A stretch of DNA of 63,821 bases, filler included, from Neoconidiobolus thromboides FSU 785 (GCA_025603075.1; 9 parts of 9 records of this genome joined end to end with filler, not necessarily neighbours in it), one strand, 5' to 3'; positions 1 to 63,821 are shown, counted from the first letter of the whole stretch. Program-made: numbers and translations. Notes: generated from the letters alone by a model not told the origin.

Positions 1-406
1 CTATAAGTCGAAAGGTCTTAGTTTATGTGACTAAGATAGACTTGGGTTATGAGGAATAGCACGTAATAGGTTACAAGCTATATAAGACAAATAGAATAGA
101 CAATACTAATGTAAAACCTATGTAAAATACTATTAAGAAAACTTAGTGGCTTTATTAAATGTTCGAGATATCAGGTAATAATTCAGTTAAAAAGCCTCGA
201 ACTATTATGTTTTATAATCTCCTTTATACTCCGATAAGTATAAATATCAAAACGAGGGGAGAATATTCTTTGAGACGAAGATAGAAATTCTCATATCAAA
301 TCAAACTAAGAACATGGGATTGATTTTATCTGAACTCAAGAACACAGCAGCTTAGGCAATTGTTATGCTATAATTAACCATGGAACTGACAAAGCGATAT
401 TTCACA
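1..406 (-). mobile_element. Solo LTR, copy 1 (cut by window start)
   Basis: Same ~464-bp repeat as 43434-43897, 44990-45310 and 51518-51981. Ends ...GATATTTCACA at 406. The family has TG...CA termini with an 8-bp inverted repeat TGTGAAAT/ATTTCACA. Strand inferred from TATAAAA followed by AATAAA in the opposite orientation. Confidence 0.7.
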
Positions 407-2193
407 TCATCAAAATTTAATAAAAAAAATAATGATAGTAAATATTCATCAGATAATATATATATATTAAATAAAAGTAGAAGAATGATATACAGTAAAT
501 ATTTGAATGATCTAAGAGACAAAGCAGTAGCCAGGTCAACGTTTTTTAAATATATACCAAGTAATTTCAAAAATCTAGGAAGAAAAACGGATCTATGTAA
601 CATATGTGCCCAGTATACAGTCAGAAAAAAGTTATTTGAAAATAAAATAAATACAGCAATAAAAAACAAAGCAGAGATAGAAGAAATTTTCAATGAAGAA
701 GAAAAATTAGAGGATGTTTTTTTTGATTTCATCATTTTTCCATTTTTTAAGCACTGTTTGAGTAGAAAGATTGTTACTAAAATTCTTAAACACAAAAAAA
801 CATCCCCATTATACAAATTATATAAATTCTGTGTTGATACTCAAAAAAACACATTTAATGAAACTATTAAAAAATTAAATAGTAGAAGTTGTATAATGAT
901 TTTAGACTTTAAACAAAATATGGAAATAGGAACAAGACCAGATTTAATAAATTTAGATCATCATAACAAACAAGCTATATCAATATTAGGTTTTGGTGTT
1001 TTATATTTAAAAGATGATAAAACAATAGCCAAAGTTTACTTTAATTATTTATCTGAAATATTAAATCATGATTCAGCATATGCAGGAGATTGTTTAATCG
1101 ATTTAATGTCTACAGAGCTTTTATTTAAAAGTTTACAAAAATTAATATATGGGCAGATACAGGAAATCATTTTAGATCCCAAGAGTTCCTACATTATATG
1201 TTTAAAGAAATTCATAAAATAAATAGTAGTTTGAATGTTAATCTTAATTTTTTTGCTGAGGATCATGGAAAAAATATAGTTGATGGACATTTTGGAAACC
1301 TTTCAAAATGGAAAAGTAGTTTTAAAGCGTTAGGTAAAATAGAAGATATCAATCAATTAATTTCAAGATTTGAGGCTTTTATTTGCGAGCATAATAAAAT
1401 TAATAGCTCGACTGTTAATAATGGGAAAACAGATATAATTTTTAAAAAGTATAAAAGAAACAAAAATACAAAAAGAATAATAGAGATGCAGGGCATTAAG
1501 AAGTATTTACACTTTATTAAACATAACAATAAACTACATTGTTATCCAGTATCTGATATATCAAAAAAGAGAGATATAGTTCCAAATAAAGTTATAGAGT
1601 CTATAGAAAATAGAAAAATTAAAAGATCAATTCCAGCTTACCTTACGAAGATAACAGAGAATTTAAAAATTTCGATATTTACTAAGCAAGTAAGTGGTTT
1701 GTTGAATGATAGAAATAGACTATTAAATGTTAAGATTACTTAAGTTATTAATAGCTAAGTTAATAAATAGCCAAAGAACAAGTAACTGTAATAATATGTA
1801 AAAACTATTATTACTTGTACTATATAGGGATGGTTAATTATAGTTTTGGGGCTGACCACTCCCTCCCATGCAGCTATTTGTTAACTTGGCAATATATTAA
1901 TAATGTAATTATAACATTAAAATAGTCTATTTATTTGATAACAAATCTACAATCTTGGTTGTAAAGCAGTTGATAATAAATATTTCTCAATTAAGCTTTA
2001 TAAGAACATGTATTTAAGATCTAGTAGAAATTCAACTAACTTACAGTATAAACTATAATCAAATGATTTAGAACTGTTTCCAGGTACTTTTATTTTAATA
2101 AAAGATTTGATTTTATAGAAGTTTAAGCGAAGTTTTTAAAATACAAATTTTTTTAGAATTGGATAAAATAATGAAACTAATTCAGACAACCCC
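407..2193 (+). mobile_element. Sola-like DDD DNA transposon, copy 1 (5' end replaced by LTR, MITE insertion, frameshift)
   Basis: ORFs 380-1222 and 1198-1743 carry TDLCNIC, LDFKQN, (W)ADTGNHFRS (frameshifted near 1130) and HGKNIVDGHFG. The 3' terminus ...AATTCAGACAACCCC at 2193 matches the ends of copies 2 and 3. Confidence 0.75.
710..807 (+). mobile_element. ~98-bp MITE inserted in the transposase ORF
   Basis: GAGGATG...CATCCCC termini; TSD ATTA at 706-709 and 808-811. The empty site (single ATTA) is present in transposon copy 2 at 43251-43254. Confidence 0.9.
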
Positions 2194-4049
2194 ATATCTT
2201 TTATGCTAATATCATTGATAAATACTATAAAATCAAACTTATTTATCTTTAACTGATTTTATTTTCCATAGCAATTGACTAACTTCAAATAACCTTGAAT
2301 ATAATTTGGATATATAAAAGGTAAAAGGAGTAACTTAGTAAACTTTTGGGACTAAAGGATTAAAACATTGAATATAATAGATCAAAACTTTTATAGTCCA
2401 TATGATTTGCTTAATGTAATCATGATAATAACATGGAGCTATCAGTTATAAGTTATCATATTATTGGGATTAACCGATAATATCATTGTTTATGATTAAC
2501 GGAATATGAGTTTGAAGGCTAACAAAAAAAGTATTACAACAGTAACTTATTAATTTATTATTAAAATATCGAGAATTTATATTATTAATATAATCTTTAA
2601 GATCAACTGAGGTTGAATAATGGAAATTAAAAGTAAAATTTATGCTAATATAAATTTAAAAAAATTAATGCGTTGCCCAAGACTGTCTTTTTCATTGTTT
2701 AACTATGTAGCCTTTTAAGGATATTCAGAATAATAACAATGGCAAATTTTCTATTTATTAAATCATTAATGTTAAATCAAAACATAAAAATCCTAATTTA
2801 ATAAAAAGAAGTTACAATTATTAATATTAAGATTCTAAATAATATAAAATCTAATTAAGCGTTAAAATTTTAATATACCGTTTATCACACTTCATCATAT
2901 TAAAAAAAGCAATTCAAATTGCAAGTTGATAAATATGTATTTTTATTACTTTGCTGCATTTGGATCACTTCAATTCTAAAATCAAATTTCAGATTCAAAA
3001 TAGGGTTGAAAACAATGTGATTTGGAGAAGTTTAAGTTTATTCTGTAAAAGATTTTTTTAAAGCAAATCCTCAACGTTTTTGATTTGATTTATAAGGTAA
3101 TTCTAAAATAACTTAAGGTTTTGAATGAGTTTTTGCGGTAAAGGTATAGATTTGCAACATTAAATTATTTTCTATCGTAACCAATGGCTAGTTTTTTACT
3201 TAGAAATCTTTGATTACTTTAGAAATTACCTTATGATTAGTTTCAATTTTGTATCTTCAAAAATTAGCTTAATAGATATTATTATAACTGAATCTAATAA
3301 TCTGCTTAGCATTAAATCTAAAAAAAGGAAATTTCTAAATACACTTACTGAAATAGAAAGTTTACAAAAGAAGGGGTGGGGACCAAACTATTCAAGTTTC
3401 TATTTATTGACTTGCATTAAGTTAAGATGTTGTTAATTTATATTAAATTTTTTAAATCTTTGTCAATAGTTACTATTTGGTAACGACTCCACTGTAGATT
3501 TTATATGATTTCAAATAGTGTAAGAGCTATAATATTCTTAAATCATGATATGGAGATGTATTTGTGTTTGAATTCTGTTGATTTTTCTGCTTAAATAGTG
3601 CTTAAAAGATCGAAAAAATAATAAAACTAAAAAAAAACCATCATATAGCCAATCCAATGTTAAATATCTTATAATAAAATGTTATTTTACTGTTAGATAT
3701 TTTAATCTACTCTCTTTTTTATAAAAATAATATTAAGCTATTCATGTTGTTTATAACTGTTATTTTTATATTTGAATTTTTTAATATAGAATACTTTTCA
3801 ATTGATATTTATTTTAGCTAAAAATATGAATACCTTTGTAGTAACTTCTTCACTATTGCAACTGTATACACCTACAAATTGTTTTATTAAAAATATTAGG
3901 TTGTTTATAAAAATACTTAATGTGTTGAGATCTACCAAGTTTTCAATAGAAGAATGAAAAAATTACAAAAATATTAATTAGAACATAAATAATTTATTCA
4001 GTAAAAATAACCCTCATAAATAATATAAATACAAGATCGTAAAATGATG

Positions 4050-4856
4050 TTAAAAGTAAACGTTTGATGAAGCATTAGTAGGATAGTCAAACAGAGAAGT
4101 CAAAGAAGGTAGAGGTTGATCAAATGGGTTGATATTTAAATTAGTATTGACTCCATTTTGATACTCCGTCAAACCACATGGGTTATTAAATGCTGAATTA
4201 TCTGGATTACAATTGACGCTACTTTCATATTCTATTAGATTTAGGGGATGGTTGAAATGAGTGACCGCTCCTTCCGGTGGGGTACTTGTGTTAGTACCAC
4301 TCGCTAAATTTGGTATATTATGATTAAACTCAACTTCCACACTTTCATCTTTATTTTTTAATTTATATAACTTTCTATATGATTTAGAGTTAACCCTATA
4401 ACTCTTGATGTACGAGTAATCTTTGATATTATTCAAAATGAGCTCACTGTCTCTGAAATAATAATTACTAGGTTTAATAAGATTACTTACATCATCTTCA
4501 AAGTAATAATTGACAATGCAAATTTCTTTTAAATTGGCGTTAACTACATTGATTACTTTTTTAACAATTTTAGTTGTTTGCGTTGTATTTAATAAACTGT
4601 GAATCTTTTTAATATTCACTTTATCTACTTCGGTATAGATAAAGAAGCCATTTTTGAGTTTGGAGGGGGTCCATGATTTGCCATCGGTCCATCGTAGCAT
4701 ACCACTTTGTTTTTCAAATAATACCGTTTTTCCAGAGAATATGGAATTTTTGTTGAAGCTTGGACGATTCTGTAGTAGCTTAACTTGACCCTGAAGCGCT
4801 GCTTCAGCTAGTATAAAAGCGTCATAAACAGTTTCAATGTATCCTATGTAATCCAT
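4050..4856 (-). CDS. Gti1/Pac2 family (WOPR domain) transcription factor, paralog 1
   Basis: YIGYIETVYDAFIL..A, SGMLRWTDGKSWTPS, GFFIY.E, KKVI and IVNYY motifs of the WOPR domain; N/S/P-rich tail; intronless. Confidence 0.9.
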   Translation of the reverse strand: MDYIGYIETVYDAFILAEAALQGQVKLLQNRPSFNKNSIFSGKTVLFEKQSGMLRWTDGKSWTPSKLKNGFFIYTEVDKVNIKKIHSLLNTTQTTKIVKKVINVVNANLKEICIVNYYFEDDVSNLIKPSNYYFRDSELILNNIKDYSYIKSYRVNSKSYRKLYKLKNKDESVEVEFNHNIPNLASGTNTSTPPEGAVTHFNHPLNLIEYESSVNCNPDNSAFNNPCGLTEYQNGVNTNLNINPFDQPLPSLTSLFDYPTNASSNVYF

Positions 4857-4895
4857 TTGATTTAAAAAATTTGTGTAATCGGGGAGAAGCTTTGT

Positions 4896-4908
4896 ACTAT
4901 TTATACTT
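4896..4908 (-). promoter_or_regulatory. TATA box of WOPR paralog 1 (AAGTATAAATAGT)
   Basis: About 40 bp upstream of the ATG. The identical 13-mer lies upstream of paralog 3 (14287-14299); TATAAATAG at 17618-17626 (paralog 4) and AGTATAAATA at 36324-36333 (lipase). Confidence 0.6.
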
Positions 4909-6735
4909 TTTTTTAGAAGTGTTAGTTGAAAAGGGGGTAGTTTTAGCTTAATTTAGAAGTAATTACTATATTTAGACAAATGTCCAAATTGGGCAATCGC
5001 CAAACTTAGTGCAGTTGGTTAGATTCTGGGGGGTTTTGATAAGGAGAAAAAAAGTAACAATAATTTTTGAAAAATTCAAGGATTTTGTTTTGTAATAATG
5101 TAATAATATCATTTTGTTATAAATTGATGGTAAAAAAGACACTTTAATTTAATATTTTGGATTACTAATTTAAAAGTAAATTGAAATTATTTATTTATAA
5201 ATTTAAAAGATAGCAAATGAAATTTATTATTTGAAATAAAAATGTTCATTTCAATGCTATTTCTAGCGAAAGGGATAGCATACCATTTAATTTATACTTT
5301 TAATTTTATTTGAGTTTTTAGATATCTTTAAGTGCTTAATCTAGCGAATAGTTACTAAGTTTTAATACTTTTAATTTTAATATAAAGCTTATTTCAACAA
5401 TTTTATTAAAACAAAACTAACATTTACACTCAGTGTAAGAACTCTTTTTCCAATCGTTTGATTGTTAATTTTTGCTAAAAATAACTTTCTACCCTCAATT
5501 AACCCTAACTATTACTATAGCTTGCATACGTCCCGCCCCTATTTTATTATTAATTTTCCAGGTTAGATCAACGAATTTATTTCTTTTATAAAAAACACAA
5601 CTTAAATTTAGGACCTTTCTTTAATTTTTTTATACAAAAATATTATCGTTTTTAATTTGTAGAGTAGATTAAATTATATCAAAAATCAAAACCTTTTTTA
5701 TCCCCATTGTTTTACAGCGGATACTTCCTTGCTTTAAAAACTGTACCTTTATGTTATGCAAAGTTTATTTAGCCTAGAATAGCTTTTTAATGTGTTTATT
5801 GAGTTTTATAATCATCAGCATAACTAAAAAGAAAAATTAAAGTTGTCAACGGAAAATTATAAAACATAAATCATTAGAATTTCTATTCAATTAAAAGAAA
5901 AGGGCAAAATTTAAAAGTTCCATTTATTTGAATCAGAGAATGTTCTTTTAAATGGCTTGTCACTGGGCTTATTTGAAATTATAGAGTGATTTGCTTTTAA
6001 GTTAAGTTAAATAAAAGTTACAATTAAATATAAATTATACTTATAATCATCCTTTAAGTATGATCTAACTTTTTAATATTAATATTAAATACTTGATAAT
6101 TCTATAATTAATTCAATCATTGGTTGAAATGGCTGAAATTTAATAAAAATTCTAAAATTAGCTGGTGAAACTAAAAGACATTAAAAGTGGAGAAAAGACC
6201 ATTTGGTTTCAATGACAAAAAGAGCTGTTAAGTTGGCTTGAAGAGAATTTGTTTGATATTTGAGCTTGAAGTGAACTGAAAATATGGGGATTAACATGAT
6301 AATTGGGGTGTTGTTTTGCTTTATTTGTTTCATTAATTATTGAATTATTGTTAGTTAGTTAAATGAATAATTATACAGCTCTGTCTGTAGACACTTATGT
6401 CCTGAAAAGCTTTCTTTGCCTTTGCATATATCAATTCGAAATAAAAGTTAATCGAGTAGTTATAGTATTTTTTAGCAATTATCTCATTTGAAACCACTTT
6501 TTTTCGAATTGAGTCACATAAAAATGAAGGTTTTCAAGGGATGCAAATATCTACAGGTAGGACTGTAAATAAAATATAGTTGAAATAAACTCTTTACAGT
6601 TGTTGTAACTCTTACGAAATATTTAGTAGTAATTTTTACAATTAAATAAATTTTGAAAATGACTTTTTAACACCTAATGTATATTTTAGTAGAATCCTGC
6701 TACAAACCTTGCTCTTGAACTGTAATAGTCTATAT

Positions 6736-6832
6736 GGGGCTGTTTTTTTTAGTTTCATTATTCTTCCATTTTTTAAGTGCTATTTGAGTGGAGAGATTGT
6801 AGTAAAATTCTTAAACAAAAAAATACATCCCC
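6736..6832 (+). mobile_element. MITE copy
   Basis: GGGG...CATCCCC termini, ATAT TSD; accounts for the spurious ORF 6709-6900. Confidence 0.85.
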
Positions 6833-8605
6833 ATATTGATTATGTCAATTCTAGTTATTATACGAAATTTTTATCATTTTTCAACTTTAGAACTGTCTAA
6901 GTTCAAATATTCTTATGCTAACTGTTTATTTAGGAATGATATTTAGACATAAACTCACCAAAGCCTAAGGATTTAGTTTTTAAAAGAATCAGCTTAGCAA
7001 ATAATAACCGAATAATTTTTACAAAACATACCACATTTAAAATCAAGCAATTATATTTTTAAATAACAACCTAAAAAATAGAAATATTGTATAAATGCTT
7101 CACATTTTAAGTCAACGTAACAATCATTTAACTAATAGAACAAAGTATCATTTCTAATTATATATATTATTATGGCAATAATAACTATCACAAAAAAGTT
7201 AATGACTCTAGTTAATATTATAATACTAATTTGCAACAACAATTAAAAGCTAAAAAACAATTCAATCATAATTTTTATAACTTCGATTTTATCTAAAGTA
7301 AAGCAATTTTAATATTTAGCATTAAAGTCGATAGTAAAATTACTATAATAATACTATACCTTCTAGTTATGTTGATTGATGCCTGCGAATTAAACATGTT
7401 CAATAATTGAAATTCTATAAAACAAAATAGTAATGTGTGATGGTGATACTAATTATAGGAAAACTGAGAGATTTATTGGTAATGACAATTGATTAGAAAT
7501 AATACAACATTAATTATAAATCATGTATATTGAAACATTATGATGAAGATATTCATGATTTGTTAATCCATAGAATAAAATAGCCCCTCAGCTTGTAAAG
7601 TATTATTTTATATCCCATTTACGCATTAATTCAATTAGCATTCTAAAAACCACCTTCAATAATAATATACTTTTTATAGCAAGGCTGGATTAGAGTGTAA
7701 TCCTTCTTAAAGCAGTTGAAGGTCTGGATGAATTATTGAACCTGATAATTAAAAATCGATCAACTTTTGGCCTTGTTATTGAGCTATTTTTTCATAATAA
7801 ACCTAACTAAATGAAAGCTAAAGGTATACTACTATTTTATAAAGAGTCTCTTTTATCCTTGATCAGCTGGACATGCACAAGTTAAGTTTTGAGCTCATCA
7901 AATAAGGAGCTCAGTATACATTTTCTAGATGATAAGTTGATTTCAAATGAATATCAATTAACTAACTTTAAATCAATTAATTGATTAACATCTTCAAGCT
8001 CCACCATAGCATATAACTATAATGAAATAATAACCCACTTATACGCGAGATAGAGATGCGATCGCATTTTTTTACTAAATTTAAAAATAAGCACAAATTA
8101 AAAATAACTTTTATATTTTATTTTTATATTTTATTGTAACAATTAATAATTCAGAAGTATCCGAATTCAAGAATAAAAATAAAGATTACCTTTAACTAAT
8201 TATAGTAATTTGGCCACCTAATGTAAAACTGAAGTGTTCTGTACAGATCAAACTGAGGTTATTGAGCTTAAAGTTGTGGCAAACAAATGATATTAAATTA
8301 ATATTTATACATCTTATTTTCAATTCTGATATTTAAAGTTAAATCTTTATATTAATTCTACTTTGACTTTAAACAAAATGTGCCAATATCGTCTCAATAC
8401 CTTTGGCCCACTATGAAATCACTTTCCAAATTTAAACCCGAACTTTTAAGTTTTCTTGGTTTCGAATTCATTAAACAAAAAAATGAATTAAATACTAAAA
8501 GTTTAATTAAGTTTAAAATAGTGTTTGAATTTTGAATTAAAGAATAGCAATTGATTTGCGACTTTGAATAAATCAACAAAAGTAACAAACTTGAATTTTA
8601 TTTAA

Positions 8606-9208
8606 TTATTTAAAACTGATATATTGATTTAAAAGATCTAATTGTCGTTGATCTTCCGATGTTAAGTTATTGAGTTTCGGTTTATCTTTTTCTGTTAGTC
8701 CTATAAGTGGTGGTATCATTGAAGACCTAGAATCCCCAAATGAATCATTTGGATTACCAATATAATATTTATCCAAATTCATTTTAATATCCTCTAAATC
8801 CTTAAGCCCATACTTAGATGGGGAGACTAACTCATTTTTATCTACTTCCATTTGATTATAATAATTAATAATATGATATTGGTGATTATCTTTAGTTCTA
8901 ATAGTTAATGTTTTTTTTATCAATAAAGTTTCATTTGTTGCTATTTTATCCTCTTCGCGAGGCATTTGAAAATAAATAAAGAAGCCTTTTCGCAGCTTAG
9001 AATTGGACCATGACATACCATCGGACCATCGCTTGATTCCACTTTTGAGTTCATTAATAATGAATGTGCTACCTGATCGTATTTCTTGTTTCTGTTGATA
9101 GTTTAGACGTTTATTACTTAAATGAAAGTGGCCCCGGTTTGCTGCTTCAAGTAAAATCATGGCTTCGGTGATGCTCGGTAAATAGCCATGGAAGTGCTTA
9201 GGATCCAT
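8606..9208 (-). CDS. Gti1/Pac2 family (WOPR domain) transcription factor, paralog 2 (most canonical, Pac2-like)
   Basis: FHGYLPSITEAMILLEAA, IRSGS.FI..E..SGIKRWSDGMSWS, LIKKT, HIINYY, and a C-terminal EDQRQL motif. Confidence 0.92.
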   Translation of the reverse strand: MDPKHFHGYLPSITEAMILLEAANRGHFHLSNKRLNYQQKQEIRSGSTFIINELKSGIKRWSDGMSWSNSKLRKGFFIYFQMPREEDKIATNETLLIKKTLTIRTKDNHQYHIINYYNQMEVDKNELVSPSKYGLKDLEDIKMNLDKYYIGNPNDSFGDSRSSMIPPLIGLTEKDKPKLNNLTSEDQRQLDLLNQYISFK

Positions 9209-11002
9209 CCCAAAGTAAGGTTAAAAAAAGTAAAAATTATTTGTCCTTGAGTTTATATAAATGAATAAATTACTTATGCTTTTAATACTAAAGAGAGTTA
9301 ATTATTGGCTTATTTTTAAAAGAATGAAAAAATTACTAATTCAAGCTTATTCCTTAAAAGGATTCTGTATTGTTTAATTTGTATATTTATTTATACTCTC
9401 CGATTTACCTTGTGCCACTAAATTAGAGCTTTTATTTATTCGTATATTGAATGATTTATTATTATTTTAAACTATAAACAATAAAAGCTTTTAGTTTCAC
9501 CTTAATTTATATTGAGCTATTCCTTCCTTTTACACAAGTAAATTATTAAACTTTATAACACAGTTCATATCCATGTTTATTATTAAATGTTTTAGCTTTT
9601 TGTCATTGTTAAATCCTTGCTTTATTATTTATATTTATATATTTTAACTGTTAGTCTATTTTTATATATTTATTTAAAACTTGAACAAAGGTTAATTTTA
9701 TATTGATTTCCATAAAGCCCAATATTTTTAAGCCACTCCGTTGATAAACTATTGCAACTCTATCTTAAATTGATTAATTACTCATTTGAGAATTTTTTGG
9801 TGTATTCAATCAAAAAACATAAAAATTAGACTTTAAAAAACTGTTTATACAGATATTTTAACTGTAAAAACTATCACTAAAAAAGCCATAAAAGAAACGC
9901 AATAGTTGTAATTTTGATTTTTAGTTAAGCTTAGTATCCCATACAAAATCCCAAATTTAATTAAACTTAAGGTCTTTCACTCATTACAACTTGTTTTGTT
10001 ACAATTTATTATAGTGACTTGTACCGGATAGTCCAAACCAAATCTATATTAATGGTCTATTTTAAATAAAACAATAAAAGAAAGTTTAATCCAGTTGATA
10101 CATAATAGTTAGCATTTCACTATTATTTAATATTGTTCTCACCCACCCATTCTCAAATATAACAAAATCAATACTATATCAACTGCATAATTTTTTAATT
10201 TTATGTCATTTTAAGCTTTTATACTTGTCCAAAAATAGAAATATTCCAAATAGGGGTCTATTCAAAACACCTCAATTGCATAATTTTATTTTTTAGGTCT
10301 CTTCTAAAAATATCACTTTACCTTAAGCTTTTCATGTTAATATTTAAATATCGAACATTACTCTTAAAATATTAAAGATGAGTTTGAGCTTATTCAGTTC
10401 AGACTTTAGCTTAATGGCAACATTGTGGAGTAAACAAATACCGGAGTTGACTAAAAAAGGATGGCATTGTTAGATTTTATAAAATAAATCTTCGTTTTAA
10501 AATAATTGGATTAATCAGTTATTTAGAAGAGTTGAACCATTTATGAAAAAATTAAAGGGCAAAGACTTAGCTTAGAGTTTTAATGTCAAAAGCAGGCTTT
10601 TACCTTATTACGTTACAAGCAAGTCTTGAATTGATTACTAATATCAAACTCTAATAAACATGTATCGAAAAACAGTAAAGCAGTCACTGATCTTAAAAAT
10701 CCCCCTCCAATTTGGTTTTTTGTTAATAGAAGACTTGGCATATGGGACTTAAATATGCAAATGGTCTTTCCCTTTTCATCATTTTTTCATTTTTACCCAG
10801 TTTAAAGTCTGGAATTATTAGTAAATTTCAAAATAAGAGGCATACTACTGTAGTTGAAAATATTAGTATTCATTTGCTAATTTTAAAAGCTTAATCCCAT
10901 TCTTTTTTTATAAGGGTTAAATACATAATGTCTTAGAATCTTTGAAAACTATAATGCTAAGAGATTGAAACTGATTACACAACCTCTTTATTTTATCCAT
11001 GT

Positions 11003-11057
11003 TGTATATTATTACTATTTTGTGTATTATTACTATTTTGTATATTATTACTATTTA
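11003..11057. repeat. Tandem repeat, ~20-bp unit (TGTATATTATTACTATTT) x3
   Basis: Three near-identical units read directly. Confidence 0.7.
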
Positions 11058-11861
11058 TATTTGAAAATCATTTTTATACCAAGAGTAAACTATATGTTCT
11101 TCAACCTTTTAATTTTAATTATTTTTTCATAAATATAGGCTTCTTTATTGTAAAAGTAGGCTCCATAGAACTTTATTAGCAAAACATATACTATTAATTA
11201 ACAGCTGAAATATCCTAGAAGTTCTTGTTTTGTAGCTCATCTTTCTTCGTCATTAATTTTATCAATTTCATCTATGAATAACTCACTTGAAAGCTTTACC
11301 GCCCTTTCAAGAGTTTAAAAAATATATGTGTGGATACATCTTTTATTTAAGGATTTTACTAACGATTTTTCCGCTCAAGTGGTACTTAAAAATGGAAAGG
11401 GTGATGAAACCAAAAAAACATCCCCCCACATACTAAACAATTTAATTTACAAATAATCTGTAGTTAGATTATATTCATGACTAATATAAAAATCATTATG
11501 AAATTAATTTTTATATAAACTACTTTTAACTTAATTTTATATTAATAAACCCTCGCATTACGATCATCATATCAGACGACTTTACACTTTTAGGAATAAG
11601 GTTAAAAATGCACACTTATTAATAGGATCTAGTAACATGTACCATAAAGATCAAATCCTTTAAAACCTTGACCACATTTATTCAACTACATAAACGATGA
11701 TATTTATAGTTAAAGATAAGAGTCTAGATTGTCATAAAGCGGTAAAATTTTTAACAAAAGTTCTTGCTACGCATATAAAATAAATCAATATCAATATCTA
11801 GATCACTTTGATATAACTTTTTAAGTTGTATTTTGGAACTTGCTATTCTTAGTAATTATAT

Positions 11862-11957
11862 ATAGATGTATTTTTCTGTTTAAGGATTTTACTAGTAATC
11901 TTTCCACTCAAATAGCGCTTAAAAAATAGAAAAGTAATGAAATTAAAAAACATCCCC
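11862..11957 (-). mobile_element. MITE copy (further degenerate copies at ~3551-3642, ~11331-11426, ~12200-12240, ~12641-12738)
   Basis: Central AAATAGCGCTTAAAAA core and AAAAACATCCCC end. Confidence 0.75.
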
Positions 11958-13173
11958 ATATACTTACTTTTTAATTTAACTATTATTTTTTTAATGGTTG
12001 ATAAAAGCTGTTATGAAATTTAGTGCTTAAAGTTTAATTATTTTATACTAACTATAAAAGACTCAAAATTATAAAAAAATTACAATAATTTATTAAAAAT
12101 ATTAAAAAAAGCTACTTAATAAAGTATAAAATCATATTAGTAACGATAGGAAAAATATGTATTTATACTAAAACATTTTTTGATATAGCTAAAAAAAAAT
12201 AAGAAATAAAAAAAATAATGAAGTCAAAAAAAACATCCCCGTATAATAAAATACCATGCTTTATAAACAAATAAAATTGTTATTTATAGTATTATAATTT
12301 TAGATAAAGCTGGTAACTAATAAATTTTAATGTATTAATAAATTATATAAAATAATAAAAATAAAAACAATGGTAAAATAAACTAAATAAAAAGTATAAA
12401 TTTTAATAAAGACAAAATATAATGGCTATTTAAATAATTAAAAAGAAACTGATATTAAAACTTTTTTACTTAAACTAATTTACATAAGTAATATTATTTT
12501 ATTTAATGTATTTTTAATTAAAGTATAATGACTTTAAAATAGTAACATTTATATTTATTTAAATATAAATATTTCATGTTATTTTTCTTAAAATACTTTT
12601 AAAAAAGCTAAAAACCATAAATACCAAGCTAGGACTATATGAGGGTGTTTTTTTAGCTTCATCACTTTTCTCATTTTTTAGGCATTATTTAAGTAGAAAA
12701 ATTGCTAGTAAAATTACTAGACAAAAAAACAGATCCTTGTGTATTAAAAATTTTACGTTTTTAATTTAATTTCATAAATTTTTGTATTATTTTAATAAAA
12801 TAAAATTGAAGTTTTGTAAAGTTGAATAAGGATTTTATTATTTTTTTTAAATTTAAACTTTAGTATTTAAATCAGTTAAAAATTTAGTGAAATATGAATA
12901 ATATTTTATGTTATATTTATAAAAACTAACCTTATTTTTAAACATTTTTTATTTTTTATAAACTTTTTAATCTGCTTTTATATAAAGATTAAAGTTAGTG
13001 AGCACAGTTAGGTTAGAATTAGTTTTATACTTAAATAAAATTATTATTCATGTTTATACTTGTCGTTTTTTGAATATTTTGGCAAAATAGAAATTTACAA
13101 CTTTAAGCTCTGAAATATAGCTTGATTTAAAGTTTGATCTTATAAAATTACTATATACAATTTACATGTAGTC

Positions 13174-13246
13174 GCCTTCTTGGCTCAGTTGGCAGAGCGT
13201 CCGCCTAGTAAGCGGAAGGTCATTGGTTCGATTCCGATAGAAGGCA
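13174..13246 (+). tRNA. tRNA-Thr(AGT)
   Basis: Full cloverleaf: acceptor GCCTTCT/AGAAGGC, D arm GCTC/GAGC, anticodon stem TCCGC/GCGGA with AGT at 13207-13209, TTCGATT T loop; T-run terminator ~10 bp downstream. Confidence 0.97.
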
Positions 13247-13591
13247 TAATATTATCTTTTGTTAGTCGTTATTTTTTAGTTTGTGCACAAGTTTCAAAGC
13301 TATAAACTGTACTAATTAATTTAATAACTGAATACAGTTATTTCTAACATGAGTTTGGGATGACTCTAAATTTTTTAGAAAAATCTTGTTTTTTGTATGT
13401 CTTACTAGTTATGTTAGTTTGACAAACATTGAAACAGCAATATGTATTTTTAAAAATTGTTTTTAAAGATGATACGGTATACTTAATATTGTTGGTTTTA
13501 TTATTTAATACTATAAGAAGCCTATATAAAATAAAAATTCAATATGCACAGTTTTGACTTAATTAATTAGAGTTAAATTAAACTATATTAG

Positions 13592-14245
13592 CTAATTTAA
13601 AAGGTGTAATATTTTGCTACATTCATAAGAAGGGAAATTAGACGTTAGATCGATAGTAGATAAAGAAGTTGGATAAGATTTTGGGGAAGAGATACAATTA
13701 ATCTTATGATTATTTGGAATACCAATATTGTCATTATTTTCATTATTGTGAGAGTTTATAGTATTGAATATAACATTGTTTAAAGTGACAACTTTACCAT
13801 AATGTTTTGATTTAGTACGATAGTCTTTAATATAGCCAAAGTCATTGATAATTCCATAGACGCTTGGGTTTAAGTTTAGTTCCGAAGGTACAGTCAAGCA
13901 ATCAGTTCTATTCAAATAGAAATAGTTTATGATACAAATAGTTTGATTTTTATAATACAATTTAATGCTCTTTTTACATAACACATCATTTAATATATAA
14001 TTAAGCTCTCCTTTTTCTTTTTTCTCATAATAAATAAAAAAACCTTGTTTAAAACTCGAAGTATTCCACTTCTTATCATCTGTCCATCGTTTTATTTTAG
14101 TATCCTTTGCGGAATAAATTACCGTTTTTCCATGATATATTTTAGTTCTAATTCTTTCACTTTCCATTGCTATAGTACCTTGTATACTTGCTGATGCAAG
14201 CAAGATCGCTTCTTCAATGGTTGGTATATAGCCTATAAATTCCAT
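13592..14245 (-). CDS. Gti1/Pac2 family (WOPR domain) transcription factor, paralog 3
   Basis: FIGYIPTIEEAILLA, KRWTDDKKWNTS, GFFIYYE, LCKKSI and IINYF motifs. The true ATG is at 14245; the ORF-track start 14248 is TTG. Confidence 0.9.
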   Translation of the reverse strand: MEFIGYIPTIEEAILLASASIQGTIAMESERIRTKIYHGKTVIYSAKDTKIKRWTDDKKWNTSSFKQGFFIYYEKKEKGELNYILNDVLCKKSIKLYYKNQTICIINYFYLNRTDCLTVPSELNLNPSVYGIINDFGYIKDYRTKSKHYGKVVTLNNVIFNTINSHNNENNDNIGIPNNHKINCISSPKSYPTSLSTIDLTSNFPSYECSKILHLLN

Positions 14246-14912
14246 CAATTTTTACAAAAAAAAAGATGTTATTACTGCTAACTCAAACTATTTATACTTT
14301 CTAAGTTCCAAATAGAAAGAGTTAAAACTACAAAAAGAAGCCAAATAAATTAAAAACGTGGGGAAATTAATACTTTATTGTTGCTGATTTGGATGTTCAA
14401 ACTACTTTAATTTTATTTCTCATCATTACTGATTTTTAATGGCTTGTTTATTTGTCAATTATAAATTGATTGTTTTACAAAATGAACTTTAATATAATAT
14501 TATAGAATTTTATCAACTTATTTTCAAAAAAATTGACCACGTTTTATATCAACAATATTGATGACTAGTTTAAAATTTTTGTAAAATTCATATAGTATTA
14601 TCAATTATCATATCATTAAACAATAAAAAATCCTCTTATTTGTTAAATTGAAGGGACACCTGTTAAAGTTTTGCCATACTATTAATTGACATACAATTTA
14701 GAGCACTGTTATTATGCTTTAAATTCCAAATAGTTTAACATTTGTAGTAATATTCTAAATCTTATATCAGATATAAAGTTAAAATTTGAACACAGTGTTA
14801 TAAGTGTCAAAACACCTAAGAAACACCTAATCTTAACTATTATGATAATAAAAATATGATAGAAAATGGAGATAAATTTAAATTTTGCTCAAATCAGATA
14901 AATTAATCGAAG

Positions 14913-15679
14913 TGGAATAACAATTTGAATCTGGATTATGCTTTTCTCAAATTGAAAAAATTAGTTTTACACCCTCTAATTTCATTTTAAAAAGGATGCT
15001 TACTAAATAGAGACCTACTCTAGCAAAACAACTTTGTTACTACTATTAATAGTAAAGAAACTTATAAAAATAGCAGTAGATTGTCAAAAATACAATACAA
15101 AAGATAACACTAGTTTTAAAAAGATAACAGACTAATAACAAAACAAAAGGCACATGAAGATTGGTACAGAGATAGGCATTAATTTTTTAATAAATTCCCT
15201 ATATTTACGATGCATAAAGATGCACAATGATGAAATAAAAAGAACATTTCTATATATTAAATATCTTTAAGGGAAATAAATGGTGATTTGCATATTTGGA
15301 ATCAAATTTTCACAGCTAGATTTAACTAGTATTAGTAAAATGTCGGTATAACTTTATCCGAATAACTTCCTACTTTATTTGTAATAAGACATCTAACAAA
15401 TGTCTTATTTATCATTTTTTAAATTTAGGAGTACAATCTTATTTTTTGAAGACTCCTTTGAAAATCGCTGCAGTCTTTAGTATGTTTTTAATTATCTTTG
15501 GAAAAACATCTTACTTTATTGACCCTAGCTTAATTGAAAGAATACACATCTCTTTAGAACATGATAAAAATTCAACTAGAAAGTATAATTTTAAAATGGC
15601 AAGTTTGTCCAGTATATGTGAAAATTATTCCAAATATATTCAGTTTTCAAAGAGGTCCAAAATTTTATTTAAAACTTGA
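14913..15679 (+). mobile_element. Possible highly decayed Ty3/Gypsy pol relic
   Basis: WNNNLNLDYAFLKLKKLVLHP resembles the RT-RNase H connection motif W....AF..LK..L..P; RIHISLEH...C near 15540-15640 loosely resembles the integrase Zn finger. Full of stops. Confidence 0.3.
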
Positions 15680-16416
15680 GTTTAAGGATTTAATAATAGT
15701 TGGTGATGAAGGACTAAAATTGTTTTTTATCTATATTAGTTGAAAAGTATATTAATCTTTTCCCCAAACTTTTAAACTACAAACTTTAAACAATGCTGAT
15801 AATTAAAAATGAATCTTAAAAGCAAACATAGTAGCTGTTTTTTTAGTAAAAAATAACATTTTAGGCATTTTTATTTCTATATAAACTTACAATTTGGGCA
15901 TGTCTTTTTGGGTTTCACTATTTTTTCTATTTATAGATGTCATTGAATTGAAAAAACATTAGGATTTTCTAAACTAACCTTTTTGATTTTGCAAAAAATA
16001 GGTCATAGGCTATAGTAGCAATTTTTTAAAATTTTTAATAAAGGATTATTTTTGTCTAAAATAGTTGATTTTATTTGCACTACAAAAAAAGAAAATATTT
16101 GTATTCCACAATAACCAATAAGAAAGGGTCGGGGCCACTTTATTGTTGATTTACAATAACTATTCAGAATATCAAAAACTAATACTGTAGTGAAAAACTA
16201 TCTATGTTAATCCAATCAATAGTATTTTTTGATCGTAATTTGTTTTTTCTAATAATTATGCCTAATTTTATAAAAATTAGCTTTGTAATTGCAGTTGATT
16301 AGTTGTTACTGCACTACAAAAGACGCTCATTCTTTACTGAAAGTTAAAGAAATAGTAGGTGTTTTTTGATAGAAATAAATAAACACTTCTAATTCAGACC
16401 ACATAAAGATTCATTA

Positions 16417-16489
16417 TGGCTTTTACTGGAATTGAACTAATGGGCTTTCGTTTTCTAGGCGGATACTCCGTCAACTGAGCCAAGAAAAC
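16417..16489 (-). pseudogene. Decayed copy of the tRNA-Thr at 13174-13246
   Basis: Reverse complement GTTTTCTTGGCTCAGTTGACGGAGTATCCGCCTAGAAAACGAAAGCCCATTAGTTCAATTCCAGTAAAAGCCA aligns without gaps to the intact tRNA with 17 substitutions; stems broken, anticodon now AGA; both are followed by TAAT. Confidence 0.85.
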
Positions 16490-17659
16490 GATCACGTGCA
16501 GCATTTCTGTTAGGCTATATTTCTATCATGTTTTGTCTATTTAATTATACTTGACATATTTTGAAAGTAGATTTTAAATCGCTAAGTTATATATAAAGTT
16601 TCATTGCTCCAAAATGACATAGTTCGGATTTAAGTTGGTTTTTCCATTCTTCTAATGTGCTATTGTTTCATACTTATGGCTTTTTCAGGGTTAAATCAGG
16701 GTTACTAGAAGTTCAATTTCAAGTGTGTACTGTCTATTTATGTATTTAAAACTATAACTTTAGGCACAAATTTTGTTAAAGCCTAAGGAACTAGCTTTTT
16801 AAAAAATATATAAATAGTTACTGAAGAAATCTTCCAAAAAACTGCACATTTTCTTAAATAGCTATATAGGTTGCATTATAAGGTAATTTCTAAAGTAATC
16901 TAACTTTGGGCTAAGTTAATTTGAAAGCCATTGATTACAATGGAACACATTTGTTATCTAAAAGTTAATTTTTGTGTACAATTTAAACCATAACGATTTT
17001 ATACCCTTAGTTGAATGGATCTGCCCAAAAGGCTAGGCTACTTTAGAAATTACTTATAATCTGTTATGAATTTTCAAGCAGGTTGTTTTATTGATTCTAA
17101 ATTTTATATGAATTAAAATTGTGCCGAGATGGAGATTACTTTATTTATCAATTTAATGTTTTGAATTTTAAGTTCAAAATGGGTGGTAATTATCTTATCT
17201 TTGGAGAAAATGTTATCTTACAATAACTTTAGTAGTTAAATTATATTTATTAAAATATAAATAAATGAAAAGAATTCAGATTTTTTATAGGATCAGTACT
17301 TACTAGCAAGGATAGCTTATTTTAAGGATTTGGTACTTTAAAAGGTTAAATTGAATTTATTCCGTATTTGCGTAAGGTTAATTATATATAGATGGACCAC
17401 TTATTTCAATTACAGATATAATATGTACAACAATATAATACAATAAAATGAATAAAATAAAATAATGAGGTTTATAAAGATAATTAAGTAATACGAATTT
17501 AGCATTTCAACAAGTTTAACTTTAATTTTTCCCAATTTTGTTAAAATTGAATTCTAGATTTTAGAGTATTCAGTTTTATTAATTTTCAATGGAACTTGAA
17601 TGTGGCATGAATAACTATATAAATAGAGAAAAACGAATCTTTCTTTTTTGTAAAAATTA

Positions 17660-18313
17660 ATGGAATTTATAGGCTATATACCAACCATTGAAGAAGCGAT
17701 CTTGCTTGCATCAGCAAGTATAAAGGGAATGATATCAACTGAAAAAGAAAGAATAAGGACGAAAATATATCATGGAAAAACAGTTATTTACTCAGTAACA
17801 AACAGTAAAATAAGGAGATGGACAGATGACAAGAGATGGAGTACATCCAATTTTAAACAAGGTTTTTTTATTTATTATGAGAAAAAAGAAAAAGGAGAGC
17901 TTAATTATATATTAAATGATGTGTTATGTAAAAAGAGCATTAAATTGTATTATAAAAATCAAACTATTTGTATCATAAACTATTTCTATTTGAATAGAAC
18001 TGATTGCTTGACTGTACCTTCGGAACTAAACTTAAACCCAAGCGTCTATGGAATTATCAATGACTTTGGCTATATTAAAGACTATCGTACTAAATCAAAA
18101 CATTATGGTAAAGTTGTCACTTTGAATGGCAATAATTTTGGCACTATTAATGTATTAAATGATGACAATGATATCAATGGTAGTGTGAAACATGATAATG
18201 GTGATATGTATAATACAGTTAGTTTTACTCCATCCCCAAAATCATGCCCAAACCCATTAACTGCAATTAATAGCATACTTAATCCACCCTTAAAGAACAT
18301 GACCGACTGTTAA
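17660..18313 (+). CDS. Gti1/Pac2 family (WOPR domain) transcription factor, paralog 4 (inverted partner of paralog 3)
   Basis: Same WOPR motifs as paralog 3; shares identical 63-bp and 273-bp tracts with it. Confidence 0.9.
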   Translation: MEFIGYIPTIEEAILLASASIKGMISTEKERIRTKIYHGKTVIYSVTNSKIRRWTDDKRWSTSNFKQGFFIYYEKKEKGELNYILNDVLCKKSIKLYYKNQTICIINYFYLNRTDCLTVPSELNLNPSVYGIINDFGYIKDYRTKSKHYGKVVTLNGNNFGTINVLNDDNDINGSVKHDNGDMYNTVSFTPSPKSCPNPLTAINSILNPPLKNMTDC

Positions 18314-18703
18314 ATTAATTATTTTTTATTTACTTACAATAAACTAAATATTTTGTTAAAAAAGCAGGACTATTAATATTATTCATAAGTTACAATGGTA
18401 TAAATAATTGCTAATATAAAGTAGGCAAGGCCCTAAAATTTAAAAGTGGCTACATAAAAACAAATTCCGTATTCCACAGAAATTAAACGTGGTTTTTGAT
18501 CAAAATATGGTATTTTCCACTGTTAAACGATTTGTCATTATATGGTATGAAATTTCCTTTAATGAAACTGAAACCACAAGGATAGGTTGAATTTATATAT
18601 GCACCCCTGTTATCTTTAATGTATGAAAAGCAAAGGGGCTATTTTTTAAAGATGACAATAGTATTCACTATCTAATGATCACAGTTATATAGTAATAATT
18701 GAA

Positions 18704-18838
18704 CTATATGTAGATAAGTTGTCCTTCTACAGGTATGTTTGCTTCCCATAACCCTTCAATAAATACACATAGCTGCTTTAAATAAGAGGCAATTGGGGCT
18801 TGCTCAACTGACGTTTCACTAAGATAGGTCAACTTGTC
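18704..18838 (-). mobile_element. Possible Ty1/Copia gag relic
   Basis: Reads DKLTYLSETSVEQAPIASYLKQLCVFIEGLWEANIPVEGQLIYI, resembling the UBN2-type gag helix pattern (SYL.....L..A..PV.E..LI.YI). Confidence 0.3.
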
Positions 18839-19815
18839 TAAAAATGGTGTATTATAAACTAAAAAGTAAAGACATTTGTTTCAGTTTAAAAACAGCGATA
18901 ATAAACTAATTCCATTATGCATAGGTTTATTAAAATAGGTGGTGGGTTTGTTGTGGGAGCATAGTAAGCTTTAATAATATAGTTTAATTGGAAAAAAAAC
19001 AAAAAAATTAATAAACAATTTAAGGATTTTAAATATAGTTTTTTGCATTGATTTGTTGAATAGTTTACTGTTAGTGTTATAATGATATTGGATATCATGA
19101 TTTATTAATGTTGTTTTCTAAGTAAATTTAAGTTGATGAATGGTATATTTACAAGATACTTTAACAAATAAAACATAGATTATCTAAAAAGAGAAACTTA
19201 ATACAAATTGACACTAAATAACTTGATGTAAAATTGAACCAACTTTTTAAGTTATAAGTTATTATTATAAACTATTTAAACACCCTTTTTAAGCCTCATT
19301 ACTTGCACTTAACATTCGAGCTTCAAGGTTTAAAAGATAGAAAATCCTTCAATTTTTGTTGTGAAATACCAGTCTAGATTTAAGAGTTTCTATAACGTAA
19401 GTTATCTATATATTGTTATTTTTTGGCATAGATGAGGAGAACGACTTTCAAATTAATACTCTGAAGTAGAAGAGTTAGTGTTTATATCAGTTGATTCGAA
19501 GAAGAATCAGCTCAAATAAATATATCGATAAAGTTGTAAGCTACTATACGAGTTTTTAAATTTTCACGTTCTTATCCTCTAGGTCAACGCTGTATTTCAG
19601 TAAAGCATTCAAGTAAGAGTAGTTAGTCATCTTACCTCTAGCAAATCATTCCAAACAAACGCATATGGTGATTCAAGATATATAAATTTCAATTAATTAA
19701 CCAGAGTTTTATAAAAAATATTCTGTTATTCTAATCAATACATTTTTATTAAATAGAAAGATTGAACATAGCAAAAACTGATGAAGGATAATATCTTAGT
19801 GACCTTTAATGGAAG

Positions 19816-20795
19816 TTAGATTATTTTCTTTGTGTTACTGATTTTAGAGAATAGTAAATTAATTAGTTTTCCATAAACCTTATCATGAAGTGGTAATATA
19901 AGCATAGGGTTGGCTAGAATAAAAGAGCAGAGAGGTATAAAAATAGTAATTGAAAAATAATACCTCAACCTAAAATCTCAATCAATGGGTATCATTATGG
20001 GATAGTAGTTCATTGTAAAAATAGCAGGGGAACCGCAACTGATACAATATAGGATAAATATAGTCGCTTTTATTAGTAATATTCCTGTGGGGACTTTAAT
20101 TCTTTCATAATTAGCTTTTTTATCAAAGTGAATAGTACTAAGTAGGCTACTGCTACTATCAGGATTATTTTCACTATTATATGTATTATTTAGAGTAACT
20201 ATGGGGTTACTCTTTAAAATTCTGCAATTCCTTAGTACTAACATAATTTTGAAATAATATACACAAATTATTATTGTGTTGAGCATGAAGCTAAGCATCG
20301 TAAAAAAGTGATACACTTTGCCAATAAATCCACAGTTAGGTAAGAGTGTACATATTGCCCTAGATTCAGTCATGGTGAATTCATTGTAGTAAGGAGTAGG
20401 TAGCGCAATGTAAACAATATCATCATAATAACAATTCCAATGGCACATAATACCCACTTATGTATACAGTGTTGGTTGATAGTAAAACAGTGCTCTAGAG
20501 AAAGCAGTGTAATACCAGAACTACTACATACTGATACCAAAGTATGAAATATTTGAAGGACTTGACATAAATATGTATCAAGAATAATGTTACAACTTTT
20601 TGACAAGGATAGAATTCCTTGAACTCATCATATAGAAGTAACTATATTAAGTAAAATTGTCAATATCATAGAGTTTAAGCCTGATGATAATGATCTATCC
20701 ATCCTAAGTAAAAGCATTAATACACCCACTAGGATATCAATTAACAATACAATCACTACCAAAGGATTACCAACAATTTCTACTACTTGAACCAT
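19816..20795 (-). pseudogene. Rhodopsin-like (class A) 7TM receptor pseudogene, paralog of 22754-23752
   Basis: ATG at 20795 (MVQVVEIVG). Tandem TGA TGA after TM2, a frameshift between the 20370-20606 and 19978-20457 ORFs, another TGA at 19978-19980, then TM7 ANPMLIL and a stop at 19816. Confidence 0.8.
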
Positions 20796-21168
20796 TTTTT
20801 AATAAAAGCGATAAGCTTAATTAATTTGCTATTTACAATTTGCTTTATTAAAATATAAACAGAGTTTTAATTAATATTCTTCTCTTCATACAAAATAGAA
20901 ATCAAATTAATTTAATGATTTTTGGATATTTAGCACTTAACCAAAAATTTTAATTGTGAACATTTTGCAGTAGTACTTATTTAAAAATATTTACGTTTTT
21001 ACTTAATTTTAATATCAGCTATATTTCATTGCTTTTATGTTTTCAAATAAGCTTTATTTAACACATTTTAAAAAATGCTTGGTATATTATAAAATTTAAC
21101 ACATAGCTTTTTTTATTTTTTTAATAAAAAGTTTAATTTAGTTTCTAAATTTTTTTTAGTTAATATTT

Positions 21169-21253
21169 GGGAATGTTTTTTTTGATTTCGTTATTTTTCC
21201 ATTCAAATAGCGCTTAAAAAATAGAAAAATAATGAAATCAAAAAAACATCCCC
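21169..21253. mobile_element. MITE variant with two left-type ends (fold-back form)
   Basis: GGGAATGTTTTTTTTGATTTCGTTATTTTTCCA ... TAGAAAAATAATGAAATCAAAAAAACATCCCC; ATTT TSD. Confidence 0.7.
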
Positions 21254-21610
21254 ATTTAAAAACAAATTTAAAAAGCTAAAAATTTAAATAGTTAGCAATA
21301 TTTTACTTGAGTTAAATAAAGCAGTTTCTTATTATTGCTTTAATATTCCAATATTTTAATTCAAATATCTATTGCACTTATTCAACTAAGCTAATAATAA
21401 ATAATTGTATATTATATTTATGAATTATAGTTTGTTTTATATATATAATTCAAAGCATATAACCATCAGCTTCATTTAAAATTATAATGCTGTACAAACA
21501 GCTATTTTTATTTAAAGTACAATGTTTTATTATAATTATATTTTAAACTTTATTTACATTCTGAGATTTTTATTATTTTATTTTTCTTTAAAAGTTTTTT
21601 AAAACTATAT

Positions 21611-21805
21611 GGGGGTGTTTTTTTTGGCTTCATCACTTTTTCTATCTTTTAAGTGTTATTTAAATGGAAAAACTATCACTGAAATTCTTAAACATAAAAA
21701 TACATCCCCATATATAAGAGTGTTTTTTTGGTTTCATTGCTTTTTGCATTTTTTAAGCGTTATTTAAATGGGAAAACTATCACTGAAACCAAAAAAAACA
21801 CCATT
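21611..21805 (+). mobile_element. Two tandem MITE copies (21611-21709 and ~21717-21805)
   Basis: First copy has an ATAT TSD; both share the unusual AAAACTATCACTGAAA variant. Confidence 0.75.
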
Positions 21806-22753
21806 ATATATTAAAAAAAGATTAGTAAATACTTTTTAAAGCTATTATTATATAATATTTGATATTATTTTTTACTTTTTACTATTAGTTTTAATAAAAT
21901 GAACGTTAATATTTAAAGGATTGATGTTTTAGGCTTATAAATGAATAAATTCATTATAGCTTTTCTAACAAAAGTAGCTTATGGATTAATTAGATAATTT
22001 GCAGTTACTAGTTCAGTACAATATTATTAAAACCTTTTATAGTCCATTTGAAAGATAAATTACTATTAACATTAAGTTTAAATTTCAACATACTTGAACT
22101 TCCAATTTAGCAAGTAATAAAACTTAAATGAACTTAAAGTAAGCAAAAATACAATAAAACGTTAAAACTTTGAGATTAGATATTATTAGTTGGAACTTAA
22201 TTGATGTTATTAACTTGTATTTTTACGAATTGTAGTTACAAAAATAAATATAAAAATAAATTATTAACTATAGTCAATCCAATAATTTTTGTTGTAAATG
22301 TTAAAATAAAATAATTGAATGTTCCAAGTATTTTAAGAATACTACTTTATTAGAAAGATAGTTAAATTTATTTTGGATCTAGAAGGTTGGAATTCGAAAC
22401 ACAGAACATCATTTACTAAATTGAATGGACTTGTAAAATGATAATATTTAGTTGGGCTATTAAAATAAATATCTTTGAATACTCTCAACTTCTTATTTAT
22501 AAGAGATACTGGCTACGAATTCGATTTATGTATAAAATGAGCATTAAATAACTATTAGAAATGTTGATATATGATTAGTAAATAAAATAGATTATTTCAT
22601 TTCTGAAGCTTGTTAATGGTCACTTGATATGATTTGAATTAAGGTGATTTAATAAATCCACCAATAGAATTAAATACCTATAATTCTCGAAAAGTTAGAA
22701 TAAAACTAAATAGAATTAAATTGATACTCAAAAGCCTTTTAAATCTTTTAAAA

Positions 22754-23752
22754 ATGAACAATACTAAATTGATAGTGGAAATCATTGGGGATATTTTAGG
22801 AGTCATAGCATTGATATTAAACATCATGGTTGGTATAGTTGTTATTCTACTTGTAAAAGAAAAATCATTTCGATTAGGATTTAGTTTTATTTTATTTACA
22901 ATTACTATCGATATTATAATACCTATTGTTGCCTTAACACAAGAAATCATATCAATAGTAAATGATTCGAATGTAATGCTCAACACTCACTCTTGTCAAA
23001 TATTAGGGGTATTTCATACATTAATACCAATATGTAGTAGTTGTGGTGTATCATTGCTTACTTTAGAACGTTATTTTACTATTAAACAAATTAATGTAAG
23101 TAATTGGTTTTTATGGTCAGGCGGTTTAGTTATTATATCAATATCTTTTATATTATCTGTACTTACAGCTACTTATAATCAATTCCAACTTATGCCATCA
23201 CGAATGATGTGTATGCCATTACCAATCCAAGGTACTTTTGGATCAGTATATTACTTTGTTATGACCATTTTATTAATCTTGAATACTAGTATAATAGCTT
23301 ATTGTTATTCAGGTATTATCTCAATAATGATAAAGAAGCCAAAATTAATGTCCCATTCATTAAATTCATATAATAAAGGGAATAAGAATGAATCAAAACA
23401 AGAGTTAACTGAAGAAGAACAGAATTCAATAGAAGAAACTGATAAGCAGTTGATAGATCAGAATTCTAGAAATCACAATTTATCAAAGAGAGTACTTAAT
23501 AAGGCTATTTTATTCGTTGTTTGTTATACTATTTGTATTTTACCAGCTATTTTTATCATGGTTTATTATATTATTATGAGTTTCTTAAATATTGAATTTG
23601 TGTTAAGTTATGAGCTATCAATTATTATCTTCGCTTCTATTTGTTCTTTTTGTATTGCTAATCCTATTTTATTACTTCTTTTACATAATCGAGTTTCTAG
23701 TAAACTAATGAATTTATTTATGAAGTTTAACTGTTTTATTAACACAAAGTAA
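22754..23752 (+). CDS. Rhodopsin-like (class A) G-protein-coupled receptor
   Basis: Seven hydrophobic segments, Cys at the top of TM3 (SCQILG) and in ECL2 (MMCMP), LTLERY (DRY-like), long charged ICL3, ANPILL in TM7; intronless; first ATG at 22754. Confidence 0.85.
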   Translation: MNNTKLIVEIIGDILGVIALILNIMVGIVVILLVKEKSFRLGFSFILFTITIDIIIPIVALTQEIISIVNDSNVMLNTHSCQILGVFHTLIPICSSCGVSLLTLERYFTIKQINVSNWFLWSGGLVIISISFILSVLTATYNQFQLMPSRMMCMPLPIQGTFGSVYYFVMTILLILNTSIIAYCYSGIISIMIKKPKLMSHSLNSYNKGNKNESKQELTEEEQNSIEETDKQLIDQNSRNHNLSKRVLNKAILFVVCYTICILPAIFIMVYYIIMSFLNIEFVLSYELSIIIFASICSFCIANPILLLLLHNRVSSKLMNLFMKFNCFINTK

Positions 23753-24160
23753 AGAACTATTGGTGGTGTAACGTAATAGGTTTTTATAATTAAGGTTTTA
23801 TTTTATTAGATGACTTAATTAGAAATCTATAACAATAATTCAAATCTTTTTTTACATTTGAGCTTGAAGTCAATATTAACTTTTAGTTTGAATCTTTTTT
23901 CATTAGGTAATACTGGGTGATTACTAAAGTCTAGCACTTGAATCTTTTTATCTTTTTTTTAATAAAATAAAAAGTTTATCATTTTATGTTATTATGCGTA
24001 TATTAATTTCATTATAATTAAGTAGTTTAGTAAATTAGAATAAATTTATAAAATCAGTTAATCAAATAAGATAATCATACTTGACCTTTTAATTAACTAA
24101 AAGTGACGAAGCTAAAAAAAACATCCCCCGTATTAATATAGAAAATATAAAACAAGGTTT

Positions 24161-25413
24161 GGGAGTGTTTTTTAGCTTCATCACTTTTTCGATTTTTAAG
24201 CGCTATTTGAGTGGAAATTTTGTTGGTAAAATTCTTAAACACAAAGATACATCCTCATTTATACTATTAAGAATAATAATAATAGAAACTAAAGGATGCT
24301 AACTAAAAATAAAGTTATAATTAATAGACCTATAAAAATAAAAGATATTAATTGTATTAACAATAAAGGAGGGTGTTTTTTTTGACTTCATTACTTTTTC
24401 CATTTTTAAGCGCTATTTGAGTGAAAAGATTGTTGGTAAAATTCTTAAACACAAAAAACACTCCCAAATGATTAATTTAAGTTTTGATTATAAAGCCTGT
24501 TGTTAATATTATATAAATTTAAATTAAATTCAATAAAAAAATAAAATATTAAATAAAACTAATTAAAAACAGAGTTAGTTATTATATAGAATAATATAAC
24601 GTAATATAATAATATTTACAATATTATTTAATTTAATAATTTTAATAGTTAAAATAATATAAAAAACAATATTGATAATAAATAATATTACTTTTTATTG
24701 AACTTTAAGAATATGATATATTTTAATACCAATTTATAATAATTATAATATAGCTTCATTTATTTTGTAATATTACTTAACTATTAAACAATATAATATA
24801 AATAATTTATCTTTATAGTTTAAAAAATTTAATAATGAGGATGTATTTTTATGTTTAAGAATTTACTAACAAATTTTCCACTCAAATAGCGCTTAAAAAT
24901 GGAAAAAGTGATGAAATCAAAAATGTTCCAATATATACTTTTGTTAAATAAAGGTAGTTTTGAAAAAATTGTTATGTTATATTATTTAATAATAATAATA
25001 ATTTTGTATTAAGTTAATTTGTTTATTTATTACTTATGATTAGTTGATTTGGATTTCTTTAAAATATTTAATTTAAATAAAAAATTCATTTAAAAATAAT
25101 AAAATTGAAAATATGATAAGCACTGAGTATTATAAATAAACTATATTTGTCTAATTTTTGTAAAAGCAAAAATTAATTGTTAATAGCTATTTTATCAAAT
25201 TAATCTTAGCTAATTAGACTGGTATTATTAACAATCCAAAAGTCTCAATCTTATACAGGTTACTTTTTTTGAAAACAGTTTGATGCCTAAAAAGTTAACT
25301 TTTAATATATATATGAGGATGTTTTTTTTGATTTCATCACTTTTTCCATTTCTTAAGCGTTGTTTGAGCGAAAAGATTATTAGTTAAATTCTTAAACACA
25401 AAAATACATCCCC
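24161..25413. mobile_element. MITE cluster in an extremely AT-rich tract (24161-24256 +, 24369-24465 +, 24837-24930 -, 25315-25413 +)
   Basis: Four recognisable copies; the last has an ATAT TSD. Confidence 0.8.
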
Positions 25414-26112
25414 ATATTGTAATTAACTTTTTTCTAAGATTTTTGGTCTAATGTTGACAAATAATTATTGATTATTAAATATATGAGGGTATTTTTTGGG
25501 CTCATCTCTTTTTAATAAGACTATTGTTACTTCATTTCAATCACAAAATCTTAAAAGAATAAAACTCAATCATTATTTATAACAAAATTTATTCATATGC
25601 AAATTTAGATAGATGTTATTATTTATTTTAGTATCTTCCATTTACTTTTTGTTTCTACTAATAATATGCTTAGGATAAACAATAGTGTTTTATGGAAAAA
25701 GATCAAAACGGATAACTAAATTTTGAAATAAGATACAAATACAAATTTGTTAAAAGGTTCGAATTAAGTAATATATAACAACAATCATATTAAATAATAT
25801 TAAGTTTTCCTATTAAATTAAAATGAAATTATGTCTTCTATTTTTGTTTCCAAATCTAACGTCATTTCTATTGTAAGTGTTAGTCCCATAATAAAAATAG
25901 CATTGATTTAATAATAAAACATGGGAATTTATGCTCCATTTTATTAATTCAATTGAACATTTAATTCCACCGATTACTAAAAAAACGGCAACATTAATTG
26001 GGATAAACAAAGTAGCCGATAAAGTTGTTTTATTTAACCATTGAATCTAGAAGATGTGTGGAAAAAAAGGAATAAAAACTCAAATATAACAGTTCAATTA
26101 ATTATCAAAAAA

Positions 26113-27407
26113 ATGAAATTTTATCAACTTCTTTATTTACAATTCTTATTTTCATTTACTTTTTATGAATCTAAGGGTATTTCATTTACTACTGAAAATT
26201 CCTTTCCATTAAAAATAGTAGTCCACTCTGATTTTGGTGGTAGAAGTCATATCAAGGGGATGTTAGAAATAGGAGATGAATTAATCAATAGAGGCCATCA
26301 AGTAACTTATGTAACTTTAGAACATAATCTTCGATTTTTGAAGGGGTATAGTATTGGTAATTATTCATTAGGTAAACCAAAAATTGATGAAAGTTTTATA
26401 AGAAAAGATATGCAAGATGGCTTAATTAAAGAAGATAAACGAAGTACTATGAAAAGAATGTCAAATATAATGTCAACGTTTTGGACAGAAAACTATGAAT
26501 CTATTTATTTTCCTTTTAAAGATTATCTCACCGAAGAAAAACCTGACCTTATTGTATGTGATTTTATCTCCTATGCTTGTAAAGACTTAGCTAAAACTTT
26601 AAAAATACCTTTAATTGCTGGCTTTCAAACTACAGATGGGTTCGGAATCATTAATACACCCTATATTACATTGGGGATGGAATATGGCCCGATCCATACC
26701 AAAGATATGTCATTTTTTGAACGCTTTTACACTCAAGTGATAAATCCATTATCATTATTCATCGATTTTAGAAATTTATATAAGCAGTTTGATAAGTTAA
26801 GAAGTCAACACAATATTAATCCAACTTTAGATAGATTTGGAGATTTAAATTACGGATTAAACATAGCAAACACATTTGTTGGTTTTGAACCTGCTGCTCC
26901 AATATTACCAAGTATACTTCAATTAGGCCCAATTGTATCTGAAAACAAAGATACTTTAGGATTGGAATTAGAAGGATTTTTAAACCTTCATGAAAATACT
27001 TTGTTCATTGCTTTTGGCTCAAATTCAGTACTAAATGAACATTTAACCAAAAAAATATTAGAAGCATCTTTATTGGCAATTGAAGAGGGGATCATTGATG
27101 GAGTATTATGGGGATTAGGACGTACAAAACAAAGTGATTTTCCAGTGGAAGTAAATAATGGTAAAGGCGGAAAAGTAAAAGTACAAGATTTATTCGAAGG
27201 AAAGAATGATAAAATTAAGCTATTGTCTTGGGCTCCACAAGTTTCAGTCTTAAATCATAAGAATACTAAATTATTCATATCTCATGGTGGATTAGAATCT
27301 ACCTTTGAAGCTATTTATTCAGGTACACCAGTATTATGCTTAGCATTATTTGGAGATCAACCAAGAAATGCACGTAAACTAGAAGAAATTGGAACTGGGA
27401 TTTATAT
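26113..27407 (+). CDS. UDP-glycosyltransferase (GT1, UGT family) with signal peptide, 3' end lost in gap
   Basis: MKFYQLLYLQFLFSFTF N-terminus, GGRSH catalytic His region, UGT signature WAPQVSVLNHKNTKLFISHGGLESTFEAIYSGTPVLCLALFGDQ. Confidence 0.92.
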
Positions 27408-27507
27408 NNNNNNNNNNNNNNNNNNNNNNNNNNNNNNNNNNNNNNNNNNNNTTAATTAATTAANNNNNNNNNNNNNNNNNNNNNNNNNNNNNNNNNNNNN
27501 NNNNNNN
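27408..27507. other. Artificial 100-bp gap linker N44-TTAATTAATTAA-N44 (also 28573-28672, 34008-34107, 35645-35744, 44890-44989, 51418-51517, 59938-60037, 62267-62366)
   Basis: Identical structure at all eight sites; the 12-mer gives stops in all six frames. Confidence 0.98.
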
Positions 27508-27636
27508 TGTATTTTTTTGTTTAAGAATTTTACCAACAATTTTTCCATTCAAATAGCGCTTAAAAAATGGAAAAAGTGATCAAGTCAAAAAAACACCCCC
27601 ATTTGTTAGTAAAATTCTCATACAAAAATACATCCC
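27508..27636. mobile_element. MITE (27508-27600, minus) abutting the right-end fragment of a second MITE
   Basis: ...AAAAAACACCCCC ATTT GTTAGTAAAATTCTCATACAAAAATACATCCCC. Confidence 0.75.
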
Positions 27637-28672
27637 CATATATATTTTAATGAATATTTGAAATATACAAATGCTATTAGAGTAAGCCGAAAGGTAAGTT
27701 TTAATAGTTGTGTTTATTCAATATTAAAAAAAGAAATTATAATGTATCCAAAACCTATTTATATAACTAAATTATACATATTAAAAAGTATCTACTAATT
27801 TTGACTTTGGATCCTTAGGATTTTATAATTGAGTGGTTCTTTAGGACTAAAAAGTCTTGGGCATTTAACTATAAGTTAAAATTTAGAACGTCATCAGAGA
27901 GTTAGTTATATACCAAAATTTGATTTTTTTTGTCTTGGATTGCTTGTGAATGATTTAAGTAGATGATATTTTTATTCGATCAAAGTTATAAAACTTTATG
28001 AAAATATAAAAAATGGATGCTATAAAATTATAATATATATAAAAACATCTAATAAACCATTTCATTATTGTTATTTGTATAAAGGAGACGTTCATGCACT
28101 GCTTTATAAAACTAGTTCAAAAAAATACTCAATTTGGTCAGGGTTATGTATTATTGACTTTAATTAAACTATTAAATAATATACATTTAAACATACAAAA
28201 ATATTTTTATAAAATACATTTTATTAATAGCATTAAAAATTGAAACATATTACTATTACTATAGTATAAAAATTAAACTAAATTAATCAAATTGATTATT
28301 ACAACTCCTAAAAAATTTGATTTATTTATGAAATAATTTACTTTTGTAATATATAAATAAACTATAACTATCCTTTGTAAATTTATTCCTATAGTAGTTA
28401 AACCAAAATCAAAAATAAGATTATGCTTCCCGATCAAATAAACAGTGCATCTATTAATAAGCCGCTTAATATATTTAAAAAGCTAAATTGTTTTTTTGAC
28501 TTCACTATTTTTTTATTAAATCTCGATGAAATAGTTGAATCATTTAGTAAATATTGTATAATAGTTTCAATTNNNNNNNNNNNNNNNNNNNNNNNNNNNN
28601 NNNNNNNNNNNNNNNNTTAATTAATTAANNNNNNNNNNNNNNNNNNNNNNNNNNNNNNNNNNNNNNNNNNNN

Positions 28673-29138
28673 CAATATTTAGTAACTTTGTCATTATAAT
28701 TAAGTAAACCTTGATCAACTAATCTACTAACGACTAAAGCTGTCTGTCAAAACAAAGTATTAAAATAAAGTATTAAAATAAAATATAATTACATACCATA
28801 AACTTAGTACTTGAATAAACAGTAGAAAATGTATTTTCAGTGAAGGGGATCTTTTTTTCAAAGATTTGATAACCACCATAACTATCCACTACTTTATTAC
28901 CATTAGAATAAACAGTAACTGAAGCACCTACTTCTCTTCCTTGCTCAAAATTATCTTTGAATATTTCCATCATTTTTTCATAACCTTTATCATAGTCCAA
29001 TTGAAATGGATATTCTGGACGAAATAAACTGAAGTATTTAGTATACCAAGGACTAAATTCATCTTTTTTACAAATTCTACTAAATAGGTAAGCTGCACCT
29101 ACACTTACGCCTAATACTGTTGCTGTTAAACTATTCAT
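28673..29138 (-). CDS. Beta-lactamase-family serine hydrolase (family VIII esterase-like), 3' part lost in gap
   Basis: F..NFEQGREVGASVTVY..G..VVD..GG and SxxK motif (YSSTK); intron 28744-28796, then TALVVSRLVDQGLLNYNDKVTKY; hydrophobic N-terminal anchor. Confidence 0.88.
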
Positions 29139-29324
29139 TTTGTTTTTTATAATTTAATGATTTTGATGACTAGCATTGTTTTTATACTTTTGCTTTTAGT
29201 CAACTTACCTTTTTTGGATTTCGGACCAACTCAAAATTTAATTGCTGCTCAAATCGCTGTTCCAAATGAACTACCATTTTTAAATATAAAAGTTTTTTTA
29301 AGCCATGAAGATTTTTCGAAAAAA

Positions 29325-29330
29325 ACGCGA
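29325..29330. promoter_or_regulatory. MCB/SCB/E2F-like CGCG element upstream of CDC6
   Basis: AAAAACGCGAATT about 330 bp upstream of the CDC6 ATG, in CpG-poor DNA. Confidence 0.35.
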
Positions 29331-29656
29331 ATTTAAATATTTGAAGCAGTTTTAATTTTCCCTACTTAAATATAAACATTACTCAAATAGCAACCTTTTT
29401 AAAGGGTCAAAAATTATGGAAAAAGATTCTAAAAGCGCAACTTAAATTAAACTATCAAAATGATTTAAGTCTCAATGTCCTTAGGATTTGGTCTATTTAC
29501 TATTTTTATTTATCTATTACTTATAATACTAAAATATTTCAAGAACTTTATCTTTTTAAGTACTTCTTAAACGATTGGCTTTACTATAGTGAAATCTGAT
29601 TAGTTCATAATTTTTATAAATTAGGGTCAAAAAATCAAAAAAATTCTATAAAGATT

Positions 29657-31316
29657 ATGGTATATCAAACACGATCAAAAGTAAACAATAGCAATGGTAA
29701 AACAAGGGAAACTAAAGTAGAAAAAAGTATCCAAACTAAAGCAGAAAAGAAAGTAAAGAGTATAAAGAGAGGGAAGAGAAGTCAAAAAGAAGAGAATGGA
29801 AAAGTAGAAGTTAAAAAGAAAAGGGTTGGTAGAAAGAAAAAAATAGAGGTTGAAGCTGAAGTTGAAGTTGAAGATATATATTCATTAGCCAAAAAGATGT
29901 TTGATAGAGGGAATAGTAAAATTTATGAAATAAGTGAGATAGTGGGTAGAGAAGACGAGATTAAGGAACTTGAAGCTTTTTGGAAGGATACAACATTGAA
30001 TAAAAAGGCAGATTCATTATATGTATGTGGTCAACCTGGCACAGGTAAATCGGCTATGATTAAAGCATTTTTTAACCAAGACGCTATTAAGAAATGTAGA
30101 GATTATTTGGTTTTAAATGTCAATTGTGTCAGTTTAGGAAAGAATCACTTTTTTGAACGAATCATTGAATTATTAAAAATTGAAGATGAGGAAGCAGATA
30201 ATAAAGCTGAAGTTTTATTTGATGAGTATATAACTAATAAGCGCAACCCGCAGTTGTAAGTTATAATTTATTATATATTTTTATAAAACCAACCCTGTTA
30301 TTGTAGAGTTTTAATATTAGATGAGATTGATTATTTACTGAATGAAAAGAATGCTGAGTTAATGTATAAAATATTTTCTTATGTTTACAAGAAGAAATCA
30401 AAATTAGTGTTGATTGGGATTGCTAATGATCTAACTTTAACTGAAACTTCATTACCAAGATTAAGAACAAGAGGATGTAAGCTTTGAGTTATTTATATAT
30501 ATTTATGTTTAACTATTTATAATAGTTTCACCAAATGTTATTAGATTTCAGCCATACACTGTTGAAAAAATGATAAAGATCGTTAATCAATTGATGATTC
30601 CAATTGAAAAAACATATATAGATAGCATAAATAACAATGATACAGATGACAATAATATAAACAGCAATAGCGTTAGTGGCAACAAGTCGAAATTTTTTGA
30701 TCCTAAAGCTATTGAGCTTTTGTGTCGTAAAGTTTCAGTTAGTTCTGGAGATCTAAGAAAAGTATTAGACTGCTGTAAACAAGCCATTAACGTAGCATCA
30801 TTAGAATTTTTAATGTCAGATAATACTAAGATTGTGAATATAAGCACAGCCCATATCTTAAAAGCATTAGCACCTACATCTACACCACCACTAATTCAAT
30901 CATTAAAGAATTTACCAATGAATTCTCAATTGATATTAATAGCAGCATTGAATTTAGCTGGAAGTAGTAATCGGTATTTTAGTATTACGAAAGTAAGTGT
31001 TTGTCATTATTATGTATCATGGCTAATAAATTATACTTAGTTATTTGAGGAGTATATTAGAATATGTAAATGTGATGATTTATTTAATCCAGTAAGTAAA
31101 AGTGAGTTTAATGATTTAGTTAATAGCCTAGAAAGTATGAACTTTTTAAAAAACAAAAAGGAAAAGAAAGGAAAAAACAACAAAATCATTATTTCAGGTT
31201 GGAGTAATGAATTAGGAATCGCTGGTTTTTCTATTGGATTAAGAGATGCCCTGCTTACCATTGATCTTATTAAGCATTTAATAAATCCAGAAATTCAACC
31301 TCGCAATATTGAATGA
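29657..31316 (+). CDS. CDC6: Cell division control protein 6 (AAA+ ATPase), 4 exons
   Basis: Exons 29657-30255, 30307-30476, 30526-30992, 31041-31316; IVGRE.E, Walker A GQPGTGKS, Walker B LILDEID, LIGIANDL, F.PYT, SGDLRKVLD, winged-helix C-terminus. Confidence 0.93.
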
Positions 31317-31618
31317 ATATCTCCTATCATATGGAGGTCAATCACTTTTAGATTTCTTCACTCCCCTTTAGCATAGTGCTTCTGGCTGAATGAATTCAAA
31401 GCCTTTCAGTCTTAGTCTTAATAAAGATTCAGTAAATTAGATTGATAGTAAACAGATTATAAACTTCATGAACTTTTTTAAAAATGTAAACAAAATAAAA
31501 ACATTATCATTTAAAGTAGCGATTTATATAGTAATAGTTATAACCACCTACGAAGTAATGGATAGTTACCATACATAATAGCGCTCATACTAGTAACCTG
31601 CGCACAATCGAATATCAT

Positions 31619-32597
31619 TTAAGCTTTTGGGCAATCATTGCGAATATGGCCAGATTCCTGTAAAATATAAGTATATAAACTAAACACTTTAAAAACAAAT
31701 AATTACTCCACAATTGTAACAAGCCTTGGAAGCTGGTTGTTGGCAATCTTTTGAAATATGTCCGTTTTTCTAAGTTTAATTTAGTACTATTGTAGAACTA
31801 GTTATTACATTTAATTACCCCACAGTTATAGCATTTTGCTTCGTTTGAGCATTCACGAGAGGTATGACCGCGTTCACCACAAGTGTAGCATGTCTGAATA
31901 AAATTAAAAAAATTAAAAAAACTAAATAATAGTATTCAGTTACCTTAGAACTACCATAACCTCCAGAGTTTCTGCAGTCACGGGAAATGTGACCAGTTTT
32001 ACCGCACTAAAATGAATTTATAAGTTACAATTTCAAATGAATTAGTTTTAACTTACATTATAACATTCAACACCACCTCTTTCTCTTCTATTACCAGTTG
32101 AATCTTCAGCTTTAGGACAGTCCCTTGCTAAATGGCCGCTTTCTCCACACTGTTATCCAGGTTAAAATAAATATCAAGCAAAAATAGTGAAAATTTTACT
32201 TTGTAACAGTTTTTAGAACCTGTACCTGAACGGCTGTTGTTGGCTTTGTCATTGGGTTCTGTACATTCACGAGACTAAATAAAAACAAATGGATTATTAT
32301 TATTAGTGGTAAAATATTAGTAGTAACATACAATATGACCAGTTTGGTTACAGTTGTAACATGTTTTTTCAGCAGCTTCTTCAACACAGTCTCTGCTTAA
32401 ATGTCCAGTTTGGTTGCAGTTATAACTATTTATTATTTAATATTCTTTCTTTTTAACTATCTATTAATTATTTTACCATCTTTGTCCTTTAGTACAATCT
32501 CTGGCTTGATGGCCAGCTAAAAAAGGGATTAGTATAAAATAAATTGATCTAAACACAGCTACTTACTTTCACCACAAGAATAACATGAACGATTCAT
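31619..32597 (-). CDS. GIS2: CNBP/Gis2/Byr3-family CCHC zinc-knuckle protein, 9 exons, 8 knuckles
   Basis: Spliced manually through GT-AG introns: MNRSCYSCGETGHQARDC...CYNCGESGHIRNDCPKA*; eight CX2CX4HX4C motifs. Confidence 0.88.
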
Positions 32598-33086
32598 TTC
32601 AATAAACTTTAAATATAATTAAAAGTACTTTTTTATAAAGTTGTAAAATCCGAGGTTTTAATTTCTTTTTTAAGCTAGTTGAAAGCTTACTATTTATCTC
32701 CAATTAAAACTCACACTGTCAAAACTAGAGCTGTTTATTGGCGCTTGGAACTTTGATCTCACTTTCTGCACTATATTTTTGTAACTTTTAGCTTACCTTT
32801 AGATTGATTGGTAATTCCTACTTTTGGTCATTCTTTCCAATGATTTTATTTCTATTTCTTTAATTTTGGGGTAAGCCAAATTATTATGGGAGCTTATTTT
32901 GTAATTATTATAAATCACTGTAAAAATTATTCTATTTTGGATATTGTAATTTATAAGATTATCATTTTCAAAATCATACGTTAATCTAATAGAATCAATA
33001 GCGTACACTATTTTTTAAATGCGATTCCCGTTTTTTTTTCACGGTACTTTCTAAAGCTTGTAGTATATGTAGCTTTATTAAAAATG

Positions 33087-33130
33087 TCATATTATATCAT
33101 ATTATATCATAGTATATCATAGTATATCAT
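33087..33130. repeat. 10-bp tandem repeat (A[T/G]TATATCAT)x4
   Basis: Read directly. Confidence 0.7.
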
Positions 33131-33422
33131 CTCAGTTTTAACTATATAGTATTGGTTCAAAAACTTAATTCTGATTTTATTCAATTCTGGTTTTGGCAGA
33201 AATTATTGCAACTAGATACCAAATACTACAAAATACCTTTTTGCTTAATTTTAATAGCTCATATTGGAACGTTTTTAGTTTTATAGCTTATTTAAAATTT
33301 TACGCTACATGAAAATGAACAAAAAGCGAATTGGAAAATTTCACTTAATTTTAGCTGAGCTTTTAAACTGACCCAAATATTTTGATACTAGGATACAAAG
33401 ATACCTTTTTATCTCAGCATTT

Positions 33423-33521
33423 GGGGATGTTTTTTTTGGCTTCATTACTTTTTCCACCTTCCAAGCGCTATTTAAGCGGAAAAATTGTTGGTAAAATTGT
33501 TAGACACAAAAATACATCCCC
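33423..33521 (+). mobile_element. MITE copy
   Basis: GGGGATG...CATCCCC, ATTT TSD, 99 bp. Confidence 0.9.
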
Positions 33522-35001
33522 ATTTGTTTAGTTATTTGTTATTTTTATGCTTCCAAAAAGTGAGCAAATTATTGAAATGAAAAGGTACCCTTGTAATGAA
33601 CTTTTGATGAAAAACATACCAACACATACAGCATACAGCTATTTTGTTTAAAATTGCAGAATTTAGCTTTGGTTTGTGATATTTTAAACGTACACCCTAT
33701 TTGGAAAGCTGTCCTCTACTTTCAGTTGGATCTTACTTTTGCTGCTTTTTTCTGTTATGTTTTATGTTATAATAAATTGTTGCAAAAAATGTTAAATCCT
33801 TATAAAGAAAGAATTGAATTTAAATTAATTAATAGTCTTTATTTGTTAACTCATTCAATATATTAATACTAGACAATTAAATTGAAGTCTGTTATATTAG
33901 CGATAGATCATATTTAGTTTAATAACACTCTTTCTTATTAGATATATGATTACATAGATAATTGAACACTGAGTTTACTCTGATGATTTTGTATATATAT
34001 ACTTCTTNNNNNNNNNNNNNNNNNNNNNNNNNNNNNNNNNNNNNNNNNNNNTTAATTAATTAANNNNNNNNNNNNNNNNNNNNNNNNNNNNNNNNNNNNN
34101 NNNNNNNTATGCTTGTCATGAATAAGTGGAGATGAGAAATAATGAATTTGATATTTATTATTTTAAATTTGTTTGACTTTTAATAAATGTTAATATCCCT
34201 TTTGTTTATTTAATTATCTTATATTTGTATTTAAATACTATATAGTGTTAGTTTCACATATTTAAAGAAAGTTTGTTCTCATACCCTATATATAATTAAA
34301 TAAAGATAGATCTTAGATATCCGGTTAACTAGACATATTACCATTTAAAATTAAAGGTTTTATTTGTGCTATATTTTTTATCTTATGAGAAACTTAAAAG
34401 TCAACTATTATTTTACCAGTATACAAATAGCCGTTTTTGATAAATTATTATAATCCTGACAAAGGCTCAGTTCCTCTATAGGCTTATGAAGTGACCTTCC
34501 CAGAACCTGTAGTTACTAGATAACAACCTGTATATTTTCAAAGTTTACTTTATGTTATATATGCCATTTGCTTATATAGTCTACAGTTTGACAAAAATCG
34601 CTTGCCACATTAGTAGTTAAAGCTCTCACCACCGTTTCCAGATACAGCTAAAATTCTTAGGAAACACTGCCTCAACCGTATAATCTTTCTAAAAAAACAC
34701 TGTAGTTTACTAATATTTGTTTGAAGTCTGTATCATCAATGAACATCTACTCTTTTATTTACAAAAAGTTGACAAAAGACTTGACTCATTGTGTTATTAC
34801 CTTTAAATGAAATAGTTTTGTGTTTAAATTCAAAGCATATTAAGATATATTTTTTTGCTTAAGAATTCTACTTTGATTGTGTCTATTATTAAGTTCAAAA
34901 TTAACTGATTTATGTAATTCAATTTAAAGTAAATTATATAGATACAATTATCAAAAACAATAACAAAAAAGCTCAATTTCCTGAAAATAGAATAATTATT
35001 T

Positions 35002-35100
35002 GGGGATGTTTTTTTTGGGTTCATTATTTTTTCCATCTTTTAAGCGCTATTCGAATAAAAAAATTGTTAGTAAAATTCTTAAATACAAAAACACATCCCC
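35002..35100 (+). mobile_element. MITE copy (another at ~35348-35444, minus)
   Basis: GGGGATG...CATCCCC, ATTT TSD, 99 bp. Confidence 0.9.
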
Positions 35101-35744
35101 ATTTATAAAAAAAAGTCTTAAGTAGCTATTATGATTGTAGTTTGATAAACTTAAAAAAAAGTCTATTTATGAACTTAGAATTTGAAACTAAAATATAAGT
35201 CATTAAACCCTTATTTAGTAGTTATAAAGTTTTAATATACATTTAATACTATTTCCTCACTTGAATTTATAGTAAATAAATCAAAACTTATATTACTGAT
35301 AAACTTCAACAACTAATATTCTCAAATGTTACATTGTTAAACTATTTGGGGATGTCCTTTTTTGCCCAAGAGTTTTACTAGTAATTTTTCCACTCAATTA
35401 GTGCTTAAAAAATGAAAAAAGTGATGAGACCAAAAAAATATCCTATTTATTGGCTTATAAACTGACAAATACACTTAGTTCAAATTTTAATTGAAAAAAT
35501 TTTAATGACAAAGATCTCCTAAGAATAAATGATTGACTATATTTTTTAGAACAAATTATCAACAGATTCTAATAAATTATTATAAAATGATATTAACATA
35601 TGTTTCAACTTGTTCAAATGATCTTTATTTAAACAATGAAATTCNNNNNNNNNNNNNNNNNNNNNNNNNNNNNNNNNNNNNNNNNNNNTTAATTAATTAA
35701 NNNNNNNNNNNNNNNNNNNNNNNNNNNNNNNNNNNNNNNNNNNN

Positions 35745-36286
35745 TAAACTAAACTAAGTGCATCCCTAGCTTGTTTAAAACCAAGATGAACTTGAACTTT
35801 ACTATTACCAGAAAACAAATCCACTTTATCTACTTTAACGTTTTGTACCCAATTTTTAATATTTGATGTGCCTCTAAATGAAACGACAATAAACTTGTTA
35901 GTGGGATCAAGTCCAATATAACCTCTAGTTTCATACTTAGTATCTTCGAATACTTTGACTACTTTCAAGCCTCCATAAACGGAACAATGGTTGCAGCTCC
36001 AATTGGCTAAAGTAGAATCACCACAATAAGCAGCACCGGCTAATCGTGCCATCTTTTTAGCAGTAGCTTCATTAGAGACAATTAATCTGTTGACTGGAGA
36101 GCCCCTAGATTCTCGCACTGGTATGTCTTTAAAATCTTTAACAAGCTGGTTAAGATTATCGATTAAATTGTTGAGATAGGGGTCAGAAGAAACAGATGTA
36201 GCATTGAGTTTAGCTTGTTGCTGTAACTCACTGTTAATAGCGGAAAGGCAAAAAAGAGAGGATAATAAACCAATGTTTAACTTCAT
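35745..36286 (-). CDS. Secreted class 3 lipase (Rhizomucor/Rhizopus type), N-terminal part
   Basis: Signal peptide and propeptide, AAYC...W.C.HC, RGYIGLD, IVVSFRGTS lid region, VHLGF; cut by the gap before GHSLG. Confidence 0.9.
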
Positions 36287-37391
36287 ATTGAAATTATATT
36301 ATTTTGATAAAAATATAGACTTGTATTTATACTATTTTAATTCACTATAATGTATCTATAAATGTTAATTTAAAATTGAAAGTTTTTTGTTAGATGAGGA
36401 ACTTGTATAATAAAATCAATAGTCAATTATGTGAAATTAAAATATAAATAATTATTATATTACTATTAAGTGAATCAAGTGATATTCTAATAGAAAGTTT
36501 CATTGTTTTATTTATAAGTAAAATAAAAACAACCATAATTAATCGACTAAAGTATACACAACACTTTAGTATAATGAGATAACAAACCCTATATTTTTAT
36601 GCTGCAGAATTTTGAATGCTAATGTCTTTTATTTAAAGGTCTTAATAAAATAAGCTTTCAATAGATACAATAAGAACAATATTAGATACAAATATTCCAG
36701 GCATGGTTTTTAATTTGAAGGGGTAAAATTAAGGTTGAATAGCACATGTCTAAATGTCAGTTATATATGGTATTTAACATTAGCATGGGTATTTTATATT
36801 CCCCTTTCAATAAGCATTTATTAAATGTGAAGAATTTATTCTTTCACTTATTTAAGTAATTACATTCCAGCTACTCTTACTGCAACTATACAGTATCTTA
36901 GCATATATTTTTAAAAATTTATCTGACAATGTAAACATATTAAAGTTAAGTAGGATCATGTTTAATTACCTTCACTACCAGTCCTTAAAAATCCTTCTAC
37001 TCCAAAAAGCTTTAGTAGAAATGGCACAGATATTTAAATAGAGAGTTTAATTACATTTACCACAAGGCTAAAGACACTCAAAACCAATAAGACCAATTCC
37101 AGTAATTAAACTGGTCATCAGCTGATAAGATTATCAATATCTCACATTGCCTTCACTATCTTTTCTTACCATTTTTAGACTACTTTCGAATACTTTTGCG
37201 CTTAAAGAAACTAACCTGTTCTATTGGATATGAGGTCAAGAAAATACAATAAAGCTTTCTTTTTCTTGCAATTTTACTAACAATTTGTCTATTATTAATA
37301 ATATATATAAAATGAAGCTAGAAAAATATTAGAATATATAAAAGCTTATGAAAATTTTATTTTTCAAATCATTTACTCAAGTTTGTTAATT

Positions 37392-38205
37392 AAGTGATTC
37401 TAGGATTTCCTCAAAGAAAAGGATCCGCCTCCGTGGAGACTTCTAATGGGGATTCTTTATCCAAGATTACTTATGCATAGAAAATTGAAGCTACTTGTAT
37501 CCTTTTCATCTTATGTTATCCCTTCGAGGGAAAATAATGAAACTTCTTTTGGGATTTAAACCGATCTTGTTTTTTTAAAAGAGCTTGAATCACACAGACT
37601 TGACTTGCATACCTAAACACGCTTTTCGGATCTATTTGGACAAAGATCCATATAATTTCTTTATGGACCTACATTGACTACTGATTCGCCTTTCTTTAAA
37701 TGGTTTGATTTCAAATGGATGAACAGTAAATACAGGCAAATGTTATGATATCTTACTCATAAGATATTTACCACAAAATTCAAGACCAGCTTGTATAAGC
37801 CAGAAGTAATACTAGAATGCGAATTCTGCGATAACCTTGAAAACAGTGTGGAGCGCCGTTTCTTTACTTGCCCATCTACCAAGACTCTTTGGTGTTGATG
37901 GCCTTCTTCCTCAGCAATTGGTCCTCACTGTCCCATTAGAAGCGTTTCAGAGGTTCTTTCTATCCTCTCGAATTACGATAAACGATTTAGGGCTAAGTGT
38001 TATGCTTTGGTTCTTCGGACCATTTATAAAGTCCATACTAACCTAGCCTTTGATACTAGTTTAGTAATTCCAAAGATATATACATATATATTAAATGGAA
38101 GGTAGTTTGATAAGCAGCTTTTTCTCATTTGATTTCCAAGTTATCAGAGAGTAAAAAGGGCTATGAAATTCTACCCAAGTGGCCATCCTCCCTACTCCCT
38201 TTGAT
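37392..38205 (+). mobile_element. Decayed L1/Tx1-type non-LTR retrotransposon, 3' end of ORF2
   Basis: One frame reads L*YLTHKIFTT...LECEFCDNLENSVERRFFTCPSTKTLWC*W, matching the zf-RVT pattern (LW.L.H...T...C.FC...E...H.FF.CP....W); upstream K*F*DFLKEKDPPPW; several Trp codons mutated to TGA. Confidence 0.65.
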
Positions 38206-38950
38206 TTAGTTTTTTAATATTTTAAGTCAGTAAATCACTTGAAGGTTCGGTCTTTCAAGAATTAAAAAAAACCATCTACTTGAATATTGAAATAATTGTA
38301 TTATTACAAATAAACTATTTGGGACAATAGCGTTTAATGGATCTAAAGAGTGGTAAGAGTTTCTATCTATAACAGTACATTTTTTACTGTACAAAATTGG
38401 TTTTGTTTCAAATTTCAATAAAAAGTTGATATTGAATCAAAAGTTACTATTGTAATAAATAGTCGGTCTGTTTTATTAATAAAAACATCAAAAACATTTT
38501 TTGTTTTGATCTTTATTAGCAAATTGTCTACTATTAATAGTTATAAAAGACGAGACAAAGAATATATGAGTGTGTTTTTCGTTTTCATCACTTTTTCATT
38601 TTTTAAGCACTAGGTTAAGTGGAAAAATTATTAAAATTCTTAAAAAATAAACCCCCTTATATGTTATTCGTTTTATTTCAAATGATAAGTTCAGTGCATT
38701 TTACAATTTTAGTTTTACTCCCCTTTAGTATTGAATTATATTTCAAAGTGTTTATTTTTAACTCTAGATTTAAAAAACAAACAATTTAGCAAATAAAACC
38801 TGCTTGATCTCATCTTTGATTGGCATTCTAGATTAACTAAACCAGTTTGTCACTTTTATCTTGCTTTTGTCAAAAATATCAGCTTTAAGGAATATGGGGA
38901 ATAAACCAATCAATGGCTAATGTATATTTATTTCTTACTATCATAAAAAA

Positions 38951-40119
38951 ATGAAGTTGAAATCAATCGGACGATTAATTTTTAAACAAAAACATACTAG
39001 ATTGATGAGTACAATGAGTAGACAACAGGATATCGAATCCAATTTGAAGCAAGTTAGGCAAACTATAAAGGATTTAGATCAACAAAATAAAGTAAATTTA
39101 TCTTTTTTAAAATCTTATTTCAAATCTAGAATCTAATTTCAATTCTTAATTTCCAATTCCAAAAGGTACGTTTAGTTAATGTCAGTAAAACAAAGCCCAT
39201 TTCAGATCTGCAAATAGCGTATGATCTAGGGGAACGTCATTTTGGTGAAAGTTATGTAAGCTCCAGTTAATGTTTATACTTTGAATTTAACTATATCAAA
39301 TAATTGGATAATGTAAATTAATATTTATTTAGGTGCAAGAATTAATAGAAAAAAGTGAAAAGGTTAGTGCTTGAATTATTTATTGCGATAATAGTGACTA
39401 ATGAGGATTATTAACTAATGATTGAATTTATTTTAGTTACCAAAAGATGTACAATGGCATTTTATTGGCAGTTTGCAATCCAATAAATGTAAAACTTTGG
39501 CTGGTAAGGGAGAAGGAATTAAACTAGCTTCAATTCAAAGCTTATTTAAAATATCACTTTAGGAATTCAAAATCTATTTGCAATAGAAACAGTAAGTAGT
39601 ATCAAAACAGCGAGAGCATTAAATAACCACCGAAAAGAATTGGGCTATGGAAAGTTGAATGTATTTTTACAAATTAACACAAGCGGAGAAGAAAGTAAAT
39701 TGAAACTTGAAGATATTTAACAAATTGTTTTTTAACTAAATTGAATCAAATAGGTAAATCGGGGTTATCAGCAAAATTAGAAGATATACTACCAGCAGTG
39801 AAAGTAATTACTGGAGAATGCGATTATTTAAATCTAACTGGTTTAATGACTATTGGTTCTTCAGAAAATTCAAAATCAGGGGATATCAATCCAGATTTTG
39901 AAGTAATTTTATATTATATCTTATATATTAATACTAAATTATTTTTTTATTGAATAATAGTTGTTAAAGAAGTTGAAAGAAAATATAGATAAAGAATTTA
40001 AATTAAGTTTAGAATTATCCATGGGTATGTCAGATGATTATATAATGGCTATCCAACAGGGTTCAACAAATGTCAGAGTTGGGTCAACCATCTTTGGAGC
40101 AAGGAATTATAACAAATAG
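38951..40119 (+). CDS. PLPBP: Pyridoxal phosphate homeostasis protein (YggS/PROSC family), 7 exons
   Basis: VSKTKP (PLP lysine), [57 protein letters not shown] across six GT-AG introns. Confidence 0.93.
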
Positions 40120-41392
40120 ATAGTAGTATTTTTTAAATTAAAAGGTTGATTTTAAAATGTTAGATTTAAATATATGTTATTATTGTATAGAATATGTAAT
40201 GTCGTTAATTATTTACTTCGATTATTATCTTTGATATAGTAGCTGAAGAATAGTAGCTCAAGAGTAACATATAGGTACCATGTTAATTTAAAAGCTATGA
40301 AAGATAATTAAAGCTGATATGATTAACAAATAGCTAAATATTATGACAGTTTATCATTTTGGAATTTTTCTAGATATATAACTCCAAGTTTTATTATAAC
40401 TATTAATTTCAAATAAACGTCATAGTTCTTTAATCAGAGTAAGTTTTAATTGATTTTATCTAATATAATTAAAAACTTGATATAAATTAAGAATAGCATT
40501 GTTTATGCTAACAAATAATTTTATTTCAAGTCAATGATTAACTATATTTTGAACTATTGTATTAAAAGATTATCAATATCAACTTCTTGTTACAAATCTA
40601 AATTTAAACCTCTGAATGGGAACACTGCAACTACATCAAATCAGTATTCCATTGAATCTCAGAGCAACAAGAAGGTAGTCAAGAGTACTATGTATTACTA
40701 AACAAACAAACAAACCCAGTAAAATAATAATTGATTGTCTTACTACAATTGATTATAAATAGAATAGTTGTTAGATATATCATTAAAATTGATTTATTGT
40801 AAAAAAGGTTTTCTACTGAATGTGTTTATTGACTTTTGATACTTGGTTTTAGGGAGGTAATGCTAAACAAGTAAGGCTCAATGCTTTAAACACAGATTAA
40901 CTGATAATTTATTGACTCCAAAAAGTAAGTAAGTTGAGTTGATAATTGGTGATAACAAACTGGTTATGGATGATATAAGTTATGGTATAGTAACTTGTGA
41001 AATAGATTACATTAAATAAAACCAAGTTAAAAAGCAGAGTTTAATGTATAAATTGAATATTTAATATAGTTAGTTTTGGGTATAAAGTTATAGCCTTATG
41101 TTTAGTTTTATATTGAGATGAAATAAAGAATAAAGTTTTTAAAAATATAGACTTAGCTTTTTAATATAGTTTATAACAATAGGATAAATACCTTGTATGG
41201 TTTTACTAATGTAAGCGGTAATGGTAATAGTAACTAAAGTAGTTACAGCTTTACATCTATATTCATAATCATTATTTTGTATAAAGGAAGAAATAGTAAA
41301 AAGATCAATAATAATTTGAAACTTCATCTCATTTTAAATAAATTTAATGCCATTACATTATATTTTTGATTGATTAACTTACTTTATATATT

Positions 41393-41749
41393 GAAGGTGT
41401 TTTTTTTGGTTTCATTGCTTTTTCTATCTTTTAAGCGCTATTTGAGTGGAAAAATTATAGTGAAATTCTTAAACATAAAAATACATCCCAATATAATATT
41501 TAGGAATGATAATGATAATGATAATACTATAGTTTGAGTTGTTATTTAAGTAAAGGGTTGTTTGTATAGTTTGTTTTAAGTGTAAATAAATGTTGAAATT
41601 TATTGAAATAGTTAACATATATTACAATAGTCCTATTTTATTATAAAAGTAGGACCTAGGGATGTATTTTTTTGTTTAAGAATTGTACCAATTTTTCTAT
41701 TTAAATAGCGCTTAAAAATAGAAAAAGTGATGAAACCAAAAAAACACTC
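41393..41749. mobile_element. Two MITE copies (~41393-41489 +, ~41658-41749 -); another degenerate copy at ~38568-38656
   Basis: AAGCGCTATTTGAGTGGAAAA core and CATCCC-type ends. Confidence 0.75.
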
Positions 41750-41877
41750 ATTTAATGAAGTTTAGATTTAGTGGTTATTTTTTATCACTATTACGATTAT
41801 CGAAATTAATGACAGTTTTACTTTTTATGAAAAACGTTTAGTCAAAATGCTTTTTAATTGAATTAAAATGATCAATT

Positions 41878-44348
41878 GGGGTTGTCTGAATTAGTTCATT
41901 ATTTTATCCAATTTTTAAATATTTTGTATTAAAACTTCGCTTAAAATTCTATAAAATTAAATTTTTTATTAAAACAAAAGTACCCGGACACAGTTCTAAA
42001 TTATTCTATTACAGTTTATACTGTAAGTTAGCTGAATTTCTACTAGATCCTAAACATATATTCTTATAAAACTTTATTGAGAAATATTTATTATTGACTA
42101 TTTTATAACCAGTATTGAAGATTTGTTATCAAACAAATGAACTGTTTTAATGTTATAATTACATTATTAACATATTACTAAATTAATAAATAGCTGCATT
42201 GGAGAGAGTGGTTAGCCTCAAAACTATAACTAACTATCTCTATATAATGCAAACAGTGTAATAATAGTTTTTACATATTATTACAATTACTTACTCTTTG
42301 ACTATTCATTGACTTAGCTATTAATAATTTAAGTAATGTTGACATCTAGTTATCTATTTCTATCATTTAGTAAATTGCTTAAATATCGGAATTTTTAAAT
42401 TCTCTGTTATTTTAGTAAGACAAACTGGGATTGATTTTTTAATTTTTCTATTTTCTATAAACTCTATAACTTTAATTGGAACTATATCGTTTTTTTTTTA
42501 TGTATTACATACTGGATAACAATGTAGTTTATTGTTATGTTTAATAAAGTGTAAATACCTCTTAATGATTTGTATCTTTATTATTATTTTTTATATTTTT
42601 GTTTCTTTCATACTTTTTAAAAATTATATCTGTTATCTCATTATTAACAGTCGAGTTATTAATTTTATTATGCTCGCAAATAAAAACCTCAAATCTTGAA
42701 ATTAATTGATCGATATCTTCTATTTTACCTAATCCTTCAAAACTACTTTTCCATTTTGAAAGGTTTCCAAAATATCCATCAACTATACTTTTTCCATGAT
42801 GCTCAGCAAAAAAATTAAGATTAACATTCAAACTACTATTTATTTTATGAATTTCTTTAAACATATAGTGTAGAAACTCTTGGGATCTAAAATGATTTAC
42901 TGTATCTGCCCATATATTAATTTTTGTAAACTTTTTAAATAAAAGCTCTGTAGAGATCAAATCAATTAAACAATCTCCTGCATATGCTGAATCATAATTC
43001 AATATTTCAGATAAATAATCAAAGTAAACTTTGCCTATTGCTTTATCATCTTTTAAATATAAAACACCAAAACCTAATACTGATATAGCTTGTTTATTAT
43101 AATGATCTAGATTTATTGAATCTGGTCTTGTTCCTATTTCCATATTTTGTTTAAAATCTAAAACTATTATACAACTTTTGTTATTTAATTTTTTAATAGT
43201 TTCATTAAATGTGTTTTTTGAGTATCAACACAGAATTTATGTAATTTGTATAATTTTTCTTCTTTATTGAAAATTTCTTTTATTTCTGCTTTATTTTTTA
43301 TTGCTGTATTTATTTTATTTTCAAATAACTTTTATCTAACTGTATATTGGGCACATATATTATATAGATCCGCTTTTCTTGCTGGATTTTTGAAATTACT
43401 TGATATATATTTAAGAAATGTTGACCTAGCTACTATGAAATCTGGTACTCAGTGTTTGAAGTCAGAAACAGCCATTGCTTGATTGACTACGCTATAGGTC
43501 GAAAGGTCTTAATTTATGTGACTAAGATAGACTTTGATTATGAAGAATAGCACGTAATAGGCTACAGACTATGTAAAACAAATATGGTAGACAATACTAA
43601 TGTAAAATCTACGTGAAATAATATTAAGAAAACTTAGTGGCTTTATTAAATGTTCGAGATATCAGGGAATAACTCAGTTAAAAAGCCTCAAACTACTATA
43701 CTCTGAAAACTCTTTTATACTCTGAAAAGTACAAATATCAAAATGAGAAGGTAATGTTATTTTGCATGGAGCTAGAAATTCTCATAGCAAATCAAACTAA
43801 GAACGTGGGATTGATTTTCTTTGAACTCGAGAACACAACAGCTTAGGCGATTGTTATGCTATAATCAACCATGGGACTAACAAAGCGATATTTCACAATA
43901 GTATATCTTTTCTTTGTTTTGTTTTATTATAAAATTCCGCAAATCCTGGGTTGTTATAAGTAGCTCTTAAAATTGATGTAAATGAAATACAATATTTATA
44001 TTGTGTACTCCTCTTTATTGTATTAAAATTTGCAAAAATTCCATTTCGAAGTTTAGTGATGAAAGTTTGCATTTTATTTTTATTTCAATAAAAAATAAAG
44101 TCAAATAACTCTATTTATATAATTATATAGTTATGTATTACACATTTATTAAATATTTAACAGAAATAGAATAAAATATATAGTTAGGAAAATTGACTAT
44201 TTAAGAAAAGAAAATAATTAAAATGAGTTTTAAATAAAGAGATTTAATTTTAGGCTTTTTAGATTTAACCATCACCTAAAGATACAAATCTAAAAATAAA
44301 ATTTGGGTTAATTTCTAAGTAAATTCTGAAATCAATTCAGACAACCCC
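41878..44348 (-). mobile_element. Sola-like DDD DNA transposon, copy 2 (both termini present, LTR insertion with internal deletion)
   Basis: Termini GGGGTTGTCTGAATTAG at 41878 and CAATTCAGACAACCCC at 44348; ORF 42562-43143 has WADTVNHFRS and HHGKSIVDGYFG; start region near 44070. Confidence 0.8.
43434..43897 (-). mobile_element. Solo LTR, copy 2 (464 bp)
   Basis: TATGAAATCTGG...GATATTTCACA; no matching TSD (flanks GCTAC / ATAGT). Confidence 0.75.
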
Positions 44349-44822
44349 ATATATTAGTTTTGACTTTTAACTTTTACAGTTGAAATTTAGCCATGCAGTT
44401 TATAGCCATTTGTTTAAACTTGAAAATTAAAAATTCTCAAATGTTAAAGTTTTATTCAAAGTTATACATTAGTGTTTTTATTTTAATATGTTTTTAAAAA
44501 TAGGTTTTAATATTACCAATATAAGAAAAGGACACCAGCGAAACAATAATCAAACTAGTAGCACACTATACCATATTCATCTATAAAGAATTTTCTTCTT
44601 AACATCATAAATATCAATGCAAATCATAGATTTTTTTAAATCACAACTTATTAAAAAACTAGCCAAATAAATAGTAGCTGTAAATGTTTTAGGGATAGCT
44701 GCACAATTGAGTTTTAACAGCTGTAACTACTCATTAACTAGTTGCAATAATAAAATAACAACTCAATCATAAAAAGCTAGAAAAACAACAAACTAATCTA
44801 AAGTAATCATTAAATTTTATTT

Positions 44823-44889
44823 TTAGCAAGTACCACCAAGGCGAATATCCCAATAAGTAAGATGGTCATCAACACTCAGAAATGGTTCA
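44823..44889 (-). CDS. Class 3 lipase C-terminal fragment with catalytic His
   Basis: Reads EPFLSVDDHLTYWDIRLGGTC*, matching the P.TS..DHL.Y..I..G.C end of mucoralean-type lipases; enters from the gap at 44890. Confidence 0.75.
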
Positions 44890-44989
44890 NNNNNNNNNNN
44901 NNNNNNNNNNNNNNNNNNNNNNNNNNNNNNNNNTTAATTAATTAANNNNNNNNNNNNNNNNNNNNNNNNNNNNNNNNNNNNNNNNNNNN

Positions 44990-45310
44990 TTTATGTGACT
45001 AAGATAGACTTGGATTATGAGGAATAGCACGTAATAGGTTACAAGCTATATAAGACAAATAGAATAGACAATACTAATGTAAAATCTATGTAAAATACTA
45101 TTAAGAAAACTTAGTGGCTTTATTAAATGTTCGAGATATCAGGGATTAATTCAGTTAAAAAGCCTCGAACTATTATACTCTGTAAACTCTTTTATACTCT
45201 GAAAAGTATAAGTATCAAAATGAGAAGATAATATTCTTTTGGGTGGAACTAGAAATTCTCATAACAAATCAAAATAATTAACCATGGGACTGACGAAGCG
45301 ATATTTCACA
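44990..45310 (-). mobile_element. Solo LTR, copy 3 (cut by gap, ~60-bp internal deletion)
   Basis: Aligns to 1-406 and 43434-43897; ends GATATTTCACA at 45310. Confidence 0.75.
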
Positions 45311-45358
45311 CTACATAAAAATGAAACAAGTGAATAAAAACCAAAAGACATTGCATAT

Positions 45359-45457
45359 GAGGATGTGTTTTTGTGTTTAAGAATTTTACTAACAATTTTT
45401 TCGTTCAAATAGTGGTTAAAAGGTGGAAAAAGTGATGAAGCCAAAAAAAACATCTTC
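45359..45457 (-). mobile_element. MITE copy
   Basis: GAGGATG...CATCTTC, ATAT TSD. Confidence 0.8.
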
Positions 45458-45484
45458 ATATATTTTGTCAAAAAGCAAACATAT

Positions 45485-47930
45485 GGGGTTGTCCGAATTG
45501 GTTTCAAAATTTACTTAGAAGTTAATCCAAATTTTAAAATTTTAAAATTTTAAAATTTGTGTCTAGTGTGACGTTAAATCTAAAAAGCCTAAATCAAATC
45601 TCTATATTTAAAACTTATTTTAATTGTTTCCTTTTCTTAAATAGTTAATTTCCCTAACTATATGTTTTATGTTATTTCTATTAGATATTTAATAGATGCA
45701 TAATATATAACTATACAATTATATAATTATATAAATACAGTTATTTGACTTTATTTTTTATTGAAATAAAAACAAAATGCAAACTTCCATAACTAAACTT
45801 CGAAATGGAATTTTTGAAAATTTCAATACAATAGGGAGGAGTACACAATGTAAATATTGTAATTCATTTACATCAATTTTAAGAGCTACTTATAACAACC
45901 CAAGGTTTATAGAATTTTACAATAAAACAAAACAAAGAAAAGATATATTATCAAAGTTTACTATCGATAATAATAAACTTAATCAAGCAATGTATAATAT
46001 TAGTGCTTTGGGGAAAACAGGAAATAAAAATCAACAAGTAGCGTTATTATCCACTATAGCTTTAGTATATTCTTTTGATAAATGCAAAAGTTTTGGGTTT
46101 AATATAAATAAAAATCAATGTGATTATTCAAAAATAAGTAATAATAATAAAACATCAACATTACAACCTATTATTAAAAATACAAAAGAAATTAAAGATG
46201 ACCAAATTGAAACTATCATACAATATTTACTAAATGATTCAACTATTTCATCAAGATTTAATAAAAAAATAATGATAGTAAATATTCATCAGATAACATA
46301 TATATATTAAATAAAAGTAGAAGAATGATATATAGTAAATATTTTAATGATTTAAAAGATAAAGCAGTAACTAGGTCAACATTTTTTAAATATATACCAA
46401 GTAATTTCAAAAATCCAGCAAGAAAAACGGATCTGTATAATATATGTGCCCAGTATACAGTTAGAAAAAAACTATTTGAAGATAAAATAAATACAGAAAT
46501 AAAAATAAAGCAAAGATAAAATTTATGTGATTTGTATAATTTTTCTTGTTTATTGAAAATTTATTCTATGCTGATACCCAAAAGAACACATTTAATCAAA
46601 CTATTAAAAAATTAAACAATAGAAGTCGTATAGTAGTTTTAGATTTTAAACAAAATATGGAAATAGGAACAAGACCAGATTTAATAAATTTAGATCATTA
46701 TAATAAACAAGCTATATCAGTATTAGGTTTTGGTGTTTTATATTTAAAAGATGATAAAACAATAGCCAAAATTTACTTTGATTATTTATCTGAAATATTA
46801 AATCATGATTTAGCATATGGGGGAGATTGTTTGATCGATTTAATCTCTATAGAGCTTTTATTTAAAAAGCTTACAGAAATTAATATATGGACAGATACAG
46901 GAAATCATTTTAGATCCCAAGAGTTCCTACATTATATGTTTAAAGAAATTCACAAAATAAATAGTAATTTGAATGTTATCTTAATTTTTTTGCTGAGCAT
47001 CATGGAGAAAGTATAGTTGATGGATATTTTGGAAACCTTTCAAAATGAAAAAGTAGTTTTGAAGCGTTAGGTAAAATAGAAAATATCAATCAATTAATTT
47101 CAAGATTTGAGGCTTTTATTTGCGAGCATAATAAAATTAATAACTCAACTGTTAATAATGGGAAAACAGATATAATTTTTAAAAAGTATGAAGAAAACAA
47201 AAACATAATAAAAATGATAAAAATACAAGGTATTAAAAAGTATTTACACTTTATTAAACATAACAATAAACTACATTGTTATCCAATATCTGATACACCA
47301 AAAAAAAGTGATATGATTACAATTAAAGTTATAGAGTCTATAGAAAATACAAAAATTAAAAGATCAATCCTAGCTTATCTTACGAAAATAACAGAGACTT
47401 TAAAAATTTCAATATTTACTAAACAGATAAATACTTTGTTAAATGATAGAAATCAATTATTAAATGTCAATATTACTTAAGTTATTAATAACTAAGTTAA
47501 TAAATAATCAAAGAACAAGTAATTGTAATAATATGTAAAAACTATTATTACTTGTACTATATAGAGATGGCTAATTATAGTTTCGGGGCTAACCACTCTC
47601 TCGCATGCAGGTATTTATTAACTTACCAATATATCAATAATGTAATTGTAGTATTAAATACATTTATTTATTTAATAACAAATCTATAATGTTGGTTGTA
47701 AAGCAGTCGATAATAGATGTTTCTCAATAAAGTTTTATAAGAATATGTATTTAAGATCTATTAAAAATTCAGCTAAATTACAGTATAAGCTATAATAGAA
47801 TAATTTAGAACTGTGTCTGGGAACTTTTGTTTTAATAAAAAATTTGTTTTTATAGAATTTTAAGCGAAGTTTTTAAAATACAAAATATTTAAAAATTGAG
47901 TAAAATAATCAAACTAATTCAAACATCCCC
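45485..47930 (+). mobile_element. Sola-like DDD DNA transposon, copy 3 (full length ~2446 bp, transposase fragmented)
   Basis: ~22-bp TIR GGGGTTGTCCGAATTGGTTTCA ... AAACTAATTCAAACATCCCC; flanks ATAT/AAAT. ORF pieces 45777-46310, 46325-46519, 46546-47016 and 47214-47480 join by frameshifts into one transposase. Confidence 0.82.
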
Positions 47931-48320
47931 AAATCTTGATAAATAGTTGGACTATCTAGTAAATATTATATAATAATTTTGATTTATTCATTAATTTATA
48001 TTTTCAATAATAGCTTATAACATTAATATTCTATCGTTATTAATTATTTATAAATAATTATATTGATTTTTACTTACATCAAATCCAAAACTTTTATATT
48101 TACCAAAAAAATACTAAAGTTATAGTTGATACTAATACTACTTGTTGGTTTTATTCCTTGTCTCCTTTAAAGTACTAATTTTATACATTGATTGATTGAG
48201 TTTATTAATAATAATAGTAAGCTTTAATAATATTTATTTTTAACTAAATTCTGAAACTAATTTGGACATTCCTGTGTAAAAGTATTTTTTTAGTTTTATC
48301 ACTTTTTTCATTTTTTAAAT

Positions 48321-48419
48321 GGGAGTGTTTTTTTTGGCTTCATTACTTTTTCCATCTTTTAAGCGCTATTTGCGTGGAAAAATTATTAGTAAAATTCTTA
48401 AACACAAAAATACATCCCC
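48321..48419 (+). mobile_element. MITE copy nested inside an older MITE (~48280-48475)
   Basis: AAAT TSD; both flanks are the two halves of a degenerate MITE. Confidence 0.85.
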
Positions 48420-48673
48420 AAATGTTATTTCAGTAAAAAAATTATTAGTAAAATCTATAAATAAAGAGATATATATTAGTAAGCTTTTGTTTTAGTATTA
48501 ATAGTTCTAACAGTCTATGACATTTTAAAATCAATCCTTAACAGTGTTATACTAGTTTTTGTTTTCTATTTTTTAATATAATTATAACTTTTTCAAAAGT
48601 GGCCACAAAAGTCATATCAACCCTGTAAGATACTGCGCGTCTATTGGGTGAAGTTGATAGCTTTCAAGTAAAT

Positions 48674-48772
48674 GGGGATGTTTTTTTTGGCTTCATCATT
48701 TTTTCCATCTTTCAAGCGCTATTTAAGTGGAAAAATTGTTAGTAAAATTCTCAAATATAAAAATACATCCCC
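48674..48772 (+). mobile_element. MITE copy
   Basis: GGGGATG...CATCCCC, AAAT TSD. Confidence 0.9.
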
Positions 48773-49127
48773 AAATATAAAGGTTAAATTGGCCCTGTTT
48801 CTTATATTTATTAATTGATTTAAAAGCACAAATATCAAGTGAAAATACATAAAATTATATAACTTGCATTTATATTATTCATAATTTAATAGGAAAGCCA
48901 TAGTCACATATTCGTTATCTCATCTTTAAAATGATCACTTTCATAATAGTTATTATAGTCCCCTAGCTCATGATTTCTTCTAATTAAGTTCTTCCTCAAT
49001 AACTATTGAGTTGATGTAATAAGCATTGCCTTAGACACACACTTTCAAAAAAAATTCAGCTTTTAGCCAATGTTAAACAAACTAAATAATAAATTCATAC
49101 TAATTACTTAATTCCTACTATTCATTT

Positions 49128-49225
49128 GGGAGTGTTTTTTTGACTTCATTATTTTTTCCATTTTTTAAGCGCTATTTGAGTGGAAAATTTGTTGGTAAAA
49201 TTCTTAAATACAAAAATACATCCCC
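49128..49225 (+). mobile_element. MITE copy
   Basis: GGGAGTG...CATCCCC, ATTT TSD. Confidence 0.9.
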
Positions 49226-50923
49226 ATTTATTTATTTCCAGTCTAGATCAATAAGCTATTGATCGATTAATTGATAAAGTGATAGCTATATTAGTTTCAG
49301 ATCATAGCCTACTCCCAAGGTTCTTCTGAACCAAAGAATAAAGGGGTTGTTGAGGACGTTTTATTCGATAATATCACGACTCTACATAGAATCCCGTAAA
49401 AAGTATATATATGGTGGCTACCGAATTAAAGTACATTTGATAGCTTGGAACAATGTACTGAAATATGTAATAAAAATGACTATCCGTGGCTGATCAAATT
49501 CTCAAGGCCTTGGAATATAATAGGCCTTTCATTATAAAATGGAAAAAGAAATTATATGAGAAACTTGATTAGTAATATAATATACAGTATGCTCAAAAGC
49601 TATCATATTTTTTACTTTTTAAATAAATTTATATATTTTATTCGATATTGAATATATGAAAACTATATTCTATACACGTATTAAAAGATACCTACCAAAT
49701 AAAAGCGTAAAAAAATATGGATTTTTAATTACTAATACTGAGAAATCAGTGTTTAAAATTAGATACTTGAAATTTGGCGAAACTTTGTGAGGTCACTATA
49801 ATAGGTGATAATAATATAATACTATTATTTGATTTGCAATTAAGAATAATATTAAATTATATTCATTTTTTGTTGGTAACCTTTTATCAGAAGTGTTTAA
49901 TAAAAATAAGTTTATATGTTAAATAATGACTTTGGTATTATAAGCTTACATTATTTTATAATATCAGTTTATTTATGTTGGCAATTATATTATTTTTGAT
50001 ATTCAATCTATTACTATTTTTTTTAAATTCAGACTATTACTGCTTTGTTTAGCGAGTTAAAATATAACAAATAAGGTAATTATTTTTAGGCGCTATTAAA
50101 AATTAATCAAGCTTAACTAATTGATTAGTCTGCGATTCATAATTAATAGGGACTTATAAATAGACTCTAAATTATTCACATTCAAATAAAGCTACAAGAT
50201 CAACAATAAATTTATACCGAAGTAGAGAATATTACGACTTATAAGCAGATACCAAACACTCAAGTGCTCAAATAGGACACAAGTCCAATAGTAAATTGAT
50301 ATCATTAGATAACTTTTTCAAATTTTAAGAATAAGTCTTATACTATTTATTAGTTTAAAAAATTGAATTTAGAATCAGGGTGAGGTGTATTGGGAGGAAG
50401 TAGAGAGTTCTTAAGTATGGAAGGGTATTGTAAGAGATATGTATTCAGAAATATTATAACTTATAAACCAACTATAACTTATTCAAATAAGACTATGAAA
50501 TCACCATTAGGCTTGTGTTGAGTTAAAGAACACTGCAACTTATAATCAGATTTCAAATTATCTGGGTATTTGGATAAGACTATAAGACCAACAGTAACTT
50601 CATATTAAGGTAGAGAACATTACAACTATTTTATTGTGAAATCATATAATTATTAGATTTACGCTTGATAGAATTACCTAGTTTGATTAAATCCAATATA
50701 ATTTAATAATGAGGACTACAAATTTGCCAAAAATTATAAAATTTGAGCCAAGCAAAAGGGGAATTGGTAACTGCTAAATAAAGTAGTTGAAATCTATTTA
50801 AAAAATATAAAGGATGAGTATATATAAAGGGAGGCTAAATAGATGCTAACTCAACAAACTACTTTATACATTTGTACTTTACATAACTTAATATTAAAAA
50901 GCTCATAGCTGATCAACTGAACA

Positions 50924-51417
50924 ATGATTCCAACTTTATTTTATTATCTTACTCTTCCAAGCTTATTATTTGCCTTAAACCCCATTGAAATTAAAGGCTC
51001 CAAGTTCTTTGATTCAGTAACTGGAGATCAATTCTTCATGAAAGGTGTAGCTTATCAGCCAAGGGCTGGAGGTAATTACGATCCTTTAGCTGATGTTGCT
51101 GGCTGCAAAAGGGATATACCACATTTAAAAGCTTTAGGTACTAATACCATTCGTGTGTATGAAACTTATAGTAATAAGAGCCATGATGAGTGTATGAAAT
51201 TGTTAGATGAAGCTGGTATCTATGTGTTATTAGATCTTCCAACCCCTGATGTTTCAATTAATCGTAATCAGCCAGCTTATGATACTACCGTGTATAATTT
51301 TTATAAACAAAAGATTGATGTGTTTTCCAAGTATAATAATGTACTTGGATTCTTTGCTGGTAATGAAGTTAATAATGATAAAACAAACACTCCTTCTTCA
51401 GCCCATGTTAAAGCCGC
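50924..51417 (+). CDS. GH72 beta-1,3-glucanosyltransferase (Gas/Gel/Phr family), 3' part lost in gap
   Basis: Signal peptide, IEIKGSKFF, FFMKGVAYQP, DPLAD...CKRDIP, LGTNTIRVY, CM.LL..AGIYVLLDL, FFAGNEV catalytic Glu. Confidence 0.93.
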
Positions 51418-51517
51418 NNNNNNNNNNNNNNNNNNNNNNNNNNNNNNNNNNNNNNNNNNNNTTAATTAATTAANNNNNNNNNNNNNNNNNNNNNNNNNNN
51501 NNNNNNNNNNNNNNNNN

Positions 51518-51981
51518 TGTGAAATATCACTTTGTCAGTCCTATGGTTAATTATAGCATAACAATCGCCTAAGCTGTTGTGTTCTCGATTATAGAGACAA
51601 TTAGTCTCATGCTCTTATTCTGATTTTCTAAGAGAATTTCTACCTTCATCTCAAACAATGCAATCCTCTTGTTTTGATATTTATACTTTTCAGAGTATAA
51701 AAGATATTTTAGAGTATAGTAGTTCAAGGCTTTTTAACTGAATTATTCTCTGATATCTTGAACATTTAATAAAGTCACTAAGTTTTCTTAATGGTATTTT
51801 ACGTAGATCTTAAACTAGAAGTGTCTATTCTATTTGTTTTACATAGTCTGTAGCCTATTACGTGCTATTCTTCATAATCCAAGTCTATCTTAGTCACATA
51901 AACCAAGACCTTTCAACTTACAGTATAGTTAACTAGGCAATGGCTGCTCTTGACTCTAAACATTGAGTACCAGATTTCACA
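51518..51981 (+). mobile_element. LTR, copy 4 (464 bp, intact TG...CA ends)
   Basis: TGTGAAATATC...CAGATTTCACA; TATAAAA near 51696 and AATAAA near 51768; no PBS after it, left flank hidden in the gap. Confidence 0.78.
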
Positions 51982-52619
51982 ATACTACAACTTTGATTAA
52001 TATTATCATATAGGTTATGTTAACAAAAGTCTTACTAATCTGAGAATTTTTATTAAATTTAATTAAAATTCTGCTAACTTACAATATAAATTATGATGAA
52101 ATAATTTAGAATTGTGTTAGATACTTTTGCTTTCTAATAAAGAATTTGTTTTTATAGGATTTTGAGCAAAGTTTCTAATATAAAGTTTTTAAAAATTGGC
52201 TAAAAACCAATTTGAATATCCCCATAAGACTTTTTACTTTTTAATTGCAAAAAGCATTATTTTTAAATTTTTAAATTTAAATTTATTAGTTATAGTAAAG
52301 AATTATAATTGTCATCGTGTTTTTCGTATATAATACTCTAATGCAAGATATAAAAAAAGCTTTTTACTATAATAGCTTTTTTCCTGGATCTTATTATGTT
52401 TAGTTTTAATAAACCTATTTTATCTTTCAAGTGCATTATCTTTATCGATTTTTTTATAATTTGTTAGTATAAATTATTTTTAACAATACACTTTTTCAAT
52501 ATAATCAATATTCATATAAAGCCTACTCAAAATTTCTATTCATGGATAAACTCTATTTAAAAAAATAGGAAGATATGACGCAATTCAATAAAATAAAGCA
52601 AGCTATAAGAACAAAATAT

Positions 52620-53193
52620 AGGATGTTTTTTTTGGTTTCATTATTTTTTAAGTGCTATTTGAATAGAGAGATTGTTAGTAAAATTCTTAGACACAAAAAC
52701 ATATCCCCATATATCAAAAATGGTTTGATTAAGGTAAAGAGCAATACATAAATAGTCATATTTTGAAAACAAATAAAATATCGAAATACTGAAACTACTA
52801 CTAAAATATGGGGATGTATTTTTGTGTTTAAGAATTTTACTACCACTTTTTCCGCTTAAATAGCGTTTAAAAATGGAAAAAATAATGAAGTCAAAAAAAA
52901 CACTCCCATATAGTGAAACAAATTAAGAAGTAAAAAGTAAAAATAATTTTCACTAAATAATGAAAATGAACGAGCTTAGTAGCAATTGATAGGGAGGGAT
53001 AAAATAACTTACAAGTTTTATACAGAAAATAATGACAATGATTATTCAAAGGAAGTAAATAGCCGAAGCTTGGTAAGTTTTGCTAAAGAGGATATGGGGG
53101 TGTTTTTTTGTGTTTAAGAATTTTACCAACAATCTTTTCACTCAAATAGCGCTTAAAAATGGAAAAAATAATGAAGTCAAAAAAAACACCCCC
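52620..53193. mobile_element. Three MITE copies (~52620-52708 +, 52810-52907 -, 53096-53193 -)
   Basis: The last two have ATAT TSDs; they explain ORF 52655-52846. Confidence 0.85.
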
Positions 53194-56100
53194 ATATTAT
53201 GAGTGATACATCAAAATTAACTATTTGGAATTATAAAGAAAAAGAAAACAATAGCTATAATATAAAGGTAGTAAAATGAATAAAATAGTCAATTTGGTAT
53301 TAACTTGTCATGATGGCAACTAAGTTAAATACTTTTTAAATGACACATTTGGGTGCGTTGAGGCTATGCGTTTGAATTCATCATTCAAAGACAAGCCATT
53401 AATTAGTTATTAATTTAACGCGGGCTAATACAAGGTTGGCAAAATAAAATGCAATTTTTGGAGAGTTTATTTATGGGGTTATTATTTATGACAACTTATT
53501 CAATTATTAAAAAGAAAATGAATAAATTTATTAAATTCGATTTCACCTCGGATTCGATTAAGCTTAACAATTACTTATCTGATGAAAATAAGGAGTTTGA
53601 TATATTCAAATAAATATATATGTATCAAAACCCCTTAGCTTATGTTAACTATATGTTCTCCTTTTACGCTTAAAATTTCAAATAAACATTAACTGGAATC
53701 ATAGTAAAGTAGTGATGTAAAGGTTATTTTTTTATTTGAATATATTGTTCATCTTCAATGTAACTTAAAATTTAAGATTTAAGTCTAAAATACTTAGTTA
53801 AATTCTCAATAAAAAAGCAAATTTCTTCAAGCTTGGAATTTGAAAATAGTTGTTGTCAGTTTACTAATGCTACTATTTAGTTTTTTAAAATAGGCTAAAG
53901 AATAGTTACATAATGTCAATTTTAAATACCAAGCCCAACATATAGTTCAAGCGTTTAATTTTTAGGCTAAAAGTATCAAACTTTATCAATTTAGCTGAGC
54001 AATGGTTACAATTACAGATATATATAATGTAAAGAACAATGTTTTATATTTTATAATGTTTGTTGAGATAGGATAGCTTGAAACTTTCTATCCTTATGTA
54101 ATGCGTTGGAATGCTTGAAAAATCTTTTCTTACGCTTTGGTTGTATCGCTACAAATCACAATATTTAGATTGCTATTTTTTAATGTTAATAATTGAGTTC
54201 TTAAAATCCTAGCTCAAATTTTTACTTCATTTCTATTACTAATTAACATCATTTTAAAGCTATTACTATTAGAGTTGAAAATTTAAAATTTGACTGTTTT
54301 CTCTTCAGTTATTAAAAAAAATCAAGTGGATTCAGCAATAGTAATGAGAGGGAATCAAAGAGATAATATATAATTAGAGAATAAAAGAGTGGAAAGTAAG
54401 ATTGAATTAATTTAATATCTAATTTTAAAACATTACTTTTTTATTAATAAAAATAAATAGATGTTTTAGTACCAGAATTATTAGGAAGTATCATTAAGCA
54501 TTAGAAAATAGAATTATTTATGGGATACCTACCAAAGAAGTTGAATTGAAAGACTTTGTAATAGAATTAAGGGAGAATGAATTCTGGTTTATAGTATAGG
54601 AATTTTAATGATGGAATTGATAAGGGATCAACACTATCTTGACTCGAGTGTAAAGATTTGGATGGATTTTTAGAAAGAATGATGTGACTTTGATTATTGA
54701 CGAAAAACAATTACTGCAGAGGGGTGTGAGTTTTTTGATTTAATACATCAAAATTAATAGTTTATTGTTTTATTTTTACAATTAATTAAACAAGCAATTA
54801 AATTAAGTAATAAATTATCAATTGAAAACCAAGGATTCGTAGCGACACACCAAAATGATTAAAAGAAACTTAAACCTAAATTAAAACCTAGACTCATTGA
54901 TGTCAATATAATAATGCTCAGGTTTTTGTTTTTCATTTTTTTTAATCTGTTCAGATGAATTTAAAACCTAATGAAATTGAACTAAATGACTGGAAACGAA
55001 GCTAGGGTGGCTAAAGTGATTAAAATTAGAGAAGAGAAAAAAACGAGTAAAGTTAGTGAAGAAAAGAAGCTGCCAATAGCAGATTATAGAAACAACCTTA
55101 TATATATGTATTAGTACTCATTCAATTTATAGCATACGGTTAATACCAAAGGATTTTTTATAGTTAAAAAGGCACACCCGATTCAAATAATAACCAAAGT
55201 AATTTTAAGTGCTATTTATTTTTGAAATTGTTTGTTGATAAATTTTATTAATCTAGAAAGTATCCAATTATCTATTGTTTCAAATTAAGGAAAATACTTT
55301 TATCCGTTTTGTATTAAATAGGGGACTTATATTGTTATGTAAGTTGTTTGTAATAGTAATGACGATAAACTAAATTTATCTGATAGAGTTAATAGCTATA
55401 AAATGAAGTTGAGTAAAATGGTGAATTATTAAAAGAAATACAAAATAAATTAAAAAATGAAATAAATATCAAAAAACAAAAAATAAAATTTAAATAATAC
55501 AAAAAATACGGATTCAATAAGTTTTGGGGATGATTTGAGTATTATTATGTTATAAATAGAAACTAAAGACGATAAACCAAAATTACTAACACTTCGTGAA
55601 AATGTTCGATCACCTTTTTTTGGTAAATAGAAAAGTTAGTAACCAAAGGACAAATTTAAGGGTTAAGTTTTAAATCAAGTTTTCCGTTATCTCGAAGCAA
55701 CAAAGTAAAACCACCTAGTTTTAAAATGAAGAATGAAATAATATTAAATTATGAACTTGATTCTGAATTAGTATGGTAAAAAGGAAATGCAGATGGTAGT
55801 TTATTGGGTGGTTTAGAAGAAGAGTATTTCGATAGGAAGAGAGAGAAGATGAATAAGAATTTCAACTTTACTTTCTAACAACCTTAGGTAGCCATGATTT
55901 TTCTGCTTTTTTAGATATTGGTAATAGGTCAAAGGTAAGTCACTGAATAATTTTGTTTTAATGGTATTTGTTTTAATCTCTTTTAATTATTTAATATAGT
56001 ACCATCATCTTTTACTTTTAAATCTAATTTTAGTAAGTATTTGCTACTCTCAAGAGAATAACGAAAACGTCAAAATTAAACAACTACTACCTTCGAATTT

Positions 56101-56539
56101 TGCTTATTCAGTAGTGAAAGGTAAGTCTTTTGATTTTAACTTGGATCGTAAATGTTGAAAATAATTTTTTTAAATGGAATTAAGTTACAATTAGATCCTT
56201 TTGGGCTAATGATAGTAGTATAAGAGTGGAAAGGGGGAAATAATATGATTAATAGCTGGAATATTTTGAGATCAGAGAGGATCCTTTAGTTATACAGAAA
56301 AATAAAAAAATGTTTCTATTTATTTTGATTTTTAAAAAAATTGATTTACCATGAAAATTGTTAATATTTAATAAAAGATACTTGTACATTAGAATTTAAG
56401 ATGGTAAAGAAATTTACTTAAACTTATTCCCATTAATATTTTTTAAATACGTCACATGTTCAAGTGGCTTTCAGATTTAATAAAAAATGAGCTAAGATTT
56501 TCATGTTTTGCTTGTTTTTGTTTTTGTTTTTGTTAAAAG

Positions 56540-57832
56540 ATGTTTAAAAAATCAGCATGGTAAAGTCACAATAATGACAACAATGATTTAATGTTAACAA
56601 AATACTTTAGTTTATTGCTGCTACGTTTAAAAAAAGAGGCGAAGAAATTTGAAATCTTAATGGTTAAAAGGTAAACTTCTTCACTCCGTTTTAGTTTCAG
56701 TTAAATAATTCCAACTCAATTCAGATCTAACGTAGGTAGTTTTAAATCCGCTTATGTATTTCCTGGTAAGTGGATTTTTGCTATCATCCTCATAACCCAT
56801 CAACTCTAACTTGCCTTTTTAAGGTGGAGGCATTGAAAAAGTAGATTCATTAATTTCATGGTATGACCTAGATTTAGGACTTCAACTAAAAAAAGACGAG
56901 TAAGTTTACAATAATTAAAATAAAGAGCATTAATAAATCAGTTTGAATTTTGCAAATAAATTAGTTTAACCACTGATTTCTTACCTTATGAGTTAGCTGC
57001 AGTTCGAGAAACTTTCGAAGAAACTGGTATATTATGTACGGAAACAAAAGATACTTTTATTGATACAAAAGCATATGAAATTGAACGAAAGAAAGTAAGG
57101 GATATATATATTAACATGAAAATTTACATAATTATATAACTCACTTCTTTTTTCTTCTAGGTATTAGCCAATTCTCTTTACTTCTACGACCTGATAAAAA
57201 CTCAAGCTTTGGGTAAATTAAATTTAACTAATTTAAAATTTATAGCTTCTTGGCTAACCCCTAAACATTATCCAAAACGCTTCTTAACCAATTATTACCT
57301 CTCCATCCTTACCTCTCACTCAATTCCTCCAACCTCGGATAACCTAGAAATTCAAGAAACTCGATGGGTGGATATAAAAGAATTAATAGACTCATATGAG
57401 AATGATAATAAAAATAAGATATTGCTGTTTCCACCTCAATATTATCTGTTGTGCGAATTAAATAAATTCAGCTATGAAGGGATAATTGATTGGTATCAAA
57501 AGTTTCCCAATCATCATGATTACCTTTTAAGGGATAGTAATAACCCTGACTTCACTACAACACCATGGGTTTCTTGTTATTGTCCATTAAGGGTAGGGTC
57601 AGAACAGATTGGTAAAGATAGAAGAGAGATGATGAGTTTATCTGGGGAAGTTAAACCAGATGAAATGACTCATGGCTTTAACGCTTATTTTAAAAATGGA
57701 AATAAAGGATTAGGGATGGATGGTATTAAATTAATAAAGAAGGGAGTAAAGAACGAATTTAATGGAGTGAAGAATCCATTTTCATGTTTGAATGAAAACA
57801 ATATCAGTGATTCAAATAAACATAAACTTTAA
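56540..57832 (+). CDS. Nudix hydrolase, NUDT19-like (acyl-CoA diphosphatase type), 6 exons
   Basis: Spliced product MFKKSACLLLL...EILMVKRS..GSFKSAYVFPGGGIEKVD...LAAVRETFEETG...W.TP..YPKRF.T.YY...FPPQYYLL. Confidence 0.82.
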
Positions 57833-58118
57833 AATGAGATTTAATATCATCGCTATTATTATTTACCAATTTAAAGCTTTTCATTAAATACTATGTTATA
57901 CTTTCAAAGGTCCTTGCTTAAAAATAATTTAGGTAAATCATTCTATCTATTAAAATTCTTATTGTGACTGCGCTAATGATAAATCAAACAAAATTCTTAA
58001 ATTTTATCTTTTATACTGCTTTATTAATATTACAATGGTAAAAATAATACAGGAAGTCCAAAACTTTTACTATTTAATCAATTTATTATTTCTTACAATT
58101 ATAAAAAATAATTTAATG

Positions 58119-58619
58119 CAAAGAATTAATCGATAACAAGTTTTATAATAAAAAAGATAAAGTTGAAATCGAATTGTTAGTTATCAGTAAAACACCCAAA
58201 AGCATTGAAGCAAAGTATGGAATGACCCCATTAACTGCTAATGAAGTGCCTGAGTTTGTTAAAGCAGTCTCCAAAGTAGTGTATTCAAGTGGTGAAGTAG
58301 CTGAAATTATCAAGAAAGTATCTGGTGTAGTCTAATAATTGGTAGTGGAGTGTTTGAAGTGAGATATTCAAACTGTGGTGATATTGTTGAAGCACCATCC
58401 AAAATAGTTTCTTCATCTAGTAAATCAACTCAGGAGACTACTGAAGCAACATCTCAAAAGGTGAATAACAAAGAAAATTTATTGAAACATGATACTAGTT
58501 ATAATACTATATACAAAGATTTAATGGATGAGTTCATTAATAATCTTAATGACTTAACTAAATGTCTTATCCTGAAGAAAAAAAAGATGAATATAATCAG
58601 AGGAAACAGATTCAAATAA
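58119..58619 (+). pseudogene. Unidentified coding-like region broken by a frameshift near 58330
   Basis: Two consecutive open frames (~72 aa ending 58337; ~95 aa ending 58619) with coding-like composition; no recognisable family. Confidence 0.3.
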
Positions 58620-58756
58620 ATGATCGTTTTATCGTTTTAAAAATAACAAAAATCAAAAGCGAAGAAATAACTAAATCAATTAAACAAAATTTATTGTTTA
58701 TAAGATTACAGTTTTAAATGTCGAATATCATTTTTTATTATCATAAAATAAGAACC

Positions 58757-59907
58757 TTAAAAAATTGGAATATAATGATGAATCTTATCTTTTTGTTGCT
58801 GAGAAATACATTCAGCAATCCAAACTATATTACGTATCTCTTGCTCCTTTAATTTAAAATAAGCATAAAATAAGCCATAGTGGAATTGCTGTAAAAAGGT
58901 ATCCTTGTTGAGTTCCACTTCATATTCAAAAAATCGATCTTCTAATGTTTTTCCTTCCCCATCATTTACCCCTAATCCAGAATCAAATAAATTACGGTAT
59001 TCCTAAAATAGTTTGAAATTCAATTACTGTTATTATTAATATAGATTTCTAATAAACTTACAGCAACAAAATCACAACTACCCTTTACTTGATCAAAATC
59101 ATCTACTTTAGAAAGCTTAGCACTTCCTTCTGGGAAAAGTCGACCTAAGGAGGGAAATAATTTGGCACGATCATCTTTCGAAAGTTCAGTACCAAAAGAA
59201 TTGATAGTGATATTGATAGTACGTCTATCTGCCTCAAACTAAATTGAAAAAAGTATTAAAACTTGAACCTAGAAAAGTTTAATAACTTACTTTTAATATT
59301 TCCCCCATAAGCTCAGCTGTCGCACCACCAATTCCTTGGCAAAACTGATAAAAGTCTTCCAAATACGCTTTGTATAATGTGTTACGAATGATTTCAATAT
59401 TGAGCTCATCCAAGTCTTGTGCTGATAAGCAGTTACGAAAATAAGGTGCTATAAATTATTCAAAGTTAGTTTATTTTTACTAATAAATAAAGTATTATCT
59501 TACCAAGTGGTGTTTCAACTAACACAGTATTATATAATTCTGCTACATTGGTAGCAATACATAGGGCTGGCATAGACTCAAAGACACCAATAGGATGACA
59601 GCGCTCAATCAGCTCGTTGGTATCACGTTCATGTAAAGTACCAGTGATTAATAAGATGACGTTGTCAATCATGTAACCGTAACTAAAAAACAAGCAAAGT
59701 TAGAGTAAACTAATAACAATAGCTACTAAAATTACCTAATATAATCTAAGAACTGCAACAAGTCGCCACTAGCTTGAGAACGAATATATTTGTATTCTTC
59801 TACTAGTTTTTCAGTACATTTTTCAGAGATGGTGGATGTGGCTATGGGTGAAGCTTCATTTTGAATTAAAGTACCATAATCTGTGGCTCCTAACTGGACT
59901 TTGAGAT
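58757..59907 (-). CDS. VMA6: V-type ATPase V0 subunit d, 5' exon(s) lost in gap
   Basis: [96 protein letters not shown]. Confidence 0.95.
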
Positions 59908-60039
59908 CTTTTAAATTCAGTATTTTAATTTTAATTTNNNNNNNNNNNNNNNNNNNNNNNNNNNNNNNNNNNNNNNNNNNNTTAATTAATTAANNNNNNN
60001 NNNNNNNNNNNNNNNNNNNNNNNNNNNNNNNNNNNNNAC

Positions 60040-60159
60040 AATTTTAGTCCACAAATTGATCCATTCATAAATGGGGTTCAAAATGTTCCAAATGTCTTTG
60101 GCTCTTTCATTGGACCAAATGGATTGTTTAACCCTATTTGGGGCACTGGCAAACAATAA
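60040..60159 (+). CDS. C-terminal fragment of an unidentified protein emerging from the gap
   Basis: Open frame NFSPQIDPFINGVQNVPNVFGSFIGPNGLFNPIWGTGKQ* with higher GC than its surroundings. Confidence 0.45.
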   Translation, partial: NFSPQIDPFINGVQNVPNVFGSFIGPNGLFNPIWGTGKQ

Positions 60160-60630
60160 ATTTTGTTTACTTATATATCTTTTTTATATTTTTGTTTTTT
60201 GTTACTGTTCATGTGTTTATTTTCATAGCTACATTAGCTGCTGAAATTATTCAAATACCTTGTTTTTTTCGTTTTCTCTTAACTTGGCCAATGTATATAA
60301 CTTAAATATGAACTGATACTAACAAAATTAAAGCATTGAAGGTTCTTGGGCTAGATAATATTGGTCGAATTTTTATACTTAGTGTTGAATTTCTAGATTA
60401 ATCCTTGCATTCAATTCAATCCATTCAAACTATCTCAGAATAACTTAAAATCAATATTACATATCATGCTTCCATTATAATGCATTAAAAAGTGATTTAT
60501 TAATTATAGTTATTATCAAGAGAAACAATACATTGCTCTGTGGATAAAGAAACAGAAAGCATATCATGGACTTGACTTATTTAAATATATTGAGTAAAAG
60601 GGAGGTTATAATGATTTAGTTATATTATTT

Positions 60631-60727
60631 GGGGATGTTTTTTTGACTTCATCACTTGTTTGATTTTTTAAGCCCATTTGAGCGGAAATACTATTAGTAA
60701 AATTCTTAAACAAAAAAATACACCACC
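60631..60727 (+). mobile_element. MITE copy
   Basis: GGGGATG left end, ATTT TSD. Confidence 0.85.
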
Positions 60728-61049
60728 ATTTATTTTACTACCAATATTATAGCAAGTCTTTTTTAAGTTATAGTAAATTATATGAAATATAAGTTTACTA
60801 GCTCAGTAACATCGTATCCGATCTTACTCAAAAGAATGTTTTGGCTTTATAAAAAGTTTGATATTCAAAATTATTTACCCTATCCTCAGATTAAAGTTTA
60901 ATGAAAGCTAATATTGGCTAATTATTGAATTTGAATTATTTGAATTATTTGAATTTGACATTGCTATTTCTTAATAAACAATATGTTAAGTAAAGTTCTT
61001 TTTTTTTCTTTCCCTCTGAAAAATTTACTATCAACTGTCTTGTTTAATA

Positions 61050-61830
61050 CAACAAAAAATCAAATACCCTACACTAACTTGACTTCGAGGTACTATCTCC
61101 TCTATAATCACATTCTAAAAAAGAAGAGCTGAGTTCAATAGACTTTTGACTTTAGAAAGACAAAGGAAACTGATGATTGTTTGATTAAGCTTTGTTATGC
61201 AGAGTGTTTGTTATTGAATGAATAAATATGCCTATGAGATTGAAAAGATTTGGATGTGGTGCTAACTTTGCCTAAAACCATAAGGCTTTCATTGATTTCT
61301 CTATATATCAGTCAATCTATAAAGAGTCTATTAATTATTTTATAGTTAAATATGGATAAAATAAGTAAAAATTGACACAAGGGTGATAAGTATCTGTATG
61401 ACTTTTTGATTAGGGTATACAGGTCCATAGGTAGAGGGCTGAAAGAGTTAGAACTGGAACTATTTAGGGATGATATATTTGATCCTTGATAATGGAAAAA
61501 TACGTGCTATATATGTTTGAATTTCGAGATGATGATAAGTGAGATGAAGCCCAAATAGTCAAATCTCGAAAACCTAATTGGAACTTTTTGTAAAAGGTTT
61601 TTATAGTGAGAGGTATATCAAAGAATTTAAAGTAAAACAAGCTTTGGGATTCAAAATATTTTGTAGTCAATCGCTTATAAACATTTCGAAAAAACTACTT
61701 AGTATGTTAAAAGTAGTAGAGAATGCACTTTTAAGAAGGTTATTTTTAAATCTGACAGGAAAAAAGCTATCTGCTTTGTACTTTGGTGGCTTTAAAAGGA
61801 CCGAAGTTTTTTTTAGATAGGAATTAATAT
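61050..61830 (-). mobile_element. Possible second decayed L1/Tx1-like relic
   Basis: LTIKTFYKKFQLGFRDL..WA resembles the L..PK..GGLG..DL motif, and LECDY recurs downstream as in the 37392-38205 relic; heavily eroded. Confidence 0.3.
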
Positions 61831-62097
61831 TATACTTTATACACTTCTTTGACGGAAAGAATCCGGATATAGTAAACGCGAAGAATATCGTAACTGCTTC
61901 ATTTAAAAATTACTTTATGTTGCGATTATTAATAATATTTTGAAACTTCATAACATTTTATTTTTATCTCTGATATTTAAAATTTCAATTATTTAATAAA
62001 AATAAGTAAAAAAGATTCAAAAGATTTAAGAAATTTGAAAATTTCATATAATAAGTAATTTATTTTAAACTCTTCCTTCTCAATAATAGTTTTACTA

Positions 62098-62266
62098 TTA
62101 ATAGTAAACGTTACCGTAACCATTACCATAACCATAAGTAGGTCTTGGTCTAGTAGTATAGTATGGTCTAGTAGTGGTAGTTCTAGTAGTATAGTAAGGG
62201 GTAGTAGATGTCTTGGTGGTGGTGATAGTTCCAGTAGTGGACGTTTGAGTAGAAGTTCCAGTAGTG
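62098..62266 (-). CDS. C-terminus of a Thr-rich, Tyr/Gly-tailed protein (mucin-like or cell-wall type)
   Basis: TTGTSTQTSTTGTITTTKTSTTPYYTTRTTTRPYYTTRPRPTYGYGNGYGNVYY*, entering from the gap at 62267. Confidence 0.6.
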
Positions 62267-62366
62267 NNNNNNNNNNNNNNNNNNNNNNNNNNNNNNNNNN
62301 NNNNNNNNNNTTAATTAATTAANNNNNNNNNNNNNNNNNNNNNNNNNNNNNNNNNNNNNNNNNNNN

Positions 62367-62540
62367 GCATTTAAAACTAGAGAACAATTGATTTATTTAA
62401 TTGAAAATGGAATTGTTCGAAATACTGAACAAGAAAAAATTCAACTGTTTATTAATAGAGCTAATTCTTTTAATCAATTATGTTTGAATGGTGAGCCTAT
62501 TAATGGATTTATGTTACCAGATGCTAAAACCAAAATTTAA
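62367..62540 (+). CDS. C-terminal fragment resembling the end of an IS630/Tc1-like transposase
   Basis: AFKTREQLIYLIENGIVRNTEQEKIQLFINRANSFNQLCLNGEPI...*, similar to the F....L...I....I.......CL..E.I tail of this family. Confidence 0.45.
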   Translation, partial: AFKTREQLIYLIENGIVRNTEQEKIQLFINRANSFNQLCLNGEPINGFMLPDAKTKI

Positions 62541-62966
62541 TACTCTACGTTTTGTTATTATAGTAAATTTATTTAATTTCTAATTTTTCAATTTTTTATT
62601 TCTGCTGTTATTAATAAAGGACTTTAAAGTAAGTTACTTTTTATTTATGATAGTCACACTAATCAAAGTCAAAAAGGATTTTGAGTAGGAATTGCTTTAG
62701 GCCAAGAGTGACCAATTTCTAAAACAAACCTAGAATAATATTGAATTTAAAACTTACTTAAATCTAAATAAAAGTATATATTTTGAAGTGCTTTGTAATT
62801 TTCAATAAATTAAAGAGAAACTAATACACTTCTCAAAATTATTATCAATTCATTTAGTGAGTTTTTATAAAACCATTAACCTTTTCCACGAAAATATTTT
62901 TTAATTTAAAAACAATTTCAATTTTTGAATCATTCAAAGTCAACTTCCTATTAACTTAAAATTAGC

Positions 62967-63821
62967 ATGTTATCAGAAAACGAATTAAATAATGTGATTG
63001 GTGAATTTTATTTTAATCACTATAATAATAGTGGCACAGAAGACATTACCTATAATCAACTCAAAGACAATAGAGCAAGTGGCATTGGTTTTAATCAACT
63101 TGCCAATAATGGTAACAATGGTGATGCAGATGGCTTTGATGAACTTGTGAATAATAATGACAATAGTGATATAAAAGCTATTGATTTCAATCAATCATAC
63201 AGCAATCATGGTAACTTATTTGATGAAGCTTCACAAAGCCTTAGTCAAGAGTTCAATAAGAGTTTCTTAAAAATAATTGAAGGGGAAAAGGTGGATTTAG
63301 AAAATAGTATCAAAGGAGATTTGAAAAGAATCGAACAAATTAGAATGGAGGTCATCAATAAACAAAACAAGATAAATGAATTAAAGGGACTTATTGATAG
63401 AGTTAAGCAAAACAAGATTGACAAACCAAATGGTAAAGTTAGAGTAGTTAGACAAAATAAGAGTGCAGCTCAAAACGGTAAAGTATTACCAAGTTTTTCA
63501 AATCAAACAGTATCCAAGAGGCCGACAATTGAAAGAAAAATATTATTAATGGAAGACTACATGAAAAGAACATCAACAATCAAAGAACTTTGTGAAAGAT
63601 ATAAGATATCTAAACAAACATTTTATAGAATTAAGGAGGATTATGAAAGCTTTAAAGGAGGTTTAAATGTCGAAAAAGTGGAAGTAAGGGGTCGAAATAG
63701 TAAACTAAATAAAGATCAAAGAGGAGCATTATATTATGAAATTACAACCCAACCAAAAAGAACAACAACAGTCCGGGGATTGACTAAACTAATTAACCAA
63801 AGGTTTGATTTGAATGTATCA
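62967..63821 (+). CDS. IS630/Tc1-like tandem-HTH protein with a long N-terminal extension (runs off window end)
   Basis: Open for 285 codons from the ATG at 62967 (absent from the ORF track). TIKELCERYKISKQTFYRI HTH, RGRNSKL linker, second HTH (TTVRGLTKLINQRFDLNVS), preceded by ~180 aa of Asn-rich and coiled-coil sequence. Confidence 0.7.
   Translation, partial: MLSENELNNVIGEFYFNHYNNSGTEDITYNQLKDNRASGIGFNQLANNGNNGDADGFDELVNNNDNSDIKAIDFNQSYSNHGNLFDEASQSLSQEFNKSFLKIIEGEKVDLENSIKGDLKRIEQIRMEVINKQNKINELKGLIDRVKQNKIDKPNGKVRVVRQNKSAAQNGKVLPSFSNQTVSKRPTIERKILLMEDYMKRTSTIKELCERYKISKQTFYRIKEDYESFKGGLNVEKVEVRGRNSKLNKDQRGALYYEITTQPKRTTTVRGLTKLINQRFDLNVS

Follow-up and report, generated by a model that had tools for sequence, protein, structure and literature searches.

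The arms of the palindromes on the human Y chromosome undergo gene conversion with one another, and in mitotic recombination crossovers can accompany such conversion. In Ogataea polymorpha and Komagataella phaffii, inversion relocates one MAT locus to a region of silencing; both orientations have been demonstrated and are inducible, and in Ogataea the inversion acts as a switch by virtue of this silencing position effect. In other gene families, selection is known to preserve islands of divergence within paralogs that otherwise convert. A genome usually contains one or a few genes for transcription regulators of the WOPR type, and regulators of the Wor1 type bind a TTAAAGTTT-like motif, often within their own long upstream region. 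To our knowledge, the developmental regulators of Entomophthoromycotina have been little studied. [quoted passage not shown]

Here we describe an inverted pair of WOPR genes, copies A and B, from the insect pathogen Neoconidiobolus thromboides FSU 785 (GCA_025603075.1), which sit within a cluster of four WOPR genes. A and B are very probably old head-to-head duplicates in this four-gene cluster, in which two stretches are held identical by recurrent intrachromosomal gene conversion. The phenomenon as such is already known and the pair represents a new example of it: the gene conversion is real, but ordinary.

Anatomy of the inverted WOPR pair

The window, i.e. the whole stretch of 63,821 nucleotides (filler included) that was analysed, contains an inverted repeat with arms of 486 nt, which are 93% complementary and have 3376 nt between them; by a wide margin it is the longest repeat that the repeat finder detected in the piece. 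Its arms comprise the 5' two-thirds of the two divergently transcribed WOPR genes (Table 1). Three public DNA runs (X2, X3 and X4) were compared with this sequence as de Bruijn contigs of 31-mers, which drop rare variants. In X2 and X3 the spacer is covered between the two 63-nt tracts by single contigs of 3474 and 3477 nt, respectively, which confirm the head-to-head layout; the outward-facing pair around a 3.4-kb spacer that a preliminary description of this DNA had reported is borne out by the repeat finder, by the alignment and by these contigs.

A per-base count along the alignment of the two coding sequences finds positions 1-63 identical, 33 mismatches between positions 64 and 191, and identity again over the 273 nt from 192 to 464, which reproduces the earlier figures exactly. 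Upstream of the ATG a single mismatch at position -1 is followed by 15 matching bases, after which similarity fades. The 3' tails align poorly and with indels, yet both contain a TCCCCAAAATC / SPKS.P motif. Judged by sequence, the two tails are homologous and very diverged; to call them unrelated, as had been done, captured their divergence and overstated it. A hidden gene in the spacer is out: we found no convincing ORF there (none longer than 77 aa), zero RNA coverage in RNA run X5, and just one decayed tRNA copy.

Table 1. Features of the inverted WOPR pair (positions counted from the first letter of the window)
Feature	Position	Strand	Basis and remarks
WOPR copy A, intact 217-codon ORF	13592..14245	-	ATG at 14245, stop at 13592-13594; called as gene in NCBI record
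WOPR copy B, intact 217-codon ORF	17660..18313	+	ORF list and translation
Left arm of 486-nt inverted repeat	13779..14264	.	Repeat finder and pairwise alignment
Right arm of 486-nt inverted repeat	17641..18126	.	Repeat finder and pairwise alignment
63-nt identical tract, copy A, codons 1-21	14183..14245	-	Per-base count; partner 17660-17722
63-nt identical tract, copy B	17660..17722	+	Per-base count and run contigs
128-nt unconverted segment, copy A, codons 22-64, with RWTD..W..S motif	14055..14182	-	33 mismatches
128-nt unconverted segment, copy B	17723..17850	+	Per-base count and run contigs
273-nt identical tract, copy A, codons 65-155, second half of folded WOPR domain	13782..14054	-	Per-base count and contigs
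273-nt identical tract, copy B	17851..18123	+	Per-base count and run contigs
Diverged tail, copy A, codons 156-217, predicted disordered	13592..13781	-	Alignment and structure prediction; RNA contig in X5
Diverged tail, copy B, predicted disordered	18124..18313	+	Alignment and structure prediction
3.4-kb spacer with both promoters	14265..17640	.	One decayed tRNA copy inside

The assignment of both copies to the WOPR/Gti1-Pac2 genes, already made in the preliminary description, is supported by the Pfam profile Gti1_Pac2 (PF09729; copy A 47.5 bits, copy B 50.3 bits, cutoff 23.6), the match to which covers residues 3-79 only, i.e. the first conserved region, and by the predicted fold. In an AlphaFold model of copy B residues 1-155 are folded, with a pLDDT mostly above 90 over residues 1-140, and pLDDT collapses at residue 155, the end of the 273-nt tract. 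The top four Foldseek matches of this model in the PDB are 4qtj_A, 4qtk_B, 4m8b_R and 4qtk_A (E 5e-9 to 1e-7, probability 1.00, TM by target 0.58-0.69), the next match having an E of 0.04; 4qtj and 4qtk are Wor1 WOPR-DNA complexes, and 4m8b is YHR177W. The predicted structure of copy B is consistent with the two-region, single-domain WOPR fold. The conserved residues of the R..RWTD..W..S and KK...h.NYY...L.PS motifs are found in both proteins, which keep the invariant R31, R53, W54, D56, W60 and S63. R31 and R53 are invariant across a 30-sequence alignment, and either may be the arginine that contacts DNA.

RNA contigs reveal transcription of the locus. An enrichment of the Wor1 motif in the spacer was considered and rejected, as the window contains five exact TTAAAGTTT sites (3.9 expected), and the spacer accounts for two of these. 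A role of A and B as master morphology regulators is an assumption, made by analogy with distant family members.

Old duplicates with homogenised tracts

Run X2 is identical to the reference and may not be independent of the assembly's own reads, whereas X3 and X4 clearly differ from it. In X2 the contigs of the 273-nt and 63-nt tracts have depths of 894 and 864, compared to single-copy depths of 442 for tail A, 480 for the middle segment of A, 473 for the spacer, 438 for the middle segment of B and 453 for tail B. The 273-nt tract again has twofold depth in X3 (85 vs 44-49) and X4 (44 vs approximately 24), so that tract contigs reach 1.85-2.0 times the depth of their private flanking contigs in the three DNA runs, and the middle segment of A forms a single-depth contig of its own (188 nt in X2, 198 nt in X3). 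Tracts at double depth between flanks at single depth mean that the tracts exist in exactly two copies and that no consensus collapse has occurred, which answers an objection to conversion that the preliminary description had itself raised.

The middle 128 nt of A and B are approximately 26% diverged. Nei-Gojobori counts yield 18 synonymous and 15 non-synonymous differences (13 amino-acid changes), in agreement with the earlier remark that many of the mismatches are synonymous, with pS 0.71, dS approximately 2.2, dN 0.16 and dN/dS approximately 0.07; identity at third positions is 55%. Silent sites are saturated in this segment and in the tails, which are barely alignable. The duplication of A and B is old, given this saturation of the middle segment; promoters, tails and middle segment have all diverged to saturation. 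Against this background the 273-nt tract has no difference at approximately 51 synonymous sites. With synonymous divergence as in the middle segment, the probability of zero synonymous differences is approximately 3e-28 for the 273-nt tract and 3e-8 for the 63-nt tract, and none of 200,000 permutations of the 33 mismatches over 464 sites had a mismatch-free run of 273 or more, which rules out chance. Purifying selection alone is rejected as the cause of tract identity, since silent sites are identical too. The tracts show no signature of GC-biased conversion, their GC content (0.25) and GC3 (0.24) being no higher than those of the flanks.

Homogenisation has continued since the strains diverged. 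In X3 the double-depth contig of the 273-nt tract differs from the reference by 13854 C>T (G131E) and 13925 G>A (synonymous), both in the two copies; in X4 the tract carries 13925 G>A only, likewise at double depth, and neither run has a contig with the reference letter. Since these SNPs lie on a single double-depth tract contig, they are new mutations that have been copied to both genes. Three strains possess three tract haplotypes, each common to both copies, while they differ by just approximately 0.4% in the spacer. The appearance of tract SNPs in both copies at once, in two other strains, is direct evidence of concerted evolution. Together with silent-site saturation and the two-copy tracts in the read sets, these shared SNPs support the earlier proposal that the genes were duplicated long ago and have been homogenised recently or still are. 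Perfect identity is not universal among strains: in X3 the 63-nt tract carries 14192 T>C in copy A alone. The tract contig of X4 is only 229 nt long (13790-14018) with variants at minor depth, and the tract may be shorter or heterozygous in this strain; a minor unconverted haplotype could be hidden in the strain contigs.

As a side observation, three of the six middle-segment SNPs in X4 carry the letter of the partner copy (14075 and 14100, at minor depth, and 17725), a pattern suggestive of shifted conversion boundaries, but uninterpretable from contigs.

In our reading, conversion spans codons 1-21 together with approximately 16 nt of leader, and codons 65-155. It may be limited to those stretches that purifying selection on the folded domain has left similar enough for strand invasion; the boundary of the longer tract fits the fold, as the tract stops at residue 155, where pLDDT collapses. 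The diverged middle and the indel-rich tails would act as barriers to heteroduplex extension and so fix the boundaries. We infer that the middle 128 nt escape conversion in this way between their homogenised flanks; the divergence barrier would account for the upkeep of the mosaic pattern, not for its origin. Occasional crossovers might invert the spacer as a by-product, and a regulated switch is unneeded for anything seen.

Alternative readings and the orientation of the spacer

The orientation of the spacer relative to the tails has a bearing on several alternatives, and RNA run X5 provides an observation on this point. The private 5' segments of A and B are both transcribed in X5, and a 718-nt contig leads from private B sequence (17693-17850) through the tract into tail A (13781-13495). 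Words of tail B are absent from this run (0.00), although the 5' segment of B is present; in RNA runs X6, X9, X10 and X11 their fraction is 0.38-0.58. Depth arithmetic on the 718-nt contig seems to fit a joining of 5' B to tail A better than the reference order. However, contigs of 31-mers can take either path through a 63-nt or 273-nt repeat and cannot phase it, and neither arrangement fully explains why tail B is missing while both 5' segments are present. The contig hints at an inversion isomer or at a misjoined reference, nothing more.

On the one hand, the reference may have been misjoined across the 273-nt repeat, the fixed arrangement being the 5' half of B with tail A and the 5' half of A with tail B; conversion would still apply. 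This is possible, although we doubt it. The X5 contig and the missing tail B speak in its favour, X5 shares its organism label with X2, and the contig graphs of X2-X4 are equally compatible with all four arrangements. However, the support consists of one RNA contig, mate pairs may have resolved the scaffold correctly, and 5' A (depth 13.3), if joined to tail B, should bring tail B into X5, from which it is absent, barring clipping by the assembler. In the reference, the C-terminal tail given to each gene may be the wrong one.

On the other hand, the mosaic might have arisen from a recent duplication in which a third, diverged paralog overwrote the middle 128 nt, or selection for two DNA-binding specificities might purge conversion of the middle, as the preliminary description had suggested. 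We regard this pair of explanations as improbable. At least nine WOPR genes in the genome are potential donors for a patch, but the saturation of tails and promoters means that the duplication is not recent, and no paralog closer than approximately 60% to either middle segment was found. The paralog on scaffold MU626315.1 was rejected as donor: it is approximately 58-59% identical in the middle segment and approximately 70-75% elsewhere. Across all segments the nearest paralog gene has approximately 70% identity to both A and B, and protein database searches returned no protein nearer to A or B than the known paralogs, which argues against any third donor. In favour of two specificities, the unconverted segment holds the conserved RWTD..W..S motif and the two invariant arginines, and the selected islands of other gene families offer a precedent. 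The low dN/dS, the retention of all invariant residues and the conservative nature of the changes beside the motif (K/R, K/R, N/S and S/N) speak against it, and we see no positive evidence in the sequences for two selected specificities.

A flip-flop switch, in which crossovers within the 63-nt or the 273-nt tract, either regulated or frequent, invert the spacer and swap promoters or tails and the isomers specify cell states, appears very unlikely to us. The geometry suits it, with inverted identical tracts around a promoter-bearing spacer, conversion is demonstrably active, and the X5 contig could be read as an isomer. However, a misjoined reference would yield the same picture with no switching; both genes are intact in either isomer and would be little different, and nothing but a disordered tail would change places; the locus shows no sign of a centromere, a telomere or other silencing context, and no heterochromatin feature was identified; and homologies as short as these might favour conversion without crossover. 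Of the switch proposed earlier, the geometry that allows inversion stands, while for the switch itself the X5 contig is the only hint. It is just as unlikely, in our estimate, that the spacer is present in both orientations within one strain, where an inversion through the 273-nt tract would re-pair each promoter and N-terminal DNA-binding half with the other tail. If true, this would alter a cell-fate regulator heritably and reversibly, in an insect pathogen of an early-diverging lineage, through a recombinational switch outside mating-type loci.

Finally, that the identity of the tracts is an artefact produced by assembly or polishing is scarcely credible: short-read assemblies can collapse near-identical repeats, but collapse of diverged copies would leave bubbles, and the twofold depth in three runs, with single tract contigs, no alternative-letter contigs and private flanks at single depth, rejects it.

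The pair among WOPR genes and known inverted repeats

The pair offers a clean, small-scale case of concerted evolution, in which strain data catch new mutations already present in both paralogs and the tract boundaries fall at the edges of the folded domain; as such it is useful for teaching and annotation. Short-read variant calling inside the 63-nt and 273-nt tracts will be unreliable. Alone, the pair reveals no new mechanism; for that, both orientations would have to be demonstrated and linked with a phenotype.

Our data also point to an expansion of short WOPR genes, and to their clustering, that had not been reported for Entomophthoromycotina. Exact-protein look-ups found the A and B proteins in the reference assembly only, and their nearest relatives outside this genome are short WOPR proteins of Entomophthora muscae (KAJ9050751, KAJ9050753 and KAJ9056609), annotated as 'Global transcription regulator sge1' or 'Gluconate transport-inducing protein'. 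Like A and B these are short (227-237 aa), and two of them share a contig, their accession numbers differing by two; they are, however, just 28-36% identical to A and B. Candida albicans Wor1, Saccharomyces cerevisiae YHR177W, Histoplasma Ryp1 and Fusarium Sge1 share the Gti1_Pac2 family with A and B, the predicted fold of which matches the DNA complexes of Wor1 and YHR177W. A and B differ from these regulators in their much smaller size (217 aa) and in the very short linker that joins their conserved halves; they have only approximately 23% identity to the solved WOPR domains and are part of an expanded and clustered family.

As in the flip-flop systems of Ogataea polymorpha and Komagataella phaffii, a segment that could invert lies between inverted repeats, and the pairing of genes and flanks would be exchanged by a crossover. 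In the yeasts, however, one MAT locus is silenced by the inversion, whereas at the A/B locus no position effect is seen. The pair also resembles duplicated genes in concerted evolution generally, and inverted paralogs and palindromes with conversion between their arms, such as the palindromes of the human Y chromosome, in which inverted arms likewise enclose a unique spacer: in both, the arms are identical within a genome and differ between lineages, with new mutations found in both arms. Unlike the Y palindromes, the arms of the WOPR pair are tiny (486 nt), lie inside coding sequence, and are broken by an unconverted island of 128 nt.

The WOPR genes and their surroundings

Neoconidiobolus thromboides FSU 785 is an AT-rich (GC ~25%) entomophthoralean fungus. 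On its scaffold MU626502.1 (assembly GCA_025603075.1), four ORFs of the window match the Pfam profile Gti1_Pac2 above its curated cutoff, with rhodopsin-type GPCR and UDP-glycosyltransferase genes (also by Pfam) downstream of them. Two of the four, copies A and B, are divergently transcribed from either side of a 3.4-kb ORF-free spacer. In the AlphaFold model, based on an alignment of 30 homologs, pLDDT exceeds 90 at most positions of residues 1-140, and the tail is disordered from about residue 156. Significant PDB matches of this model are limited to the Wor1 WOPR-DNA complexes 4qtj and 4qtk and to YHR177W (4m8b), at probability 1.00; sequence similarity between these chains and the N. thromboides proteins is weak. 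By Pfam and predicted fold matches, A and B are WOPR genes. Both proteins are short (217 aa) and belong to a lineage-specific clade, the closest relatives outside N. thromboides being Entomophthora muscae proteins of 227-237 aa with 28-36% identity. A role as master regulators would be an assumption taken over from distant relatives.

N. thromboides has an expanded and clustered set of WOPR genes: four lie in the window, three on scaffold MU626315.1 of the same assembly and at least two elsewhere, and the second cluster also includes UDP-glycosyltransferase (UDPGT) and GPCR genes. Its stretch 88627-109262 (L003) again holds a UDP-glycosyltransferase, three WOPR genes and a 7tm_1 GPCR, in an order rearranged relative to the window; the counterpart of A and B there is a single gene, P0003, with 64% aa and ~70% nt identity. 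In E. muscae the short WOPR proteins KAJ9050751/KAJ9050753 and KAJ9049954/KAJ9049956 are close neighbours on two contigs. Clustering of WOPR genes may be general in Entomophthoromycotina.

Each WOPR gene of the cluster borders, upstream or downstream, on 3.4-4.4 kb that lack convincing ORFs. By the standards of compact fungal genomes such stretches are long, and they may be large regulatory regions like the one upstream of Candida WOR1. A MITE-like element of ~105 nt, bounded by terminal inverted repeats (ATGGGGATGTTTTTTTT ... AAAAATACATCCCCAT), has at least 10 copies in the 27-kb MU626502.1 piece and many in L003, at 77-90% identity. One copy lies inside the first of two adjoining long ORFs without a Pfam match, which may be a degraded mobile-element gene with a MITE insertion. 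The positions of a tRNA-Thr gene and its decayed copy are not mirror-symmetric, so that the copy does not belong to the inverted WOPR duplication. Two GPCR genes make up another head-to-head paralog pair: pieces of the minus-strand gene, which is interrupted by an intron or has a broken frame, lie on two overlapping ORFs and are 31-45% identical to the plus-strand gene. No identity tracts were found between these two copies, so the GPCR pair is not converting.

Features of the WOPR region, with contig depths in DNA run X2
Feature	Position	Strand	Remarks
WOPR ORF	4050-4856	-	Gti1_Pac2
WOPR ORF	8606-9208	-	Gti1_Pac2
WOPR copy A	13592-14245	-	Gti1_Pac2
WOPR copy B	17660-18313	+	Gti1_Pac2
Inverted pair	13779-14264 / 17641-18126		
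63-nt tract	14183-14245 / 17660-17722		one contig, depth 864
273-nt tract	13782-14054 / 17851-18123		one contig, depth 894
Middle segment A	14055-14182		188-nt contig, depth 480
Middle segment B	17723-17850		188-nt contig, depth 438
Tail A	13592-13781		depth 442
Tail B	18124-18313		depth 453
Spacer contig			3474 nt, one 63-nt tract into the other, depth 473
ORF-poor stretches	4857-8605, 9209-13591, 14246-17659		
tRNA-Thr(AGT)	13174-13246	+	Rfam 67.7 bits; ARAGORN; ~350 nt downstream of copy A
Decayed tRNA copy	16417-16489	-	~77% similar, inverted, in spacer; Rfam 21.5 bits, below threshold
Long ORF	380-1222	+	280 aa
Long ORF	1198-1743	+	181 aa
GPCR	19978-20606	-	
GPCR	22721-23752	+	
MITE-like copies	710-810, 6735-6835, 11865-11960, 12640-12737, 21190-21250, 21600-21715, 21723-21830, 24160-24260, 24370-24470, 24830-24925, 25310-25418		

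Identity tracts between copies A and B

A repeat finder returned a single outstanding inverted pair (486 nt, 93%). Recounted base by base, the tract coordinates and mismatch counts of the preliminary description proved exact: A and B are identical at CDS positions 1-63, differ by 33 mismatches in 64-191 and are identical again in 192-464. Upstream of the ATG, a mismatch at -1 is followed by 15 identical bases and then by decay. The tails, described as unrelated, do share an SPKS.P motif; outside it they are saturated and indel-rich.

The A/B duplication is old, because third-position identity between the copies (55%) is close to that with the MU626315.1 paralog (38-50%) and because the middle segment is so diverged, with 18 synonymous and 15 non-synonymous differences (pS 0.71, dS ~2.2, dN 0.16, dN/dS ~0.07). 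At pS 0.71, zero differences at the ~51 synonymous sites of the 273-nt tract have P ~3e-28, a 63-nt tract without synonymous difference has P ~3e-8, and 0 of 200,000 mismatch permutations gave such an identical run. Protein constraint is ruled out as the cause of tract identity, since synonymous sites are identical too; conversion is therefore required. Together with the strain haplotypes described below, these values uphold the earlier reading of an old duplication with homogenisation.

Logan contigs, built from 31-mers, of three public DNA runs (X2, X3, X4) and one RNA run (X5) were placed on 13000-18900. The X2 contig graph splits exactly as predicted for two real copies, and tract depth compares with that of neighbouring contigs as 85 vs 44-49 in X3 and 44 vs ~24 in X4. 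No alternative-letter contigs were found within the tracts in these three DNA runs. Consensus collapse is excluded by such double-depth contigs without alternative letters; a third genomic copy of the tract is absent, and the identical tracts are genuine sequence.

The 3' end of the 273-nt tract is codon 155, the exact end of the folded domain in the AlphaFold model, beyond which the tail is disordered and indel-rich; the 5' boundary of conversion lies a short way before the ATG, at the start of promoter divergence. These edges suggest that conversion is confined to sequence held similar enough for strand invasion by purifying selection, and the 26%-diverged middle segment would now act as a conversion barrier. 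Its original divergence may stem from selection that preserves two specificities, as previously proposed, an idea that gains no positive support from the data: dN/dS is low, the invariant R31, R53, W54, D56, W60 and S63 are all kept in A and B, and the changes beside the RWTD motif are K/R, K/R, N/S and S/N. Import of the segment as a patch from a third paralog is unlikely, as identity there reaches just 58-59% with the nearest paralog and nothing closer was found among the predicted proteins.

Homogenisation in other strains

X3 and X4 represent other strains, whose spacers are ~0.4% away from the reference; in X3 this amounts to 12 SNPs and 3 indels over 3.5 kb. The 273-nt tract of X3 is one double-depth contig of exactly 273 nt with two changes relative to the reference, 13854 C>T (G131E) and 13925 G>A (synonymous); the double-depth tract contig of X4 carries the 13925 change and lacks that at 13854. 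Three strains have three tract haplotypes, and within each strain A and B share one, which would need parallel mutations if there were no conversion. Within species-level divergence, homogenisation must have occurred at least twice. The boundaries of the 273-nt tract are equal in X2 and X3, and the mosaic is therefore stable, not one-off. Homogenisation is looser in the 63-nt tract, as expected of shorter homology: in X3 copy A alone has 14192 T>C, a change also seen at partial depth in X4. Ongoing ectopic conversion between A and B is thereby supported and strengthened.

New letters in X4 at 14075, 14100 and 17725 are those of the partner copy, the first two at ~1/3 depth, and the long tract of X4 is broken, with a 229-nt contig at 13790-14018. 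X4 may be heterozygous at these sites, or may have a second haplotype whose conversion boundary differs.

Gene conversion from arm to arm is a familiar phenomenon in inverted paralogs. Our literature search found no paper connecting WOPR genes with gene conversion, and the strain-resolved demonstration of homogenisation is mildly new, as is the context of WOPR expansion and clustering.

Linkage and orientation of the two copies

The inverted geometry permits a flip-flop: the genes would trade promoters after a crossover in the 63-nt tract, and tails after one in the 273-nt tract. All four arrangements fit the DNA contig graph, as repeats of 63 or 273 nt are too long to be phased with 31-mers. 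One 718-nt contig of the RNA run X5 (depth 34) leads from the B-private 17693-17850 through the tract into tail A and its 3' UTR, ending at 13495; the A-private segment has its own 177-nt contig (depth 13), which ends 11 nt before the tract. X5 has no tail-B contig; in a second index query tail-B words scored 0.00 in X5 and 0.38-0.58 in four RNA runs of another study. Linkage of the B 5' part to tail A would fit the X5 depth arithmetic better than the reference linkage, which would make tail B the deeper branch, so that it should survive assembly. Neither linkage fully accounts for an absent tail B alongside both 5' segments, and simplification by the assembler is enough to produce the pattern.

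As a lead, the X5 contig can be read in two ways. One is a misjoin of the reference across the repeat, which is rather doubtful; the other is that inversion isomers of the spacer exist. A regulated switch built on such isomers is much less probable still, and of the flip-flop proposed in the preliminary description the geometry stands while the switch is unproven. The finding is of modest interest, unless long reads show two orientations. Unlike the A/B pair, for which no position effect of this kind is indicated, Ogataea has an inversion that becomes a switch through a position effect.
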